Source: an uncultured virus (IMG/VR IMGVR_UViG_3300033994_001010) (Duplodnaviria > Heunggongvirae > Uroviricota > Caudoviricetes). Taken from it: a DNA stretch of 35,076 nt. A program made the translations under genes and the position numbers. The notes below the pieces were generated by a model, which saw nothing but the letters and a program-made list of their open reading frames with translations, was not told the DNA's origin and did no database searches. Every line of letters starts with the position of its first letter. Positions within the stretch are counted from its first letter, which is position 1. This document shows, piece after piece, positions 1 to 35,076 of the stretch. The DNA is taken from IMG/VR virus record IMGVR_UViG_3300033994_001010; one strand, 5' to 3'.

Positions 1-1
1 A

Positions 2-535
2 CGTGGCATTGATCGTGCTTCTGCAAAGAAATATGGAATACGTTTTGACGAAAAGAAACAAGCGTGGATTTTGCCCATTGTTTCTTCCTTTGGGGAACTT
101 CTTGGGTGGCAAGAGAAGCAACCACAGATGGTCCGTAACTACCCAATAGGAGTTAAGAAGTCTGAGACCCTATTTGGCCTTGACAAGATTCAACAAAAGA
201 TTGTAATGCTTGTTGAGTCTCCACTTGATGTTGCTCGTATAGACACGGTACTTGATGGTGTGAGCGCTGTTGCATCCTTTGGTTCCCATGTGAGTAAAAC
301 ACAGATGAGGCTTTTATCTGAACATGCAGATGGTTTGATTATTGCAATGGATAATGATGAGGCTGGGATCGAGTCTGCAAAACGTATTACAAAACAAATA
401 CCATCGTTCAGGTATGGTGTAAAATATCTACACTACGCACACACGAACGCAAAAGACATCGGTGAAATGACACAAGACGAAATTATTACGGCAGTTAAGC
501 AAGCATCAGTTTTCCAGTGGTGGCTGAATGTTTAA
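2..535 (+). CDS. DNA primase, TOPRIM domain (5'-truncated by window)
   Basis: Frame is open from base 2 (RGIDRASAKKYGI...). TOPRIM motifs LVESPLD and AMDNDEAG, plus KDIGEM. Confidence 0.85.
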   Translation, partial: RGIDRASAKKYGIRFDEKKQAWILPIVSSFGELLGWQEKQPQMVRNYPIGVKKSETLFGLDKIQQKIVMLVESPLDVARIDTVLDGVSAVASFGSHVSKTQMRLLSEHADGLIIAMDNDEAGIESAKRITKQIPSFRYGVKYLHYAHTNAKDIGEMTQDEIITAVKQASVFQWWLNV

Positions 536-2072
536 AGGAACCCTTTACCCTTTTCAAGAAGAAGCAACCGAGTTGATGGTTGACCGTGGTCAGATGTTAT
601 TGGCTTTAGTTATGGGTGCTGGTAAAACAGTAACCACTATTGCAGCATTAGAAAAGTTGTTTGCTTCAGACGAAATTAAAAAGGTAATTGTTGTAGTTCC
701 TTCTGCATTGAAATACCAATGGTCAAGAGAAATAAAAAAGTTTACTGATTCAACTGTTTCTGTTATTGATGGTTCAGCAGTTAATCGTAAGAAATTGTGG
801 CGTGAATCTTTGAGTGTCAAGTATGTTGTTGTCAACCCTGAGTCCTTAGTTAATGACTTGGCACATTTTGAAAAGCACAAGTTTGATGCAATTGTTCTTG
901 ACGAAGCAACAATGATTAAAACTCCAAGGGCTAAACGTTCCAGACTAATTAAACGGCTGGGTAAGAAATACCATTACAGGTTTGCATTGACTGGTCAACC
1001 TATTGAGAACAGGCCAGAGGAATTGTTTTCAATAATGGAATTTGTCGACCCAGCAGTCCTTGGAAAGTTTGAAGTATTTGATCGCACCTTCATTGTCCGT
1101 GATCATTTTGGTAAACCAAACAGGTACAGAAACCTTAAGTCTTTGCACGAGAGTATGAAAGAGGTAATGGTTCGTAAGACTCGTGAGGATATTCAAGATC
1201 AGTTACCTCAAGTAATTAACCACTTTATTCCAGTTCCTTTTGATTCGTCTGGCGCTGCTATCTATAAGAAACTTGCAAGTGACTTGCTTGCGTCAATACA
1301 AAAAGCAATTACTCAACACGGTCGCAGTTTTGATCTTTGGGCGCACTACTACGGTAGTAACTCAAACATGGAAGCACAAGGTGAGATCATGTCTAAGTTG
1401 ACCACGTTGCGTATGTTTTGTGACAATCCTGAGTTGGTAAAGATTTCTGCTGAAATGTATTTAGACGACCACAATGACCAGGGGAGCAAGCATGCTTCTC
1501 AAATAGTTGCTCAAGGGGTAATACCCGATAACTTTAATACCCCCAAGTTAGATGCTGTTCTTCAGTACATCGAGGATGTTTTAAACGAAGACCCAAAGAA
1601 TAAGGTTGTATTGTTTTCGTTTTTCAAAAACAACTTACGACTAATTCAAAACGCAACAAAGCATTTGACTACCAGCGTTTTGTTTATGGGTGGTATGGAT
1701 ATGATGAGCAGGGATAAAGCCAAGCAACAGTTTGCTACAGACCCCAACACCCGTCTATTTTTGTCATCGGATGCTGGTGGGTACGGGGTGGACTTACCAG
1801 TGGCTAACTACTTAATTTCCTATGACCTACCGTGGAGTGCTGGAAAACTTGACCAAAGAGAAGCCCGAATTATCAGGTTGTCATCTGAGTTTCCGCACGT
1901 TAACATAGTCTCATTCGTAATGAAGGGGAGTATTGAAGAGAGGCAATACGAAATGTTGCAAGAGAAAAGGAACATCAACAAAGCGTTTGTTGATGGTGGT
2001 CACGACCACAAGGGAAACTTTCAATTGAACTTAGGCGCACTGTCTTCGTTCTTAACAAACAGCGAGGTATAA
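528..2072 (+). CDS. SNF2-family (SF2) helicase/ATPase
   Basis: Walker A MGAGKT, LDEAT (motif II), ALTGQPIEN (III), GGYGVDL and QREARIIR (V/VI). Confidence 0.9.
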   Translation: MFKGTLYPFQEEATELMVDRGQMLLALVMGAGKTVTTIAALEKLFASDEIKKVIVVVPSALKYQWSREIKKFTDSTVSVIDGSAVNRKKLWRESLSVKYVVVNPESLVNDLAHFEKHKFDAIVLDEATMIKTPRAKRSRLIKRLGKKYHYRFALTGQPIENRPEELFSIMEFVDPAVLGKFEVFDRTFIVRDHFGKPNRYRNLKSLHESMKEVMVRKTREDIQDQLPQVINHFIPVPFDSSGAAIYKKLASDLLASIQKAITQHGRSFDLWAHYYGSNSNMEAQGEIMSKLTTLRMFCDNPELVKISAEMYLDDHNDQGSKHASQIVAQGVIPDNFNTPKLDAVLQYIEDVLNEDPKNKVVLFSFFKNNLRLIQNATKHLTTSVLFMGGMDMMSRDKAKQQFATDPNTRLFLSSDAGGYGVDLPVANYLISYDLPWSAGKLDQREARIIRLSSEFPHVNIVSFVMKGSIEERQYEMLQEKRNINKAFVDGGHDHKGNFQLNLGALSSFLTNSEV

Positions 2073-2073
2073 C

Positions 2074-2493
2074 ATGGCAAAGATTGTAAGAGAAACACCA
2101 ACATCAGAATTTGATGAAGCGTACACAAGGCGAGTGGTTGAGGACTATAAGAACCACAAGTCCATGCTTGAGCAGACACAGAAGCGAGCAGATGCGCTTA
2201 AAGCAGAACTTACCGAGATGCTGGTTGCTTACGGTAACCCAGATGAAAAGGGAAACATTTGGATTGACTTGGGAGATGTAGAACTCAAGCGTGAGCGCCG
2301 TGTTTCCAAATCATTTAACTCCAGTGCTGCTGAAGCGTGGGCAAAAGAAAATGGTCATTGGGACACCGTTAAAGAAGTTGTTGAAGTACTTAGTGAGGAC
2401 AAGTTACTTGGCCTTGCTTGGAACAGCGAAGACATTCAAGAAAAAGTCAAGACGTTTTATGTTGAGAAAGAAACATGGGCGTTGAAGGCTTAA
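2074..2493 (+). CDS. hypothetical phage protein (coiled-coil N-terminus)
   Basis: 139-aa ORF with GAGG RBS inside the replication operon. Confidence 0.7.
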   Translation: MAKIVRETPTSEFDEAYTRRVVEDYKNHKSMLEQTQKRADALKAELTEMLVAYGNPDEKGNIWIDLGDVELKRERRVSKSFNSSAAEAWAKENGHWDTVKEVVEVLSEDKLLGLAWNSEDIQEKVKTFYVEKETWALKA

Positions 2494-2918
2494 GTGATTT
2501 CTTAGGAGATCTTCCTAATTATCCAGGAAAGAAGCCGCCCAAGAACAGGGCTAATTCTAAAAAAGATAAGGAAGAAGACCCCTTTGAATTTCTTCACGCA
2601 ACGTACTACCAAGTGCGTGGGGAAAAGACCGCCTTCTATACAGTTGGTCAGGTCGCTAAAGTGCTAGGTAGGAGGACAGATACGATACGTCAATGGGAAA
2701 ACAAGGGATTAATTCCTACCCCAAGGTTTCGTACTGCCCCTCCTGAAGGAGATCAAATTCCTGGAAAACCTGCAAAAGGGCGTAGGCTTTACAGCCGAAG
2801 TCAGGTAGAGTTGTTGATCTACTCAGTTAAACATTTTGGACTCGAAGGTAATGGTCGAGAAAAAGGTGCAGATTGGGTAGGCTTCAAAAAATATATACAA
2901 ACACACTGGTCAAACTAA
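2475..2918 (+). CDS. MerR-type helix-turn-helix DNA-binding protein
   Basis: YTVGQVAKVLGRRTDTIRQWENKGLIP...GRRLYS is a MerR HTH signature. Confidence 0.8.
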   Translation: MGVEGLSDFLGDLPNYPGKKPPKNRANSKKDKEEDPFEFLHATYYQVRGEKTAFYTVGQVAKVLGRRTDTIRQWENKGLIPTPRFRTAPPEGDQIPGKPAKGRRLYSRSQVELLIYSVKHFGLEGNGREKGADWVGFKKYIQTHWSN

Positions 2919-2942
2919 ACACACGAAAGAGTAAGGTACAGC

Positions 2943-3635
2943 ATGTCAAACCGATATGACGAATTTGAAGATGACGAGCAAGAAATTGCTTCTCCTCAGA
3001 AAACAGAAATCACAGCAAAGCAAACAGATGCAACTGAAGCACCTACAGCACGAGCAATTAAGCGTGGTTGGGGTGCAGCAGATCGTGTCCAAGAAGCAGC
3101 ATCACCGTATGCACAACGCTTCAAGGTAACTGAAGATACACAAGTAATCAAGTTCCTTGAAGACGAGCCATACGCATCGTTCCGCACACACTGGATTGAT
3201 GGTCGCCAAGGCCAAAAGTCGTTTGTTTGCTTGCATGAAGACCCAAACGGTTGCCCACTGTGTGATGCAGGTAATCGCCCAAGTACAAAGTTTGCATTCA
3301 ACATTGCAATTCTTAGCAATGATGAAGAGCCACTGGTTAAGTCCTTTGAAGTTGGTGTTCGTTTGATTGACCAACTGAAGAACTTCCATCTTGACCCACG
3401 TCAAGGACCTCTGTCCAAGAATTACTGGGCAGTGTCTAAGACTGGTAAGGGCGCACAAACACAAACCATCTTGCAGATGGTACGTGAGCGTGACCTTGAG
3501 GAATGGAATTTGACAGCGTTCAATGAGGACAACATGAAGTTCCTGATGAACAACGTTTATGATCCAAGCATCATCAAGATTCCTACACGCACTGAGTTGC
3601 TAGAAGTAGCAACAGAATTACTTGACGCTCAATAG
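2943..3635 (+). CDS. single-stranded DNA-binding protein, gp32-like with Zn ligands
   Basis: H...C...CPLC cluster, acidic N-terminus, located directly before the DNA polymerase. Confidence 0.65.
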   Translation: MSNRYDEFEDDEQEIASPQKTEITAKQTDATEAPTARAIKRGWGAADRVQEAASPYAQRFKVTEDTQVIKFLEDEPYASFRTHWIDGRQGQKSFVCLHEDPNGCPLCDAGNRPSTKFAFNIAILSNDEEPLVKSFEVGVRLIDQLKNFHLDPRQGPLSKNYWAVSKTGKGAQTQTILQMVRERDLEEWNLTAFNEDNMKFLMNNVYDPSIIKIPTRTELLEVATELLDAQ

Positions 3636-3640
3636 TCATC

Positions 3641-5692
3641 ATGCAACAGACGGTACACACCGTTGAAGAGTTGCAAGAAATTGTTGAGGTAGTTACAAAG
3701 GCAGGGGAGTTTGCCTTTGACATTGAGTCCCGTGGGGTTATTGAGCGCCATGATGACATCAATACACTTTTTTTAAAAGAGTGTAAAGATCACATCGCAA
3801 CGCTTAAGAACCCTGCGGATTCAATTGTTGCATCATCAACAGAAGCAATTCGCCAACGCTATCTCAAAGAACTAGCACTAGATCCGTTACGCAATGAAGT
3901 CTTTTGGATTGGTATTGCCACCTACGGTCGCTCATGGGCTATACCTATGGGCCATTTACTTGGTGAAATAATTGTTCCTGAAGAACGTGGTGATGGTACG
4001 ACAATTCCACCAGAGGGGTATCGTAAGATAACCGCAAATGGTAAAGAGTCAATGGCAAAAGCCAAGTATGTAATTCCTGGTGTGTATTCTGAACCACCAG
4101 AACAATTATCCCGTTATGAAGTGTTTGAAGCACTACGACCAATATTCTTTAGCAACCTTACAAAGATTGGTCACAACGTAAAGTTTGATGCTCGCTCTAT
4201 TCGCAAGTATTACGGTGAACTACCACCGGGTCCGTACATGGACACAATGATTCTCCAACACCTAGAGAATGAAAACTCTCAATCATTTTCATTAACTAAC
4301 TTAATTGCCCAGAACTTTGGTGGGCATGATGCCTACGCTAAAGAAGGAAAACTTGGCGCTGTTATTAATACTGTTCCCTTTAGTTCTGCTGCGAAGTATG
4401 TTCACCTAGATGCTCGTTGGACATGGATGCTTTACACTAAGTTGCGTTCTAAGTTAAACCTTATCGAGTCCATACAACCTGCTATTCAACAGGAGTCAGA
4501 TGTCCTTCGGGTAATCATGGAGATGGAAGATGAGGGCATTACGGTAAACACTGCTTCTTTGAAACTTCTTAGAAAAGAACTAGATGGAAAGATGCGTGAG
4601 TGCCTACTTGATATCGTGGACAATTCATACGCAGGGTTTAACCCTGATTCAAATAAAGATAAACAAACGTACTTGTTTACAGGAAAACGACAGGGTGGGT
4701 TAGGACTCAAACCATCAAAGAAAACTGCAAGTGGAGCACCATCAGTTGATGCCGATGCTCTTGACAAACTTAAAGACAAGCATCCGTTGATTCCTATGTT
4801 GTTGCAGTGGTCGGAACTTGGAAAGATGAAGTCAACCTATGTTGATGGACTTATACCTAAATTAAACAACGGTAAGTTGCACCCGTCATTTAACATGCAT
4901 CGTGCTGCCACAGGTCGCTTATCCTCATCTAACCCAAACTTACAGAACATTCCACGAGACTCAACTATCCGCAGTTTGTTTGTCCCACCAGATGGGTACA
5001 CAATGCTCGTGGCTGACTACGACCAGATCGAGTTGAGAGTCATGGCTATGTTTAGCCAGGATGAAAGGCTTTTGCACATCTTTAAACATAACGAGGACAT
5101 TCACGCTGCAACTGCTGCTGCTGTATTTAAAAAGCCTTTGGAAGAAGTGACATCAGAAGAACGTCAGATTGGTAAGGGTGTTAACTTTCTCACTGCGTAC
5201 GGTGGTGGTCATAAAAAACTTGCAGTACAGACTGGTATTGAGGAAGAGCATGCCATGTCAATTCTTGATAACTACTATAAGAGTTTCTCTGGTCTAACTA
5301 GATGGAAACAGATTGCAATTACTAAAGCAGTAAAAATTGGGTATGTGTCAACGATTAGTGGTCGGAGAAGAAGACTTCCAGAACTTTTGTCCAAAGATTC
5401 TTTTACTCAATCACGAGCACAGCGCCAAGCCATCAACGCTATTATTCAAGGAAGTGCCGCAGACATCTGTAAGCAGGCTATGATTGACGTATCAAACGCT
5501 TTCATGGGTACTCAGGCGAAGATGCTTGTACAAATTCATGACGAACTTGTAGCGGTTGCCCCAGAAGAAGACGAAAACTCTGCAATGTCTACGTTAGTTT
5601 CTGCTATGGGTCACGACAGGAGTATTATGGGGGTGACACTTAAAGTGTCCTGTCATGCAGCAACGAACTGGTCGGAGGCAAAAGGCAAATGA
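3641..5692 (+). CDS. polA: family A DNA polymerase with 3'-5' exonuclease domain (no 5'-3' exo)
   Basis: ExoI FDIES, ExoII GHNVKFD, ExoIII YVHLD; TGRLSSSNPNLQNIP, motif A DYDQIELR, motif B KGVNFLTAYG, motif C QIHDEL. Confidence 0.95.
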   Translation: MQQTVHTVEELQEIVEVVTKAGEFAFDIESRGVIERHDDINTLFLKECKDHIATLKNPADSIVASSTEAIRQRYLKELALDPLRNEVFWIGIATYGRSWAIPMGHLLGEIIVPEERGDGTTIPPEGYRKITANGKESMAKAKYVIPGVYSEPPEQLSRYEVFEALRPIFFSNLTKIGHNVKFDARSIRKYYGELPPGPYMDTMILQHLENENSQSFSLTNLIAQNFGGHDAYAKEGKLGAVINTVPFSSAAKYVHLDARWTWMLYTKLRSKLNLIESIQPAIQQESDVLRVIMEMEDEGITVNTASLKLLRKELDGKMRECLLDIVDNSYAGFNPDSNKDKQTYLFTGKRQGGLGLKPSKKTASGAPSVDADALDKLKDKHPLIPMLLQWSELGKMKSTYVDGLIPKLNNGKLHPSFNMHRAATGRLSSSNPNLQNIPRDSTIRSLFVPPDGYTMLVADYDQIELRVMAMFSQDERLLHIFKHNEDIHAATAAAVFKKPLEEVTSEERQIGKGVNFLTAYGGGHKKLAVQTGIEEEHAMSILDNYYKSFSGLTRWKQIAITKAVKIGYVSTISGRRRRLPELLSKDSFTQSRAQRQAINAIIQGSAADICKQAMIDVSNAFMGTQAKMLVQIHDELVAVAPEEDENSAMSTLVSAMGHDRSIMGVTLKVSCHAATNWSEAKGK

Positions 5693-6039
5693 ATAACATT
5701 ACGGAGAAAAGAAACTTCTGTCTTATGCTTTCATTACCTTCAGGTCAAGGGTTTGCCCAGAAGTTAGGTCTTACACCACCTTCTAAAGATGTTCAAGAAT
5801 TAGAACAGATTCAAATAGATTCACAGTGGGATTTGCTACATGAATTTGGTGTTTTTGATGAGATTTCTGAGTCAGTTGAGTGGTTTACAGAGATATTATC
5901 TACTAATATGGATGGAGAAGAGATGCCACCAATGGCTGCTATTGAAGGATCTAAAGCAGTGTTGGTTTCTTTTGGGATGGCATTGATTCAAAAGTTATTA
6001 GAAAACGAAATGATTGTAATAATCTCTCCGTTAGACTAA
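5689..6039 (+). CDS. hypothetical protein
   Basis: 116-aa acidic ORF overlapping the polA stop. Confidence 0.65.
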   Translation: MNNITEKRNFCLMLSLPSGQGFAQKLGLTPPSKDVQELEQIQIDSQWDLLHEFGVFDEISESVEWFTEILSTNMDGEEMPPMAAIEGSKAVLVSFGMALIQKLLENEMIVIISPLD

Positions 6040-6049
6040 GGAAACAATA

Positions 6050-6427
6050 ATGAGCAGTTGGTGGGATAGAAAATTAAACAACGCACCCCAAGAGGAGCGT
6101 AGGTCACTTCCTACAGAGCGTGTAGTTTTGCCTGCACTACAACAGCAAGCACAAGAACGTGTTATGCAATCACCATTGCAACACCAAACACACGTGTCTC
6201 AACAGGTTGATCCTAATGGACAAACTGATATGGGTACAGCAATTAGATCATGGCGTGGTGGTGAAGCACATCGTGTAGATGGTAATCAATCTTGTCCACG
6301 ATGTGGGAGTAACAACGTATTTAGTAGATCAAATGCATCAGCAGGTGGAAAAGTTCCTGCCCCAAGATGCTTTGAATGTGGGTGGAATTCCCTGTATGAT
6401 CAAGGTGAACAAGCCAACTGGGTATAG
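6050..6427 (+). CDS. hypothetical protein with C-terminal Zn ribbon
   Basis: CPRC...CFEC; AAGGA RBS. Confidence 0.7.
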   Translation: MSSWWDRKLNNAPQEERRSLPTERVVLPALQQQAQERVMQSPLQHQTHVSQQVDPNGQTDMGTAIRSWRGGEAHRVDGNQSCPRCGSNNVFSRSNASAGGKVPAPRCFECGWNSLYDQGEQANWV

Positions 6428-6435
6428 GAGAATAA

Positions 6436-7458
6436 GTGGAAAACAATTGGGACAGTTTGTCTTCAATCATTAATTCGGTTAACAAGCAATACGGTGCAGG
6501 AACAATTGTTAAGGGTAGTGAGACCCGTGGCAAATTAGATCGAATCTCTACTGGCATATTGTCGTACGACCTCATGCTTGGTGGTGGTTGGCCTGTAAAC
6601 CAGTGGAGTGAAATCATTGGTGAAGAATCATCTGGTAAGACTGCACTTGCATTTAAGACCATTGCAACTAACCAAGCATTGAACCCAGACTTTATTTGTT
6701 TGTGGGTTGCTGCTGAAGAGTTTGTTCCTGAGTATGCAGAGTCAATTGGTGTTGATCTTGAGCGATTGTGGATTGTTGAAACCAACATTATGGAGCATGC
6801 TTACAACCTTGTAATTAATGTTATGTCTAACCGTGCTGCTGACATGATCGTTATTGACTCCCTACCTGCGCTTGTTCCTGGTGATGAATCTGAAAAGACA
6901 ATGGAAGAGTTCACCGTGGGTCTTGGTGCTCGTCTTACGTCTAAGTTCTTTCGTAAGTCTTCAGAGGCTCAAAAGCGTTCGCTTATTACAGAAGAACGTG
7001 TTTGTACTGGTTTGATGATTAACCAATGGAGACAAAAGATTGGTGTGATGTGGGGTGACCCACGCACAACCCCAGGTGGATTGGCAAAGAACTTTGCTTA
7101 CTTCTGCCGTGTTGAGGTAAAGCGTGATGAGTGGTTGAAAGACAAAGACGAAGTAGTTGGGCAAACTATCAAGGCCAGAACACTTAAGAACAAGACTTAC
7201 CGCCCTAATCAAAGCGCTGTTATTGATTTCTATTTTGCCCAAACACAAGGGTTTGAAAAAGGTGACTACGACACGCTTAAAGACATGATAAACATCGGTA
7301 TTGCTATTGATGTTATTACCCGTGCTGGTGCTTATTATTCATTTGGTGAGGGTCGTTGGCAGGGTAAGGACAAAATGCTTGATGCATTTCGTGAAGACCT
7401 TGACATGCAAAAAGTTCTAATTGCCAAAGTTGAAGCACATTACGGTGTGGCACGGTGA
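6436..7458 (+). CDS. recA: RecA-family recombinase
   Basis: GEESSGKT Walker A, IVIDSLPAL Walker B, INQWRQKIGVMWGDPRTTPGG, AGAYYSF; GTG start with AGGAG RBS. Confidence 0.93.
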   Translation: MENNWDSLSSIINSVNKQYGAGTIVKGSETRGKLDRISTGILSYDLMLGGGWPVNQWSEIIGEESSGKTALAFKTIATNQALNPDFICLWVAAEEFVPEYAESIGVDLERLWIVETNIMEHAYNLVINVMSNRAADMIVIDSLPALVPGDESEKTMEEFTVGLGARLTSKFFRKSSEAQKRSLITEERVCTGLMINQWRQKIGVMWGDPRTTPGGLAKNFAYFCRVEVKRDEWLKDKDEVVGQTIKARTLKNKTYRPNQSAVIDFYFAQTQGFEKGDYDTLKDMINIGIAIDVITRAGAYYSFGEGRWQGKDKMLDAFREDLDMQKVLIAKVEAHYGVAR

Positions 7459-7793
7459 AGGTTATAGGAAAAGATCCAGCCGATGACAGAAGAAACATTA
7501 ACAAAGCGTCTGTTAAACAAGAAAAGCGAACCGCTAATTCGTATAAGGGATCTCGTAATGCTCGCTCTGGTGCTGGTTGGCTTCGCAAAAATGATGTTCG
7601 TGCGGAAAACTTCCTCATCGAAAACAAACTCACAACAGGATTAACTCAGATAACTATCAAGGCTCTTGACCTTGTTGAGTTGCGTGAACGTGCAATTATT
7701 GAAGAAAGAGTTCCTATATTGCAGTTTGATATTGGTGGTAGACGATATGTTGTTATACCAGAAGACGATTTCTTGGAGATGATTGATGAGTGA
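7455..7793 (+). CDS. PD-(D/E)XK nuclease, Holliday-junction-resolvase-like
   Basis: KQEKRTA...SGAGW..KNDV.....LIENK pattern. Confidence 0.65.
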   Translation: MKVIGKDPADDRRNINKASVKQEKRTANSYKGSRNARSGAGWLRKNDVRAENFLIENKLTTGLTQITIKALDLVELRERAIIEERVPILQFDIGGRRYVVIPEDDFLEMIDE

Positions 7794-8724
7794 GATGCAT
7801 GATTACAAGAAGTTGTTGACTATGAATGGTCGTGTGCTTCCAACTGTGGCAATGCAGATCCTAAAAGATCGTAATGTTCGTGAAGAAACTAGAGATACAG
7901 ACCACCTTCACCCTAGTGATTTGGCAAAGAGAGATTGGTGTCCACGGTCTAATTGGTACACCATTAAGAAACACCCTAAAGACCCAGACAACTTTTCATT
8001 TCAACGTTTGAATGTGTTTGCTGAAGGTCATTACATCCACGCTAAATGGCAAGACTGGCTAAACAATGCTGGAGTTCTTGAAGGTTTGTGGCAGTGCAAG
8101 AATGATATTTGTAATCATAAATGGGAAGCAGTAAGCCCAGAGAAATGCCCATCGTGTGGAACTCCTAAACCTATTTACCGTGAAGTTCCTATTAGTAATG
8201 AGGAATATCACATCCTGGGTCATGCTGACGGTATTGTTAATGATAAGCAAGGTCGAACGTTAATCGAGATTAAGTCTGTTGGTCTTGGGTCAGTTCGTTT
8301 TGAAGCCCCAGATCTGTATTACGCATATCAAAAAGGTGAAATAACTCTTGATGGTTTGTGGAAAAAGATTAGACAACCATTCTCAAGCCACATTAGGCAG
8401 GGTTTGTTGTATATGTATTGCACTGGTATTCACCAGATGACTTTTTTGTATGAGTGGAAACCTACTCAAGAGGTTAAAGAGTTTGTAGTTGGATTTACGC
8501 CAGAATTAGTGCAACCAATGCTTGACAACTGCAAGAGACTTATGTCAGCATTGAATGGAGACATTCCACCAATGCGACCGATGTGGGCAGAAGAACCTAC
8601 ATGCAACGGCTGCAAATATTGTCCTTATAAAAACACATGTTGGAGATTAGACGATGAATCCAGAGATGGAACTGTTCAAACAAAACTTCCCGTTACCAGA
8701 AAAACCAAAAGGACTACTACCTGA
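7783..8724 (+). CDS. Cas4-like PD-(D/E)XK exonuclease with Cys clusters
   Basis: HPSD...WCPR, GHYIH, GHADG...IEIKS, Q...Y, C-terminal CNGCKYCPYKNTC. Confidence 0.8.
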   Translation: MMSEMHDYKKLLTMNGRVLPTVAMQILKDRNVREETRDTDHLHPSDLAKRDWCPRSNWYTIKKHPKDPDNFSFQRLNVFAEGHYIHAKWQDWLNNAGVLEGLWQCKNDICNHKWEAVSPEKCPSCGTPKPIYREVPISNEEYHILGHADGIVNDKQGRTLIEIKSVGLGSVRFEAPDLYYAYQKGEITLDGLWKKIRQPFSSHIRQGLLYMYCTGIHQMTFLYEWKPTQEVKEFVVGFTPELVQPMLDNCKRLMSALNGDIPPMRPMWAEEPTCNGCKYCPYKNTCWRLDDESRDGTVQTKLPVTRKTKRTTT

Positions 8725-9124
8725 ACTTCCCCGTAACATCGGAGACATTGGCGACTCCGATTTAATGGAGTTGTATACCGACTTTATGGCTTGGTTAGTA
8801 TACGCCAAGGCTCAATTAGTTCAGGCTGAGATTTCAGAAGAACGTGAACGAAACATTCTTGAGTACCTACAGTCCAGTGTCTTGATTGAGCAGTGGGGTG
8901 ATAAGGCTAAAGGTGACCTTGTTACCGTGGCAAAGGCCAAGCGAGATGTTGATTTAAGGATTCAAGACCAGATTGAAATACACACACAAAAACGTGCTTA
9001 CCGTAAATTGGTAGACACTGTGTTTGATCGTTGCGAGCGTGGTGCTCAGGTAGTTTCTCGTGAACTGTCACGCCGCATTGGTATGTCAGGTAAGGAACTT
9101 CGCCAACACCGATTTATGCCATAA
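8654..9124 (+). CDS. hypothetical helical protein (possible recombination mediator)
   Basis: 156-aa coiled-coil-like ORF between nucleases; the role is inferred from position only. Confidence 0.6.
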   Translation: MNPEMELFKQNFPLPEKPKGLLPELPRNIGDIGDSDLMELYTDFMAWLVYAKAQLVQAEISEERERNILEYLQSSVLIEQWGDKAKGDLVTVAKAKRDVDLRIQDQIEIHTQKRAYRKLVDTVFDRCERGAQVVSRELSRRIGMSGKELRQHRFMP

Positions 9125-9166
9125 ATAAGTTTGTACCCACACACAAAATTTTGGAGATAGACCCAG

Positions 9167-9538
9167 ATGGGAAATAAGCACAAAGCAAAAGGGACATCGT
9201 TTGAGACCCTTATTGTCAACTATCTTAAAGAGCAAGATTTCTGTAATGCTCGCCGTACAGCCCTCGCTGGGGAGAACGATGCTGGAGATATTCATGGCGT
9301 GGTTCAGGTTCGTGAAGTCCCCGCTAAAGAAATTGCCATTCAATGTAAGAATCAGAAGTCATTTAAACTAAGTGAATGGCTAAATGCTACAGTGGAGCAG
9401 GCTTCCAAATTGAAGCGTGGGGTTCCTTTGTTGGTAGTGAAGCGACCGGGGAAAGGTGTTGCTGCTATTGGGGAATCCTATGCAATTATGCCCTTAGAAG
9501 ACATGCTTAAGTTGCTCAAGGATGCTGGTTACGCATAA
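9167..9538 (+). CDS. Holliday junction resolvase (Hjc-like)
   Basis: KAKGTSFE...DAGDI...IQCK motif. Confidence 0.8.
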   Translation: MGNKHKAKGTSFETLIVNYLKEQDFCNARRTALAGENDAGDIHGVVQVREVPAKEIAIQCKNQKSFKLSEWLNATVEQASKLKRGVPLLVVKRPGKGVAAIGESYAIMPLEDMLKLLKDAGYA

Positions 9539-9580
9539 ATGATATTATTGGGACAACTGTTTACCTAACTAGGAGTCAAT

Positions 9581-9871
9581 ATGTCCCAAGAATTGCATAC
9601 AAAAGTTGAAGATGTTCTGAAAGTATCAGGCTCGAGCAACCCACAAAGTGTGGGTTCAATCCTCGCCCGTTCTGTTGTGGCAGGCCATTTGCCCAAGATT
9701 CGAGCCATTGGCGCAAGCGCTGTAAACCAAGGCGCTAAAGCATGCGCTATTGCACGTGGTTTTGTCGCCCCACGTGGCATGGACCTTTCGTTTGTGATTG
9801 GCTTTGATGATATTATTGGTGAGAATGGAGAAAATATCTCCGCTATTTCCTTCAAACCCGTAGTGAGGTAA
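9581..9871 (+). CDS. spoVS: SpoVS-family protein (Alba-like fold)
   Basis: LKVSGSSNPQSVG...AIGASAVNQGAKACAIARGFVAPRGMDL closely matches the SpoVS signature; AGGAG RBS. Confidence 0.9.
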   Translation: MSQELHTKVEDVLKVSGSSNPQSVGSILARSVVAGHLPKIRAIGASAVNQGAKACAIARGFVAPRGMDLSFVIGFDDIIGENGENISAISFKPVVR

Positions 9872-9874
9872 ACA

Positions 9875-10459
9875 ATGGGCTGGTTTAATCGTGACAAGGT
9901 GAACAGTATCACCCCGTATGCAAACAGTGGTCAACATAAGCCACGAGTTGGTGCAAAGCCAGACACCCACACGGTTCGTGACGATAGTGGCAACACCACA
10001 CAGGCAATGACCCAGCGCCGAGCAGACCGTGATGCTACATCTGCATCAGGACCACACTCTGGGTATGTCAACCCAAGTGGCGGCGATGCAATGGGTCCAA
10101 AAAAACCTAATATTAAAATTGGTGCTGAGTACACCACGTACCATGAGCCTTCATCCCCAGAAGGTAAAGCAATTCTTAAGGATAAGAAGAAGTCTGCAAA
10201 GGCTTTGAAAAAAGTAAACAGCCCTAAAGTAATGGCTGAGTCAAAAGCCGCAGGACAATCGTTTGATGTTGCTAAAGAACAAGAAACAAAGCGCATGAAG
10301 ACTAACGAATCAGTTGCTCGTAGTCAAACAGGCCCATTTGCCATTCAACCAGAAAGAAGTGAGAAGGCATACCTTGAAGGTGGTGCTAAAGGTGAACAAG
10401 CCTACCGTCAAAAGGAAAATAAAATGCGGGCTGACATGGATAAGGATATGCCTTACTAA
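9875..10459 (+). CDS. hypothetical low-complexity protein
   Basis: 194 aa, hydrophilic, GAGG RBS. Confidence 0.7.
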   Translation: MGWFNRDKVNSITPYANSGQHKPRVGAKPDTHTVRDDSGNTTQAMTQRRADRDATSASGPHSGYVNPSGGDAMGPKKPNIKIGAEYTTYHEPSSPEGKAILKDKKKSAKALKKVNSPKVMAESKAAGQSFDVAKEQETKRMKTNESVARSQTGPFAIQPERSEKAYLEGGAKGEQAYRQKENKMRADMDKDMPY

Positions 10460-10461
10460 TT

Positions 10462-10704
10462 ATGCGTAATCGACCAAACTCAGGACATGATGTCTATTCA
10501 ACACCAGTAAAGCGTGTTGCTCACCGCCCCATTGACCAAGCACACGTTCCTTCTGTGCCTGCAAAAATGAGTGACTATGTTCCAAATTCTCAGTATTTGG
10601 CAGATAGTTATTACGCAGATACCGATCCCGAATCGTTGGGTGGGTTGTATCGTAGTGCAGCAGCACGAGAACAGGCTATGCGCCAACCACGACCTACGAG
10701 GTAA
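10462..10704 (+). CDS. hypothetical protein, degenerate member of N-terminal motif family
   Basis: SGHDVYSTPVKRV has the same spacing as GGEDTRNHPRRRV. Confidence 0.65.
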   Translation: MRNRPNSGHDVYSTPVKRVAHRPIDQAHVPSVPAKMSDYVPNSQYLADSYYADTDPESLGGLYRSAAAREQAMRQPRPTR

Positions 10705-10706
10705 TC

Positions 10707-10982
10707 ATGTCTAAAGGTCAAAGAACAGAGCATAACCCAAATCGCAAAGTAAGTAGGGATGTATTTCAACCAAACCTACCTGCCCCACAAACCGCAACAG
10801 GTGGTAGTGGGAAGAAACCACCTAAAAAACCACGTACTACGTTTGGTAAATCAAATCCAGACCCATATGGTGGCTGGCATTCACAAACTAACCCAGATTA
10901 TTTCCTACAAGGGACCCCGCCCCAGTACAGAGAAAATCGTATTTCTGATCTTAATTGGGGAAACTACCCAAAGGATAAATAA
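10707..10982 (+). CDS. small protein with conserved N-terminal motif
   Basis: Starts MSKGQRTEHNPNRKVSR; GAGG RBS. Confidence 0.75.
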   Translation: MSKGQRTEHNPNRKVSRDVFQPNLPAPQTATGGSGKKPPKKPRTTFGKSNPDPYGGWHSQTNPDYFLQGTPPQYRENRISDLNWGNYPKDK

Positions 10983-11089
10983 TGGCTGCTAAAAAGAAAA
11001 AGACTGCTAAAAAGAAAGTTGCCCCTAAAAAGGATGCCCCTCGCCCAATCACTGCCGTTGCAGGTGCTGCTGGTGGGTTTATTACTAGC
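10982..11089 (+). CDS. 35-aa Lys-rich peptide
   Basis: TAATG-coupled ORF MAAKKKKTAKKKVAPKKDAPRPITAVAGAAGGFYY, not in the ORF track. Confidence 0.6.
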
Positions 11090-11103
11090 ACTGGAATTCT
11101 GTA

Positions 11104-11604
11104 ATGGCTGGGTCTTCACAGACCTCTTTTAACCATTGGCAAGGTCCATCTGAAGCCTCTGGTGGCGCTACACAGAACCAGTTTGGTCCTGCTCCTGTTT
11201 TTCGCAACAACAAGGATTATCAACTTGCTGGATACCGAACTATTTCAGACACTGAGTATCCAGACGGATACCTTGGAACAATGTCGTCTAACCGCCGACA
11301 AGACAAGATTCTTGGAACGCTTAGTCGGAGCAACGCTCGTCAATACTCACGTGGTGTTCACAAGGGTGAACGTATTAACCAAGGTGACTACATTTGGCCC
11401 GATGAATTCAACTTATGGACTGGTATTGCCCATGAATCCAAAGGGCGTAAATTTGCCCCACCAGGAGCAGTACCTGTACAATTGACAAATGACGGAAAAG
11501 TTGGTCCTAAAGGTATCCCTCGCACAATGGATCAACCTAACCAAGACTATATTTCTGCTGAACGCCGTGCCAAACTCCAATCGCTTCGCCCTTCTTGGAG
11601 ATAA
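11104..11604 (+). CDS. hypothetical phage protein
   Basis: 166 aa, contains YPDGYLGT and RGVHKGERI segments. Confidence 0.7.
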   Translation: MAGSSQTSFNHWQGPSEASGGATQNQFGPAPVFRNNKDYQLAGYRTISDTEYPDGYLGTMSSNRRQDKILGTLSRSNARQYSRGVHKGERINQGDYIWPDEFNLWTGIAHESKGRKFAPPGAVPVQLTNDGKVGPKGIPRTMDQPNQDYISAERRAKLQSLRPSWR

Positions 11605-11607
11605 GTA

Positions 11608-14136
11608 ATGGTTAAGAAGAAGAAGGACAACCCACTAGCAGGTCTTACACGTTTTAACGTTGATCCTAATCCTGTAACTTCTGCACAACTGTATTCCGAA
11701 AGACAATTAATTGACGATATGGATAGAGAATACCTTCGTGGTGGAAAAACCGAAGAAGACTGGGACCCGTTTTATAAACAATCTTTTGAACGGGCTAAAG
11801 AATCATTAGAAGGTATCAGATCAGGTAAACGGTCTGTGCTTGACAATGAGCAATCACCATATTCAAAAACTGGTCTTAACGATATTCTAGAAAAAGCATC
11901 GGTAAACCCAAGACCAGGTGGCGATAGCCCAGAAAGATGGCTTCCTCAAAACTTTAATTTTTCCTACGATTACGGCGGAGTAGTAGACGATTACAACAAT
12001 GAAGCCAAAAAAGTTGGTAAAGGTATTTATGATTCTCATAGTTGGGATTCTGGTAAATACCAAAATAAGGGTGGGAAATCAGGAAAGAAACCACAAACTC
12101 GAAAAGATTTGGAAGCAGCCGAACCTTGGCGTAAAACTGAAGATAATCCAAATATTCAAGAATCCCCTGAATACAATGAGTGGGTCAAACGCAAGTATGA
12201 TCAAGAAACAAAAGGAACAGCCCTACCAAGCGTTTCAGATATCTTTACCCCTGGATATAAGCCAAGAGAAGGGTTTAAATTAAGCCAATCTGTGGCTGAC
12301 ATGGGTTCAGAAAGTGGGTCAAAAAAACCATATTCAACAGCCATCCCACATGTTTCTCAAGAACAAATGGCAAAAGAAGCGTTGGCTTACATCAAGACTG
12401 TTTCTCCAGATGATACAAAAGGTATTGCAGAGACAGAAGCAACATTATCTAGAATTCAAAATCAGAAAACTAGCAATAGTGGAAAATCTAAAGATTCTGA
12501 TACAAAATCTAAAGAGGCTTCACAAAAGCATTACGAAGAATTTTGGGAAAAGCAGAAAACTGAAGACCCTGAAGCATATGCTGCCCATCAAAAAAGTTTA
12601 GGTAAAACTGGTAAAGTAGAAGAACCTGCATTACCCCAAGCATCGGAGAAGCCAGTGGCTAAGAAAAAGAAAAACGAACCAGAGTACATTCCTTCAAAGA
12701 GTGAGAAAGATTTTTCCGCAGGCCGAATGCCTGGTATTACTGGAACAGCAGAAGAAGCAGAAGCAGCACTTGCAAGGTCACGTAAAGCAAGCACTGCCAA
12801 GGTGACTGGTAAGGCTAAAGAAAAACTTCAAGGAGAGATTAAATCCCACCCTATGTATCGTGGGACTCGACAATTGTCTGATGAAGAAGTAGCCGCTAAT
12901 GAATCAACTGGCTCTATTCGTGCTTCTGAATCTGTAGCAGCGACTGCAAAAACACCTAAATCAAAGGGTAAAGGTAAGAAAAAAGACATGGTTCCACATC
13001 CAGACATTCCGGGTGCGATGACTGATGCTAATGCAGAGCCAATAGATGAAAAGCCGTATATAGATGATCCAGCAGAAACTCTTGCCGCTAATGCTAAGAC
13101 ACCTAAAATGGAAACAGTTCCACGTAGCGACTCCTCTGGAAACACTGTTGATGTTTCTCGTTTTGCTGGGCAACCGAAAAAGGAAGATGTTACTCCTGCT
13201 TCTGAGTCTGTAGCAGCAACTGCTGCACCTGACAAAAACAAGCCAGGTTATTACCGAGAAAAGTACGGTGAACTCCTTGATTCAATGACACCAGAAGAAA
13301 AAGCAATGAGCGAAGCAGGAATGGCTGCTGTTAGGGATAAAGAAGAAGCAGCACTGGATGCTGATGAGGCAGAACGTGCTGGTAAGTCAACCCCAAGTTC
13401 AATGCCTGCTCCAACGGGTACTGGTGTAGCAAGCCCTACTCCTACATGGGGTGCTCCAACGGGTACTGGTGTATCAAGCCCAACTGCAACCCCAGCAAGC
13501 CCAACTGCAACCCCAGCAAGCCCAACTGCAACCCCAGCAAGCCCAACTGCAACCCCAGCAAGCCCAACTGCAACCCCACCTGTTGGTAGTGGTGGTCCTC
13601 GATCAGCGCCACCAGCAACACCAAGGGTAAAAGGACCGGGACTTGGTTCACGTCTTGGTGGATTCTTTGGTGGACATGGTGGAAGAGGTGGCGGTAGAGC
13701 GCCATCAACTTCTGGTGGTACTTCAACACCATCAACGTCATCAGCCAATACAACGAATATTACTTACGGAGCACCTACTTTCGGTGATCAAACTAACTTG
13801 GGTCGTAATGACTTTGGTGGTGGTAGTGGTGGTTCAGGTGGTAGCGGTTCAATCAACATGAGTGCAAACTCCAACCAAGCAAACCAAGTTCAAGGACAAA
13901 ATGTCCGAATTGGTGGTTCGTATGGTGGAACTGTTGGTGGCCCAGTAGTCGCAAGCACTTCTGGTCGTGCAACATCGAATAACCCTCGTGCAACTGTGTT
14001 GTCAACTGGTGGTCCTGCTTCGCAGACACAAGGTCACCCACGAGCACAAAACGCAAAACGTGGTGGTCGCCCAACTTCAAACAATCAGACACCAACTGCA
14101 CCTAAAAGCAAAAATCCTCGCCAGCAGAAACCCTAA
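11608..14136 (+). CDS. 842-aa low-complexity, likely disordered protein
   Basis: K/E/S-rich first part, P/T/A repeats, G/S/N/Q-rich tail; no Cys. Confidence 0.8.
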   Translation: MVKKKKDNPLAGLTRFNVDPNPVTSAQLYSERQLIDDMDREYLRGGKTEEDWDPFYKQSFERAKESLEGIRSGKRSVLDNEQSPYSKTGLNDILEKASVNPRPGGDSPERWLPQNFNFSYDYGGVVDDYNNEAKKVGKGIYDSHSWDSGKYQNKGGKSGKKPQTRKDLEAAEPWRKTEDNPNIQESPEYNEWVKRKYDQETKGTALPSVSDIFTPGYKPREGFKLSQSVADMGSESGSKKPYSTAIPHVSQEQMAKEALAYIKTVSPDDTKGIAETEATLSRIQNQKTSNSGKSKDSDTKSKEASQKHYEEFWEKQKTEDPEAYAAHQKSLGKTGKVEEPALPQASEKPVAKKKKNEPEYIPSKSEKDFSAGRMPGITGTAEEAEAALARSRKASTAKVTGKAKEKLQGEIKSHPMYRGTRQLSDEEVAANESTGSIRASESVAATAKTPKSKGKGKKKDMVPHPDIPGAMTDANAEPIDEKPYIDDPAETLAANAKTPKMETVPRSDSSGNTVDVSRFAGQPKKEDVTPASESVAATAAPDKNKPGYYREKYGELLDSMTPEEKAMSEAGMAAVRDKEEAALDADEAERAGKSTPSSMPAPTGTGVASPTPTWGAPTGTGVSSPTATPASPTATPASPTATPASPTATPASPTATPPVGSGGPRSAPPATPRVKGPGLGSRLGGFFGGHGGRGGGRAPSTSGGTSTPSTSSANTTNITYGAPTFGDQTNLGRNDFGGGSGGSGGSGSINMSANSNQANQVQGQNVRIGGSYGGTVGGPVVASTSGRATSNNPRATVLSTGGPASQTQGHPRAQNAKRGGRPTSNNQTPTAPKSKNPRQQKP
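13474..13578 (+). repeat. 5 x 21-bp in-frame tandem repeat (GCAAGCCCAACTGCAACCCCA, encoding ASPTATP)
   Basis: Read directly; preceded by two copies of GCTCCAACGGGTACTGGTGTA at 13408 and 13453. Confidence 0.95.
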
Positions 14137-14423
14137 TGGCTGGGGGCGAAGATACTCGTAACCATCCTCGCCGTAGGGTAGGTCGTTATTATCATTATAA
14201 AGATGAACCAGCCGAGAGCAAGCGTGATATCTCTGAACCAACTACTCGTGGAGAAAGTTGGTCGATTGGTTATCGCCACGCTGCTGGTGACGCTGTTTAT
14301 AAAATGCCCCATGTAAATCTTGGAATGATTGCTTCATATGACAGGGAACATGAGGCAGCACGTCATGCTGATATGCTTAATACGCAACTAGATCGAATGT
14401 ATGGTGGAGAAAACAATGCCTAG
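14136..14423 (+). CDS. small protein with conserved N-terminal motif
   Basis: Starts MAGGEDTRNHPRRRVGR. Confidence 0.8.
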   Translation: MAGGEDTRNHPRRRVGRYYHYKDEPAESKRDISEPTTRGESWSIGYRHAAGDAVYKMPHVNLGMIASYDREHEAARHADMLNTQLDRMYGGENNA

Positions 14424-14586
14424 AGGTGAAGATACCCGACATCATCAAGGTAGAAAAGTTGGTCGTACTGAATTATCAGGTACTGCTGAATCTATGTTTG
14501 GGGCTATGGATACGCTCAAGGCTCAACTAACTGCACAAGGTCGATATGTACCTGAAGATGAATCTGAGGAGAACGACAATGCCTAA
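14416..14586 (+). CDS. small protein with conserved N-terminal motif
   Basis: Start moved to ATG 14416 (GGAG RBS); MPRGEDTRHHQGRKVGR. Confidence 0.8.
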   Translation: MPRGEDTRHHQGRKVGRTELSGTAESMFGAMDTLKAQLTAQGRYVPEDESEENDNA

Positions 14587-14887
14587 AGGTGAAGACACCC
14601 GACATCATGGTGCTCGCATTGTAAGTCTTGATGCACATCGTGCTAAGAAGGCAAAGCCTTCAATGATGTCTCGCATTAAAGATGCAATGATTGGTGGACC
14701 AGGAAACCCTGACTTGGATGACCCAAACACACCTGAGTACACAGGTCAAGAAGCACGACTTTCTGACATTGCCCCTCGCAACCTCATTGATAAGGCTAAA
14801 GGCGGTACTGGAAGAGTAGAAAAGAAACCGCTATTCTCATGGGATGAAAACAACAACCCATCATTTAGAGGAAAGCCAATCAAGTAA
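14579..14887 (+). CDS. small protein with conserved N-terminal motif
   Basis: Start moved to ATG 14579 (GAGGAG RBS); MPKGEDTRHHGARIVS. Confidence 0.8.
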   Translation: MPKGEDTRHHGARIVSLDAHRAKKAKPSMMSRIKDAMIGGPGNPDLDDPNTPEYTGQEARLSDIAPRNLIDKAKGGTGRVEKKPLFSWDENNNPSFRGKPIK

Positions 14888-15081
14888 TGCCTAGAGGACA
14901 AGACACTCGTCATCATATGGGTCGCCGTGTTGGTCGTGATGTTATGGACATGCATAATGAGATGCGAGAGAAGCAGATGGAACAAGAAGATCGTGATGCT
15001 TACGAAGCACAAGAAGATGCTCGTGGTAATGACGGTCTAACCTCCGATTCTGGGTTTAGCGAAAGAGAAATGAGAGACTAA
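14887..15081 (+). CDS. small protein with conserved N-terminal motif
   Basis: TAATG-coupled; MPRGQDTRHHMGRRVGR. Confidence 0.8.
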   Translation: MPRGQDTRHHMGRRVGRDVMDMHNEMREKQMEQEDRDAYEAQEDARGNDGLTSDSGFSEREMRD

Positions 15082-15353
15082 TGGCAAACGGAGAACGTAC
15101 AGAACACCATTCTAACCGCAGAGTTGATCGTGCCGGATGCCGTGCTAGATCCTTAGAGGACTCAGGGTCTTCAGGTTTGTATGACTATAGAGACAAGTTT
15201 AATTCTGCACTTTCTAAAAATATGGCTGGTGATTCCAGTGATTATGAAGCACACCTTAAATCAGAAGGTTTCCTAACTCCTAGTGGAAAAGTTACTGGAG
15301 CAGGTCGCACAAATCCTATGGCTAGAACTAAGTTGAATTGGGACACTGAATAA
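15081..15353 (+). CDS. small protein with conserved N-terminal motif
   Basis: TAATG-coupled; MANGERTEHHSNRRVDR. Confidence 0.8.
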   Translation: MANGERTEHHSNRRVDRAGCRARSLEDSGSSGLYDYRDKFNSALSKNMAGDSSDYEAHLKSEGFLTPSGKVTGAGRTNPMARTKLNWDTE

Positions 15354-15673
15354 TGCCTGTAGATAACCAACGTACAACTAGACCTTGGCAATCTCGTGAG
15401 GAGATGCTTACTGATGTTGCCTTGCAATCTGCTATTTCTGACCCAGAAACTATTCGTGCCACTAAACCAATTGTTCCTCAACAGGTAAACCCTGAAAGGC
15501 GTGGTTTTATCAAGCAAGAACTTGGGATTATGGACATTTTGTCTGTGGATCGTTATGCCCCAACTTATCGTTCATGGGTTTCTGGTGCTCCTGTAATGTT
15601 CCAAAGAGCACAAATGAATGACGATGAATTCAGTGGTTCTGGTCGTTATTCAATGCAAAGTCTTTGGGTATAA
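15353..15673 (+). CDS. hypothetical protein
   Basis: TAATG-coupled 106-aa ORF. Confidence 0.7.
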   Translation: MPVDNQRTTRPWQSREEMLTDVALQSAISDPETIRATKPIVPQQVNPERRGFIKQELGIMDILSVDRYAPTYRSWVSGAPVMFQRAQMNDDEFSGSGRYSMQSLWV

Positions 15674-15679
15674 TAGAGT

Positions 15680-16573
15680 ATGGCTACTCCTAACCAATAC
15701 GGTGCTCAACCAACTGGTGCGCCCCCAGCAACTGTGGGTTCTTTTAAAACTGGTCCATCTGTAAGCCCAAATCCTATGCAGGGTGTAAACGCAGGTACGA
15801 GTCGTAACTGGAGTCCAACAAGTGAACCACCGTCTGGTGGCATGATGGGCAACATTATGCGTGACTGGATGTTTAGCCCAGCAAATCCTGGAAACATGTA
15901 TTATTCACGCCGTGGTCAACGTGGTGGTGGTGGTGGTCGAGGTAGACGCAGAGGTGGTGCTGGGGGTGGCGGTAGCACTCAAGATGAGTCCACCGTTAAC
16001 AACACTGGGAATTGGAACATTAATTTCGAAGGGCCAAAGTTTGGTGATCAAACTAATTTAGGTCGTGGTGATTTTGGTGGAATGATGCCCGGTGGACAGG
16101 CGCAACAAGCCACTCAGCAAGGAGCAGCACCTACACAAGGTCAGCCTCCTGCACGTAATCGCCCACAACTAACCCCAGAACAAAAACAGCGTAATGCTGA
16201 GACTGCTCGTGCTCGCCGTGCTCTTGCTTCAGACATCAAGAAGCAAGGAACACCAGAACAACAAAAACGCATTGCAGAACAAGGTGTTGCTGGTGGTAAG
16301 GTTCGCCAACCACGACAACCTAAAGCAACAACAGCGCCTGCAACATCTCAGCAAACGACTGGTTCAACTTTTTCAAATGTTAGTGCAAACTCAATCCAAG
16401 CCAACCAAGTATCTGCTGGGTCAATGAATGTTGGTGCTGGTGCTACTGGTGGTCCACAAGCCGCTGGAGCGCCATTTATAGATCTCGGAAGCGTAAGCGG
16501 TGGGTCTGCATCATCACCAAGCAGTGGTGCAAAAGCACAGGGTGGTACTATTGGTGGAGTAAAGATCAATTAA
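15680..16573 (+). CDS. G/Q/A-rich low-complexity protein sharing two motifs with 11608..14136
   Basis: Contains FGDQTNLGRGDFGG and SANSIQANQV, plus an RGG-rich tract. Confidence 0.8.
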   Translation: MATPNQYGAQPTGAPPATVGSFKTGPSVSPNPMQGVNAGTSRNWSPTSEPPSGGMMGNIMRDWMFSPANPGNMYYSRRGQRGGGGGRGRRRGGAGGGGSTQDESTVNNTGNWNINFEGPKFGDQTNLGRGDFGGMMPGGQAQQATQQGAAPTQGQPPARNRPQLTPEQKQRNAETARARRALASDIKKQGTPEQQKRIAEQGVAGGKVRQPRQPKATTAPATSQQTTGSTFSNVSANSIQANQVSAGSMNVGAGATGGPQAAGAPFIDLGSVSGGSASSPSSGAKAQGGTIGGVKIN

Positions 16574-16599
16574 TTTCCTTTAATGAATAGGATATAGAA

Positions 16600-16803
16600 A
16601 TGGCACAAAATACATCACGCTCACAGAACCAAGACCTTCGTAAAGGGATCATGGATGGCGTATTTAAGAGTTTGACCCCAAGCCGTGGCGGTGAGGTTGA
16701 AGAAGAGTTTGTCGCCAAGCGAAGCATGGTTTTGCAATCGCAATATGGCATTACCCCACCAAGCCCGATGGCTGAAATAAATGAACCAGTAATTAACCTG
16801 TAA
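16600..16803 (+). CDS. hypothetical protein
   Basis: 67 aa, AGGA RBS. Confidence 0.7.
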   Translation: MAQNTSRSQNQDLRKGIMDGVFKSLTPSRGGEVEEEFVAKRSMVLQSQYGITPPSPMAEINEPVINL

Positions 16804-16813
16804 AGGTTGTAAT

Positions 16814-16981
16814 GTGGGCGATATTGTCGATATGGCGGAGTTCCGCAAAAAGAAAGCCCAGCGTCAGTTAAGTCAACGTCAGTTTCACCCAGCCTTCAGC
16901 AGTATGTTTGACGAGGCAGGGTCAGATATTGATGCTAAACTGCGGGAATTGGGCTTAGACCCTAACGATTACAAGGAGTAA
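16814..16981 (+). CDS. 55-aa hypothetical protein
   Basis: GTG-start ORF MGDIVDMAEFRKKKAQRQ...DPNDYKE fills the gap; AAAGG RBS. Confidence 0.6.
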   Translation: MGDIVDMAEFRKKKAQRQLSQRQFHPAFSSMFDEAGSDIDAKLRELGLDPNDYKE

Positions 16982-16983
16982 TT

Positions 16984-17148
16984 ATGGCTTCTAAAAAAGA
17001 CGTTTGGGATAAACCAAATCCTAAAAAGAAATCATCAAAGTTAAGTCCTGAGCAAAAGTCAGAAGCAAAGGCTCGTGCCAAGGCTGCTGGTCGCCCATAC
17101 CCAAACCTTGTGGACAATATGGCTGTGTCTAAAAAAGGTAAGAAGTAA
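16984..17148 (+). CDS. 54-aa basic phage protein
   Basis: MASKKDVWDKPNP...AKARAKAAGRPYPNLVDN; AAGGAG RBS; coupled to the next gene. Confidence 0.7.
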   Translation: MASKKDVWDKPNPKKKSSKLSPEQKSEAKARAKAAGRPYPNLVDNMAVSKKGKK

Positions 17149-17429
17149 TGGCAACTAAGAAATCAGAAGCGTGGCAACGCAAAGAGGGTAAAAACGAAAA
17201 AGGTGGACTTAACGAAAAAGGTCGTAAGTCTTACGAAAGAGCAAACCCTGGTTCAGATCTTAAACCCCCAGTTAAAAAAGAACAGGCTGCTAAGTCTAAG
17301 AAGTCTGCGGCTCGCCGTGATTCTTTTTGCGCCCGTATGGAAGGGATGAAGAAGAAAAACACTTCATCTAAAACCGCTAATGACCCAGACAGCAGGATTA
17401 ACAAGTCACTAAGGGCTTGGGACTGCTAG
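17148..17429 (+). CDS. basic phage protein, DUF6321-like
   Basis: GGLNEKGRKSY...RRDSFCARM...DPDSRINKSLRAWDC; family recalled from memory. Confidence 0.7.
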   Translation: MATKKSEAWQRKEGKNEKGGLNEKGRKSYERANPGSDLKPPVKKEQAAKSKKSAARRDSFCARMEGMKKKNTSSKTANDPDSRINKSLRAWDC

Positions 17430-17467
17430 GCTACAGCAAATAACAAGTTCATAGAAAGTAGTACAAC

Positions 17468-17926
17468 ATGCCAAGACTTCTAGTTTGCAATTCCTGTGGA
17501 ACAATGCACAAAATGCGTGATTATGACGGTAACGCTGACAATGACATGGAGTTGCAGGAAATCATTAAGATGCACCTTGCTCGTGCTCAAAATCCTGCCC
17601 CTGAAGCACACATGTCTCAAATCTTCCGTTGTGACCAAGCCACCTATGATGCCCTTGATGGGGAAACAGGGATTAAGAAAGAATTGATGAAGAATGAGAT
17701 TGAGGTTCGTGAAGTTCGTGATGACCTCAAAGTAGAAGCCCTCAAATGTTTTCAACGACATGGTGCGCCTAAAGGTAGTTGTATTGACTGGGAAGATGAG
17801 TCAAAAACTATTGGGCGTAAAACTGGTGTTCCAAAAGAACAGTGGCAGTATCTTTGCCATTTCTGCCCAGTTGGTTCAGGCTATGTAGCAACCAAAGAAC
17901 GTAAAGCGATGGGCATGTACGACTGA
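17468..17926 (+). CDS. hypothetical Cys/His-rich (Zn-binding) protein
   Basis: CNSC..., CFQRH...C, CHFC. Confidence 0.7.
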   Translation: MPRLLVCNSCGTMHKMRDYDGNADNDMELQEIIKMHLARAQNPAPEAHMSQIFRCDQATYDALDGETGIKKELMKNEIEVREVRDDLKVEALKCFQRHGAPKGSCIDWEDESKTIGRKTGVPKEQWQYLCHFCPVGSGYVATKERKAMGMYD

Positions 17927-18411
17927 TGCTTGTTATTACATTTGACGTTTTGGCGTACGCAAATACAGAAAAGTCAATGTCCCCCGGAGCACGGCAACCT
18001 ATTCCTGACGGTCAAAAACTTTACGAGGCACTTTACGCAAGGTATAACGGCAGAGTAATTCTTCTTGGAAATACTGACTGCTCTGCGGAATTGTTGTCCG
18101 AATGGGCAAAACGTGAAGGGTATAAACACTCCAGTGTAGAAATCACCAAAGGTAATAAACCAGAGGATTTCCGTGACAGGGTTCGTGACCTAAATGCCGT
18201 GTACGGAAAAATTGATTGGTTTGTGGACACTAACCCAGAATCTGTAACTCTTGTTATGCAAGATGCCATACCTTGTTTACTTATGTGTTTACCTAACTTT
18301 GTTCGCCCAGAATGGCGTGAAGATAAACCCAAGGAACGAAAAGTGTGGACAGATCTAACTCGTGAACTTGAGGTACAGTCTTTGTACCGATCTGTAAAGG
18401 ACACTCAGTGA
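17926..18411 (+). CDS. HAD-fold-like protein, degenerate
   Basis: LVITFDVL...QPIPDG...RVILL...WFVDTNP layout resembles HAD/PNK phosphatase domains but has no DxD. Confidence 0.5.
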   Translation: MLVITFDVLAYANTEKSMSPGARQPIPDGQKLYEALYARYNGRVILLGNTDCSAELLSEWAKREGYKHSSVEITKGNKPEDFRDRVRDLNAVYGKIDWFVDTNPESVTLVMQDAIPCLLMCLPNFVRPEWREDKPKERKVWTDLTRELEVQSLYRSVKDTQ

Positions 18412-19844
18412 AAATCTATTTTGCCAACGCTGAGAAGTCATCACATAGGTCATTGCTACACGCTGCTGGGGTTACTCGCTATGCGGTAAACCTAACCCAT
18501 TTGGCTATCCCAAAGAAAAAAGACATTGATTTATCTGTAATGTGTCATGGCGGTGAAATCATTTTGTACACATCAGAAAGTGATGAGGATGTCACCAGAT
18601 ACGATGATTTTATCCGTCAGCACTATGAAAGTCTGACTGCCATTATTGGTCGCCCAGATTACGATGGTACTTGGCTAAATGATCGTTATGTACCCTTGTG
18701 GAATGATGGTGACGATTTAGAGCGTTTGGCGTACCTTTGCCAACGTCATGGAAGGGCCGCAGTCAGTGATAAGGCTGTAAACGGTAAAAACATTTCCCGT
18801 ATTCGTAACCTCATTCAGAGGTGGGATGCCAAGTTAATAGGATTGTCATCTAAACCAGATGTCATTGAAGCCCTACCTTGGGAATCCGTAGTTGTGGGGT
18901 CGTGGACATCGGCTGTGCGTTACGGGGAAACTCAGGTATGGGATGGTCACGGTTTACGCCGATACCCCGCCCAGCAAAAAGATTCTGCCCGAAAAAAGCA
19001 CCGAGCAGACATCATTCGGTTAGGAATTGACTATGAACAGATAGTTCAAGACGATAATGCTGAGGTTGCAAAGTTAGCAATCAAGTCTTGGCAAGCATGG
19101 GAACAGGGTTCTTTTGGGGTCTATGACCCCTCAGAAGACGATGACGAACAAGAAATAGGTCTATCCCAAAATGGGGATAATAATAATGATTCAAGCAATT
19201 TGCCTATTTCAACAAAAGTGGTTTCAGGGGGTGACAATATTATGATCAGGGTGTCTGAGAAGCGGCACGAGGATGACAAAGTATTGTTACCAGTTATTGG
19301 TATAGAGAACATCAAACCACAAATGGCGGAAAACCTTACAGAACTTGAAGATGAGGGCAATTCTGATGCATTTTCTACCCCTGTTTTGAAGTACCAAAGT
19401 AACCTTTTACGCCAATGTAATAATTGTTATCTTAGCAGTCGTTGTCCTGCATTCAAGGAGAATTCTGATTGTGGATTCAAGTTACCTGTAGAGATCAAAA
19501 CTAAAGACCAGTTGCAGGCTGCAATGAGGGCATTGTTGGAGATGCAAATGAGCCGAGTGTTGTTTGCTCGCTTTGCCGAAGAACTAGAAGGTCAAGGTCT
19601 TGACCCAGCATTGTCGGATGAAGTTGAACGTCTGTTTGGTCTGGTAGAAAAGTTCAAAGACATCTCAGATACTCGTGATGTCATGCGTCTTGAGGTTGAA
19701 GCACGTGGCGGTGCAGGAGTTCTTAGTCGTATCTTTGGCGCTCAAGTGGGCGAAGCCACCAGGCAACTTACAGGTGGTGGTTTGAATGCTAACCAGGCTG
19801 ACAGTATGTACGCAGACATCCTCGATCTTTCGGATGAGGCTTGA
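18408..19844 (+). CDS. TGT-like (degenerate) N-terminal domain + acidic linker + Cys4 cluster/helical C-terminal domain
   Basis: MKIYFA start and PWESVVVGSWTSAVRYG motif; CNNCYLSSRCPAFKENSDC. Confidence 0.5.
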   Translation: MKIYFANAEKSSHRSLLHAAGVTRYAVNLTHLAIPKKKDIDLSVMCHGGEIILYTSESDEDVTRYDDFIRQHYESLTAIIGRPDYDGTWLNDRYVPLWNDGDDLERLAYLCQRHGRAAVSDKAVNGKNISRIRNLIQRWDAKLIGLSSKPDVIEALPWESVVVGSWTSAVRYGETQVWDGHGLRRYPAQQKDSARKKHRADIIRLGIDYEQIVQDDNAEVAKLAIKSWQAWEQGSFGVYDPSEDDDEQEIGLSQNGDNNNDSSNLPISTKVVSGGDNIMIRVSEKRHEDDKVLLPVIGIENIKPQMAENLTELEDEGNSDAFSTPVLKYQSNLLRQCNNCYLSSRCPAFKENSDCGFKLPVEIKTKDQLQAAMRALLEMQMSRVLFARFAEELEGQGLDPALSDEVERLFGLVEKFKDISDTRDVMRLEVEARGGAGVLSRIFGAQVGEATRQLTGGGLNANQADSMYADILDLSDEA

Positions 19845-19869
19845 CAAGACCATTCATAGGTTGTACGCT
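19841..19869 (+). promoter_or_regulatory. sigma70/SigA-type promoter
   Basis: TTGACA-17 bp-TACGCT. Confidence 0.65.
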
Positions 19870-19896
19870 TGTATATAACCTAGGAAATGGGGTTTT

Positions 19897-20136
19897 ATGG
19901 AGTCATTCGAGTTTGCAGTAATTCAAGACCTACAGGTATCCCTTGCTCGTGCATACGATGACAAGCAGGCACTTCGTCAGATGATTGAGGCAATGGCTAA
20001 AAAGTTGGAAAAGGCAGAGAGTGTTGCCAAGACCGCTTCTACCTATTGCCAGTCATTGGTAAATGAAGATGAGAATGCCGATGACGTTTTGGGTGCTTTG
20101 ATTCAGACAGTTCATTCTTGGAGTACAGAGAAGTAA
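19897..20136 (+). CDS. hypothetical coiled-coil protein
   Basis: 79-aa ORF directly after the promoter. Confidence 0.65.
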   Translation: MESFEFAVIQDLQVSLARAYDDKQALRQMIEAMAKKLEKAESVAKTASTYCQSLVNEDENADDVLGALIQTVHSWSTEK

Positions 20137-20179
20137 ATCTGTACTAAGGTATTCCTAATACGGATATTAGGAGTACACA

Positions 20180-20401
20180 ATGAGTGGACAAATATGGTCA
20201 TGGGTGCTTGCCATCTTTGGCGTTACCGGGATGTGGTATGTCGGCAAGAAAAACGCCCACGCATTCTTTTTTCTAACAGTCAATGAATTGCTTTGGGTTG
20301 CATTTGCAATCCACACCGAACAATACGGTTTTATCTTCATGGCGTTTTGCTATGCAAGCATATATCTTCGTAATGGTCTGAAATGGTTGCAGGAAAAGTG
20401 A
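20180..20401 (+). CDS. small 3-TM membrane protein, PnuC/SemiSWEET-like half transporter
   Basis: Hydrophobic helices, WSWVLAIFGVTG...LWVAFAIHTEQYGF. Confidence 0.6.
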   Translation: MSGQIWSWVLAIFGVTGMWYVGKKNAHAFFFLTVNELLWVAFAIHTEQYGFIFMAFCYASIYLRNGLKWLQEK

Positions 20402-20477
20402 TGACAAAGGTATTCATTGTTTGCGCCCTTGCTTGCTACTACATGGCTATTCGTTCTAATATGAATAGGAATTCGTA

Positions 20478-20909
20478 GTGGCTGACTTTCATCTGAGAAA
20501 TTACTCAGAGGACATCATGGCAGAAGGGGTAAATAAAGAGTTTATGCGAACGCTTGCTCATATCCTTCTTCCCCACGTTTACATTGTTGGTACATGTGTT
20601 CATTCCGATTCCGAGGAAAATGTGAACATGGCTATTGATACTGCTGACGAACTTTACACAAGTGGTATTTGTTTGCCAATCATTCCTGCTCTTACCTATT
20701 ACTGGGAAAAACGTCACCCAAGAGGTTACGAGTTCTATAACGAATACTGCTTTCAAATAATGAAACGATGTGACGCTGTTTTTGTTGATGAAATACCCGA
20801 AGGTTCTGATTGGCATATTGATGAACTTGCTGAAGCACAGCGATTAGATCTTCCAATCTTTTGGTCAACAGGGGACTTACAAAATTGGGTAGAAGATGGG
20901 GCAGAATGA
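20478..20909 (+). CDS. nucleoside deoxyribosyltransferase-like fold protein (DUF4406/DUF1937-like)
   Basis: VYIVG...IMKRCDAVFV...ELAEAQRLDLPIF; start uncertain. Confidence 0.55.
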   Translation: MADFHLRNYSEDIMAEGVNKEFMRTLAHILLPHVYIVGTCVHSDSEENVNMAIDTADELYTSGICLPIIPALTYYWEKRHPRGYEFYNEYCFQIMKRCDAVFVDEIPEGSDWHIDELAEAQRLDLPIFWSTGDLQNWVEDGAE

Positions 20910-21322
20910 TCACAACTCCTGACTGGATGTCAGAATCTTTATGTAGAAAAAAACATGGAGACATTTGGTTTCCACCATTCGAAACGACAACTCCAGAAAT
21001 AAATTACGCAATAGCAAAGAAAGTTTGTAATGTCTGTCCAGTTTGGACAGACTGTTTGTCGTTTGGTAAAAAAGAAATATACGGTGTGTGGGGTGGTCTT
21101 ACACCACAAGAACGATTACCAATGCAAAAAGACAGTAAGCAACAATTTCTTGCAGAGCACGGTACTGTTACCCGTTACCGTCAAGGTTGTGTTTGTGAGA
21201 CTTGTTCTACAGCGCACGATGACATGGAAGACACAGAATATGTGCTTATTGATGAAATCCCTAATTTAGGGGAAAAACTACCTGATCTAAAAAAGTTGCT
21301 TCAGAGGTTGTTAGAGGGGTAA
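20906..21322 (+). CDS. whiB: WhiB-family transcription factor with extra C-terminal HGT...YRQGCxCxxC segment
   Basis: W...C...CNVCPVWTDC...GVWGGLTPQER; ATGA-coupled start. Confidence 0.9.
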   Translation: MITTPDWMSESLCRKKHGDIWFPPFETTTPEINYAIAKKVCNVCPVWTDCLSFGKKEIYGVWGGLTPQERLPMQKDSKQQFLAEHGTVTRYRQGCVCETCSTAHDDMEDTEYVLIDEIPNLGEKLPDLKKLLQRLLEG

Positions 21323-21362
21323 TTTGGTGTAAACTAGTAGTGCTCCACATATCGAGCCGTGC

Positions 21363-21392
21363 GCCCCATACTTCAATGGATGGGGCTTTTTT
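21363..21392 (+). terminator. intrinsic terminator-like hairpin just upstream of SLT gene
   Basis: GCCCCAT...ATGGGGC followed by TTTTTT. Confidence 0.7.
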
Positions 21393-21415
21393 ATTACCCG
21401 AACAAAGGATAGTGA

Positions 21416-21955
21416 ATGCTTAGATTGTCGGAAATACTCAAAACGGTTGCGCTTACAGGGAATCTTGTTATCGCTTCCATTTTTTCTGTAATGTCCCCAA
21501 ACACAGCAAATACACAAGAATCTATTTACCCAAAACACCCAATAGCAGTTGAGCCATATTTGATTGAGCCAACTACAACCACAACCACGACAATTCCTGA
21601 ACCTGAAGATAAGCGCATCCCTTCAGACAAAACTAAACGATGCCCCAAGTTTGAACAAGCCTTTAGAGATTACGGTTTAGTTCCTGTACAAGTTTTTTCG
21701 TACATCGCTTATCGTGAAAGTGGATGTAATGTAAATGCAATAAACGCTAAATGGGATGCCAATGGAAAGATCATTTGGACACTCAATAAGAATGGCTCAT
21801 ACGATAGCGGCCTTCTACAGGTCAATTCTTCATGGCAGACCGTGACGAGGAACATTTGCGGTGGGGGAATAAAACTTCTCAGAACGCTTGACTGCAACCT
21901 AAAAGTAAGCAAGTATTTACTTGATAATGGTGGACTGAGGCACTGGAGTTTGTAA
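21416..21955 (+). CDS. secreted/anchored lytic transglycosylase (SLT/lysozyme-like)
   Basis: N-terminal hydrophobic segment, poly-Thr linker, IAYRESG...N.NGSYDSGLLQVN. Confidence 0.8.
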   Translation: MLRLSEILKTVALTGNLVIASIFSVMSPNTANTQESIYPKHPIAVEPYLIEPTTTTTTTIPEPEDKRIPSDKTKRCPKFEQAFRDYGLVPVQVFSYIAYRESGCNVNAINAKWDANGKIIWTLNKNGSYDSGLLQVNSSWQTVTRNICGGGIKLLRTLDCNLKVSKYLLDNGGLRHWSL

Positions 21956-22140
21956 TGTCAAAAGGTACAAAATTTGTTTGTCCAAATTGCGATAACACGG
22001 TTACGTTGTTTGTAAGCACTAATTACCCACCTATGCACCAATGTGGTGGGAGCACACTTCCTGAGAAGTATTTGCCAATGGTGACTGAGATGGGTTTACG
22101 GGAATTGAAATTTCTTGGTGCTAAAAAAGCCAAAGAATAG
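21955..22140 (+). CDS. small Zn-ribbon protein
   Basis: CPNC...HQC; TAATG-coupled. Confidence 0.6.
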   Translation: MSKGTKFVCPNCDNTVTLFVSTNYPPMHQCGGSTLPEKYLPMVTEMGLRELKFLGAKKAKE

Positions 22141-22142
22141 GG

Positions 22143-22171
22143 TTGTCATTACCGTTCTAAACCTGTAATGT
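22143..22171 (+). promoter_or_regulatory. SigA-type promoter
   Basis: TTGTCA-17 bp-TAATGT. Confidence 0.55.
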
Positions 22172-22195
22172 TGTGCTCCTACAGAAGGAGCAAGT

Positions 22196-22528
22196 ATGTC
22201 ATACGACAACATAAAAGCGTTAGGAAACCAGTGGTCTAACTCAGTTGTTTCTGAGGGAACACTTCGCACTGAAGACTTGGCAAAAGCCTTTCTTACAGTC
22301 ATTGGAGATCACGACCCAAAAATCAAAGAAGCAATTCTTGAAGAATGGAATGACGTTCTGTTTGCAATGATTGATCCGGACTCCATACGAGATGACGAGC
22401 AAGAAATGTATCTCGTAGACCACCTGTGCAATGTGATGGATGCGATTGCACCAGAAGGTTGCGTTTTTGGAACATTAGATTCCGATGGTGCTTGCTTTGG
22501 TTTTTGGCAAATGGAGGAAGCAGTTTGA
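22196..22528 (+). CDS. hypothetical acidic protein
   Basis: AAGGAG RBS; SEGTLR..DL...APEG..FG...DGACFGFW. Confidence 0.75.
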   Translation: MSYDNIKALGNQWSNSVVSEGTLRTEDLAKAFLTVIGDHDPKIKEAILEEWNDVLFAMIDPDSIRDDEQEMYLVDHLCNVMDAIAPEGCVFGTLDSDGACFGFWQMEEAV

Positions 22529-22848
22529 GCACAACAGAAAGTAATTACCTCAGAAATATAGATGAGATTCGAAAACCACTTACGTTGCGTGAGCCAATGA
22601 CATGGGCAGAACGTGGTGCTTGTAAAAATGCTCCACAAGATCAGTTTTTTCCTGAGAAAACGTTTGGTGGGAATGCGTACAAAAAAGTAATTGAAACTTA
22701 TTGTAATGTCTGTTCGGTAAAACAAAGTTGCCTCAATTTTGCACTTGACAATTATGAACTTGGTATCTGGGGTGGTACTACAACTCGTGCTCGAATTGCT
22801 ATTCGAGCAAAGATGGTGAAAGAGAGAAAAGCACAATGTCAGCAGTAA
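22525..22848 (+). CDS. whiB: WhiB-family transcription factor (second copy)
   Basis: WAERGAC...FFP...CNVCSVKQSCL...GIWGGTT; TTG start with GGAGG RBS. Confidence 0.9.
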   Translation: MSTTESNYLRNIDEIRKPLTLREPMTWAERGACKNAPQDQFFPEKTFGGNAYKKVIETYCNVCSVKQSCLNFALDNYELGIWGGTTTRARIAIRAKMVKERKAQCQQ

Positions 22849-23270
22849 CACTCCATTGGAAAGACCCAGTATCAAAGAAAGGGTTTGATGTAACTATCAA
22901 ACTAAAAAAGGTAGAAGGGTTTATTCGGCTGTCCGGCATCTCGATTGATCCAGTCGGTGATTTTGATCTAACCGTTGAGATGTATCGGCGTGTACCAATC
23001 ATTGATCTATGGAAGCAAGCAGTGAAGCAAGCAATTCCAAAACCTCAATTCAATGCAACGCTTACTGGAGCGCAACGTGGGGCAACTCTGCCGGATGATC
23101 TTTTGGAAGAAGTTGCCACCATTTACAAAGATGCCCTCAATTACAAACTGTCCCCAATCGAGGCTGTAGCCAAGTCATTCAACATCTCAAAGTCGACTGC
23201 CGCTAAACGAGTCATGTTGGCACGAAAGCAGGGATACCTAGGAAAAGCCACACGTGGCAAGGCTGGATAA
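22836..23270 (+). CDS. C-terminal HTH DNA-binding protein
   Basis: EVATIY...PIEAVAKSFNISKSTAAKRVMLARKQGYL. Confidence 0.7.
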   Translation: MSAVTLHWKDPVSKKGFDVTIKLKKVEGFIRLSGISIDPVGDFDLTVEMYRRVPIIDLWKQAVKQAIPKPQFNATLTGAQRGATLPDDLLEEVATIYKDALNYKLSPIEAVAKSFNISKSTAAKRVMLARKQGYLGKATRGKAG

Positions 23271-23287
23271 AAAGTTTGAAATGGTGG

Positions 23288-23316
23288 TTGCTATTGCACT
23301 CAAATGTCTGTACTGT
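23288..23316 (+). promoter_or_regulatory. SigA-type promoter
   Basis: TTGCTA-17 bp-TACTGT. Confidence 0.55.
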
Positions 23317-23345
23317 TCCATACACGAACAACCAAAGGAGAAGAC

Positions 23346-23588
23346 ATGAAAGTAAGCAAGGTCATTGAGTTACTCAGCGAAATCAATCCAGATGAAGAGA
23401 TTGCGTGTTCATGGTGGGAAGCAAACTTGTTTTTCATTGGTGACAACAATGACGAACAGTTATCAGCAGACTCAGAAGAGTGGTTGAAAGCAGTTGCAGA
23501 GTTTGATGCTGAAGGTGGTTATGACGGTGTAAATCAACAGGTGTGGATGAACCTCCATTACGCAATTACAGAAGAAGGTGAGTTCTAA
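23346..23588 (+). CDS. hypothetical acidic protein
   Basis: Start moved to the ATG after AAAGGAG. Confidence 0.7.
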   Translation: MKVSKVIELLSEINPDEEIACSWWEANLFFIGDNNDEQLSADSEEWLKAVAEFDAEGGYDGVNQQVWMNLHYAITEEGEF

Positions 23589-23761
23589 TGAAACTTCAGA
23601 AGTATCGAGTGTATTACACGTACACACAAACTGACGTGTACGAGATTGAAGCAGACAGTCCAACAACAGCAGAAGAACACGCATCAGATAAAGGTGAGTT
23701 CATTCTGGAAACTAGCGAGTTGCAAAGAGTAGAAGCGATTGAAGAAGGGAAAACCTTGTAA
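23588..23761 (+). CDS. 57-aa protein with EIEADSxxxA motif
   Basis: TAATG-coupled at both ends; MKLQKYRVYYTYTQTDVYEIEADSPTTAEEHA. Confidence 0.65.
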   Translation: MKLQKYRVYYTYTQTDVYEIEADSPTTAEEHASDKGEFILETSELQRVEAIEEGKTL

Positions 23762-23898
23762 TGGCAACGGTATACATCAACACAAAAGACAAAACAGTTT
23801 GTGACATCAAAGGTAACCAGATTGTAGATGACGGTACTTTAGATGATTTGACAAAAGCATTTTTAGATGCTTGGAACTCATCAGAAGAAGGGGAATGA
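23761..23898 (+). CDS. 45-aa hypothetical protein
   Basis: TAATG-coupled ORF MATVYINTKDKTVCD...SSEEGE. Confidence 0.55.
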   Translation: MATVYINTKDKTVCDIKGNQIVDDGTLDDLTKAFLDAWNSSEEGE

Positions 23899-23903
23899 TT
23901 GCA

Positions 23904-24098
23904 ATGTCAAGTGAAGTTGTAGTCAAATGGTCTTGGGAAGATGCCCAAGCAATGTACCCACATTGGTCAAAAGCCGAGTGCATCGAAGCAATGGAAGAAG
24001 TTGAAGGTTATGTTCACGAACGGGTTGTGGAACTAGGCAACGAGGTGCTACAACAAGTGTTGTACGAAATGGTCGAAGTACTCAAGGAGGAAGAGTAA
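23904..24098 (+). CDS. hypothetical acidic protein
   Basis: Start at 23895 or 23904 after GAAGGGG. Confidence 0.65.
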   Translation: MSSEVVVKWSWEDAQAMYPHWSKAECIEAMEEVEGYVHERVVELGNEVLQQVLYEMVEVLKEEE

Positions 24099-24427
24099 TG
24101 GCTGAGATAACAACTGAAATGGAAGCGGCACTCACCGCTTGGGAAGCAAAGTACCAACCAATGCAAAACCCATTTGGTGACAACGGTTGGAATGGAACAA
24201 TGTTTGAAACGTACGGTGAAGACTTGGCGTTTGTTGCTAAAGTTCCGGACAATCAAGTTTGGACATGGGTTGATGGTGATGAAGGCACGTGGATCATAAG
24301 TGGATTCCACTGGGTCAATCGCATCGGATACTTTATTGCCACTGTTCCACTTGAAGAAGAGTTTGCTGAGATCCAAGTAGATATTTACGGTGATCCAAAT
24401 GATGAAGAACAAGACCCATACAAGTAA
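24098..24427 (+). CDS. hypothetical acidic protein
   Basis: GGAGG RBS; MFETYGEDL...VWT...GFHWVNRIGY. Confidence 0.75.
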   Translation: MAEITTEMEAALTAWEAKYQPMQNPFGDNGWNGTMFETYGEDLAFVAKVPDNQVWTWVDGDEGTWIISGFHWVNRIGYFIATVPLEEEFAEIQVDIYGDPNDEEQDPYK

Positions 24428-24540
24428 CAAACAAAAAGATTTGAATCAGGTGTTGGAAACGCTTTCAAGGGCGATACAGTCACAGATACCCAAAAAGGTT
24501 CTTGCAGAGATGCAAAGCCACTAACCCAAAGGAGAAGGAA

Positions 24541-25047
24541 ATGCATATCGGACACATTCTGTTAGTCGAAGCAGAGAGTAAAGAAGAAGCCAAAGAAAAT
24601 GCTCAGGCATTCGTAGAATCGTATGTTCAAGGTGGCTGGTCTGACTGGAGTGAGATTGGTGGAAGATGGGAAGGATTCTTTGACGGAGAAGATGTTCTTT
24701 GTTACAGCACCAACCCAACACTTTTTGAAGAAAAGATTGCAATGTGGCAAGAAGGTATGAAAGAAGAACAAGATCGCCTTCTTGACCAAGTTGGTGACAA
24801 GACCATTCGAGAATTGGTTGTGTACTACGCAGACGAAAACAACAAAAAGAACCTTGTTGACACAGATGAATACCTCACACTGTGGAGAGCGTTCAAATTG
24901 TTGAAAATGAATTACGGGTCTTCGTATTCCGAAGATGATCAAGTTTTTGACACTGTGTATTACTCACGAAAACTTACAGAGTTTCGCAAGCGTGTTGAAG
25001 AAAAACCACAAAATCAATACGCAGTCATTTGGGATTTTCACTTCTAA
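24541..25047 (+). CDS. hypothetical acidic protein
   Basis: ATG after AACCCAAAGGAGAAGGA; WSDWSEIGGRW and WDFH motifs. Confidence 0.75.
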   Translation: MHIGHILLVEAESKEEAKENAQAFVESYVQGGWSDWSEIGGRWEGFFDGEDVLCYSTNPTLFEEKIAMWQEGMKEEQDRLLDQVGDKTIRELVVYYADENNKKNLVDTDEYLTLWRAFKLLKMNYGSSYSEDDQVFDTVYYSRKLTEFRKRVEEKPQNQYAVIWDFHF

Positions 25048-25280
25048 TGACACCAACAATTCGCAGAGATTTGGTTGAGGCCGCACTTATGATCCCAGCC
25101 CTAAATACAAACCAATTTTATGATGTTGAAGACGTTGTAAAACTCAAATATGTTGGTAATGTAGACAGCGCATTTGAAGATGATTTTTCAGGTGAGTACG
25201 CAAAGTTTTACGCACCTGAAGGTCATGTGGTTTATCTATTCAACATTGATTTGGAATACTTGGAGGAAGTATGTTCATGA
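25047..25280 (+). CDS. hypothetical protein
   Basis: TAATG-coupled. Confidence 0.65.
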   Translation: MTPTIRRDLVEAALMIPALNTNQFYDVEDVVKLKYVGNVDSAFEDDFSGEYAKFYAPEGHVVYLFNIDLEYLEEVCS

Positions 25281-25582
25281 CAAAAAGTGAAGAGTTAGTG
25301 AATTACCTAACAGAAGAAGCACTTTACTTTGCAGAAAGAGCAATTCGTAAAGAGAAAGTATTTTACGATGATTTTGATGAATGGCAGGGTGTGACAATTC
25401 CTGAAGAACTTGGCGGTGGGGAATGGGACATCAACATTTCGGTGTATGGAGAACCGTGTATGCGAGCAACTGCTTACCCATACCACATGGTTGAGCACGA
25501 AGGAAGAATGTTTCAAGAAATGAACACTGATGCCAGTGTTGCGTTGCTTTGTCTTGAAGTAACAAAGGGAGAAGAAGAATGA
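25277..25582 (+). CDS. hypothetical acidic protein
   Basis: ATGA-coupled, GGAGG RBS. Confidence 0.65.
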   Translation: MTKSEELVNYLTEEALYFAERAIRKEKVFYDDFDEWQGVTIPEELGGGEWDINISVYGEPCMRATAYPYHMVEHEGRMFQEMNTDASVALLCLEVTKGEEE

Positions 25583-26010
25583 GTACAGGAAACATTACAT
25601 TGACACAGAATCTTCGTAATGTCCCCGATGTTGTGTGGAACATTCCGCCCGACATAAATAGATCGGGGGCAGAGTGGTATGTGGGAAGACCTAACAAAAC
25701 ACTTGTGTTGGTAAATGATTACATCAACCCGTTAGTGGTTGTAGTTTCAGGCTACCTAAGAATTGATCTCATACGAAACAAGAAGTCGGGCTACACAACT
25801 TCAGCATTGATTATGAATGAAAAAGATTTAGAAACATGGGGAATCAATAACGACCAAGAGTTAGACGAAGCAGTAAATGAGAAGAAGAAATATGAGTATC
25901 TTGATAACCCTTGGTTTGATGTTGTAGAAGTTGAATCAAAAACAAAACTTTACTCTTGTCACGACATATTCGAAGCAGTTCAATACGCAATGAAGTTGGT
26001 AATGGAATGA
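25579..26010 (+). CDS. hypothetical protein
   Basis: ATGA-coupled; NPWF motif near the C-terminus. Confidence 0.7.
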   Translation: MSTGNITLTQNLRNVPDVVWNIPPDINRSGAEWYVGRPNKTLVLVNDYINPLVVVVSGYLRIDLIRNKKSGYTTSALIMNEKDLETWGINNDQELDEAVNEKKKYEYLDNPWFDVVEVESKTKLYSCHDIFEAVQYAMKLVME

Positions 26011-26222
26011 AAGAAAAGATCACATATACCGAGTTTTTAGAACGTGTAGAAAAATACTACGCCCAATTCAAACCTACGTGGAGATACGGTCAAGCGTATT
26101 TCAACGTGCTGTCCAACGTGCGCTCTGATGTTGCCGAAACACTCCGGTCATCAATGCACGATCCATTTCATAAAGATGAAGTTGCCGAAGAAACACACAA
26201 GTATGTAAAAGCACTTTGGTAA
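26007..26222 (+). CDS. hypothetical protein
   Basis: ATGA-coupled; WRYGQAYFNVL...DPF motif. Confidence 0.7.
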   Translation: MKEKITYTEFLERVEKYYAQFKPTWRYGQAYFNVLSNVRSDVAETLRSSMHDPFHKDEVAEETHKYVKALW

Positions 26223-26227
26223 AAGAC

Positions 26228-26380
26228 TGGTTGCCTGTCTTTCCTCCTTTCGTTCGACAGGCAATCACGCAAGCCTCTGGGTAATAGCAGAGGTAATCCC
26301 GTATTGGTTTTGGGTTCTGATACGGGGTTAGACCCCAGTAAACGACTTCCTTGAGAGTGTCGACTGGGGTCTTTGCATTT
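26228..26380 (+). ncRNA. candidate structured small RNA / 3'UTR element: four abutting hairpins with anti-SD and anti-AACCCAAA loops
   Basis: Stems 26228-26267, 26273-26294, 26294-26330 and 26330-26372 (terminator-like); loops TTTCCTCCTTTCGTTC and TTTTGGGTT. Confidence 0.6.
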
Positions 26381-26393
26381 CTTTGGAAAAAGG

Positions 26394-26423
26394 TTGCAAT
26401 GTGCGTTCCGTTCTGTTTAGAAT
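26394..26423 (+). promoter_or_regulatory. SigA-type promoter
   Basis: TTGCAA-18 bp-TAGAAT; shares AAAGGTTGCAATGTGC with 27281. Confidence 0.65.
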
Positions 26424-26451
26424 CAAACCACACCCAAACAGAGGAGAGAAA

Positions 26452-26721
26452 GTGTCCAAAATAGTCATTTGTAAACAATCAGGAACAGTGTTGCATCTTG
26501 ATCATTGTGTGATAGTTGATGTTGATGGACTAACAGATCAAGATCAAGAAGACCTATTCGAAGGCGGTGACGGTGACGCAATAGAACTTGCAGTACAACT
26601 GGGAAAACCAATCCATTCGTATGAAAGTGATTTGAAAATCTATTTACTGAGTCGTTTAGACCAGTTGTCTAAAGAACTGAAAGAAGTTGCAACAGAAGTA
26701 GAGAAATGGTTGGTGTGCTAA
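26452..26721 (+). CDS. hypothetical protein
   Basis: GTG start after GAGGAG. Confidence 0.65.
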   Translation: MSKIVICKQSGTVLHLDHCVIVDVDGLTDQDQEDLFEGGDGDAIELAVQLGKPIHSYESDLKIYLLSRLDQLSKELKEVATEVEKWLVC

Positions 26722-27282
26722 ATGAAAGTACCAAAAGATGCCACAGGAGCGTATGTCAAATACGTTTTCTTTGATGAAATTGATTCAATCGATCCGGCAG
26801 AACTTGACGTGAATGATGCTGATGTAAAAGTTGCATTCATTTCATTCGGGGATTACAACCCTGAATTAGACCGATGCTCACTCACTGGAGTTCCTGATGA
26901 GCAAATCTTTTTCTACTCAACACGCAATGAGTTCCCAATGTTGTTTGATGAGCAAAGCGGAGAAGACTTCTTATTGATCAGTGAGCCGCATTTTTACTTT
27001 GAAGACATTTCATCGAGTAAAGAAAAAGCACGTAAAGACTTTCCAATGCAGTGTGTGGTGTTCTTATCCATGCCGGATACTTTGCAAGGGAAGGCTTACG
27101 GGTCATTCAAAGATGGTGGGGAAGCATTCGAGTTCATCGTCAATAGTTCCGAGTCGCAGGGATACTTCTCGATTGTCCCATTACGTAACCCAAACAAGTC
27201 GAGGGACTACCACGACTGGTGGTTGCCGGATCATGTCGAAGGAATGCACGTTCCACAAGATGAATGGAACTTTTCAAAATAA
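26722..27282 (+). CDS. hypothetical acidic protein
   Basis: 186-aa ORF abutting the previous gene. Confidence 0.7.
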   Translation: MKVPKDATGAYVKYVFFDEIDSIDPAELDVNDADVKVAFISFGDYNPELDRCSLTGVPDEQIFFYSTRNEFPMLFDEQSGEDFLLISEPHFYFEDISSSKEKARKDFPMQCVVFLSMPDTLQGKAYGSFKDGGEAFEFIVNSSESQGYFSIVPLRNPNKSRDYHDWWLPDHVEGMHVPQDEWNFSK

Positions 27283-27285
27283 AGG

Positions 27286-27314
27286 TTGCAATGTGCCACG
27301 ATCTGTGGTTCAAT
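27286..27314 (+). promoter_or_regulatory. promoter-like repeat
   Basis: TTGCAA-17 bp-TTCAAT followed by an AACCCAAACAAGGAG leader. Confidence 0.55.
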
Positions 27315-27351
27315 CAATATCCCAAATCAAAACCCAAACAAGGAGACAGAA

Positions 27352-27753
27352 ATGTCAGCATCAACAAAAGTAGAGAAAATACAGAATGGAGTAGTGAAGA
27401 TTGGCAACTGCCCTGTCGATTCCGGACAGATCATGCTTGTTGATCCTTGTTACATCAAAGACTTCGACAGCAACGACTACGCATACCAAGAGTGGCAGAA
27501 GAAGCGCAATGGAACTGAGTTCAGTTACTCAGCAACGTGCAATGTCACAATTCAATCACCAGCACAAGGTGGTCAAGTTGGTTGTGCAGTTGCAACATCA
27601 TCAGGTTGGGGTGACGGAACGTATCCGGTGTACGCAACAATCGAAGACGGTCGTGTAACTGAAGTAACGATCTACTTTGAAAACGAACCAAAGACAGACT
27701 GGGAATGCATCAGGTGTGGTGAAGGACATTTCGATTGTGAATGTGGTGAATGA
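27352..27753 (+). CDS. DUF4241-like protein
   Basis: VDSGQIMLVDPCY and SGWGDGTYPVY motifs. Confidence 0.7.
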   Translation: MSASTKVEKIQNGVVKIGNCPVDSGQIMLVDPCYIKDFDSNDYAYQEWQKKRNGTEFSYSATCNVTIQSPAQGGQVGCAVATSSGWGDGTYPVYATIEDGRVTEVTIYFENEPKTDWECIRCGEGHFDCECGE

Positions 27754-27754
27754 C

Positions 27755-28345
27755 ATGAACGAAAAAGATTGGAATGTCACAGATGGTTTGCAACCAAACC
27801 AACGCTTGTACGTCAAGCAAGCACCAACTCGTGTGCGTGTGTTGATCGATAACTCAATGGTTCATCTTCCAGCAGAGTGGTTGGAAGATGCCTACGTGCT
27901 CGATGATGGTGGAAACCTTGAAGACGGGTATTCACTGATCCGTATTCCGAAGTACAACAATTCTCGTGGCAAAATTGCTAATCGTGACGTTGTGTTCTTC
28001 ACACAAAACATGCCGGAAAAAACGTACACAAATCGAATCGAGATTGGTGACGTGTTTCGATACAAGGACACATCATCATTACAAGATGAAGAAGTAGAAG
28101 ATGCACCGGAATGGTTGAACAATTTGTGCAACAGAATCGATGCACTCGAAGCACAAGTTGAAGTGCTCGAGCCTGAGAACTTCAGAAACCTCGTAATGTC
28201 GCTGATTGAATCACCAGCGTTTGCACACATGGTCTTCAACACAGTCCGGCAACAATCGATCAGATATCAGAACTCACAGAAAACAATAAAGGAACTGTGG
28301 GATTCCAACACGCCGCTTTACTACCGAGACAAAGGGTGGAGATGA
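27755..28345 (+). CDS. hypothetical protein
   Basis: Start moved to ATG 27755, just after the preceding stop. Confidence 0.65.
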   Translation: MNEKDWNVTDGLQPNQRLYVKQAPTRVRVLIDNSMVHLPAEWLEDAYVLDDGGNLEDGYSLIRIPKYNNSRGKIANRDVVFFTQNMPEKTYTNRIEIGDVFRYKDTSSLQDEEVEDAPEWLNNLCNRIDALEAQVEVLEPENFRNLVMSLIESPAFAHMVFNTVRQQSIRYQNSQKTIKELWDSNTPLYYRDKGWR

Positions 28346-28414
28346 TCAATTACGCCACAGTGGGCTGGTGTGTCTTTTACACGGCCTTGCTCATTTACCT
28401 TCTGTGGGAATAAG

Positions 28415-28443
28415 TTGGAATGTGTCCCACGAGTAGATACCCT
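28415..28443 (+). promoter_or_regulatory. promoter-like element
   Basis: TTGGAA-17 bp-TACCCT; GTTGGAATGTG resembles the GTTGCAATGTG copies. Confidence 0.5.
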
Positions 28444-28474
28444 GAATACCCCATAACCGAACAAGGAGAAAATC

Positions 28475-28693
28475 ATGAATACCCAAAGGAAAGAACAGAA
28501 GGTGAGTTCCCGACTTTACGACCTTCGAATCGAGCGAGAAATGTCGCAAGATCGACTGGCACAGAAAGCAGGAATTGATCGCAAGACTGTGAACAGAATT
28601 GAGAACGGACACTTCTCACCAAGTTTGCAAACACTCATTCGACTTTGCAGTGCATTGAAGGTAAAGCCTTCCGATGTACTTGCCGGAATCTGA
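28475..28693 (+). CDS. XRE/Cro-C1-type HTH transcriptional regulator
   Basis: LRIEREMSQDRLAQKAGIDRKTVNRIENGHFSPSLQTL. Confidence 0.9.
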   Translation: MNTQRKEQKVSSRLYDLRIEREMSQDRLAQKAGIDRKTVNRIENGHFSPSLQTLIRLCSALKVKPSDVLAGI

Positions 28694-28707
28694 ACAGGAG
28701 CAGAACA

Positions 28708-29106
28708 ATGGTCGATATCGCATACAACGAAAAAACAAAGCAGTGGGACAGACTGCCAAATCACCCCGAATACGAACAGGAGAACAACGTGGACATGATC
28801 CAAGATTTGTTGAACAAACACTGGACACTAAATCCACCAGTTGCAGACATGGCTGATGCTCAGTTGAAGCGTGGTGACATCGTTGGGCATTCCGGTGGTG
28901 TTGTGCTCGAGTTCTCATTGAATAGAGCACGTGGTGATGGTTCATACTCAGTGTGGACAGCGTTGTGTCTCTTACCCGACAATGACTACACACCATTCGT
29001 TGTGTGGAACGTCATTGCTCGACCGGAAGGGTTTACTGCCGAGTCCGGCGATTACACACGTACACTCTTTGAAGCCATAACAGCATTTACGAAACGATCA
29101 AAGTAG
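28708..29106 (+). CDS. hypothetical protein
   Basis: ATG after AGGAG; TPFVVW...SGDY motif. Confidence 0.7.
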   Translation: MVDIAYNEKTKQWDRLPNHPEYEQENNVDMIQDLLNKHWTLNPPVADMADAQLKRGDIVGHSGGVVLEFSLNRARGDGSYSVWTALCLLPDNDYTPFVVWNVIARPEGFTAESGDYTRTLFEAITAFTKRSK

Positions 29107-29115
29107 GAGCAAATC

Positions 29116-29289
29116 ATGGAAAACAAAATGGAAAACAAAATTGAATGTCTGAACCAATTAGTCGATTTGTACTCAAAGATCAAATCTGATCCAACTGATT
29201 ACATTCGCAGAAACGATGTGTTGCAACATCTCGAGTGGTCAATGTCAAGCATTGCTGATTCAATTTGGCAAGACACACACACGCTCTAA
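29116..29289 (+). CDS. 57-aa hypothetical protein
   Basis: AGGAG RBS; starts with a duplicated ATGGAAAACAAA (MENKMENK). Confidence 0.6.
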   Translation: MENKMENKIECLNQLVDLYSKIKSDPTDYIRRNDVLQHLEWSMSSIADSIWQDTHTL

Positions 29290-29359
29290 AAATCTTTGTA
29301 ATGGGTCTGTGATCGAAGCCTCCGCAACGATCACGGAATCCGCCCCATTGCAAGTAAGG

Positions 29360-29390
29360 AAATGCACCAGCAGAAATGTTGGTGCATTTT
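29360..29390 (+). terminator. intrinsic terminator
   Basis: AAATGCACCAGCA-GAAA-TGTTGGTGCATTTT. Confidence 0.75.
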
Positions 29391-29439
29391 CATTTTGTGC
29401 CGCTATCCTGAATATCCCAAACCCAAAGAAGGAGAAGTA

Positions 29440-29715
29440 ATGCAAAGTTATGAACAGCAGATGTTCACGCATCAGTTGGTGTTCAGTATCATTCACACCA
29501 TTCGCAATGTCGAAGGGTCTGCACTGGTTGGAGCACTCGACAAAACGCTCGAGGATCACGATCAGTTTCTAAAGACAACACCGATTCCGGCGCACGTTGC
29601 GGATTGGTTAGACAACCTGATTGAATTGATGAACAACTGCGAAGGAGCAGAATTAGCACGTGAACTCAAAAACCTCAAACCACCAACACGGAAGGAAACT
29701 AGCAATGCCAAATGA
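29440..29715 (+). CDS. hypothetical protein
   Basis: ATG after AACCCAAAGAAGGAG. Confidence 0.65.
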   Translation: MQSYEQQMFTHQLVFSIIHTIRNVEGSALVGALDKTLEDHDQFLKTTPIPAHVADWLDNLIELMNNCEGAELARELKNLKPPTRKETSNAK

Positions 29716-30112
29716 AATCAAAGATTGTCCACACTGTGGAGAACCAATACCGAGTCGTGAGCATGCCGGAATGTATGCCGGAGCAATCTCACGCATCGAC
29801 AACAAAACTGAAATATGCAGTGCTTGTGGAAGTCGAGAAGGACTATCGGAACACTTCAACAACACAATCAAATTGCTGTGGGATCAAATGCTCGCTCCGG
29901 CGAAGTCGAATGTGCGAATTGAAAAAACGTACTCAGTCGATGTAAAGGTTCGAATGTTTGTCCAAGCAACGAACGCTCAAGAAGCATCAGACATCGCCTA
30001 TGAAGCCGCACTTGGCAATGACCCACGTGGAGTTCTTGGGCAATCAGAAGTTCAGCACATCGATGAAACACTCGATGTTGTCGAAGGGTTTCATTCGCTC
30101 ATCGAGCACTGA
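29705..30112 (+). CDS. Zn-finger protein with C-terminal VQATNAQEA motif
   Basis: CPHC...GAISRIDNKTEICSACG; AAGGA RBS. Confidence 0.7.
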   Translation: MPNEIKDCPHCGEPIPSREHAGMYAGAISRIDNKTEICSACGSREGLSEHFNNTIKLLWDQMLAPAKSNVRIEKTYSVDVKVRMFVQATNAQEASDIAYEAALGNDPRGVLGQSEVQHIDETLDVVEGFHSLIEH

Positions 30113-30135
30113 TCTCTGGTCAATCCGGAATGCCA

Positions 30136-30169
30136 AAGACCCTCAGCAGAAATGCTGGGGGTTTTTGTT
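30136..30169 (+). terminator. intrinsic terminator
   Basis: GACCCTCAGCA-GAAA-TGCTGGGGGTT followed by TTT. Confidence 0.75.
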
Positions 30170-30325
30170 ATGTATGCCCAAATCTAAGATTCAGGCCACG
30201 CTCCAGCCCTTGTGGAATAAGGCTGAAAAAATAACGTGAGCACAGGTTGGTTTATATGCCCACGTCTGATTGAATCAATGTCCTAAACCCAAACACCGCC
30301 GAAGTGCGGAGAAAGAAGCAACATC

Positions 30326-31384
30326 ATGTCAGCAGAAACAAGCGGGTGGTTGAACCGCATGACCCTGATCGGAAACGCTCTCAAGCGTGGCAAGGCTTGG
30401 CACTGGCGAGCAGAAGATCAAGGCGATGAGTCAAACCACTATGACGGATTCATTCCGGTCGAAGATGTAAAACGCCGACTCTTCAATTTCGAAGCAGTAT
30501 CGAAGCCAGTGTTCGCTCAGAACTCAGACGGAACATTCAAGGCGATCACAGGCAAGCAAGCGATCACACACAGTGCCACTGGCGATGTCTTTGGCGTTGT
30601 GTCTGATCGATATGCGATCCACCAATTCGATGCCGCTTTGCTCGACAACTTGTCGAACATCATTGACTCCAAAGACCTTGGAATTGACTCAGCCGGACTG
30701 CTCCAAAAAGGTGCGAAGGCTTGGGTGCAAATCTCAGTGCCGGAGAACATGAGCACCACTGACGGGTTTGCAATTCGCCCAACACTCATCGGAACAACGT
30801 CACATGACGGATACACCTCGATGAACTTCAAGCGAGTTGCTCAAGCAGTTGTGTGTGACAACACGTTGTCCATCGCAATGAATGAGAAGTCGAACACTGT
30901 CAAGATTCGCCACAAGGGTGATCAGGTGCAGGGCTTGGCTTCGATCCGTGAAGCACTCGACATCGTGTACTCGATGGGCGATGACATGATGAAGGAACTC
31001 GAGCGACTCACGGCTTGGTCAGTCACTGATGATCAGTTCGATGCATTGGTGAAGGATTTGTTCCCGATCTCGATGCAGGAAGTCACGTTCTCTGATGGCA
31101 ATGGCAACACGGTCACCAAGACAATCGATGCTCAAGACACACGCTCTGCCGGAAAGCAGAACCCAAAGCGTGACTTGCTCAACGGTCTGTGGCGTGAAGA
31201 CCCACGTGTTGCTCCTTGGCGAGGAAGTGCATTAGGTGTGGTGCAGGCAACCACCACGTTCCACCAGCACTTCAGTGGCTCTGATAAGAACCGCTACAAC
31301 CGGAACTACACACGCTTGCTCACCAATCAGCAGTCGGACTACGACAAGATGGTGATGGAGAAGTTGGTGCTAGTCACCGCTTAG
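30326..31384 (+). CDS. DUF932/DUF945-family phage/plasmid protein
   Basis: AWHW, GVVSDRY, SAGLL..GAKAW, TSHDG, VVCDNTL, KIRH motifs. Confidence 0.85.
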   Translation: MSAETSGWLNRMTLIGNALKRGKAWHWRAEDQGDESNHYDGFIPVEDVKRRLFNFEAVSKPVFAQNSDGTFKAITGKQAITHSATGDVFGVVSDRYAIHQFDAALLDNLSNIIDSKDLGIDSAGLLQKGAKAWVQISVPENMSTTDGFAIRPTLIGTTSHDGYTSMNFKRVAQAVVCDNTLSIAMNEKSNTVKIRHKGDQVQGLASIREALDIVYSMGDDMMKELERLTAWSVTDDQFDALVKDLFPISMQEVTFSDGNGNTVTKTIDAQDTRSAGKQNPKRDLLNGLWREDPRVAPWRGSALGVVQATTTFHQHFSGSDKNRYNRNYTRLLTNQQSDYDKMVMEKLVLVTA

Positions 31385-31399
31385 TTCCCCAACTGAGCC

Positions 31400-31453
31400 G
31401 AGGCTCGAAACTCTGTAATGTCCCCCACATGCAGAGTTTCGAGCCTCTTTTTT
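31400..31453 (+). terminator. long-stem intrinsic terminator
   Basis: GAGGCTCGAAACTCTG...CAGAGTTTCGAGCCTC followed by TTTTTT. Confidence 0.85.
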
Positions 31454-31521
31454 ATTGTGCCACGTGTGTCTGAATCGACTGCCACGCCGATAAAGTGAGA
31501 GACCCAACGAAGGAGAGAACA

Positions 31522-33003
31522 ATGAAGACTCAAGCCACAGCAACCCAATCGATGCTCGATCTCATGAGCGCAGTCGAGAAGCCGCATTTTCGTTATCTCG
31601 AGACAGCAGTGCCACTCATGGAGCACCAGCGAAGGGCTGTCGATTTCGTGATCAATCGAAGTGACCGGAACACTGCATTGTTGGCACTCGACATGGGAAC
31701 AGGCAAGACCGCTACATCGATTGCAATTTGCATGTCTTCAATCGATGCCGGAATGTCTCCGGTACTTGTGATCTGTCCACCGTCAATGCGATTGCAATTC
31801 GCACGTGAGTTTGCTCGCTTTGCACCATCGCTGAAGGTGAAGACGCTCGAGGGAACAATGCCAGTGAAAATGAAATTGACGTTGCCTGATGCAGACGTGT
31901 TGCTGTGTGGAGACACTCAAGTGAGGGGCTGGTTGCCGTTGCTCATGGGCAATGTGAAGGGAATCATTCTCGATGAGTGCCAACGGATCAAGGATCGCAG
32001 AGCAAAGCGAAGTGATGCAATTCTTCGCATTGCCAACAGTGTTCCGATGTCCGGTATTCGAGTTGCGATGTCGGGAACGCCGCTTATTGCTCGCCCAACT
32101 GATCTCATTCCGGTCATTCGACTACTGGATCGACAATCAACATTCGCACAAGGCGAACGTGGCTTTCTCGCTCGGTATGCACCACGCATCGACTCGTATG
32201 GCACACGTGGTGCTCAGAACTTGAAGGAACTCAATCAAGTGCTGTGCGATTCATTCATGCTCCGAATGAAGCGTGAGGAAGTGCTCACATTGCCAAATCA
32301 TGGCAGAACCGTTCTCACTGTCGAGATGGACTCAGTGCATGCACGTCAGTACGCCCACGCTGAATCGAATCTCTACGAGTGGATCAAGGCAACCAAAGGT
32401 GAGAAAAAAGCAGAGAACGTGTGGAAAGCCGAAGCACTAGTTCGACTCAGCGAACTCCGCCGGATTGCTGGTGCAGGCAAGGTGCATGCAGTGAAGCAAT
32501 ACGCCCGAGAACTAGTCGATGCAGGCGAGCAAGTGTTCATCAGTGCAATTCACACTCCGGTGCTCGATGCATTCATGGGCGAGTTCGAGAACGACAACGC
32601 CGTTCGCATCTCCGGTGGCATGAGTGATGAGAAGAAAATGCAGTCGGTCGATGCATTCCAAAGTGGTCGTGCTCGAGTGCTCGTGGGGAATGTGGTTGCC
32701 GCATCTGTGGGTCTGACTCTCACGTCTGGTCGAATCCACGTGAATGCAGAGTTGCCTTGGTCGAGCACTGATCTGACTCAACTCGAAGCACGTGTGAGCC
32801 GGAATGGGCAGACTCGAGAAACCATCAGCACGATCGTGCTCGCCGGAACATCGGACAACCCGACAATCGATGAGCGCATCTACCAGTTGATCGAGCACAA
32901 AAACACGGTCGTGAACTCGGTGCTCGATGGGGAGTCGGTCGAACTTGTGAATGCAGACATCGAGTCAATCGCACTGGCAGTGCTCCGGCAGTACGGGCTG
33001 TGA
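31522..33003 (+). CDS. second SNF2-family helicase (HARP/SMARCAL1-like)
   Basis: DMGTGKT, LDECQ, MSGTP, SVGLTLT, QLEARVSRNGQ; ATG after AAGGAG. Confidence 0.9.
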   Translation: MKTQATATQSMLDLMSAVEKPHFRYLETAVPLMEHQRRAVDFVINRSDRNTALLALDMGTGKTATSIAICMSSIDAGMSPVLVICPPSMRLQFAREFARFAPSLKVKTLEGTMPVKMKLTLPDADVLLCGDTQVRGWLPLLMGNVKGIILDECQRIKDRRAKRSDAILRIANSVPMSGIRVAMSGTPLIARPTDLIPVIRLLDRQSTFAQGERGFLARYAPRIDSYGTRGAQNLKELNQVLCDSFMLRMKREEVLTLPNHGRTVLTVEMDSVHARQYAHAESNLYEWIKATKGEKKAENVWKAEALVRLSELRRIAGAGKVHAVKQYARELVDAGEQVFISAIHTPVLDAFMGEFENDNAVRISGGMSDEKKMQSVDAFQSGRARVLVGNVVAASVGLTLTSGRIHVNAELPWSSTDLTQLEARVSRNGQTRETISTIVLAGTSDNPTIDERIYQLIEHKNTVVNSVLDGESVELVNADIESIALAVLRQYGL

Positions 33004-33057
33004 GTGCTGCTTTTTTGGGGTGGCCTCAAGGGTGGCCTCGAACTCAAAATTGAGTCG

Positions 33058-33087
33058 TTGCTTTGTGTCACACCTTCGGCGTACACT
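33058..33087 (+). promoter_or_regulatory. SigA-type promoter
   Basis: TTGCTT-18 bp-TACACT. Confidence 0.55.
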
Positions 33088-33139
33088 CGATGTGTCTTCA
33101 CCATTCCGGGGAAGCAACAACCCAAGAAGGAGCAGTGCA

Positions 33140-33382
33140 ATGAAGGATCAAGACAAAGAGCAAGCGTGGAATAATTTCCGCCTTTGGTTCGACTCAATCG
33201 ATGAGCAAGTGAAGGGCAAAACACTCCGAGCAGAGAACACGCATTTGTGGATCACGATGCTCGGCATTCGCAACGTGATGTGTGAAATTGCCATCGCAGA
33301 GTTGGGCGTGAACTGGGTGCATGAGAACAACGTGAAGAATGCCCCATCGAACAGTGCCGCATTTGCAGAGATGGGCTGGTGA
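33140..33382 (+). CDS. hypothetical protein
   Basis: ATG after AACCCAAGAAGGAG. Confidence 0.65.
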   Translation: MKDQDKEQAWNNFRLWFDSIDEQVKGKTLRAENTHLWITMLGIRNVMCEIAIAELGVNWVHENNVKNAPSNSAAFAEMGW

Positions 33383-33385
33383 ATC

Positions 33386-33682
33386 ATGGGTGCTCAATTC
33401 GCTCAAGAACTCTCCGGAGATGATCTCGGACTCGGCATGCGTGAGTCGCTCGGCATTCACCTTCGCCACAACCACTACCCACCAGTACCACTGGGCATGG
33501 TCGATGTCTGCATCAAGGCAATTCAAGCGTTCCGGAAAGACGGAAGGAAGTCGCTCGACACTCGACTCGGCTTGCCGGAAGGCGTGAAATGGCAGTACCA
33601 AGACACAGTGCCAGTGCATGCAGTGATCAGCAATTTTCACCTCGACTCATGGCTCGAAGATGACTCGGAGATCGACCAATGA
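33386..33682 (+). CDS. hypothetical phage protein
   Basis: IHLRHNHYPPVP...I...HLDSWL motif. Confidence 0.7.
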   Translation: MGAQFAQELSGDDLGLGMRESLGIHLRHNHYPPVPLGMVDVCIKAIQAFRKDGRKSLDTRLGLPEGVKWQYQDTVPVHAVISNFHLDSWLEDDSEIDQ

Positions 33683-33861
33683 TCCCCGAGGAAGTGAAGT
33701 GGAACGTCAAGTTTGTGGGGGACTATTTCGCCCTCACGATGTGGCTCACTGCCAGTGATGAAGATCAGGCGATTGCCAACGCCACTGCATTACTTCAGGA
33801 TCACTACGGCTGGGACATGGAGATGTGTGCCAACGAGATCGAGGCACAGCCCGCAGACTGA
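33679..33861 (+). CDS. 60-aa acidic protein
   Basis: ATGA-coupled, GGAG RBS. Confidence 0.65.
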   Translation: MIPEEVKWNVKFVGDYFALTMWLTASDEDQAIANATALLQDHYGWDMEMCANEIEAQPAD

Positions 33862-33881
33862 CCGCTAGTCGATCTGTGATC

Positions 33882-33923
33882 GAAGCCCCAGTGACTCACC
33901 CCCTGAGTTGCTGGGGCTTCTTT
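33882..33923 (+). terminator. intrinsic terminator (copy 1 of duplicated element)
   Basis: GAAGCCCCAGTGACTCA...GAGTTGCTGGGGCTTC followed by TTT. Confidence 0.8.
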
Positions 33924-33997
33924 GCATGTTGGGGATCGATGTTCCGGCGTGATACATTTCGAGTCCGGCAATTCCGCCGTAACGAAGGGAGTCAATA

Positions 33998-34273
33998 ATG
34001 TCAGGGCTGAATTGGAGAGATCATCTCTCCACGACTACGACAAAATCATTCCACGCCACGTGGAATGGCAGGGGTGAGTTCTACACGGGCATCAAGACCG
34101 GAGATCGAGTGTTGGTGAAAGCAAGGTTCTACCAGTGGAGTGACCATCGCTCAACTGATGGCACGATTTCAGTGCTCGATTCCGGCAACGCTTCACTGAG
34201 CATTTCGGAGAGGCAGTTCGATTTGCTCAGTGACTGGGAACTCGCCCCGGAAGTGAGCCTGATCGAAAACTGA
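33998..34273 (+). CDS. hypothetical protein
   Basis: 91 aa, AAGGGAG RBS, flanked by the duplicated terminators. Confidence 0.65.
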   Translation: MSGLNWRDHLSTTTTKSFHATWNGRGEFYTGIKTGDRVLVKARFYQWSDHRSTDGTISVLDSGNASLSISERQFDLLSDWELAPEVSLIEN

Positions 34274-34286
34274 TCGATCCCCAAGC

Positions 34287-34331
34287 GAAGCCCCAGTGAC
34301 TCACGCTCGAGTTGCTGGGGCTTCTTTTTTT
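34287..34331 (+). terminator. intrinsic terminator (copy 2 of duplicated element)
   Basis: GAAGCCCCAGTGACTC...GAGTTGCTGGGGCTTC followed by T7. Confidence 0.85.
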
Positions 34332-34998
34332 GCCCCGACTCGAATTGCCCTCATTCATTCCGGATCACTCGAAATGCGGCGTATAGGAAGCGATAGGAGA
34401 CTCTGAGAACTCGAGTCATGGGTGTTGGGTGCAGGCAATTTGACCAGAGATCGAGTCCACCACGTGCAGACAATTCACCAGTGAATGCTGGGGTATTTGG
34501 GGTGGCCTCGGGACTCGAGTAGTGCTGCTTTTTTCGCCCACTGATCGAGCATCGATTCATTGCTGGAGAGAGAGAGACACATCGAGCATTGCCACGTGGA
34601 GAGAGACATCGAGCGAGCCAGTCGAGCATGCCGGAATGGTGACGTGGCGTTCCGGCTGGTGAATCATTGTGATCACAGATCGAGTTCCGGTGCAGATGCT
34701 CCACCTAGTCCCCGATACCGATTCACTGGCAATTCATAGACCCAAACGTAGGCATGACCGGATATCCCAGCATGCCCGCATTGCCCACTCAGAGCCTCGG
34801 AGAGCGTGGCAGAGAGTAATTGCGTGTGTCGATGCCCCAAACGCTCACAGAGCCTCTCCGTGCGTGAATGCGGCGTTCCCTGTGCCACTGGGGATACCGG
34901 AATGCCCAGTGATCGAGGGACAAACCCTCAACCATGCCCAAACCCAATGCCCATAAGGGAATCGCCCAAACTCTAAACCACTACTTCATACACGGCTA

Positions 34999-35056
34999 TA
35001 ACCCTATAGTAGAGGTAGAGAGTCGAGGCTTGGCAAGTCTAAACCTCTAGTAGAGG
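34999..35056. repeat. two copies of a 17-bp quasi-palindromic motif TAAMCCTMTAGTAGAGG
   Basis: 34999-35015 and 35040-35056 are 15/17 identical; CCTCTA-G-TAGAGG is an inverted repeat. Confidence 0.65.
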
Positions 35057-35076
35057 GTGAGACACCCCCCCCCCCC

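What the first reader, a model, noticed from the sequence alone, without database searches (positions are those of the whole stretch)
10462..15353. Shared N-terminal 'address tag' on a tandem array of otherwise unrelated small proteins
Six ORFs begin with the same ~16-aa motif and then diverge completely: 10707 MSKGQRTEHNPNRKVSR, 14136 MAGGEDTRNHPRRRVGR, 14416 MPRGEDTRHHQGRKVGR, 14579 MPKGEDTRHHGARIVS, 14887 MPRGQDTRHHMGRRVGR, 15081 MANGERTEHHSNRRVDR. ORF 10462 (SGHDVYSTPVKRV) has the same spacing. The DNA differs at synonymous sites (GAT/GAC, ACT/ACC, CGT/CGA), so selection acts on the peptide. Two starts are mis-called in the ORF track, which hides the pattern. A constant leader with variable cargo parallels the capsid-targeting sequence of T4 internal proteins and RiPP leader peptides. 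Inference: an undescribed sorting or processing signal that loads interchangeable effectors into the virion, with the repeated 5' ends also allowing cassette shuffling.
Basis: partly seen in the sequence, partly recalled or inferred. Interest (0 to 1): 0.85.

Follow-up and report, generated by a model that had tools for sequence, protein, structure and literature searches.

The report
Shared start tag on phage mini-proteins
Six small genes of an uncultured actinobacterial phage begin with the same 17-residue peptide and then differ completely; relatives put this undescribed tag on dozens of other small proteins, so it is probably an address label whose destination is unknown.

Summary
Six + strand ORFs (10707, 14136, 14416, 14579, 14887, 15081) start with M-[APS]-x-G-[EQ]-[DR]-T-[RE]-[HN]-H-x-x-R-x-V. 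A tag profile scores them 38-43 bits, and the next best hit in the window scores 4.6. ORF 10462 is not a member.

The six cargos fall into six unrelated clusters. The window belongs to a 92-98 kb myovirus with whiB genes. Relatives carry 3-5 tagged genes each.

Among 1.84 billion representative proteins, 87 clusters carry the tag. All are 50-159 aa, and the tag sits at the N-terminus in 86 of 87. No Pfam family, PHROG family or paper was found for it. Cargos are under purifying selection.

A charge swap (D6/R8 in 122 proteins, R6/E8 in 34, never mixed) points to a defined conformation.

What the tag does is not shown. My best guess (0.35) is a virion-loading tag analogous to the T4 capsid targeting sequence, but unrelated in sequence and with no protease found. 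Docking on an intracellular hub or a degradation signal remain live alternatives.

This scan has noted analogous tags, with other motifs, in other phages.

The parts
10707..10982 (+). Tagged gene 1 (91 aa). Its cargo family has a G/K/P-rich middle (PPKKP). It lies upstream of the conserved 166-aa gene.
   Evidence: 39.3 bits. Cargo cluster c2 recurs in relatives at the same position.
14136..14423 (+). Tagged gene 2 (95 aa).
   Evidence: 41.9 bits. Orthologue clusters P0009 and P0100. AF2: tag is coil at pLDDT about 76, with a C-terminal helix at residues 62-90.
14416..14586 (+). Tagged gene 3 (56 aa). The start is at 14416, not the longest-ORF start at 14401. It overlaps the previous gene by 8 nt.
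   Evidence: 43.3 bits. Homologous cargo in L030 and P0019. An identical 174-nt contig occurs in an RNA-library run.
14579..14887 (+). Tagged gene 4 (102 aa). The start is at 14579, not 14546.
   Evidence: 39.6 bits. Orthologues occur in at least 4 relatives, with cargo pN/pS of 0.03-0.19.
14887..15081 (+). Tagged gene 5 (64 aa, acidic cargo ending DSGFSEREMRD). TAATG stop/start overlap.
   Evidence: 38.1 bits. Cargo pN/pS of 0.05-0.08.
15081..15353 (+). Tagged gene 6 (90 aa, R6/E8 tag variant). It is a mosaic: the first ~15 cargo residues resemble cluster c11 and the rest resembles c10. It is absent, cut out precisely, in some metagenome contigs.
   Evidence: 40.4 bits.. Joint 15078>15351 in runs X1 and X2.
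11104..11604 (+). Conserved 166-aa protein of unknown function that flanks the array on its 5' side. It is also present in cultured Streptomyces phages that lack the tag.
   Evidence: 414 database clusters at E<=1e-5. Found in 11 of 14 viral loci. tblastn hits in 6 Streptomyces phage records. AF2 pLDDT 56, so no fold call.
15353..15673 (+). Conserved 106-aa protein of unknown function that flanks the array on its 3' side.
   Evidence: Weak positional homologue gp178 of phage LuckySocke (E 0.013).
9581..9871 (+). SpoVS-like protein. It marks the left border of the hypervariable island.
   Evidence: PF04232, E 1.4e-19. The island between it and 17148 is the least conserved stretch against relative G001.
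11608..14136 (+). 842-aa low-complexity protein (K-rich, PTATPAS repeats, RGG/Gly-rich tail) between the 166-aa gene and the array.
   Evidence: Tandem 21-nt repeats and a C-terminal block shared with 15680-16573. No family hit.
15680..16573 (+). 297-aa RGG/Gly-rich protein. Its C-terminal block is a paralogue of that of the 842-aa protein.
   Evidence: No family hit.
10462..10704 (+). It is not a member.
   Evidence: No match to the tag profile.

Best explanation
The 17-20 N-terminal residues (consensus M-A/P-R/K-G-E-D-T-R-H/N-H-P-N-R-K/R-V-G/S-R, then often D/E-x-hydrophobic) are a portable recognition tag. One receptor reads the tag and so handles a changing set of small, mostly disordered or zinc-ribbon proteins.

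I commit to the assembling phage head as the most likely receptor. On that reading the tagged proteins would be packaged and enter the next host with the DNA, as the T-even internal proteins do, probably as anti-defence or takeover factors.

Shown here:
- The tag exists, is strictly N-terminal and is under peptide-level selection.
- The cargos are real, selected genes of many unrelated kinds.
- The arrays are combinatorial.
- The tag has an internal charge-swap covariation, which implies a fixed conformation.

Inferred, not shown:
- That a receptor exists.
- That the receptor is in the prohead.
- That the cargo is injected.
- Whether the tag is cut off.

The generic statement (a shared address or docking tag) I hold at about 0.75. 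The full virion-loading chain I hold at 0.35, which is the confidence given here.
For: The tag is real and specific: 6 of 6 at 38-43 bits against 4.6 for the next hit.

It is strictly N-terminal and confined to small proteins. 87 clusters among 1.84 billion representatives are all 50-159 aa, and the tag is at the N-terminus in 86 of 87. Position 1 of the profile falls on M, V or L in 192 of 192 locus hits. A strict residue-1 position is typical of sorting signals, leaders and degrons (established knowledge).

Cargo diversity: 198 unique tagged proteins fall into 75 cargo clusters, 46 of them singletons.

Cargos are functional: pN/pS is 0.00-0.19 in 15 orthologue pairs.

Cargos are small and hydrophilic: median 81.5 aa overall, 74% disorder-promoting residues. 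Net charge is <= -3 in 63, near neutral in 54 and >= +3 in 31 of 148. Only 1 of 148 has a TM-like window. This is the kind of protein that could travel with DNA.

G4 and R13 are invariant in 198 of 198. D6/R8 occurs in 122 and R6/E8 in 34, with no D/E or R/R pairs, and both variants occur within one genome.

The phage is a myovirus with a separate coiled-coil scaffold protein. In relative L073, two tagged genes lie immediately upstream of portal, scaffold and capsid genes.

Against: In the window and in most relatives the tagged genes sit in a gapless, co-directional run with the replication and recombination genes (528-16573). No promoter-like or terminator-like enrichment was found there. 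They are about 25 kb from the head genes in G001.

No head, tail or other protein of the 91.8-kb relative G001 carries the tag: 4 hits, all in the island, next best 6.2 bits.

No prohead protease was recognised among 57 ORFs of G001, so processing has no support.

The tag is polar, with Gly and Pro, and AF2 models it as coil. It has no recognisable likeness to the T4 tag.

Cultured Streptomyces phages with the same capsid family (E 4e-153), the same 166-aa gene and a SpoVS-like gene have no tagged genes. The tag is therefore not tied to that capsid type.

No proteomic data exist.
Confidence: 0.35

Rival explanations
1. Intracellular docking motif. The tag is a short linear motif that docks all these small proteins on one hub inside the infected cell. 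The hub could be a host machine (such as RNA polymerase, ribosome or nucleoid) or a phage protein such as the conserved 166-aa or 106-aa neighbours. The variable tails would then do different things at that hub.
For: The tagged genes are co-directional and gapless with the early/middle-type replication genes.

Arrays sit between the conserved 166-aa and 106-aa genes in most loci. 11 of 14 viral loci have the 166-aa gene. 15 of 19 tag-bearing metagenome loci have at least one of the two anchors, including a 66% GC relative (L071).

AF2 gives an extended, moderately confident coil, as for binding motifs. Cargos are largely disordered.
Against: Linear docking motifs are usually not fixed at residue 1. 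Here 86 of 87 are.

The two neighbour genes exist without any tagged gene in Streptomyces phages. Tagged genes also occur away from them (L073, L061, L050).

No partner has been identified.
Confidence: 0.25
2. Degradation tag (timer). The tag is an N-terminal degron that hands a set of early proteins to one protease, host or phage-encoded, so that they are removed at a set time.
For: The tag is strictly N-terminal, and residue 2 is always small (A 124, P 62, S 12 of 198). That would allow Met removal (inference from established knowledge).

Cargos are disordered and small, which suits them as protease substrates.

The phage group encodes an HslV/proteasome-like peptidase next to the portal gene. 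It is present in 3 of 3 tag-bearing relatives that are at least 70% complete (G002, G005, G007).
Against: The peptidase was not found in G006, which has tagged genes and the relevant head region but is only 53% complete.

17-20 conserved residues with an internal covariation is more than known N-degrons need (recalled knowledge).

No unfoldase partner was seen.
Confidence: 0.1
3. The tag is itself the working part. It would be a basic N-terminal arm that binds nucleic acid or a metal, and the tails would be fast-evolving modulators.
For: The tag's median net charge is +2. R13 is invariant, H10 occurs in 172 of 198, and K/R is common at positions 14 and 17.

The island is full of other basic or RGG-rich low-complexity proteins and a SpoVS-like protein.
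Against: No repeated hairpin or DNA site that could be a common target was found in the island. There is no Rfam match in the window.

Acidic E5 and D6 are conserved. The tails are under strong purifying selection, so they are not mere spacers.
Confidence: 0.1
4. RiPP-like or bacteriocin-like leader. The tag is a leader read by a modifying or exporting enzyme, and the tails are core peptides.
For: The layout (constant leader, variable remainder, tandem array) resembles precursor arrays of ribosomal natural products (recalled knowledge).
Against: No modifying enzyme or transporter lies in or beside the island.

Cargos of 33-146 residues are conserved along their whole length. 123 of 148 cargos have no Cys. 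The tag has no hydrophobic or double-glycine feature.
Confidence: 0.03
5. Ordinary diverged paralogues whose N-terminus merely evolves more slowly.
For: Some cargo clusters are linked by weak or partial similarities and chimeras.
Against: 75 cargo clusters have no detectable similarity to each other at BLASTP 1e-4. They include zinc ribbons, acidic tails and G/K/P-rich segments. The six window cargos fall in six clusters. The conservation boundary is sharp at residues 17-20.
Confidence: 0.02

Closest known systems
Capsid targeting sequence (CTS) of the T-even phage internal proteins (IPI, IPII, IPIII, Alt) and the polymorphic IP locus
   Same: A short, constant N-terminal peptide on a diverse, fast-changing set of small charged proteins in a hypervariable locus of a myovirus. 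Gene sets differ between close relatives (PMC3012670 passages).
   Different: No sequence likeness was detected: no T4 internal-protein family came up in PHROGs. No gp21-type prohead protease was recognised. The tag is polar, modelled as coil, and carries an internal charge swap. All cargos are 163 aa or shorter. Packaging is untested.
Encapsulin cargo-loading peptides
   Same: A short terminal peptide that would dock varied cargo on the inner face of an HK97-fold shell (analogy from recalled knowledge).
   Different: Those peptides are mostly C-terminal with a different consensus (recalled). No binding to the capsid protein was shown here.
Leader peptides of RiPP or bacteriocin precursor arrays
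   Same: Constant N-terminal part, variable remainder, tandem genes.
   Different: No maturation or export genes nearby. Cargos are long and conserved throughout.
Other tag-on-variable-cargo sets noted earlier by this scan in other phages (e1-5876085, e1-6012190, e1-5813463, e1-6098713)
   Same: The same architecture: one short terminal peptide on many unrelated small phage proteins. These are AI notes seen and were not checked here.
   Different: Their motifs and phage groups differ.

Membership tests
T4-type CTS / internal proteins | Sequence membership in a known internal-protein or CTS family | tested here: not met
   No PHROG or Pfam family matched any of the 6 window proteins. Of 63 family members scanned, none matched beyond weak zinc-finger hits.
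T4-type CTS / internal proteins | Removal of the tag by a prohead protease at a shared cut motif that also occurs in other head proteins | tested here: not met
   No prohead protease family was found among 57 ORFs (>=90 aa) of relative G001. The protein between portal and capsid is a coiled-coil scaffold. No other protein of G001 carries the tag. A divergent protease cannot be excluded.
T4-type CTS / internal proteins | Constant N-terminal tag on diverse small proteins in a polymorphic locus | tested here: met
T4-type CTS / internal proteins | Physical presence of the proteins inside the head and injection with DNA | not testable with these tools
   No cultured member and no proteome. No tagged gene was found in 50,697 phage records with one tblastn query.
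RiPP / bacteriocin precursor | Cognate modifying enzyme, protease or transporter encoded nearby | tested here: not met
   None found among 62 window ORFs scanned against PHROGs, 35 of which were also scanned against Pfam.
RiPP / bacteriocin precursor | Short core rich in modifiable residues, hypervariable under weak constraint | tested here: not met
   Cargos are 33-146 aa, 123 of 148 have no Cys, and pN/pS is 0.00-0.19.
Sec/Tat signal peptide | Hydrophobic core after a basic N-region | tested here: not met
   The tag consensus is polar throughout. Only 1 of 148 cargos has a TM-like window.
Single paralogous protein family | Homology over the whole length | tested here: not met
   15-27% identity with alignment only at the tag. 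75 cargo clusters.

The most novel reading that the evidence does not exclude
The tag may be the client-recruitment signal of a compartment that the phage builds itself, rather than a T4-style cut-off head tag. The island that holds the array also encodes two large RGG/Gly/Pro-Thr-rich low-complexity proteins (842 and 297 aa), lysine-rich peptides and a SpoVS-like protein. These could form a condensate or nucleoprotein body, in the cell or later in the head. The tag would then admit an exchangeable set of small disordered effectors into it.
Probability: 0.08. Interest if true: 0.9.

Novelty: new variant of a known kind. Interest (0 to 1): 0.62.

Why it matters
If the tag is an address label, it marks out the accessory effector set of an abundant but uncultured group of actinobacterial phages. 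At least 75 unrelated small proteins become recognisable by their first 17 residues alone, and none of them has a known function.

It would also give a second, sequence-unrelated example of the T-even 'constant tag, variable internal protein' design, this time with no obvious protease. That bears on how phages load and exchange injected or takeover proteins.

The invariant G4 and R13 and the D6/R8 to R6/E8 swap give ready-made mutants for testing. Cultured Streptomyces phages with the same capsid family and island backbone, but no tags, offer a possible test bed.

Tried and rejected
Complex prediction. Capsid protein + scaffold protein (relative G001 and relatives, shallow alignments of 7 and 6 rows) + 30-residue tag alignment gave the verdict 'no answer' at score 0.00, and the controls were not run. 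This is no evidence either way.

Structure of the conserved 166-aa neighbour. AF2 gave pLDDT 56, too poor for a fold search. The ESM Atlas gave no usable hit for it or for the 106-aa neighbour.

Bacterial genomes. The tag DNA pattern matched 8 places in 185,579 species genomes. All look like chance: alternative-frame Arg-rich reads in high-GC actinobacteria or 20-35 aa ORFs.

Cultured phages. One tblastn query (P0036) found only an E = 4 hit.

RNA-level explanations. No repeated hairpins or conserved upstream DNA, no promoter or terminator enrichment, and no Rfam family.

Ribosomal-protein mimicry. A likeness of the tag to the N-termini of bL27, bL34 and bL35 is recalled from memory only. No ribosomal family appeared in the Pfam scan at E <= 1, so I dropped it.

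Scaffold N-terminus. 'MAKGNDE' in G001 resembled the start of the tag, but it is not conserved in relatives and does not score with the profile.

HslV-like peptidase as a co-occurring partner. It is present in G002, G005 and G007, and absent from G006 (incomplete) and from LuckySocke. Inconclusive.

Sequencing runs. All four are kept as contigs only. They can show that contigs of two RNA-library runs contain tagged genes: X4 is identical over 14407-14580, and X3 covers 14578-15095. They cannot show transcription, level or timing. Parts without cover mean nothing.

Full report
**What is there**

The window is one-stranded phage DNA. It encodes primase, an SNF2 helicase, a family A DNA polymerase, RecA/UvsX, resolvases, a Cas4-like exonuclease, a SpoVS-like protein, two WhiB-like regulators and many unknowns. 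There are no tRNA genes and no Rfam matches. WhiB-like genes are regarded as a marker of phages of Actinobacteriota (PMC10202952, passages read).

The strict motif occurs six times in six frames, always three residues after an ATG. A profile built from 148 tags found elsewhere scores these six at 38.1-43.3 bits, and the next best hit in any frame scores 4.6 bits. ORF 10462, offered as a possible seventh, does not match.

Upstream DNA is not conserved, and the tag codons differ at synonymous positions. Mean pS is 0.62 and mean pN is 0.33 over the 15 paralogue pairs. After residue 17-20 the proteins cannot be aligned, and they fall into six different BLASTP clusters. The genes are packed with 8-nt overlaps or TAATG junctions.

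**Relatives**

Degenerate DNA patterns of the tag found the following:
- 11, 21 and 8 stretches in viral contigs.
- 25 stretches in metagenome contigs. 19 of these hold real tags at 15 bits or more, and 6 are chance matches.
- 8 stretches in bacterial genomes, all of which look like chance.

Five relatives of 85-98 kb, one with terminal repeats, each have 3-5 matches. The closest, G001 (91.8 kb), is collinear with the window at 72-88% nucleotide identity. The exception is the stretch from about 10.5 to 17.4 kb, where only islands align. The array therefore lies in the most variable part of the genome.

G001 is a myovirus. It has terminase, portal, a 259-aa coiled-coil scaffold-like protein, a capsid protein without an N-terminal extension, sheath, tube and baseplate. 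It holds exactly four tags, all in the island. No structural protein carries one.

**How wide the family is**

A 30-column profile of 22 tags was scored against 1.84 billion representative proteins. It found 87 clusters at E <= 0.001. All are 50-159 aa. The tag is at the very N-terminus in 86 of 87, and the exception has a 13-residue upstream extension.

A word-indexed search found 49 proteins at E <= 0.01. All come from metagenome sources, none has a Pfam domain, and none has a name other than 'hypothetical protein'.

Pooling loci and database hits gives 198 unique tagged proteins in 75 cargo clusters, 46 of them singletons. No long protein carries the tag.

Neither Pfam (63 members scanned) nor PHROGs (63 members) has a family for it. 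A full-text search for four versions of the motif string found no paper. Supplementary files were not searched.

**Anatomy of the tag**

Of 198 tags, G4 and R13 are invariant. T7 occurs in 181, H10 in 172 and V15 in 191. Residue 2 is A, P or S in all 198. Residues 11-12 are mostly P-N. Residue 17 is mostly R or K, and residue 20 is mostly hydrophobic.

Positions 6 and 8 covary as a charge swap. D/R occurs in 122 proteins (45 cargo clusters) and R/E in 34 (17 clusters). There is no D/E or R/R pair. Both forms occur in the same genome, and 8 cargo clusters hold both. Because both forms coexist beside what is presumably one receptor, I read this as a contact within the tag, meaning a defined bound conformation. 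That is inference. These sequences are related, so the counts are not independent events.

AF2 models residues 1-20 of the 95-aa protein as coil at pLDDT about 76.

**The cargos are real genes**

In 15 orthologue pairs from three cargo families, cargo pN/pS is 0.00-0.19.

Cargos are short (median whole-protein length 81.5 aa) and 74% of their residues are disorder-promoting. They are acidic in 63, near neutral in 54 and basic in 31 of 148. 18 of 148 have paired CxxC-type motifs, and 1 of 148 has a membrane-like window.

Contigs assembled from two RNA-library runs contain tagged genes, one of them identical over 14407-14580. The tool warns that this does not prove transcription.

**Context**

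In the window the order is:
1. SpoVS-like protein
2. 194-aa ORF
3. 80-aa ORF
4. Tagged gene 10707
5. 40-aa lysine-rich ORF
6. Conserved 166-aa gene
7. 842-aa low-complexity gene
8. Five tagged genes
9. Conserved 106-aa gene
10. 297-aa RGG-rich gene

The 166-aa and 106-aa genes bracket the arrays in most relatives. The 166-aa gene is present in 11 of 14 viral loci. At least one of the two anchors is present in 15 of 19 tag-bearing metagenome loci, and two of the four without an anchor are contigs under 1.5 kb.

The 166-aa protein is abundant, with 414 clusters at E <= 1e-5. It also occurs in six cultured Streptomyces phage records. In phage LuckySocke, the SpoVS-like gene, the 166-aa homologue and a weak 106-aa homologue lie together with no tagged gene between them. 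That phage has the same capsid family (E 4e-153) and no tag match. The tool notes that an empty answer without a positive control shows little.

Tagged genes also occur elsewhere:
- Directly upstream of portal, scaffold and capsid genes in a 63% GC contig (L073).
- After a queuine tRNA-ribosyltransferase-like gene (L061).
- Among unknown genes in G006, which has the same capsid family but no 166-aa gene in its 51.6 kb.

**Shuffling**

Arrays differ in content and partly in order between relatives. 27 of 34 loci have two or more tagged genes, though some loci may be the same phage from two collections.

Chimeras exist. A 163-aa protein joins two cargo types. The window's 15081 gene shares its first cargo residues with one cluster and the rest with another. 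A C-terminal DSGFSE motif is shared by two cargo types, in 11 of 198 proteins.

Contigs from other populations lack the 15081 gene precisely (joint 15078>15351). Another contig lacks the untagged ORF 9875-10459 precisely (joint 9877>10463). Exchange therefore happens gene by gene. Nothing shows that the tag-coding DNA is the crossover site.

**Interpretation**

The features fit a signal read by one receptor better than a shared domain or a drifting paralogue family. Those features are a strictly residue-1 position, a sharp conservation boundary, many unrelated but selected cargos, confinement to small proteins, and an internally covarying conformation.

There is no hydrophobic core, so Sec or Tat export is excluded. 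No maturation enzymes are nearby, so a RiPP-type leader is unlikely. The remaining destinations are the assembling head, an intracellular hub, or a protease.

I rank virion loading first at 0.35. The reasons are the close architectural parallel with the T-even internal proteins (PMC3012670), the kind of cargo, and the L073 arrangement next to the head genes. The evidence against it is real: the usual position is among replication genes, no tagged structural protein exists, no protease was found, and the tag is absent from cultured relatives with the same capsid. An intracellular docking motif (0.25) and a degron (0.10) are live alternatives.

The tag is not a member of the T4 CTS family by any test available here. 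It may still work like one.

**Novelty and score**

The motif family appears to be undescribed and is widespread in uncultured actinobacterial phages. The design has a known precedent, and this scan has noted analogous tags with other motifs in other phages (AI notes not checked here). I therefore call it a new variant of a known kind, with interest 0.62.

Noticed in passing
window 11608-14136 and 15680-16573: Two large low-complexity proteins (842 and 297 aa) with RGG/Gly-rich stretches. The 842-aa gene has a perfect 21-nt tandem repeat at 13475-13579, which encodes PTATPAS units. The two genes share a conserved C-terminal block (13755-13820 against 16015-16080 at 77% nt; 13861-13889 against 16382-16410 at 90%). 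No family match.
   Followed up: partly
window 9875-10459 and 15081-15353: Contigs from other public runs join 9877>10463 and 15078>15351. Each of these two genes is therefore precisely absent in some populations, which points to gene-by-gene gain or loss at gene boundaries.
   Followed up: partly
window 30000-35076: GC rises from about 0.43 to 0.50-0.54. A second SNF2-type helicase (31495-33003) sits here beside a phrog_1221 protein (30326-31384). The stretch is also present in relative G001, so it is part of the phage and not an assembly chimera.
   Followed up: partly
window 17148-17429: A small DUF6321 protein. It is the only part of the island region with nucleotide matches in cultured phages (214 cyanophage records). 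There the domain ends a 427-aa protein annotated as 'structural protein' near the terminase gene. Copies of this small gene sit inside the island or array in some relatives (L015, L029, L052).
   Followed up: partly
window 20861-21322 and 22426-22848: Two WhiB-like regulator genes in one phage. A queuine tRNA-ribosyltransferase-like gene lies at 18408-19844.
   Followed up: no
L036:39-671 (relative G001): An HslV/proteasome-like peptidase and a metallophosphoesterase lie directly upstream of the portal gene. The peptidase was found in G002, G005 and G007, but not in G006 or in Streptomyces phage LuckySocke.
   Followed up: partly
window 10982-11104: A 40-aa ORF with a lysine-rich N-half and an apolar C-half (phrog_7481, E 8.8e-5). 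It is conserved at this position in several relatives.
   Followed up: no
window 16573-17148: A 575-bp stretch without a sizeable + strand ORF, at the end of the otherwise gapless run of genes from 528 to 16573. The simple scan found no terminator or promoter in it, and there is no Rfam match.
   Followed up: no

Follow-up and report, generated by a model that had tools for sequence, protein, structure and literature searches.

RNAIII makes two loop-loop contacts on one target, and in the icaR mRNA of S. aureus an anti-Shine-Dalgarno motif of the 3′UTR pairs with the Shine-Dalgarno (SD) region of the 5′UTR of the same molecule. The put and nut RNA elements act in processive antitermination and are located just downstream of promoters. 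The c4 RNA is processed from an operon transcript; it is about 77 nt long with three stem-loops (P1-P3), its b′ loop occludes the ribosome-binding site (RBS), and its a′ loop gives upstream specificity (PMC5320573). The non-coding element analyzed here may be a functional counterpart of c4 RNA with an unrelated architecture.

The element lies on a stretch of 35,076 nt from an uncultured virus of the Caudoviricetes (IMG/VR IMGVR_UViG_3300033994_001010); this whole stretch is referred to as the window. Every credible gene of the window lies on the + strand, and no minus-strand genes were seen. The genes encode a primase, two SNF2-type helicases, a family A DNA polymerase, a recombinase, resolvases, a DpdA-like transglycosylase, a WhiB protein (PF02467, 6e-14), and a Cro/CI-type HTH protein, and the region holds the replication genes and small genes of a large tailed phage. 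The WhiB protein suggests an actinobacterial host. PHROG and Pfam scans of the 35 kb (60 and 25 window proteins) found no antirepressor, Icd, or integrase; a weak match to the excisionase family was obtained at 2475-2918 (E 2.8e-05). A gap of 150 nt separates the stop codon of a gene for a 71-aa protein from a promoter-like box at 26389-26423, and the element lies in it. Its parts and the neighboring features are listed in Table 1.

Table 1. Coordinates of the RNA element, its neighbors, and the candidate target leaders in the window.
Feature	Position	Strand	Description
H1	26228-26239 / 26256-26267	+	12-bp stem (13 bp in the alignment); 16-nt loop TTTCCTCCTTTCGTTC, 26240-26255
H1 loop core	within 26240-26255	+	anti-SD core UUCCUCCUUUCG
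Closing helix P1	26269-26272 (GCAA) / 26373-26376 (TTGC)	+	4 bp; encloses H2-H3-H4
H2	26273-26279 / 26288-26294	+	7-bp stem GCCUCUG/CAGAGGU; 8-nt loop GGUAAUAG
H3	26295-26307 / 26317-26329	+	13-bp stem, 9 bp conserved; loop TTTTGGGTT, 26308-26316
H3 loop core	within 26308-26316	+	UUUGGGUU, complementary to AACCCAAA
H4	26330-26372 (feature to 26385)	+	two-part 17-bp hairpin, then 3′ strand of P1 and U-rich tail AUUUCUUUG
71-aa gene (phrog_8466)	26007-26222	+	last gene of the run 24541-26222; stop 5 nt before H1
Promoter-like box and leader of the next gene	26389-26451	+	AAAGGTTGCAATGTGC, TTGCAA-N18-TAGAAT; ACCCAA 26432-26437, GAGGAG, GTG start 26452
Leader of the first gene of the RNA's unit	24524-24543	+	AACCCAAAGGAG, then ATG 24541
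Candidate target leader	27332-27354	+	ACCCAAACAAGGAGA, ATG 27352; behind the second exact copy of the promoter box
Candidate target leader	29421-29442	+	ACCCAAAGAAGGAGA, ATG 29440
Candidate target leader	31502-31524	+	ACCCAACGAAGGAGA, ATG 31522, SNF2-type helicase
Candidate target leader	33120-33142	+	ACCCAAGAAGGAG, ATG 33140

When the + strand of 26223-26385 was folded as RNA, the minimum free energy (MFE) was -71.4 kcal/mol, compared to a mean of -45.2 +/- 3.9 kcal/mol for shuffled sequences (z -6.68), and none of 200 dinucleotide shuffles was as stable. We also ranked 873 windows of 160 nt over the whole stretch after regression of the MFE on GC content. A frame that covers the element only in part ranked 9th with z -3.1; by extrapolation from this regression, the exact element would score near z -5. 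A previous reading of the locus, made from the sequence only, had proposed four hairpins, and all of them were present in the fold. It had described them as abutting stems, and this layout had to be revised. Since the 4-bp closing helix encloses H2, H3, and H4, the RNA of about 165 nt consists of the hairpin H1 followed by a four-way junction with arms of 7, 9-13, and 17 bp. The stem of H3, previously counted as 14 bp, has 13 bp in the MFE fold, of which 9 bp are conserved in the alignment. Most positions of the H1 and H3 loops had a predicted unpaired probability of >0.9.

The protein encoded directly upstream of the element, with 71 aa, was found on 11 IMG/VR contigs with 89-94% identity. 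In 11/11 of these contigs the element was present 3′ of this gene, with a nucleotide identity of only 73-76%, and a search with the exact H2 pattern recovered the same 11 contigs. A three-part pattern gave five stretches in metagenome contigs. Three were real, one of them on the same contig as copy L001 and the others the new copies L102 and L104, and two were chance stretches with no match at all to the covariance model of the element, R1. The total was 14 copies (9 distinct sequences), which comprise the window and 13 related uncultured-phage contigs; each of the four fuller relatives has one copy per genome. Every copy was recovered by R1 at E <= 1e-44. One relative (G001) is 98,060 bp long with terminal repeats and is rated complete. 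Its RNA is located 12.8 kb from the genome end in the reading direction, and the window spans the position of this terminus.

The wider searches for copies were exact-pattern scans. A loose two-loop pattern gave 78 stretches in viral contigs, and about 68 of them lay off the known contigs and had no credible match to R1, so that we regard these as chance occurrences. Besides the window's own copy, R1 gave only two matches on the loose-pattern stretches, with E values of 4 and 8.6. In genome contigs the three-part pattern gave four stretches, none of which was real or matched R1; thus, these contigs provided no prophage copy and no clue to the host. No match was found by blastn of 25500-27500 against 50,697 phage records. 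A cmscan of the whole window with the 4227 models of Rfam 15, including 6C, riboswitches, and ribozymes, gave no match at the gathering score. At E <= 10 the only match within 26100-26500 was Plastid-rpoB, which is unrelated and lies on the minus strand outside of the element. A limited literature search on phage-encoded anti-SD small RNAs and the Rfam database yielded no description of the RNA. The element is a real, so far uncatalogued structured RNA family. It is narrow: apart from the window it is known from 13 contigs, and within the reach of these searches it is confined to one clade of uncultured phages.

Comparison of the copies strongly supported the fold. In the alignment of the 14 copies (9 distinct) to R1, which was fitted to the model and hence leans towards it, 443 of 446 pair cells were standard pairs (99.3%) and 18 of 50 pairs showed compensatory changes. 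For four of five measures, none of 500 shuffles of this alignment came up to the observed value; the fifth, the number of further pair types, was not above the shuffles (281/500 reached it). Sliding the partners left only 36-44% of the cells paired. Very similar values were obtained with a MAFFT alignment of 8 distinct sequences, in which 98.7% of the cells pair. The observed pairing, covariation score, and doubly changed pairs were reached by 0/500 column shuffles, the count of further pair types was reached by 108/500 and was again not above the shuffles, and pairing fell to 35-44% when the partners were slid by 1-3 columns. RNAalifold predicted H1, the closing helix, H2, H3, and a two-part H4 from 8 distinct sequences, with 50 pairs of which 18 were compensatory, and four diverged versions adopted the same shape when each was folded alone. 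Compensatory pairs were present in H1 (5/13), the closing helix (1/4; A-U in the window and G-C in all relatives), H3 (6/9), and H4 (6/17). The covariation across related contigs that the sequence-only reading had named as a check was thus found, with 18 of 50 pairs compensatory and loop cores that stayed constant.

H2 had no compensatory pairs (0/7). All seven stem pairs are invariant, and the loop positions are identical in 7-9 of the 9 distinct sequences. Since the pairs of H2 never vary, there is no covariation evidence for H2 itself. An invariant hairpin for which no target is proposed hints at a contact with a protein or at a tertiary contact.

The comparison also informs about the strand. 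On the + reading, 42 cells are G-U and 2 are A-C, and several G-U pairs are fixed in 9/9 distinct sequences. This asymmetry, which had been anticipated from the G-U pairs of the single sequence, indicates that the RNA is read from the + strand, which is the gene strand. The same gap folds well as minus strand (z -5.55), and its loops would then present AACCCAAA and AAGGAGG, in the order of the leaders. An RNA from the minus strand that mimics leaders was therefore considered, together with a function at the DNA level as an origin, a cluster of binding sites, or a cruciform, in which AACCCAAA might be bound as double-stranded DNA by a regulator. In the minus-strand reading, however, the 42 G-U cells become A-C mismatches and only 403 of 446 cells pair, compared to 443 for the + strand; the fixed G-U pairs and the absence of genes on the minus strand also speak against it. 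Neither iterons nor an AT-rich tract were present. We consider this group of explanations hardly likely at all, and the minus-strand decoy that had been suggested as an alternative is disfavored by the same cell counts.

We analyzed the two loops with regard to their conservation. The H3 core UUUGGGUU is identical in 9/9 distinct sequences, and in the H1 core UUCCUCCUUUCG each position is identical in 8-9 of the 9 sequences, with UUUCUCC in G005 as the sole variant. The loop cores are constant while the stems drift. A cross-genome matrix of loop-leader energies showed no preference for own versus other leaders. The H1 loop carries CCUCC, and most candidate leaders contain GGAGA. By computation, the UCUCC of the variant loop in G005 binds nearly all leaders of the four genomes at least as well. 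From its sequence, the H1 loop looks like a generic anti-SD that is not tuned to the GGAGA-type leaders of the phage. The sequence-only reading was right about an anti-SD loop.

The H1 loop contains CCUCCUUUC, which we take to be the 3′ tail of the 16S rRNA of many Gram-positives and which may not be that of the host. The RNA could thus display a 16S tail on a junction scaffold and draw off a host nuclease or factor (e.g., a toxin-antitoxin RNase), or soak up SD-bearing host mRNAs. The cloverleaf-like scaffold and the match of the H1 loop to the consensus anti-SD rather than to the GGAGA leaders would be in agreement with such a role, as would a second, simpler hairpin with a CCUCC loop that is present before another terminator (29295-29391). 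Yet no defense or toxin context was found, ARAGORN predicted no tRNA, tmRNA, or tRNA-like gene in the window, and Rfam gave no match. A decoy would also leave unexplained why the H3 loop matches the leaders of the phage itself, and we regard it as very unlikely. The loop of the second hairpin has a 7-nt match to the leader of the DUF932 gene; this is about the chance estimate for any 7-mer in 35 kb, and the pairing was rejected.

Complementarity to leaders was analyzed for 58 translation-initiation regions (-30 to -1), which were hand-curated from the ORF tables. ACCCAA was present in 6/58 regions and shared rank 4 of all 6-mers, behind SD words only. It is the commonest 6-mer of these regions that is not an SD word, and the H3 loop complements it, as had been claimed for the leader motif. 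The 8-mer AACCCAAA was found in 3/58 regions (tied rank 2 of the 8-mers). Over the whole window and both strands it occurs 10 times, compared to 2.3 expected, and 0/100 shuffles reached 10. Outside of the element there are eight copies on the + strand, and only 3/8 lie within 30 nt of a start codon.

For the combination of both loops, a two-part site was defined as an H3-loop site and, 7-17 nt after it, an H1-loop site, each with <= -8 kcal/mol. In this order, 18 sites were found on the + strand and 4 on the minus strand. The order is the one expected for antiparallel pairing, since H1 lies 5′ of H3 in the RNA and ACCCAA precedes AAGGAG or another SD in the leaders. Eight of the 18 sites begin 21-24 nt before a start codon. 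The starts behind two-part sites are 21416, 24541, 26452, 27352, 29440, 31522, and 33140, with 30326 as the ninth at a distance of 43 nt, and inclusion of 30326 gives 8-9 promoter-proximal leaders. The previously cited leaders at 27327, 28458, 31506, and 33981 are all present. The sequence-only reading had counted about nine repeats of the motif; 8-9 two-part sites lie before starts.

The best combined energy (-24.6) was obtained for the gene immediately downstream of the element (start 26452), which is the top-ranked predicted target, followed in this order by the helicase gene (31522), 24098, and 24541, the first gene of the RNA's unit. An H3-loop energy of <= -8 kcal/mol was reached in 8/58 regions. 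Among 300 shuffled loops 3.7% came to this count, as did 10.6% of 500 random 9-mers. By hybridization energy alone the H3 loop is modestly unusual and not exceptional, and the energy-based and cross-genome tests support the antisense reading only weakly.

The weak outcome of the energy-based test and the invariant H2, whose loop is nearly invariant too and has no proposed antisense partner, could also be understood if the element is bound by a protein. It would then be a 3′-UTR element with the loops and H2 as recognition sites for a phage or host protein, and the match of the loops to leaders would be a coincidence. Such a protein might repress translation, shield the 3′ end of the mRNA, or mediate processive antitermination at H4 and at terminators further on. 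The location directly before a terminator-like hairpin, with a promoter next, and the five adjacent small genes without known function are also compatible with protein binding. This would not explain, however, the exact complementarity of the H3 loop to the most frequent non-SD word of the leaders, or why the order of the loops corresponds to the order in the leaders. No RNA-binding domain was found in the neighboring proteins by PHROG and Pfam, and put and nut do not sit at operon ends as this element does. Overall, we consider protein binding as the main function rather unlikely.

The 16-nt box AAAGGTTGCAATGTGC is located just 3′ of the element, with an exact repeat at 27281 and a weaker copy at 24732. 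Related boxes precede several genes, and ACCCAA follows 35-46 nt later, directly before AAGGAG and the start codon. From this promoter geometry we infer that the leaders are short and have ACCCAA at their 5′ end or close to it. A promoter scan gave 12 sites in the region compared to 18.4 in shuffled sequences, i.e., fewer than expected by chance, and the assignment as a promoter is therefore based on the repeated, conserved box. Conservation in all relatives extends from the RNA over the promoter box and the leader to the start codon. The gene behind this conserved leader differs; one type is shared by the window and G003, and G001 has the other.

The strict motif ACCCAA-N0-6-AGGAG occurs 2-3 times per genome in four genomes of 62-98 kb and only on the gene strand; the reversed pattern, used as a control, gave no site in the same four genomes. 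All strict sites of G001, G003, and G004 lie within about 5.5 kb of the RNA, and in G002 a third site is found at the far end of the linear record. A looser listing gave 5-7 leaders with ACCCAA or CCCAAC near the RNA in G003, G005, and G001. ACCCAA is kept in the orthologous leaders of the unit's first gene, the helicase gene, a DUF4241-like gene, and the DUF932 gene, and spacing and flanks change. This conservation may have promoter or start-site reasons alone. Of the proposed multi-target antisense RNA, the structured RNA on the + strand, its constant loops, and the right order of the sites were supported. The energy enrichment is modest, and close relatives have only 2-3 strict sites per genome. 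The antisense function is well motivated and remains a prediction.

We also considered how the RNA might be generated. The H4 stem has CCCC/GGGG at its base, and its tail UUUGCAUUUCUUUG is U-rich but interrupted; a simple terminator scan gave no flag. The base and tail of H4 (CCCCAG...CUGGGG-YUU-GCAU) recur in hairpins at 33884-33925 and 34288-34330. The scan flagged 34287-34324 in full, and of 33884-33925 only the inner part 33901-33916. The closing helix takes the first bases of the H4 tail. This resemblance to other terminators of the window agrees with the terminator-like character that had been ascribed to H4; this hairpin likely serves as the intrinsic terminator for the upstream unit, and the RNA would end there. 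The scan flagged no promoter that would drive the RNA separately. Within the upstream gene, a 17-nt stretch (26127-26143) shows no change at any synonymous site among 8 sequences and might be an internal promoter for the RNA.

Two cis-acting functions that involve the downstream gene or the transcript end were rejected. Sequestration of the SD of the next gene on read-through RNA was not supported, as the MFE structure of 26223-26480 retains all hairpins and H1 is unpaired with that SD. An alternative pairing of H3 with H4 (GGGGU/ACCCC), which would point to a riboswitch or attenuator, is seen in the window and absent in the relatives, and the conserved promoter box between H4 and the next gene also argues against such a function.

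As part of a 3′UTR, the loops could pair only with the 5′ leader of their own mRNA (24541), which would limit translation and lead to decay. The first gene of the RNA's unit indeed carries AACCCAAAGGAG, its leader alone keeps AACCCAA in the compared relatives (AAACCCAAACCCAAUAAAGGAG in G001 and AAACCCAAUAAGGAG in G003), and no separate promoter for the RNA was found. However, 7-8 leaders outside of the unit share the two-part site, and the best-scoring predicted site is in the leader directly downstream, which has its own promoter in front of it. Moreover, a stable structure with a terminator at its end would be expected to accumulate and to act in trans as well. A purely cis-acting function is therefore improbable in our view.

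Our preferred explanation, for which the chances appear evenly balanced, is regulation by base-pairing in the manner of the c4 RNA of P1/P7, with one loop for the RBS and one for specificity. In the mechanism that we infer, the RNA would be expressed, pair with its targets in vivo, and lower their translation, in trans and not only on its own mRNA. The + strand RNA of about 165 nt would most likely form the 3′-terminal part of the five-gene unit 24541-26222, with its own end at H4. Its two permanently single-stranded loops of constant sequence would serve as antisense seeds. The H3 loop UUUGGGUU would pair with ACCCAA(A) at or near the 5′ end of leaders from the promoter class TTGNAATGTSC, and the H1 loop CCUCCUUUCG would pair with the SD 0-11 nt further downstream. 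Both contacts together would cover nearly the whole leader and keep off the 30S subunit. Translation would be lowered for 8-9 promoter-proximal genes in the window, including the adjacent downstream gene and, as feedback, the first gene of the RNA's own unit.

A more far-reaching version, which we put forward only tentatively and consider doubtful, is a translational timer for the whole regulon. The anti-SD loop would mimic the 16S tail and the other loop would read the 5′-terminal ACCCAA tag on every transcript of one promoter class, so that the RNA, itself produced as the tail of one such transcript, outcompetes the 30S subunit and shuts off this class including its own operon. The hairpin at 29295-29391 hints that anti-SD RNAs at operon ends might be a general device of this phage group.

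Regulatory RNAs of uncultured phages are almost unknown. Here a strongly covarying fold is tied to a concrete target rule, ACCCAA plus SD in the leaders of one promoter class. With R1 a new RNA family is available for annotation, whose function is so far deduced rather than observed. If the proposed regulation is true, one small RNA would coordinate the shut-off of a set of transcription units.

Among the systems mentioned at the beginning, the icaR mRNA shares with the element an anti-SD motif in the 3′UTR that is able to pair with the 5′ SD of the same message. In contrast to icaR, the element is large and folds into several covarying helices, has a second loop for specificity, and has matching leaders on other units as well. 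The C-rich-loop small RNAs of Gram-positives (6C of M. tuberculosis, PMC6486639; RNAIII and RsaE of S. aureus) have C/U-rich loops that pair with the G-rich RBSs of several mRNAs with no known chaperone. In contrast, the element is phage-borne and has no Rfam match to 6C, and its second loop is G/U-rich and reads a word that is not an SD. The C-rich-loop RNAs (6C, RNAIII) are looser analogues than c4.

The c4 RNA of P1/P7 differs from the element in several respects. The element has no match to the Rfam C4 model even at E <= 10, and it comprises about 165 nt with H1 and a four-way junction, whereas c4 has about 77 nt and three stem-loops. It ends in a terminator-like hairpin and is found in a large phage (up to 98 kb, terminal repeats) with WhiB, and no icd/ant immunity genes were seen in the window. 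There are 8-9 candidate leaders here and one operon for c4. The 5′ end of c4 is generated by RNase P from a longer precursor, and c4 lies before icd/ant in the immunity operon of a temperate phage. Since the covariance model, size and shape, and operon context all separate the element from c4, the resemblance is functional only. Both RNAs are phage-encoded; c4 is released from a longer transcript of the operon that it regulates, and the element would arise in a similar way. Both expose two loops that jointly address the RBS and an upstream specificity region, as described for c4 (PMC5320573, PMC8198154) and as predicted from the sequence for the element, and in both a known or candidate target leader lies close by in the same region. 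If the proposed function is correct, the two-loop logic of c4, known from temperate coliphages, would extend to large WhiB phages, probably of actinobacteria, and would be realized there by an unrelated RNA architecture.

The second operon-end element of the window (see table) resembles the structured + strand RNA at 26228-26385 (the RNA) in the motif of its loop; CCUCC is also present in the anti-Shine-Dalgarno loop of H1, the first hairpin of the RNA. Immediately 3' of this long hairpin a clean terminator is present at 29358-29391, followed by a promoter-like box and then by a leader with ACCCAAAGAAGGAG. Folding of 29230-29445 resulted in a z of -6.05. The hairpin was retained in the related uncultured-phage contigs G003 and G005 with compensatory stem changes, the relatives representing only 2 distinct sequences. 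The 7-nt complement of the loop, TGCGGAG, occurred in a single + strand copy in the leader of the DUF932 gene (30305), roughly the number expected by chance.

The promoter-like boxes have the form TTGNAATGTSC or TTGTGCC, followed by a CTGAAT/TAGAAT-like sequence. Together with their leaders, in which ACCCAA is complementary to the loop of H3, they look like one phage promoter class. Comparison of 26452-26721 with L001:3443-3706, from a contig that also carries the RNA, revealed different genes behind a conserved RNA-promoter-leader module, and the alignment ended precisely at the start codon of the following gene. This gene is of the MSKIVICK type in the window and in G003, while G001-type phages encode another protein at this place.

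Coordinates of the features in the window
Feature	Position	Description
Long imperfect hairpin	3670-3850	within the DNA polymerase gene, in its 5' part
Second operon-end element	29295-29391	long hairpin, loop AAGCCUCCGCAA with CCUCC as in the H1 loop
Terminator hairpins, near-identical pair	33884-33925 and 34288-34330	GAAGCCCCAGTGACTCAC...GAGTTGCTGGGGCTTC
Promoter-like boxes	26389-26404, 27281-27296, 24732-24747, 28414, 29388, 30260, 31460	a short ACCCAA-AAGGAG leader follows every box

The stem base of H4, the terminator-like hairpin at the 3' end of the RNA, was also found in both hairpins of the near-identical terminator pair, and the repeat CTGTGATCGAAGCC is common to this pair and the 29302 hairpin. 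In the 71-aa gene upstream of the RNA, all synonymous sites of GATGTTGCCGAAACACT (26127-26143) were invariant across 8 diverged sequences, while the adjoining codons varied among the same sequences. The RNA might have an internal promoter or a processing signal in this stretch.

The top outlier in a sliding scan of the window was the hairpin inside the DNA polymerase gene, for which folding gave an MFE of -68.3 kcal/mol and a z of -7.03. The hairpin was retained in 4 relatives with an identity of about 90%, with 1 of 63 pairs compensatory and several changes compatible with G-U pairing, and may act as a translational operator or contribute to stability.

The GC content of 30000-35076 climbs to 0.50-0.54, compared to 0.39-0.46 over most of the window, and this region may represent a module that originated elsewhere. 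G001, a complete relative of 98,060 bp with direct terminal repeats, has the polymerase at a distance of 9.5 kb from one end and the RNA at 12.8 kb from the opposite end. Since the two are near opposite ends, the window crosses the point equivalent to the G001 genome terminus, which by comparison with G001 is located at about 13 kb in the window.
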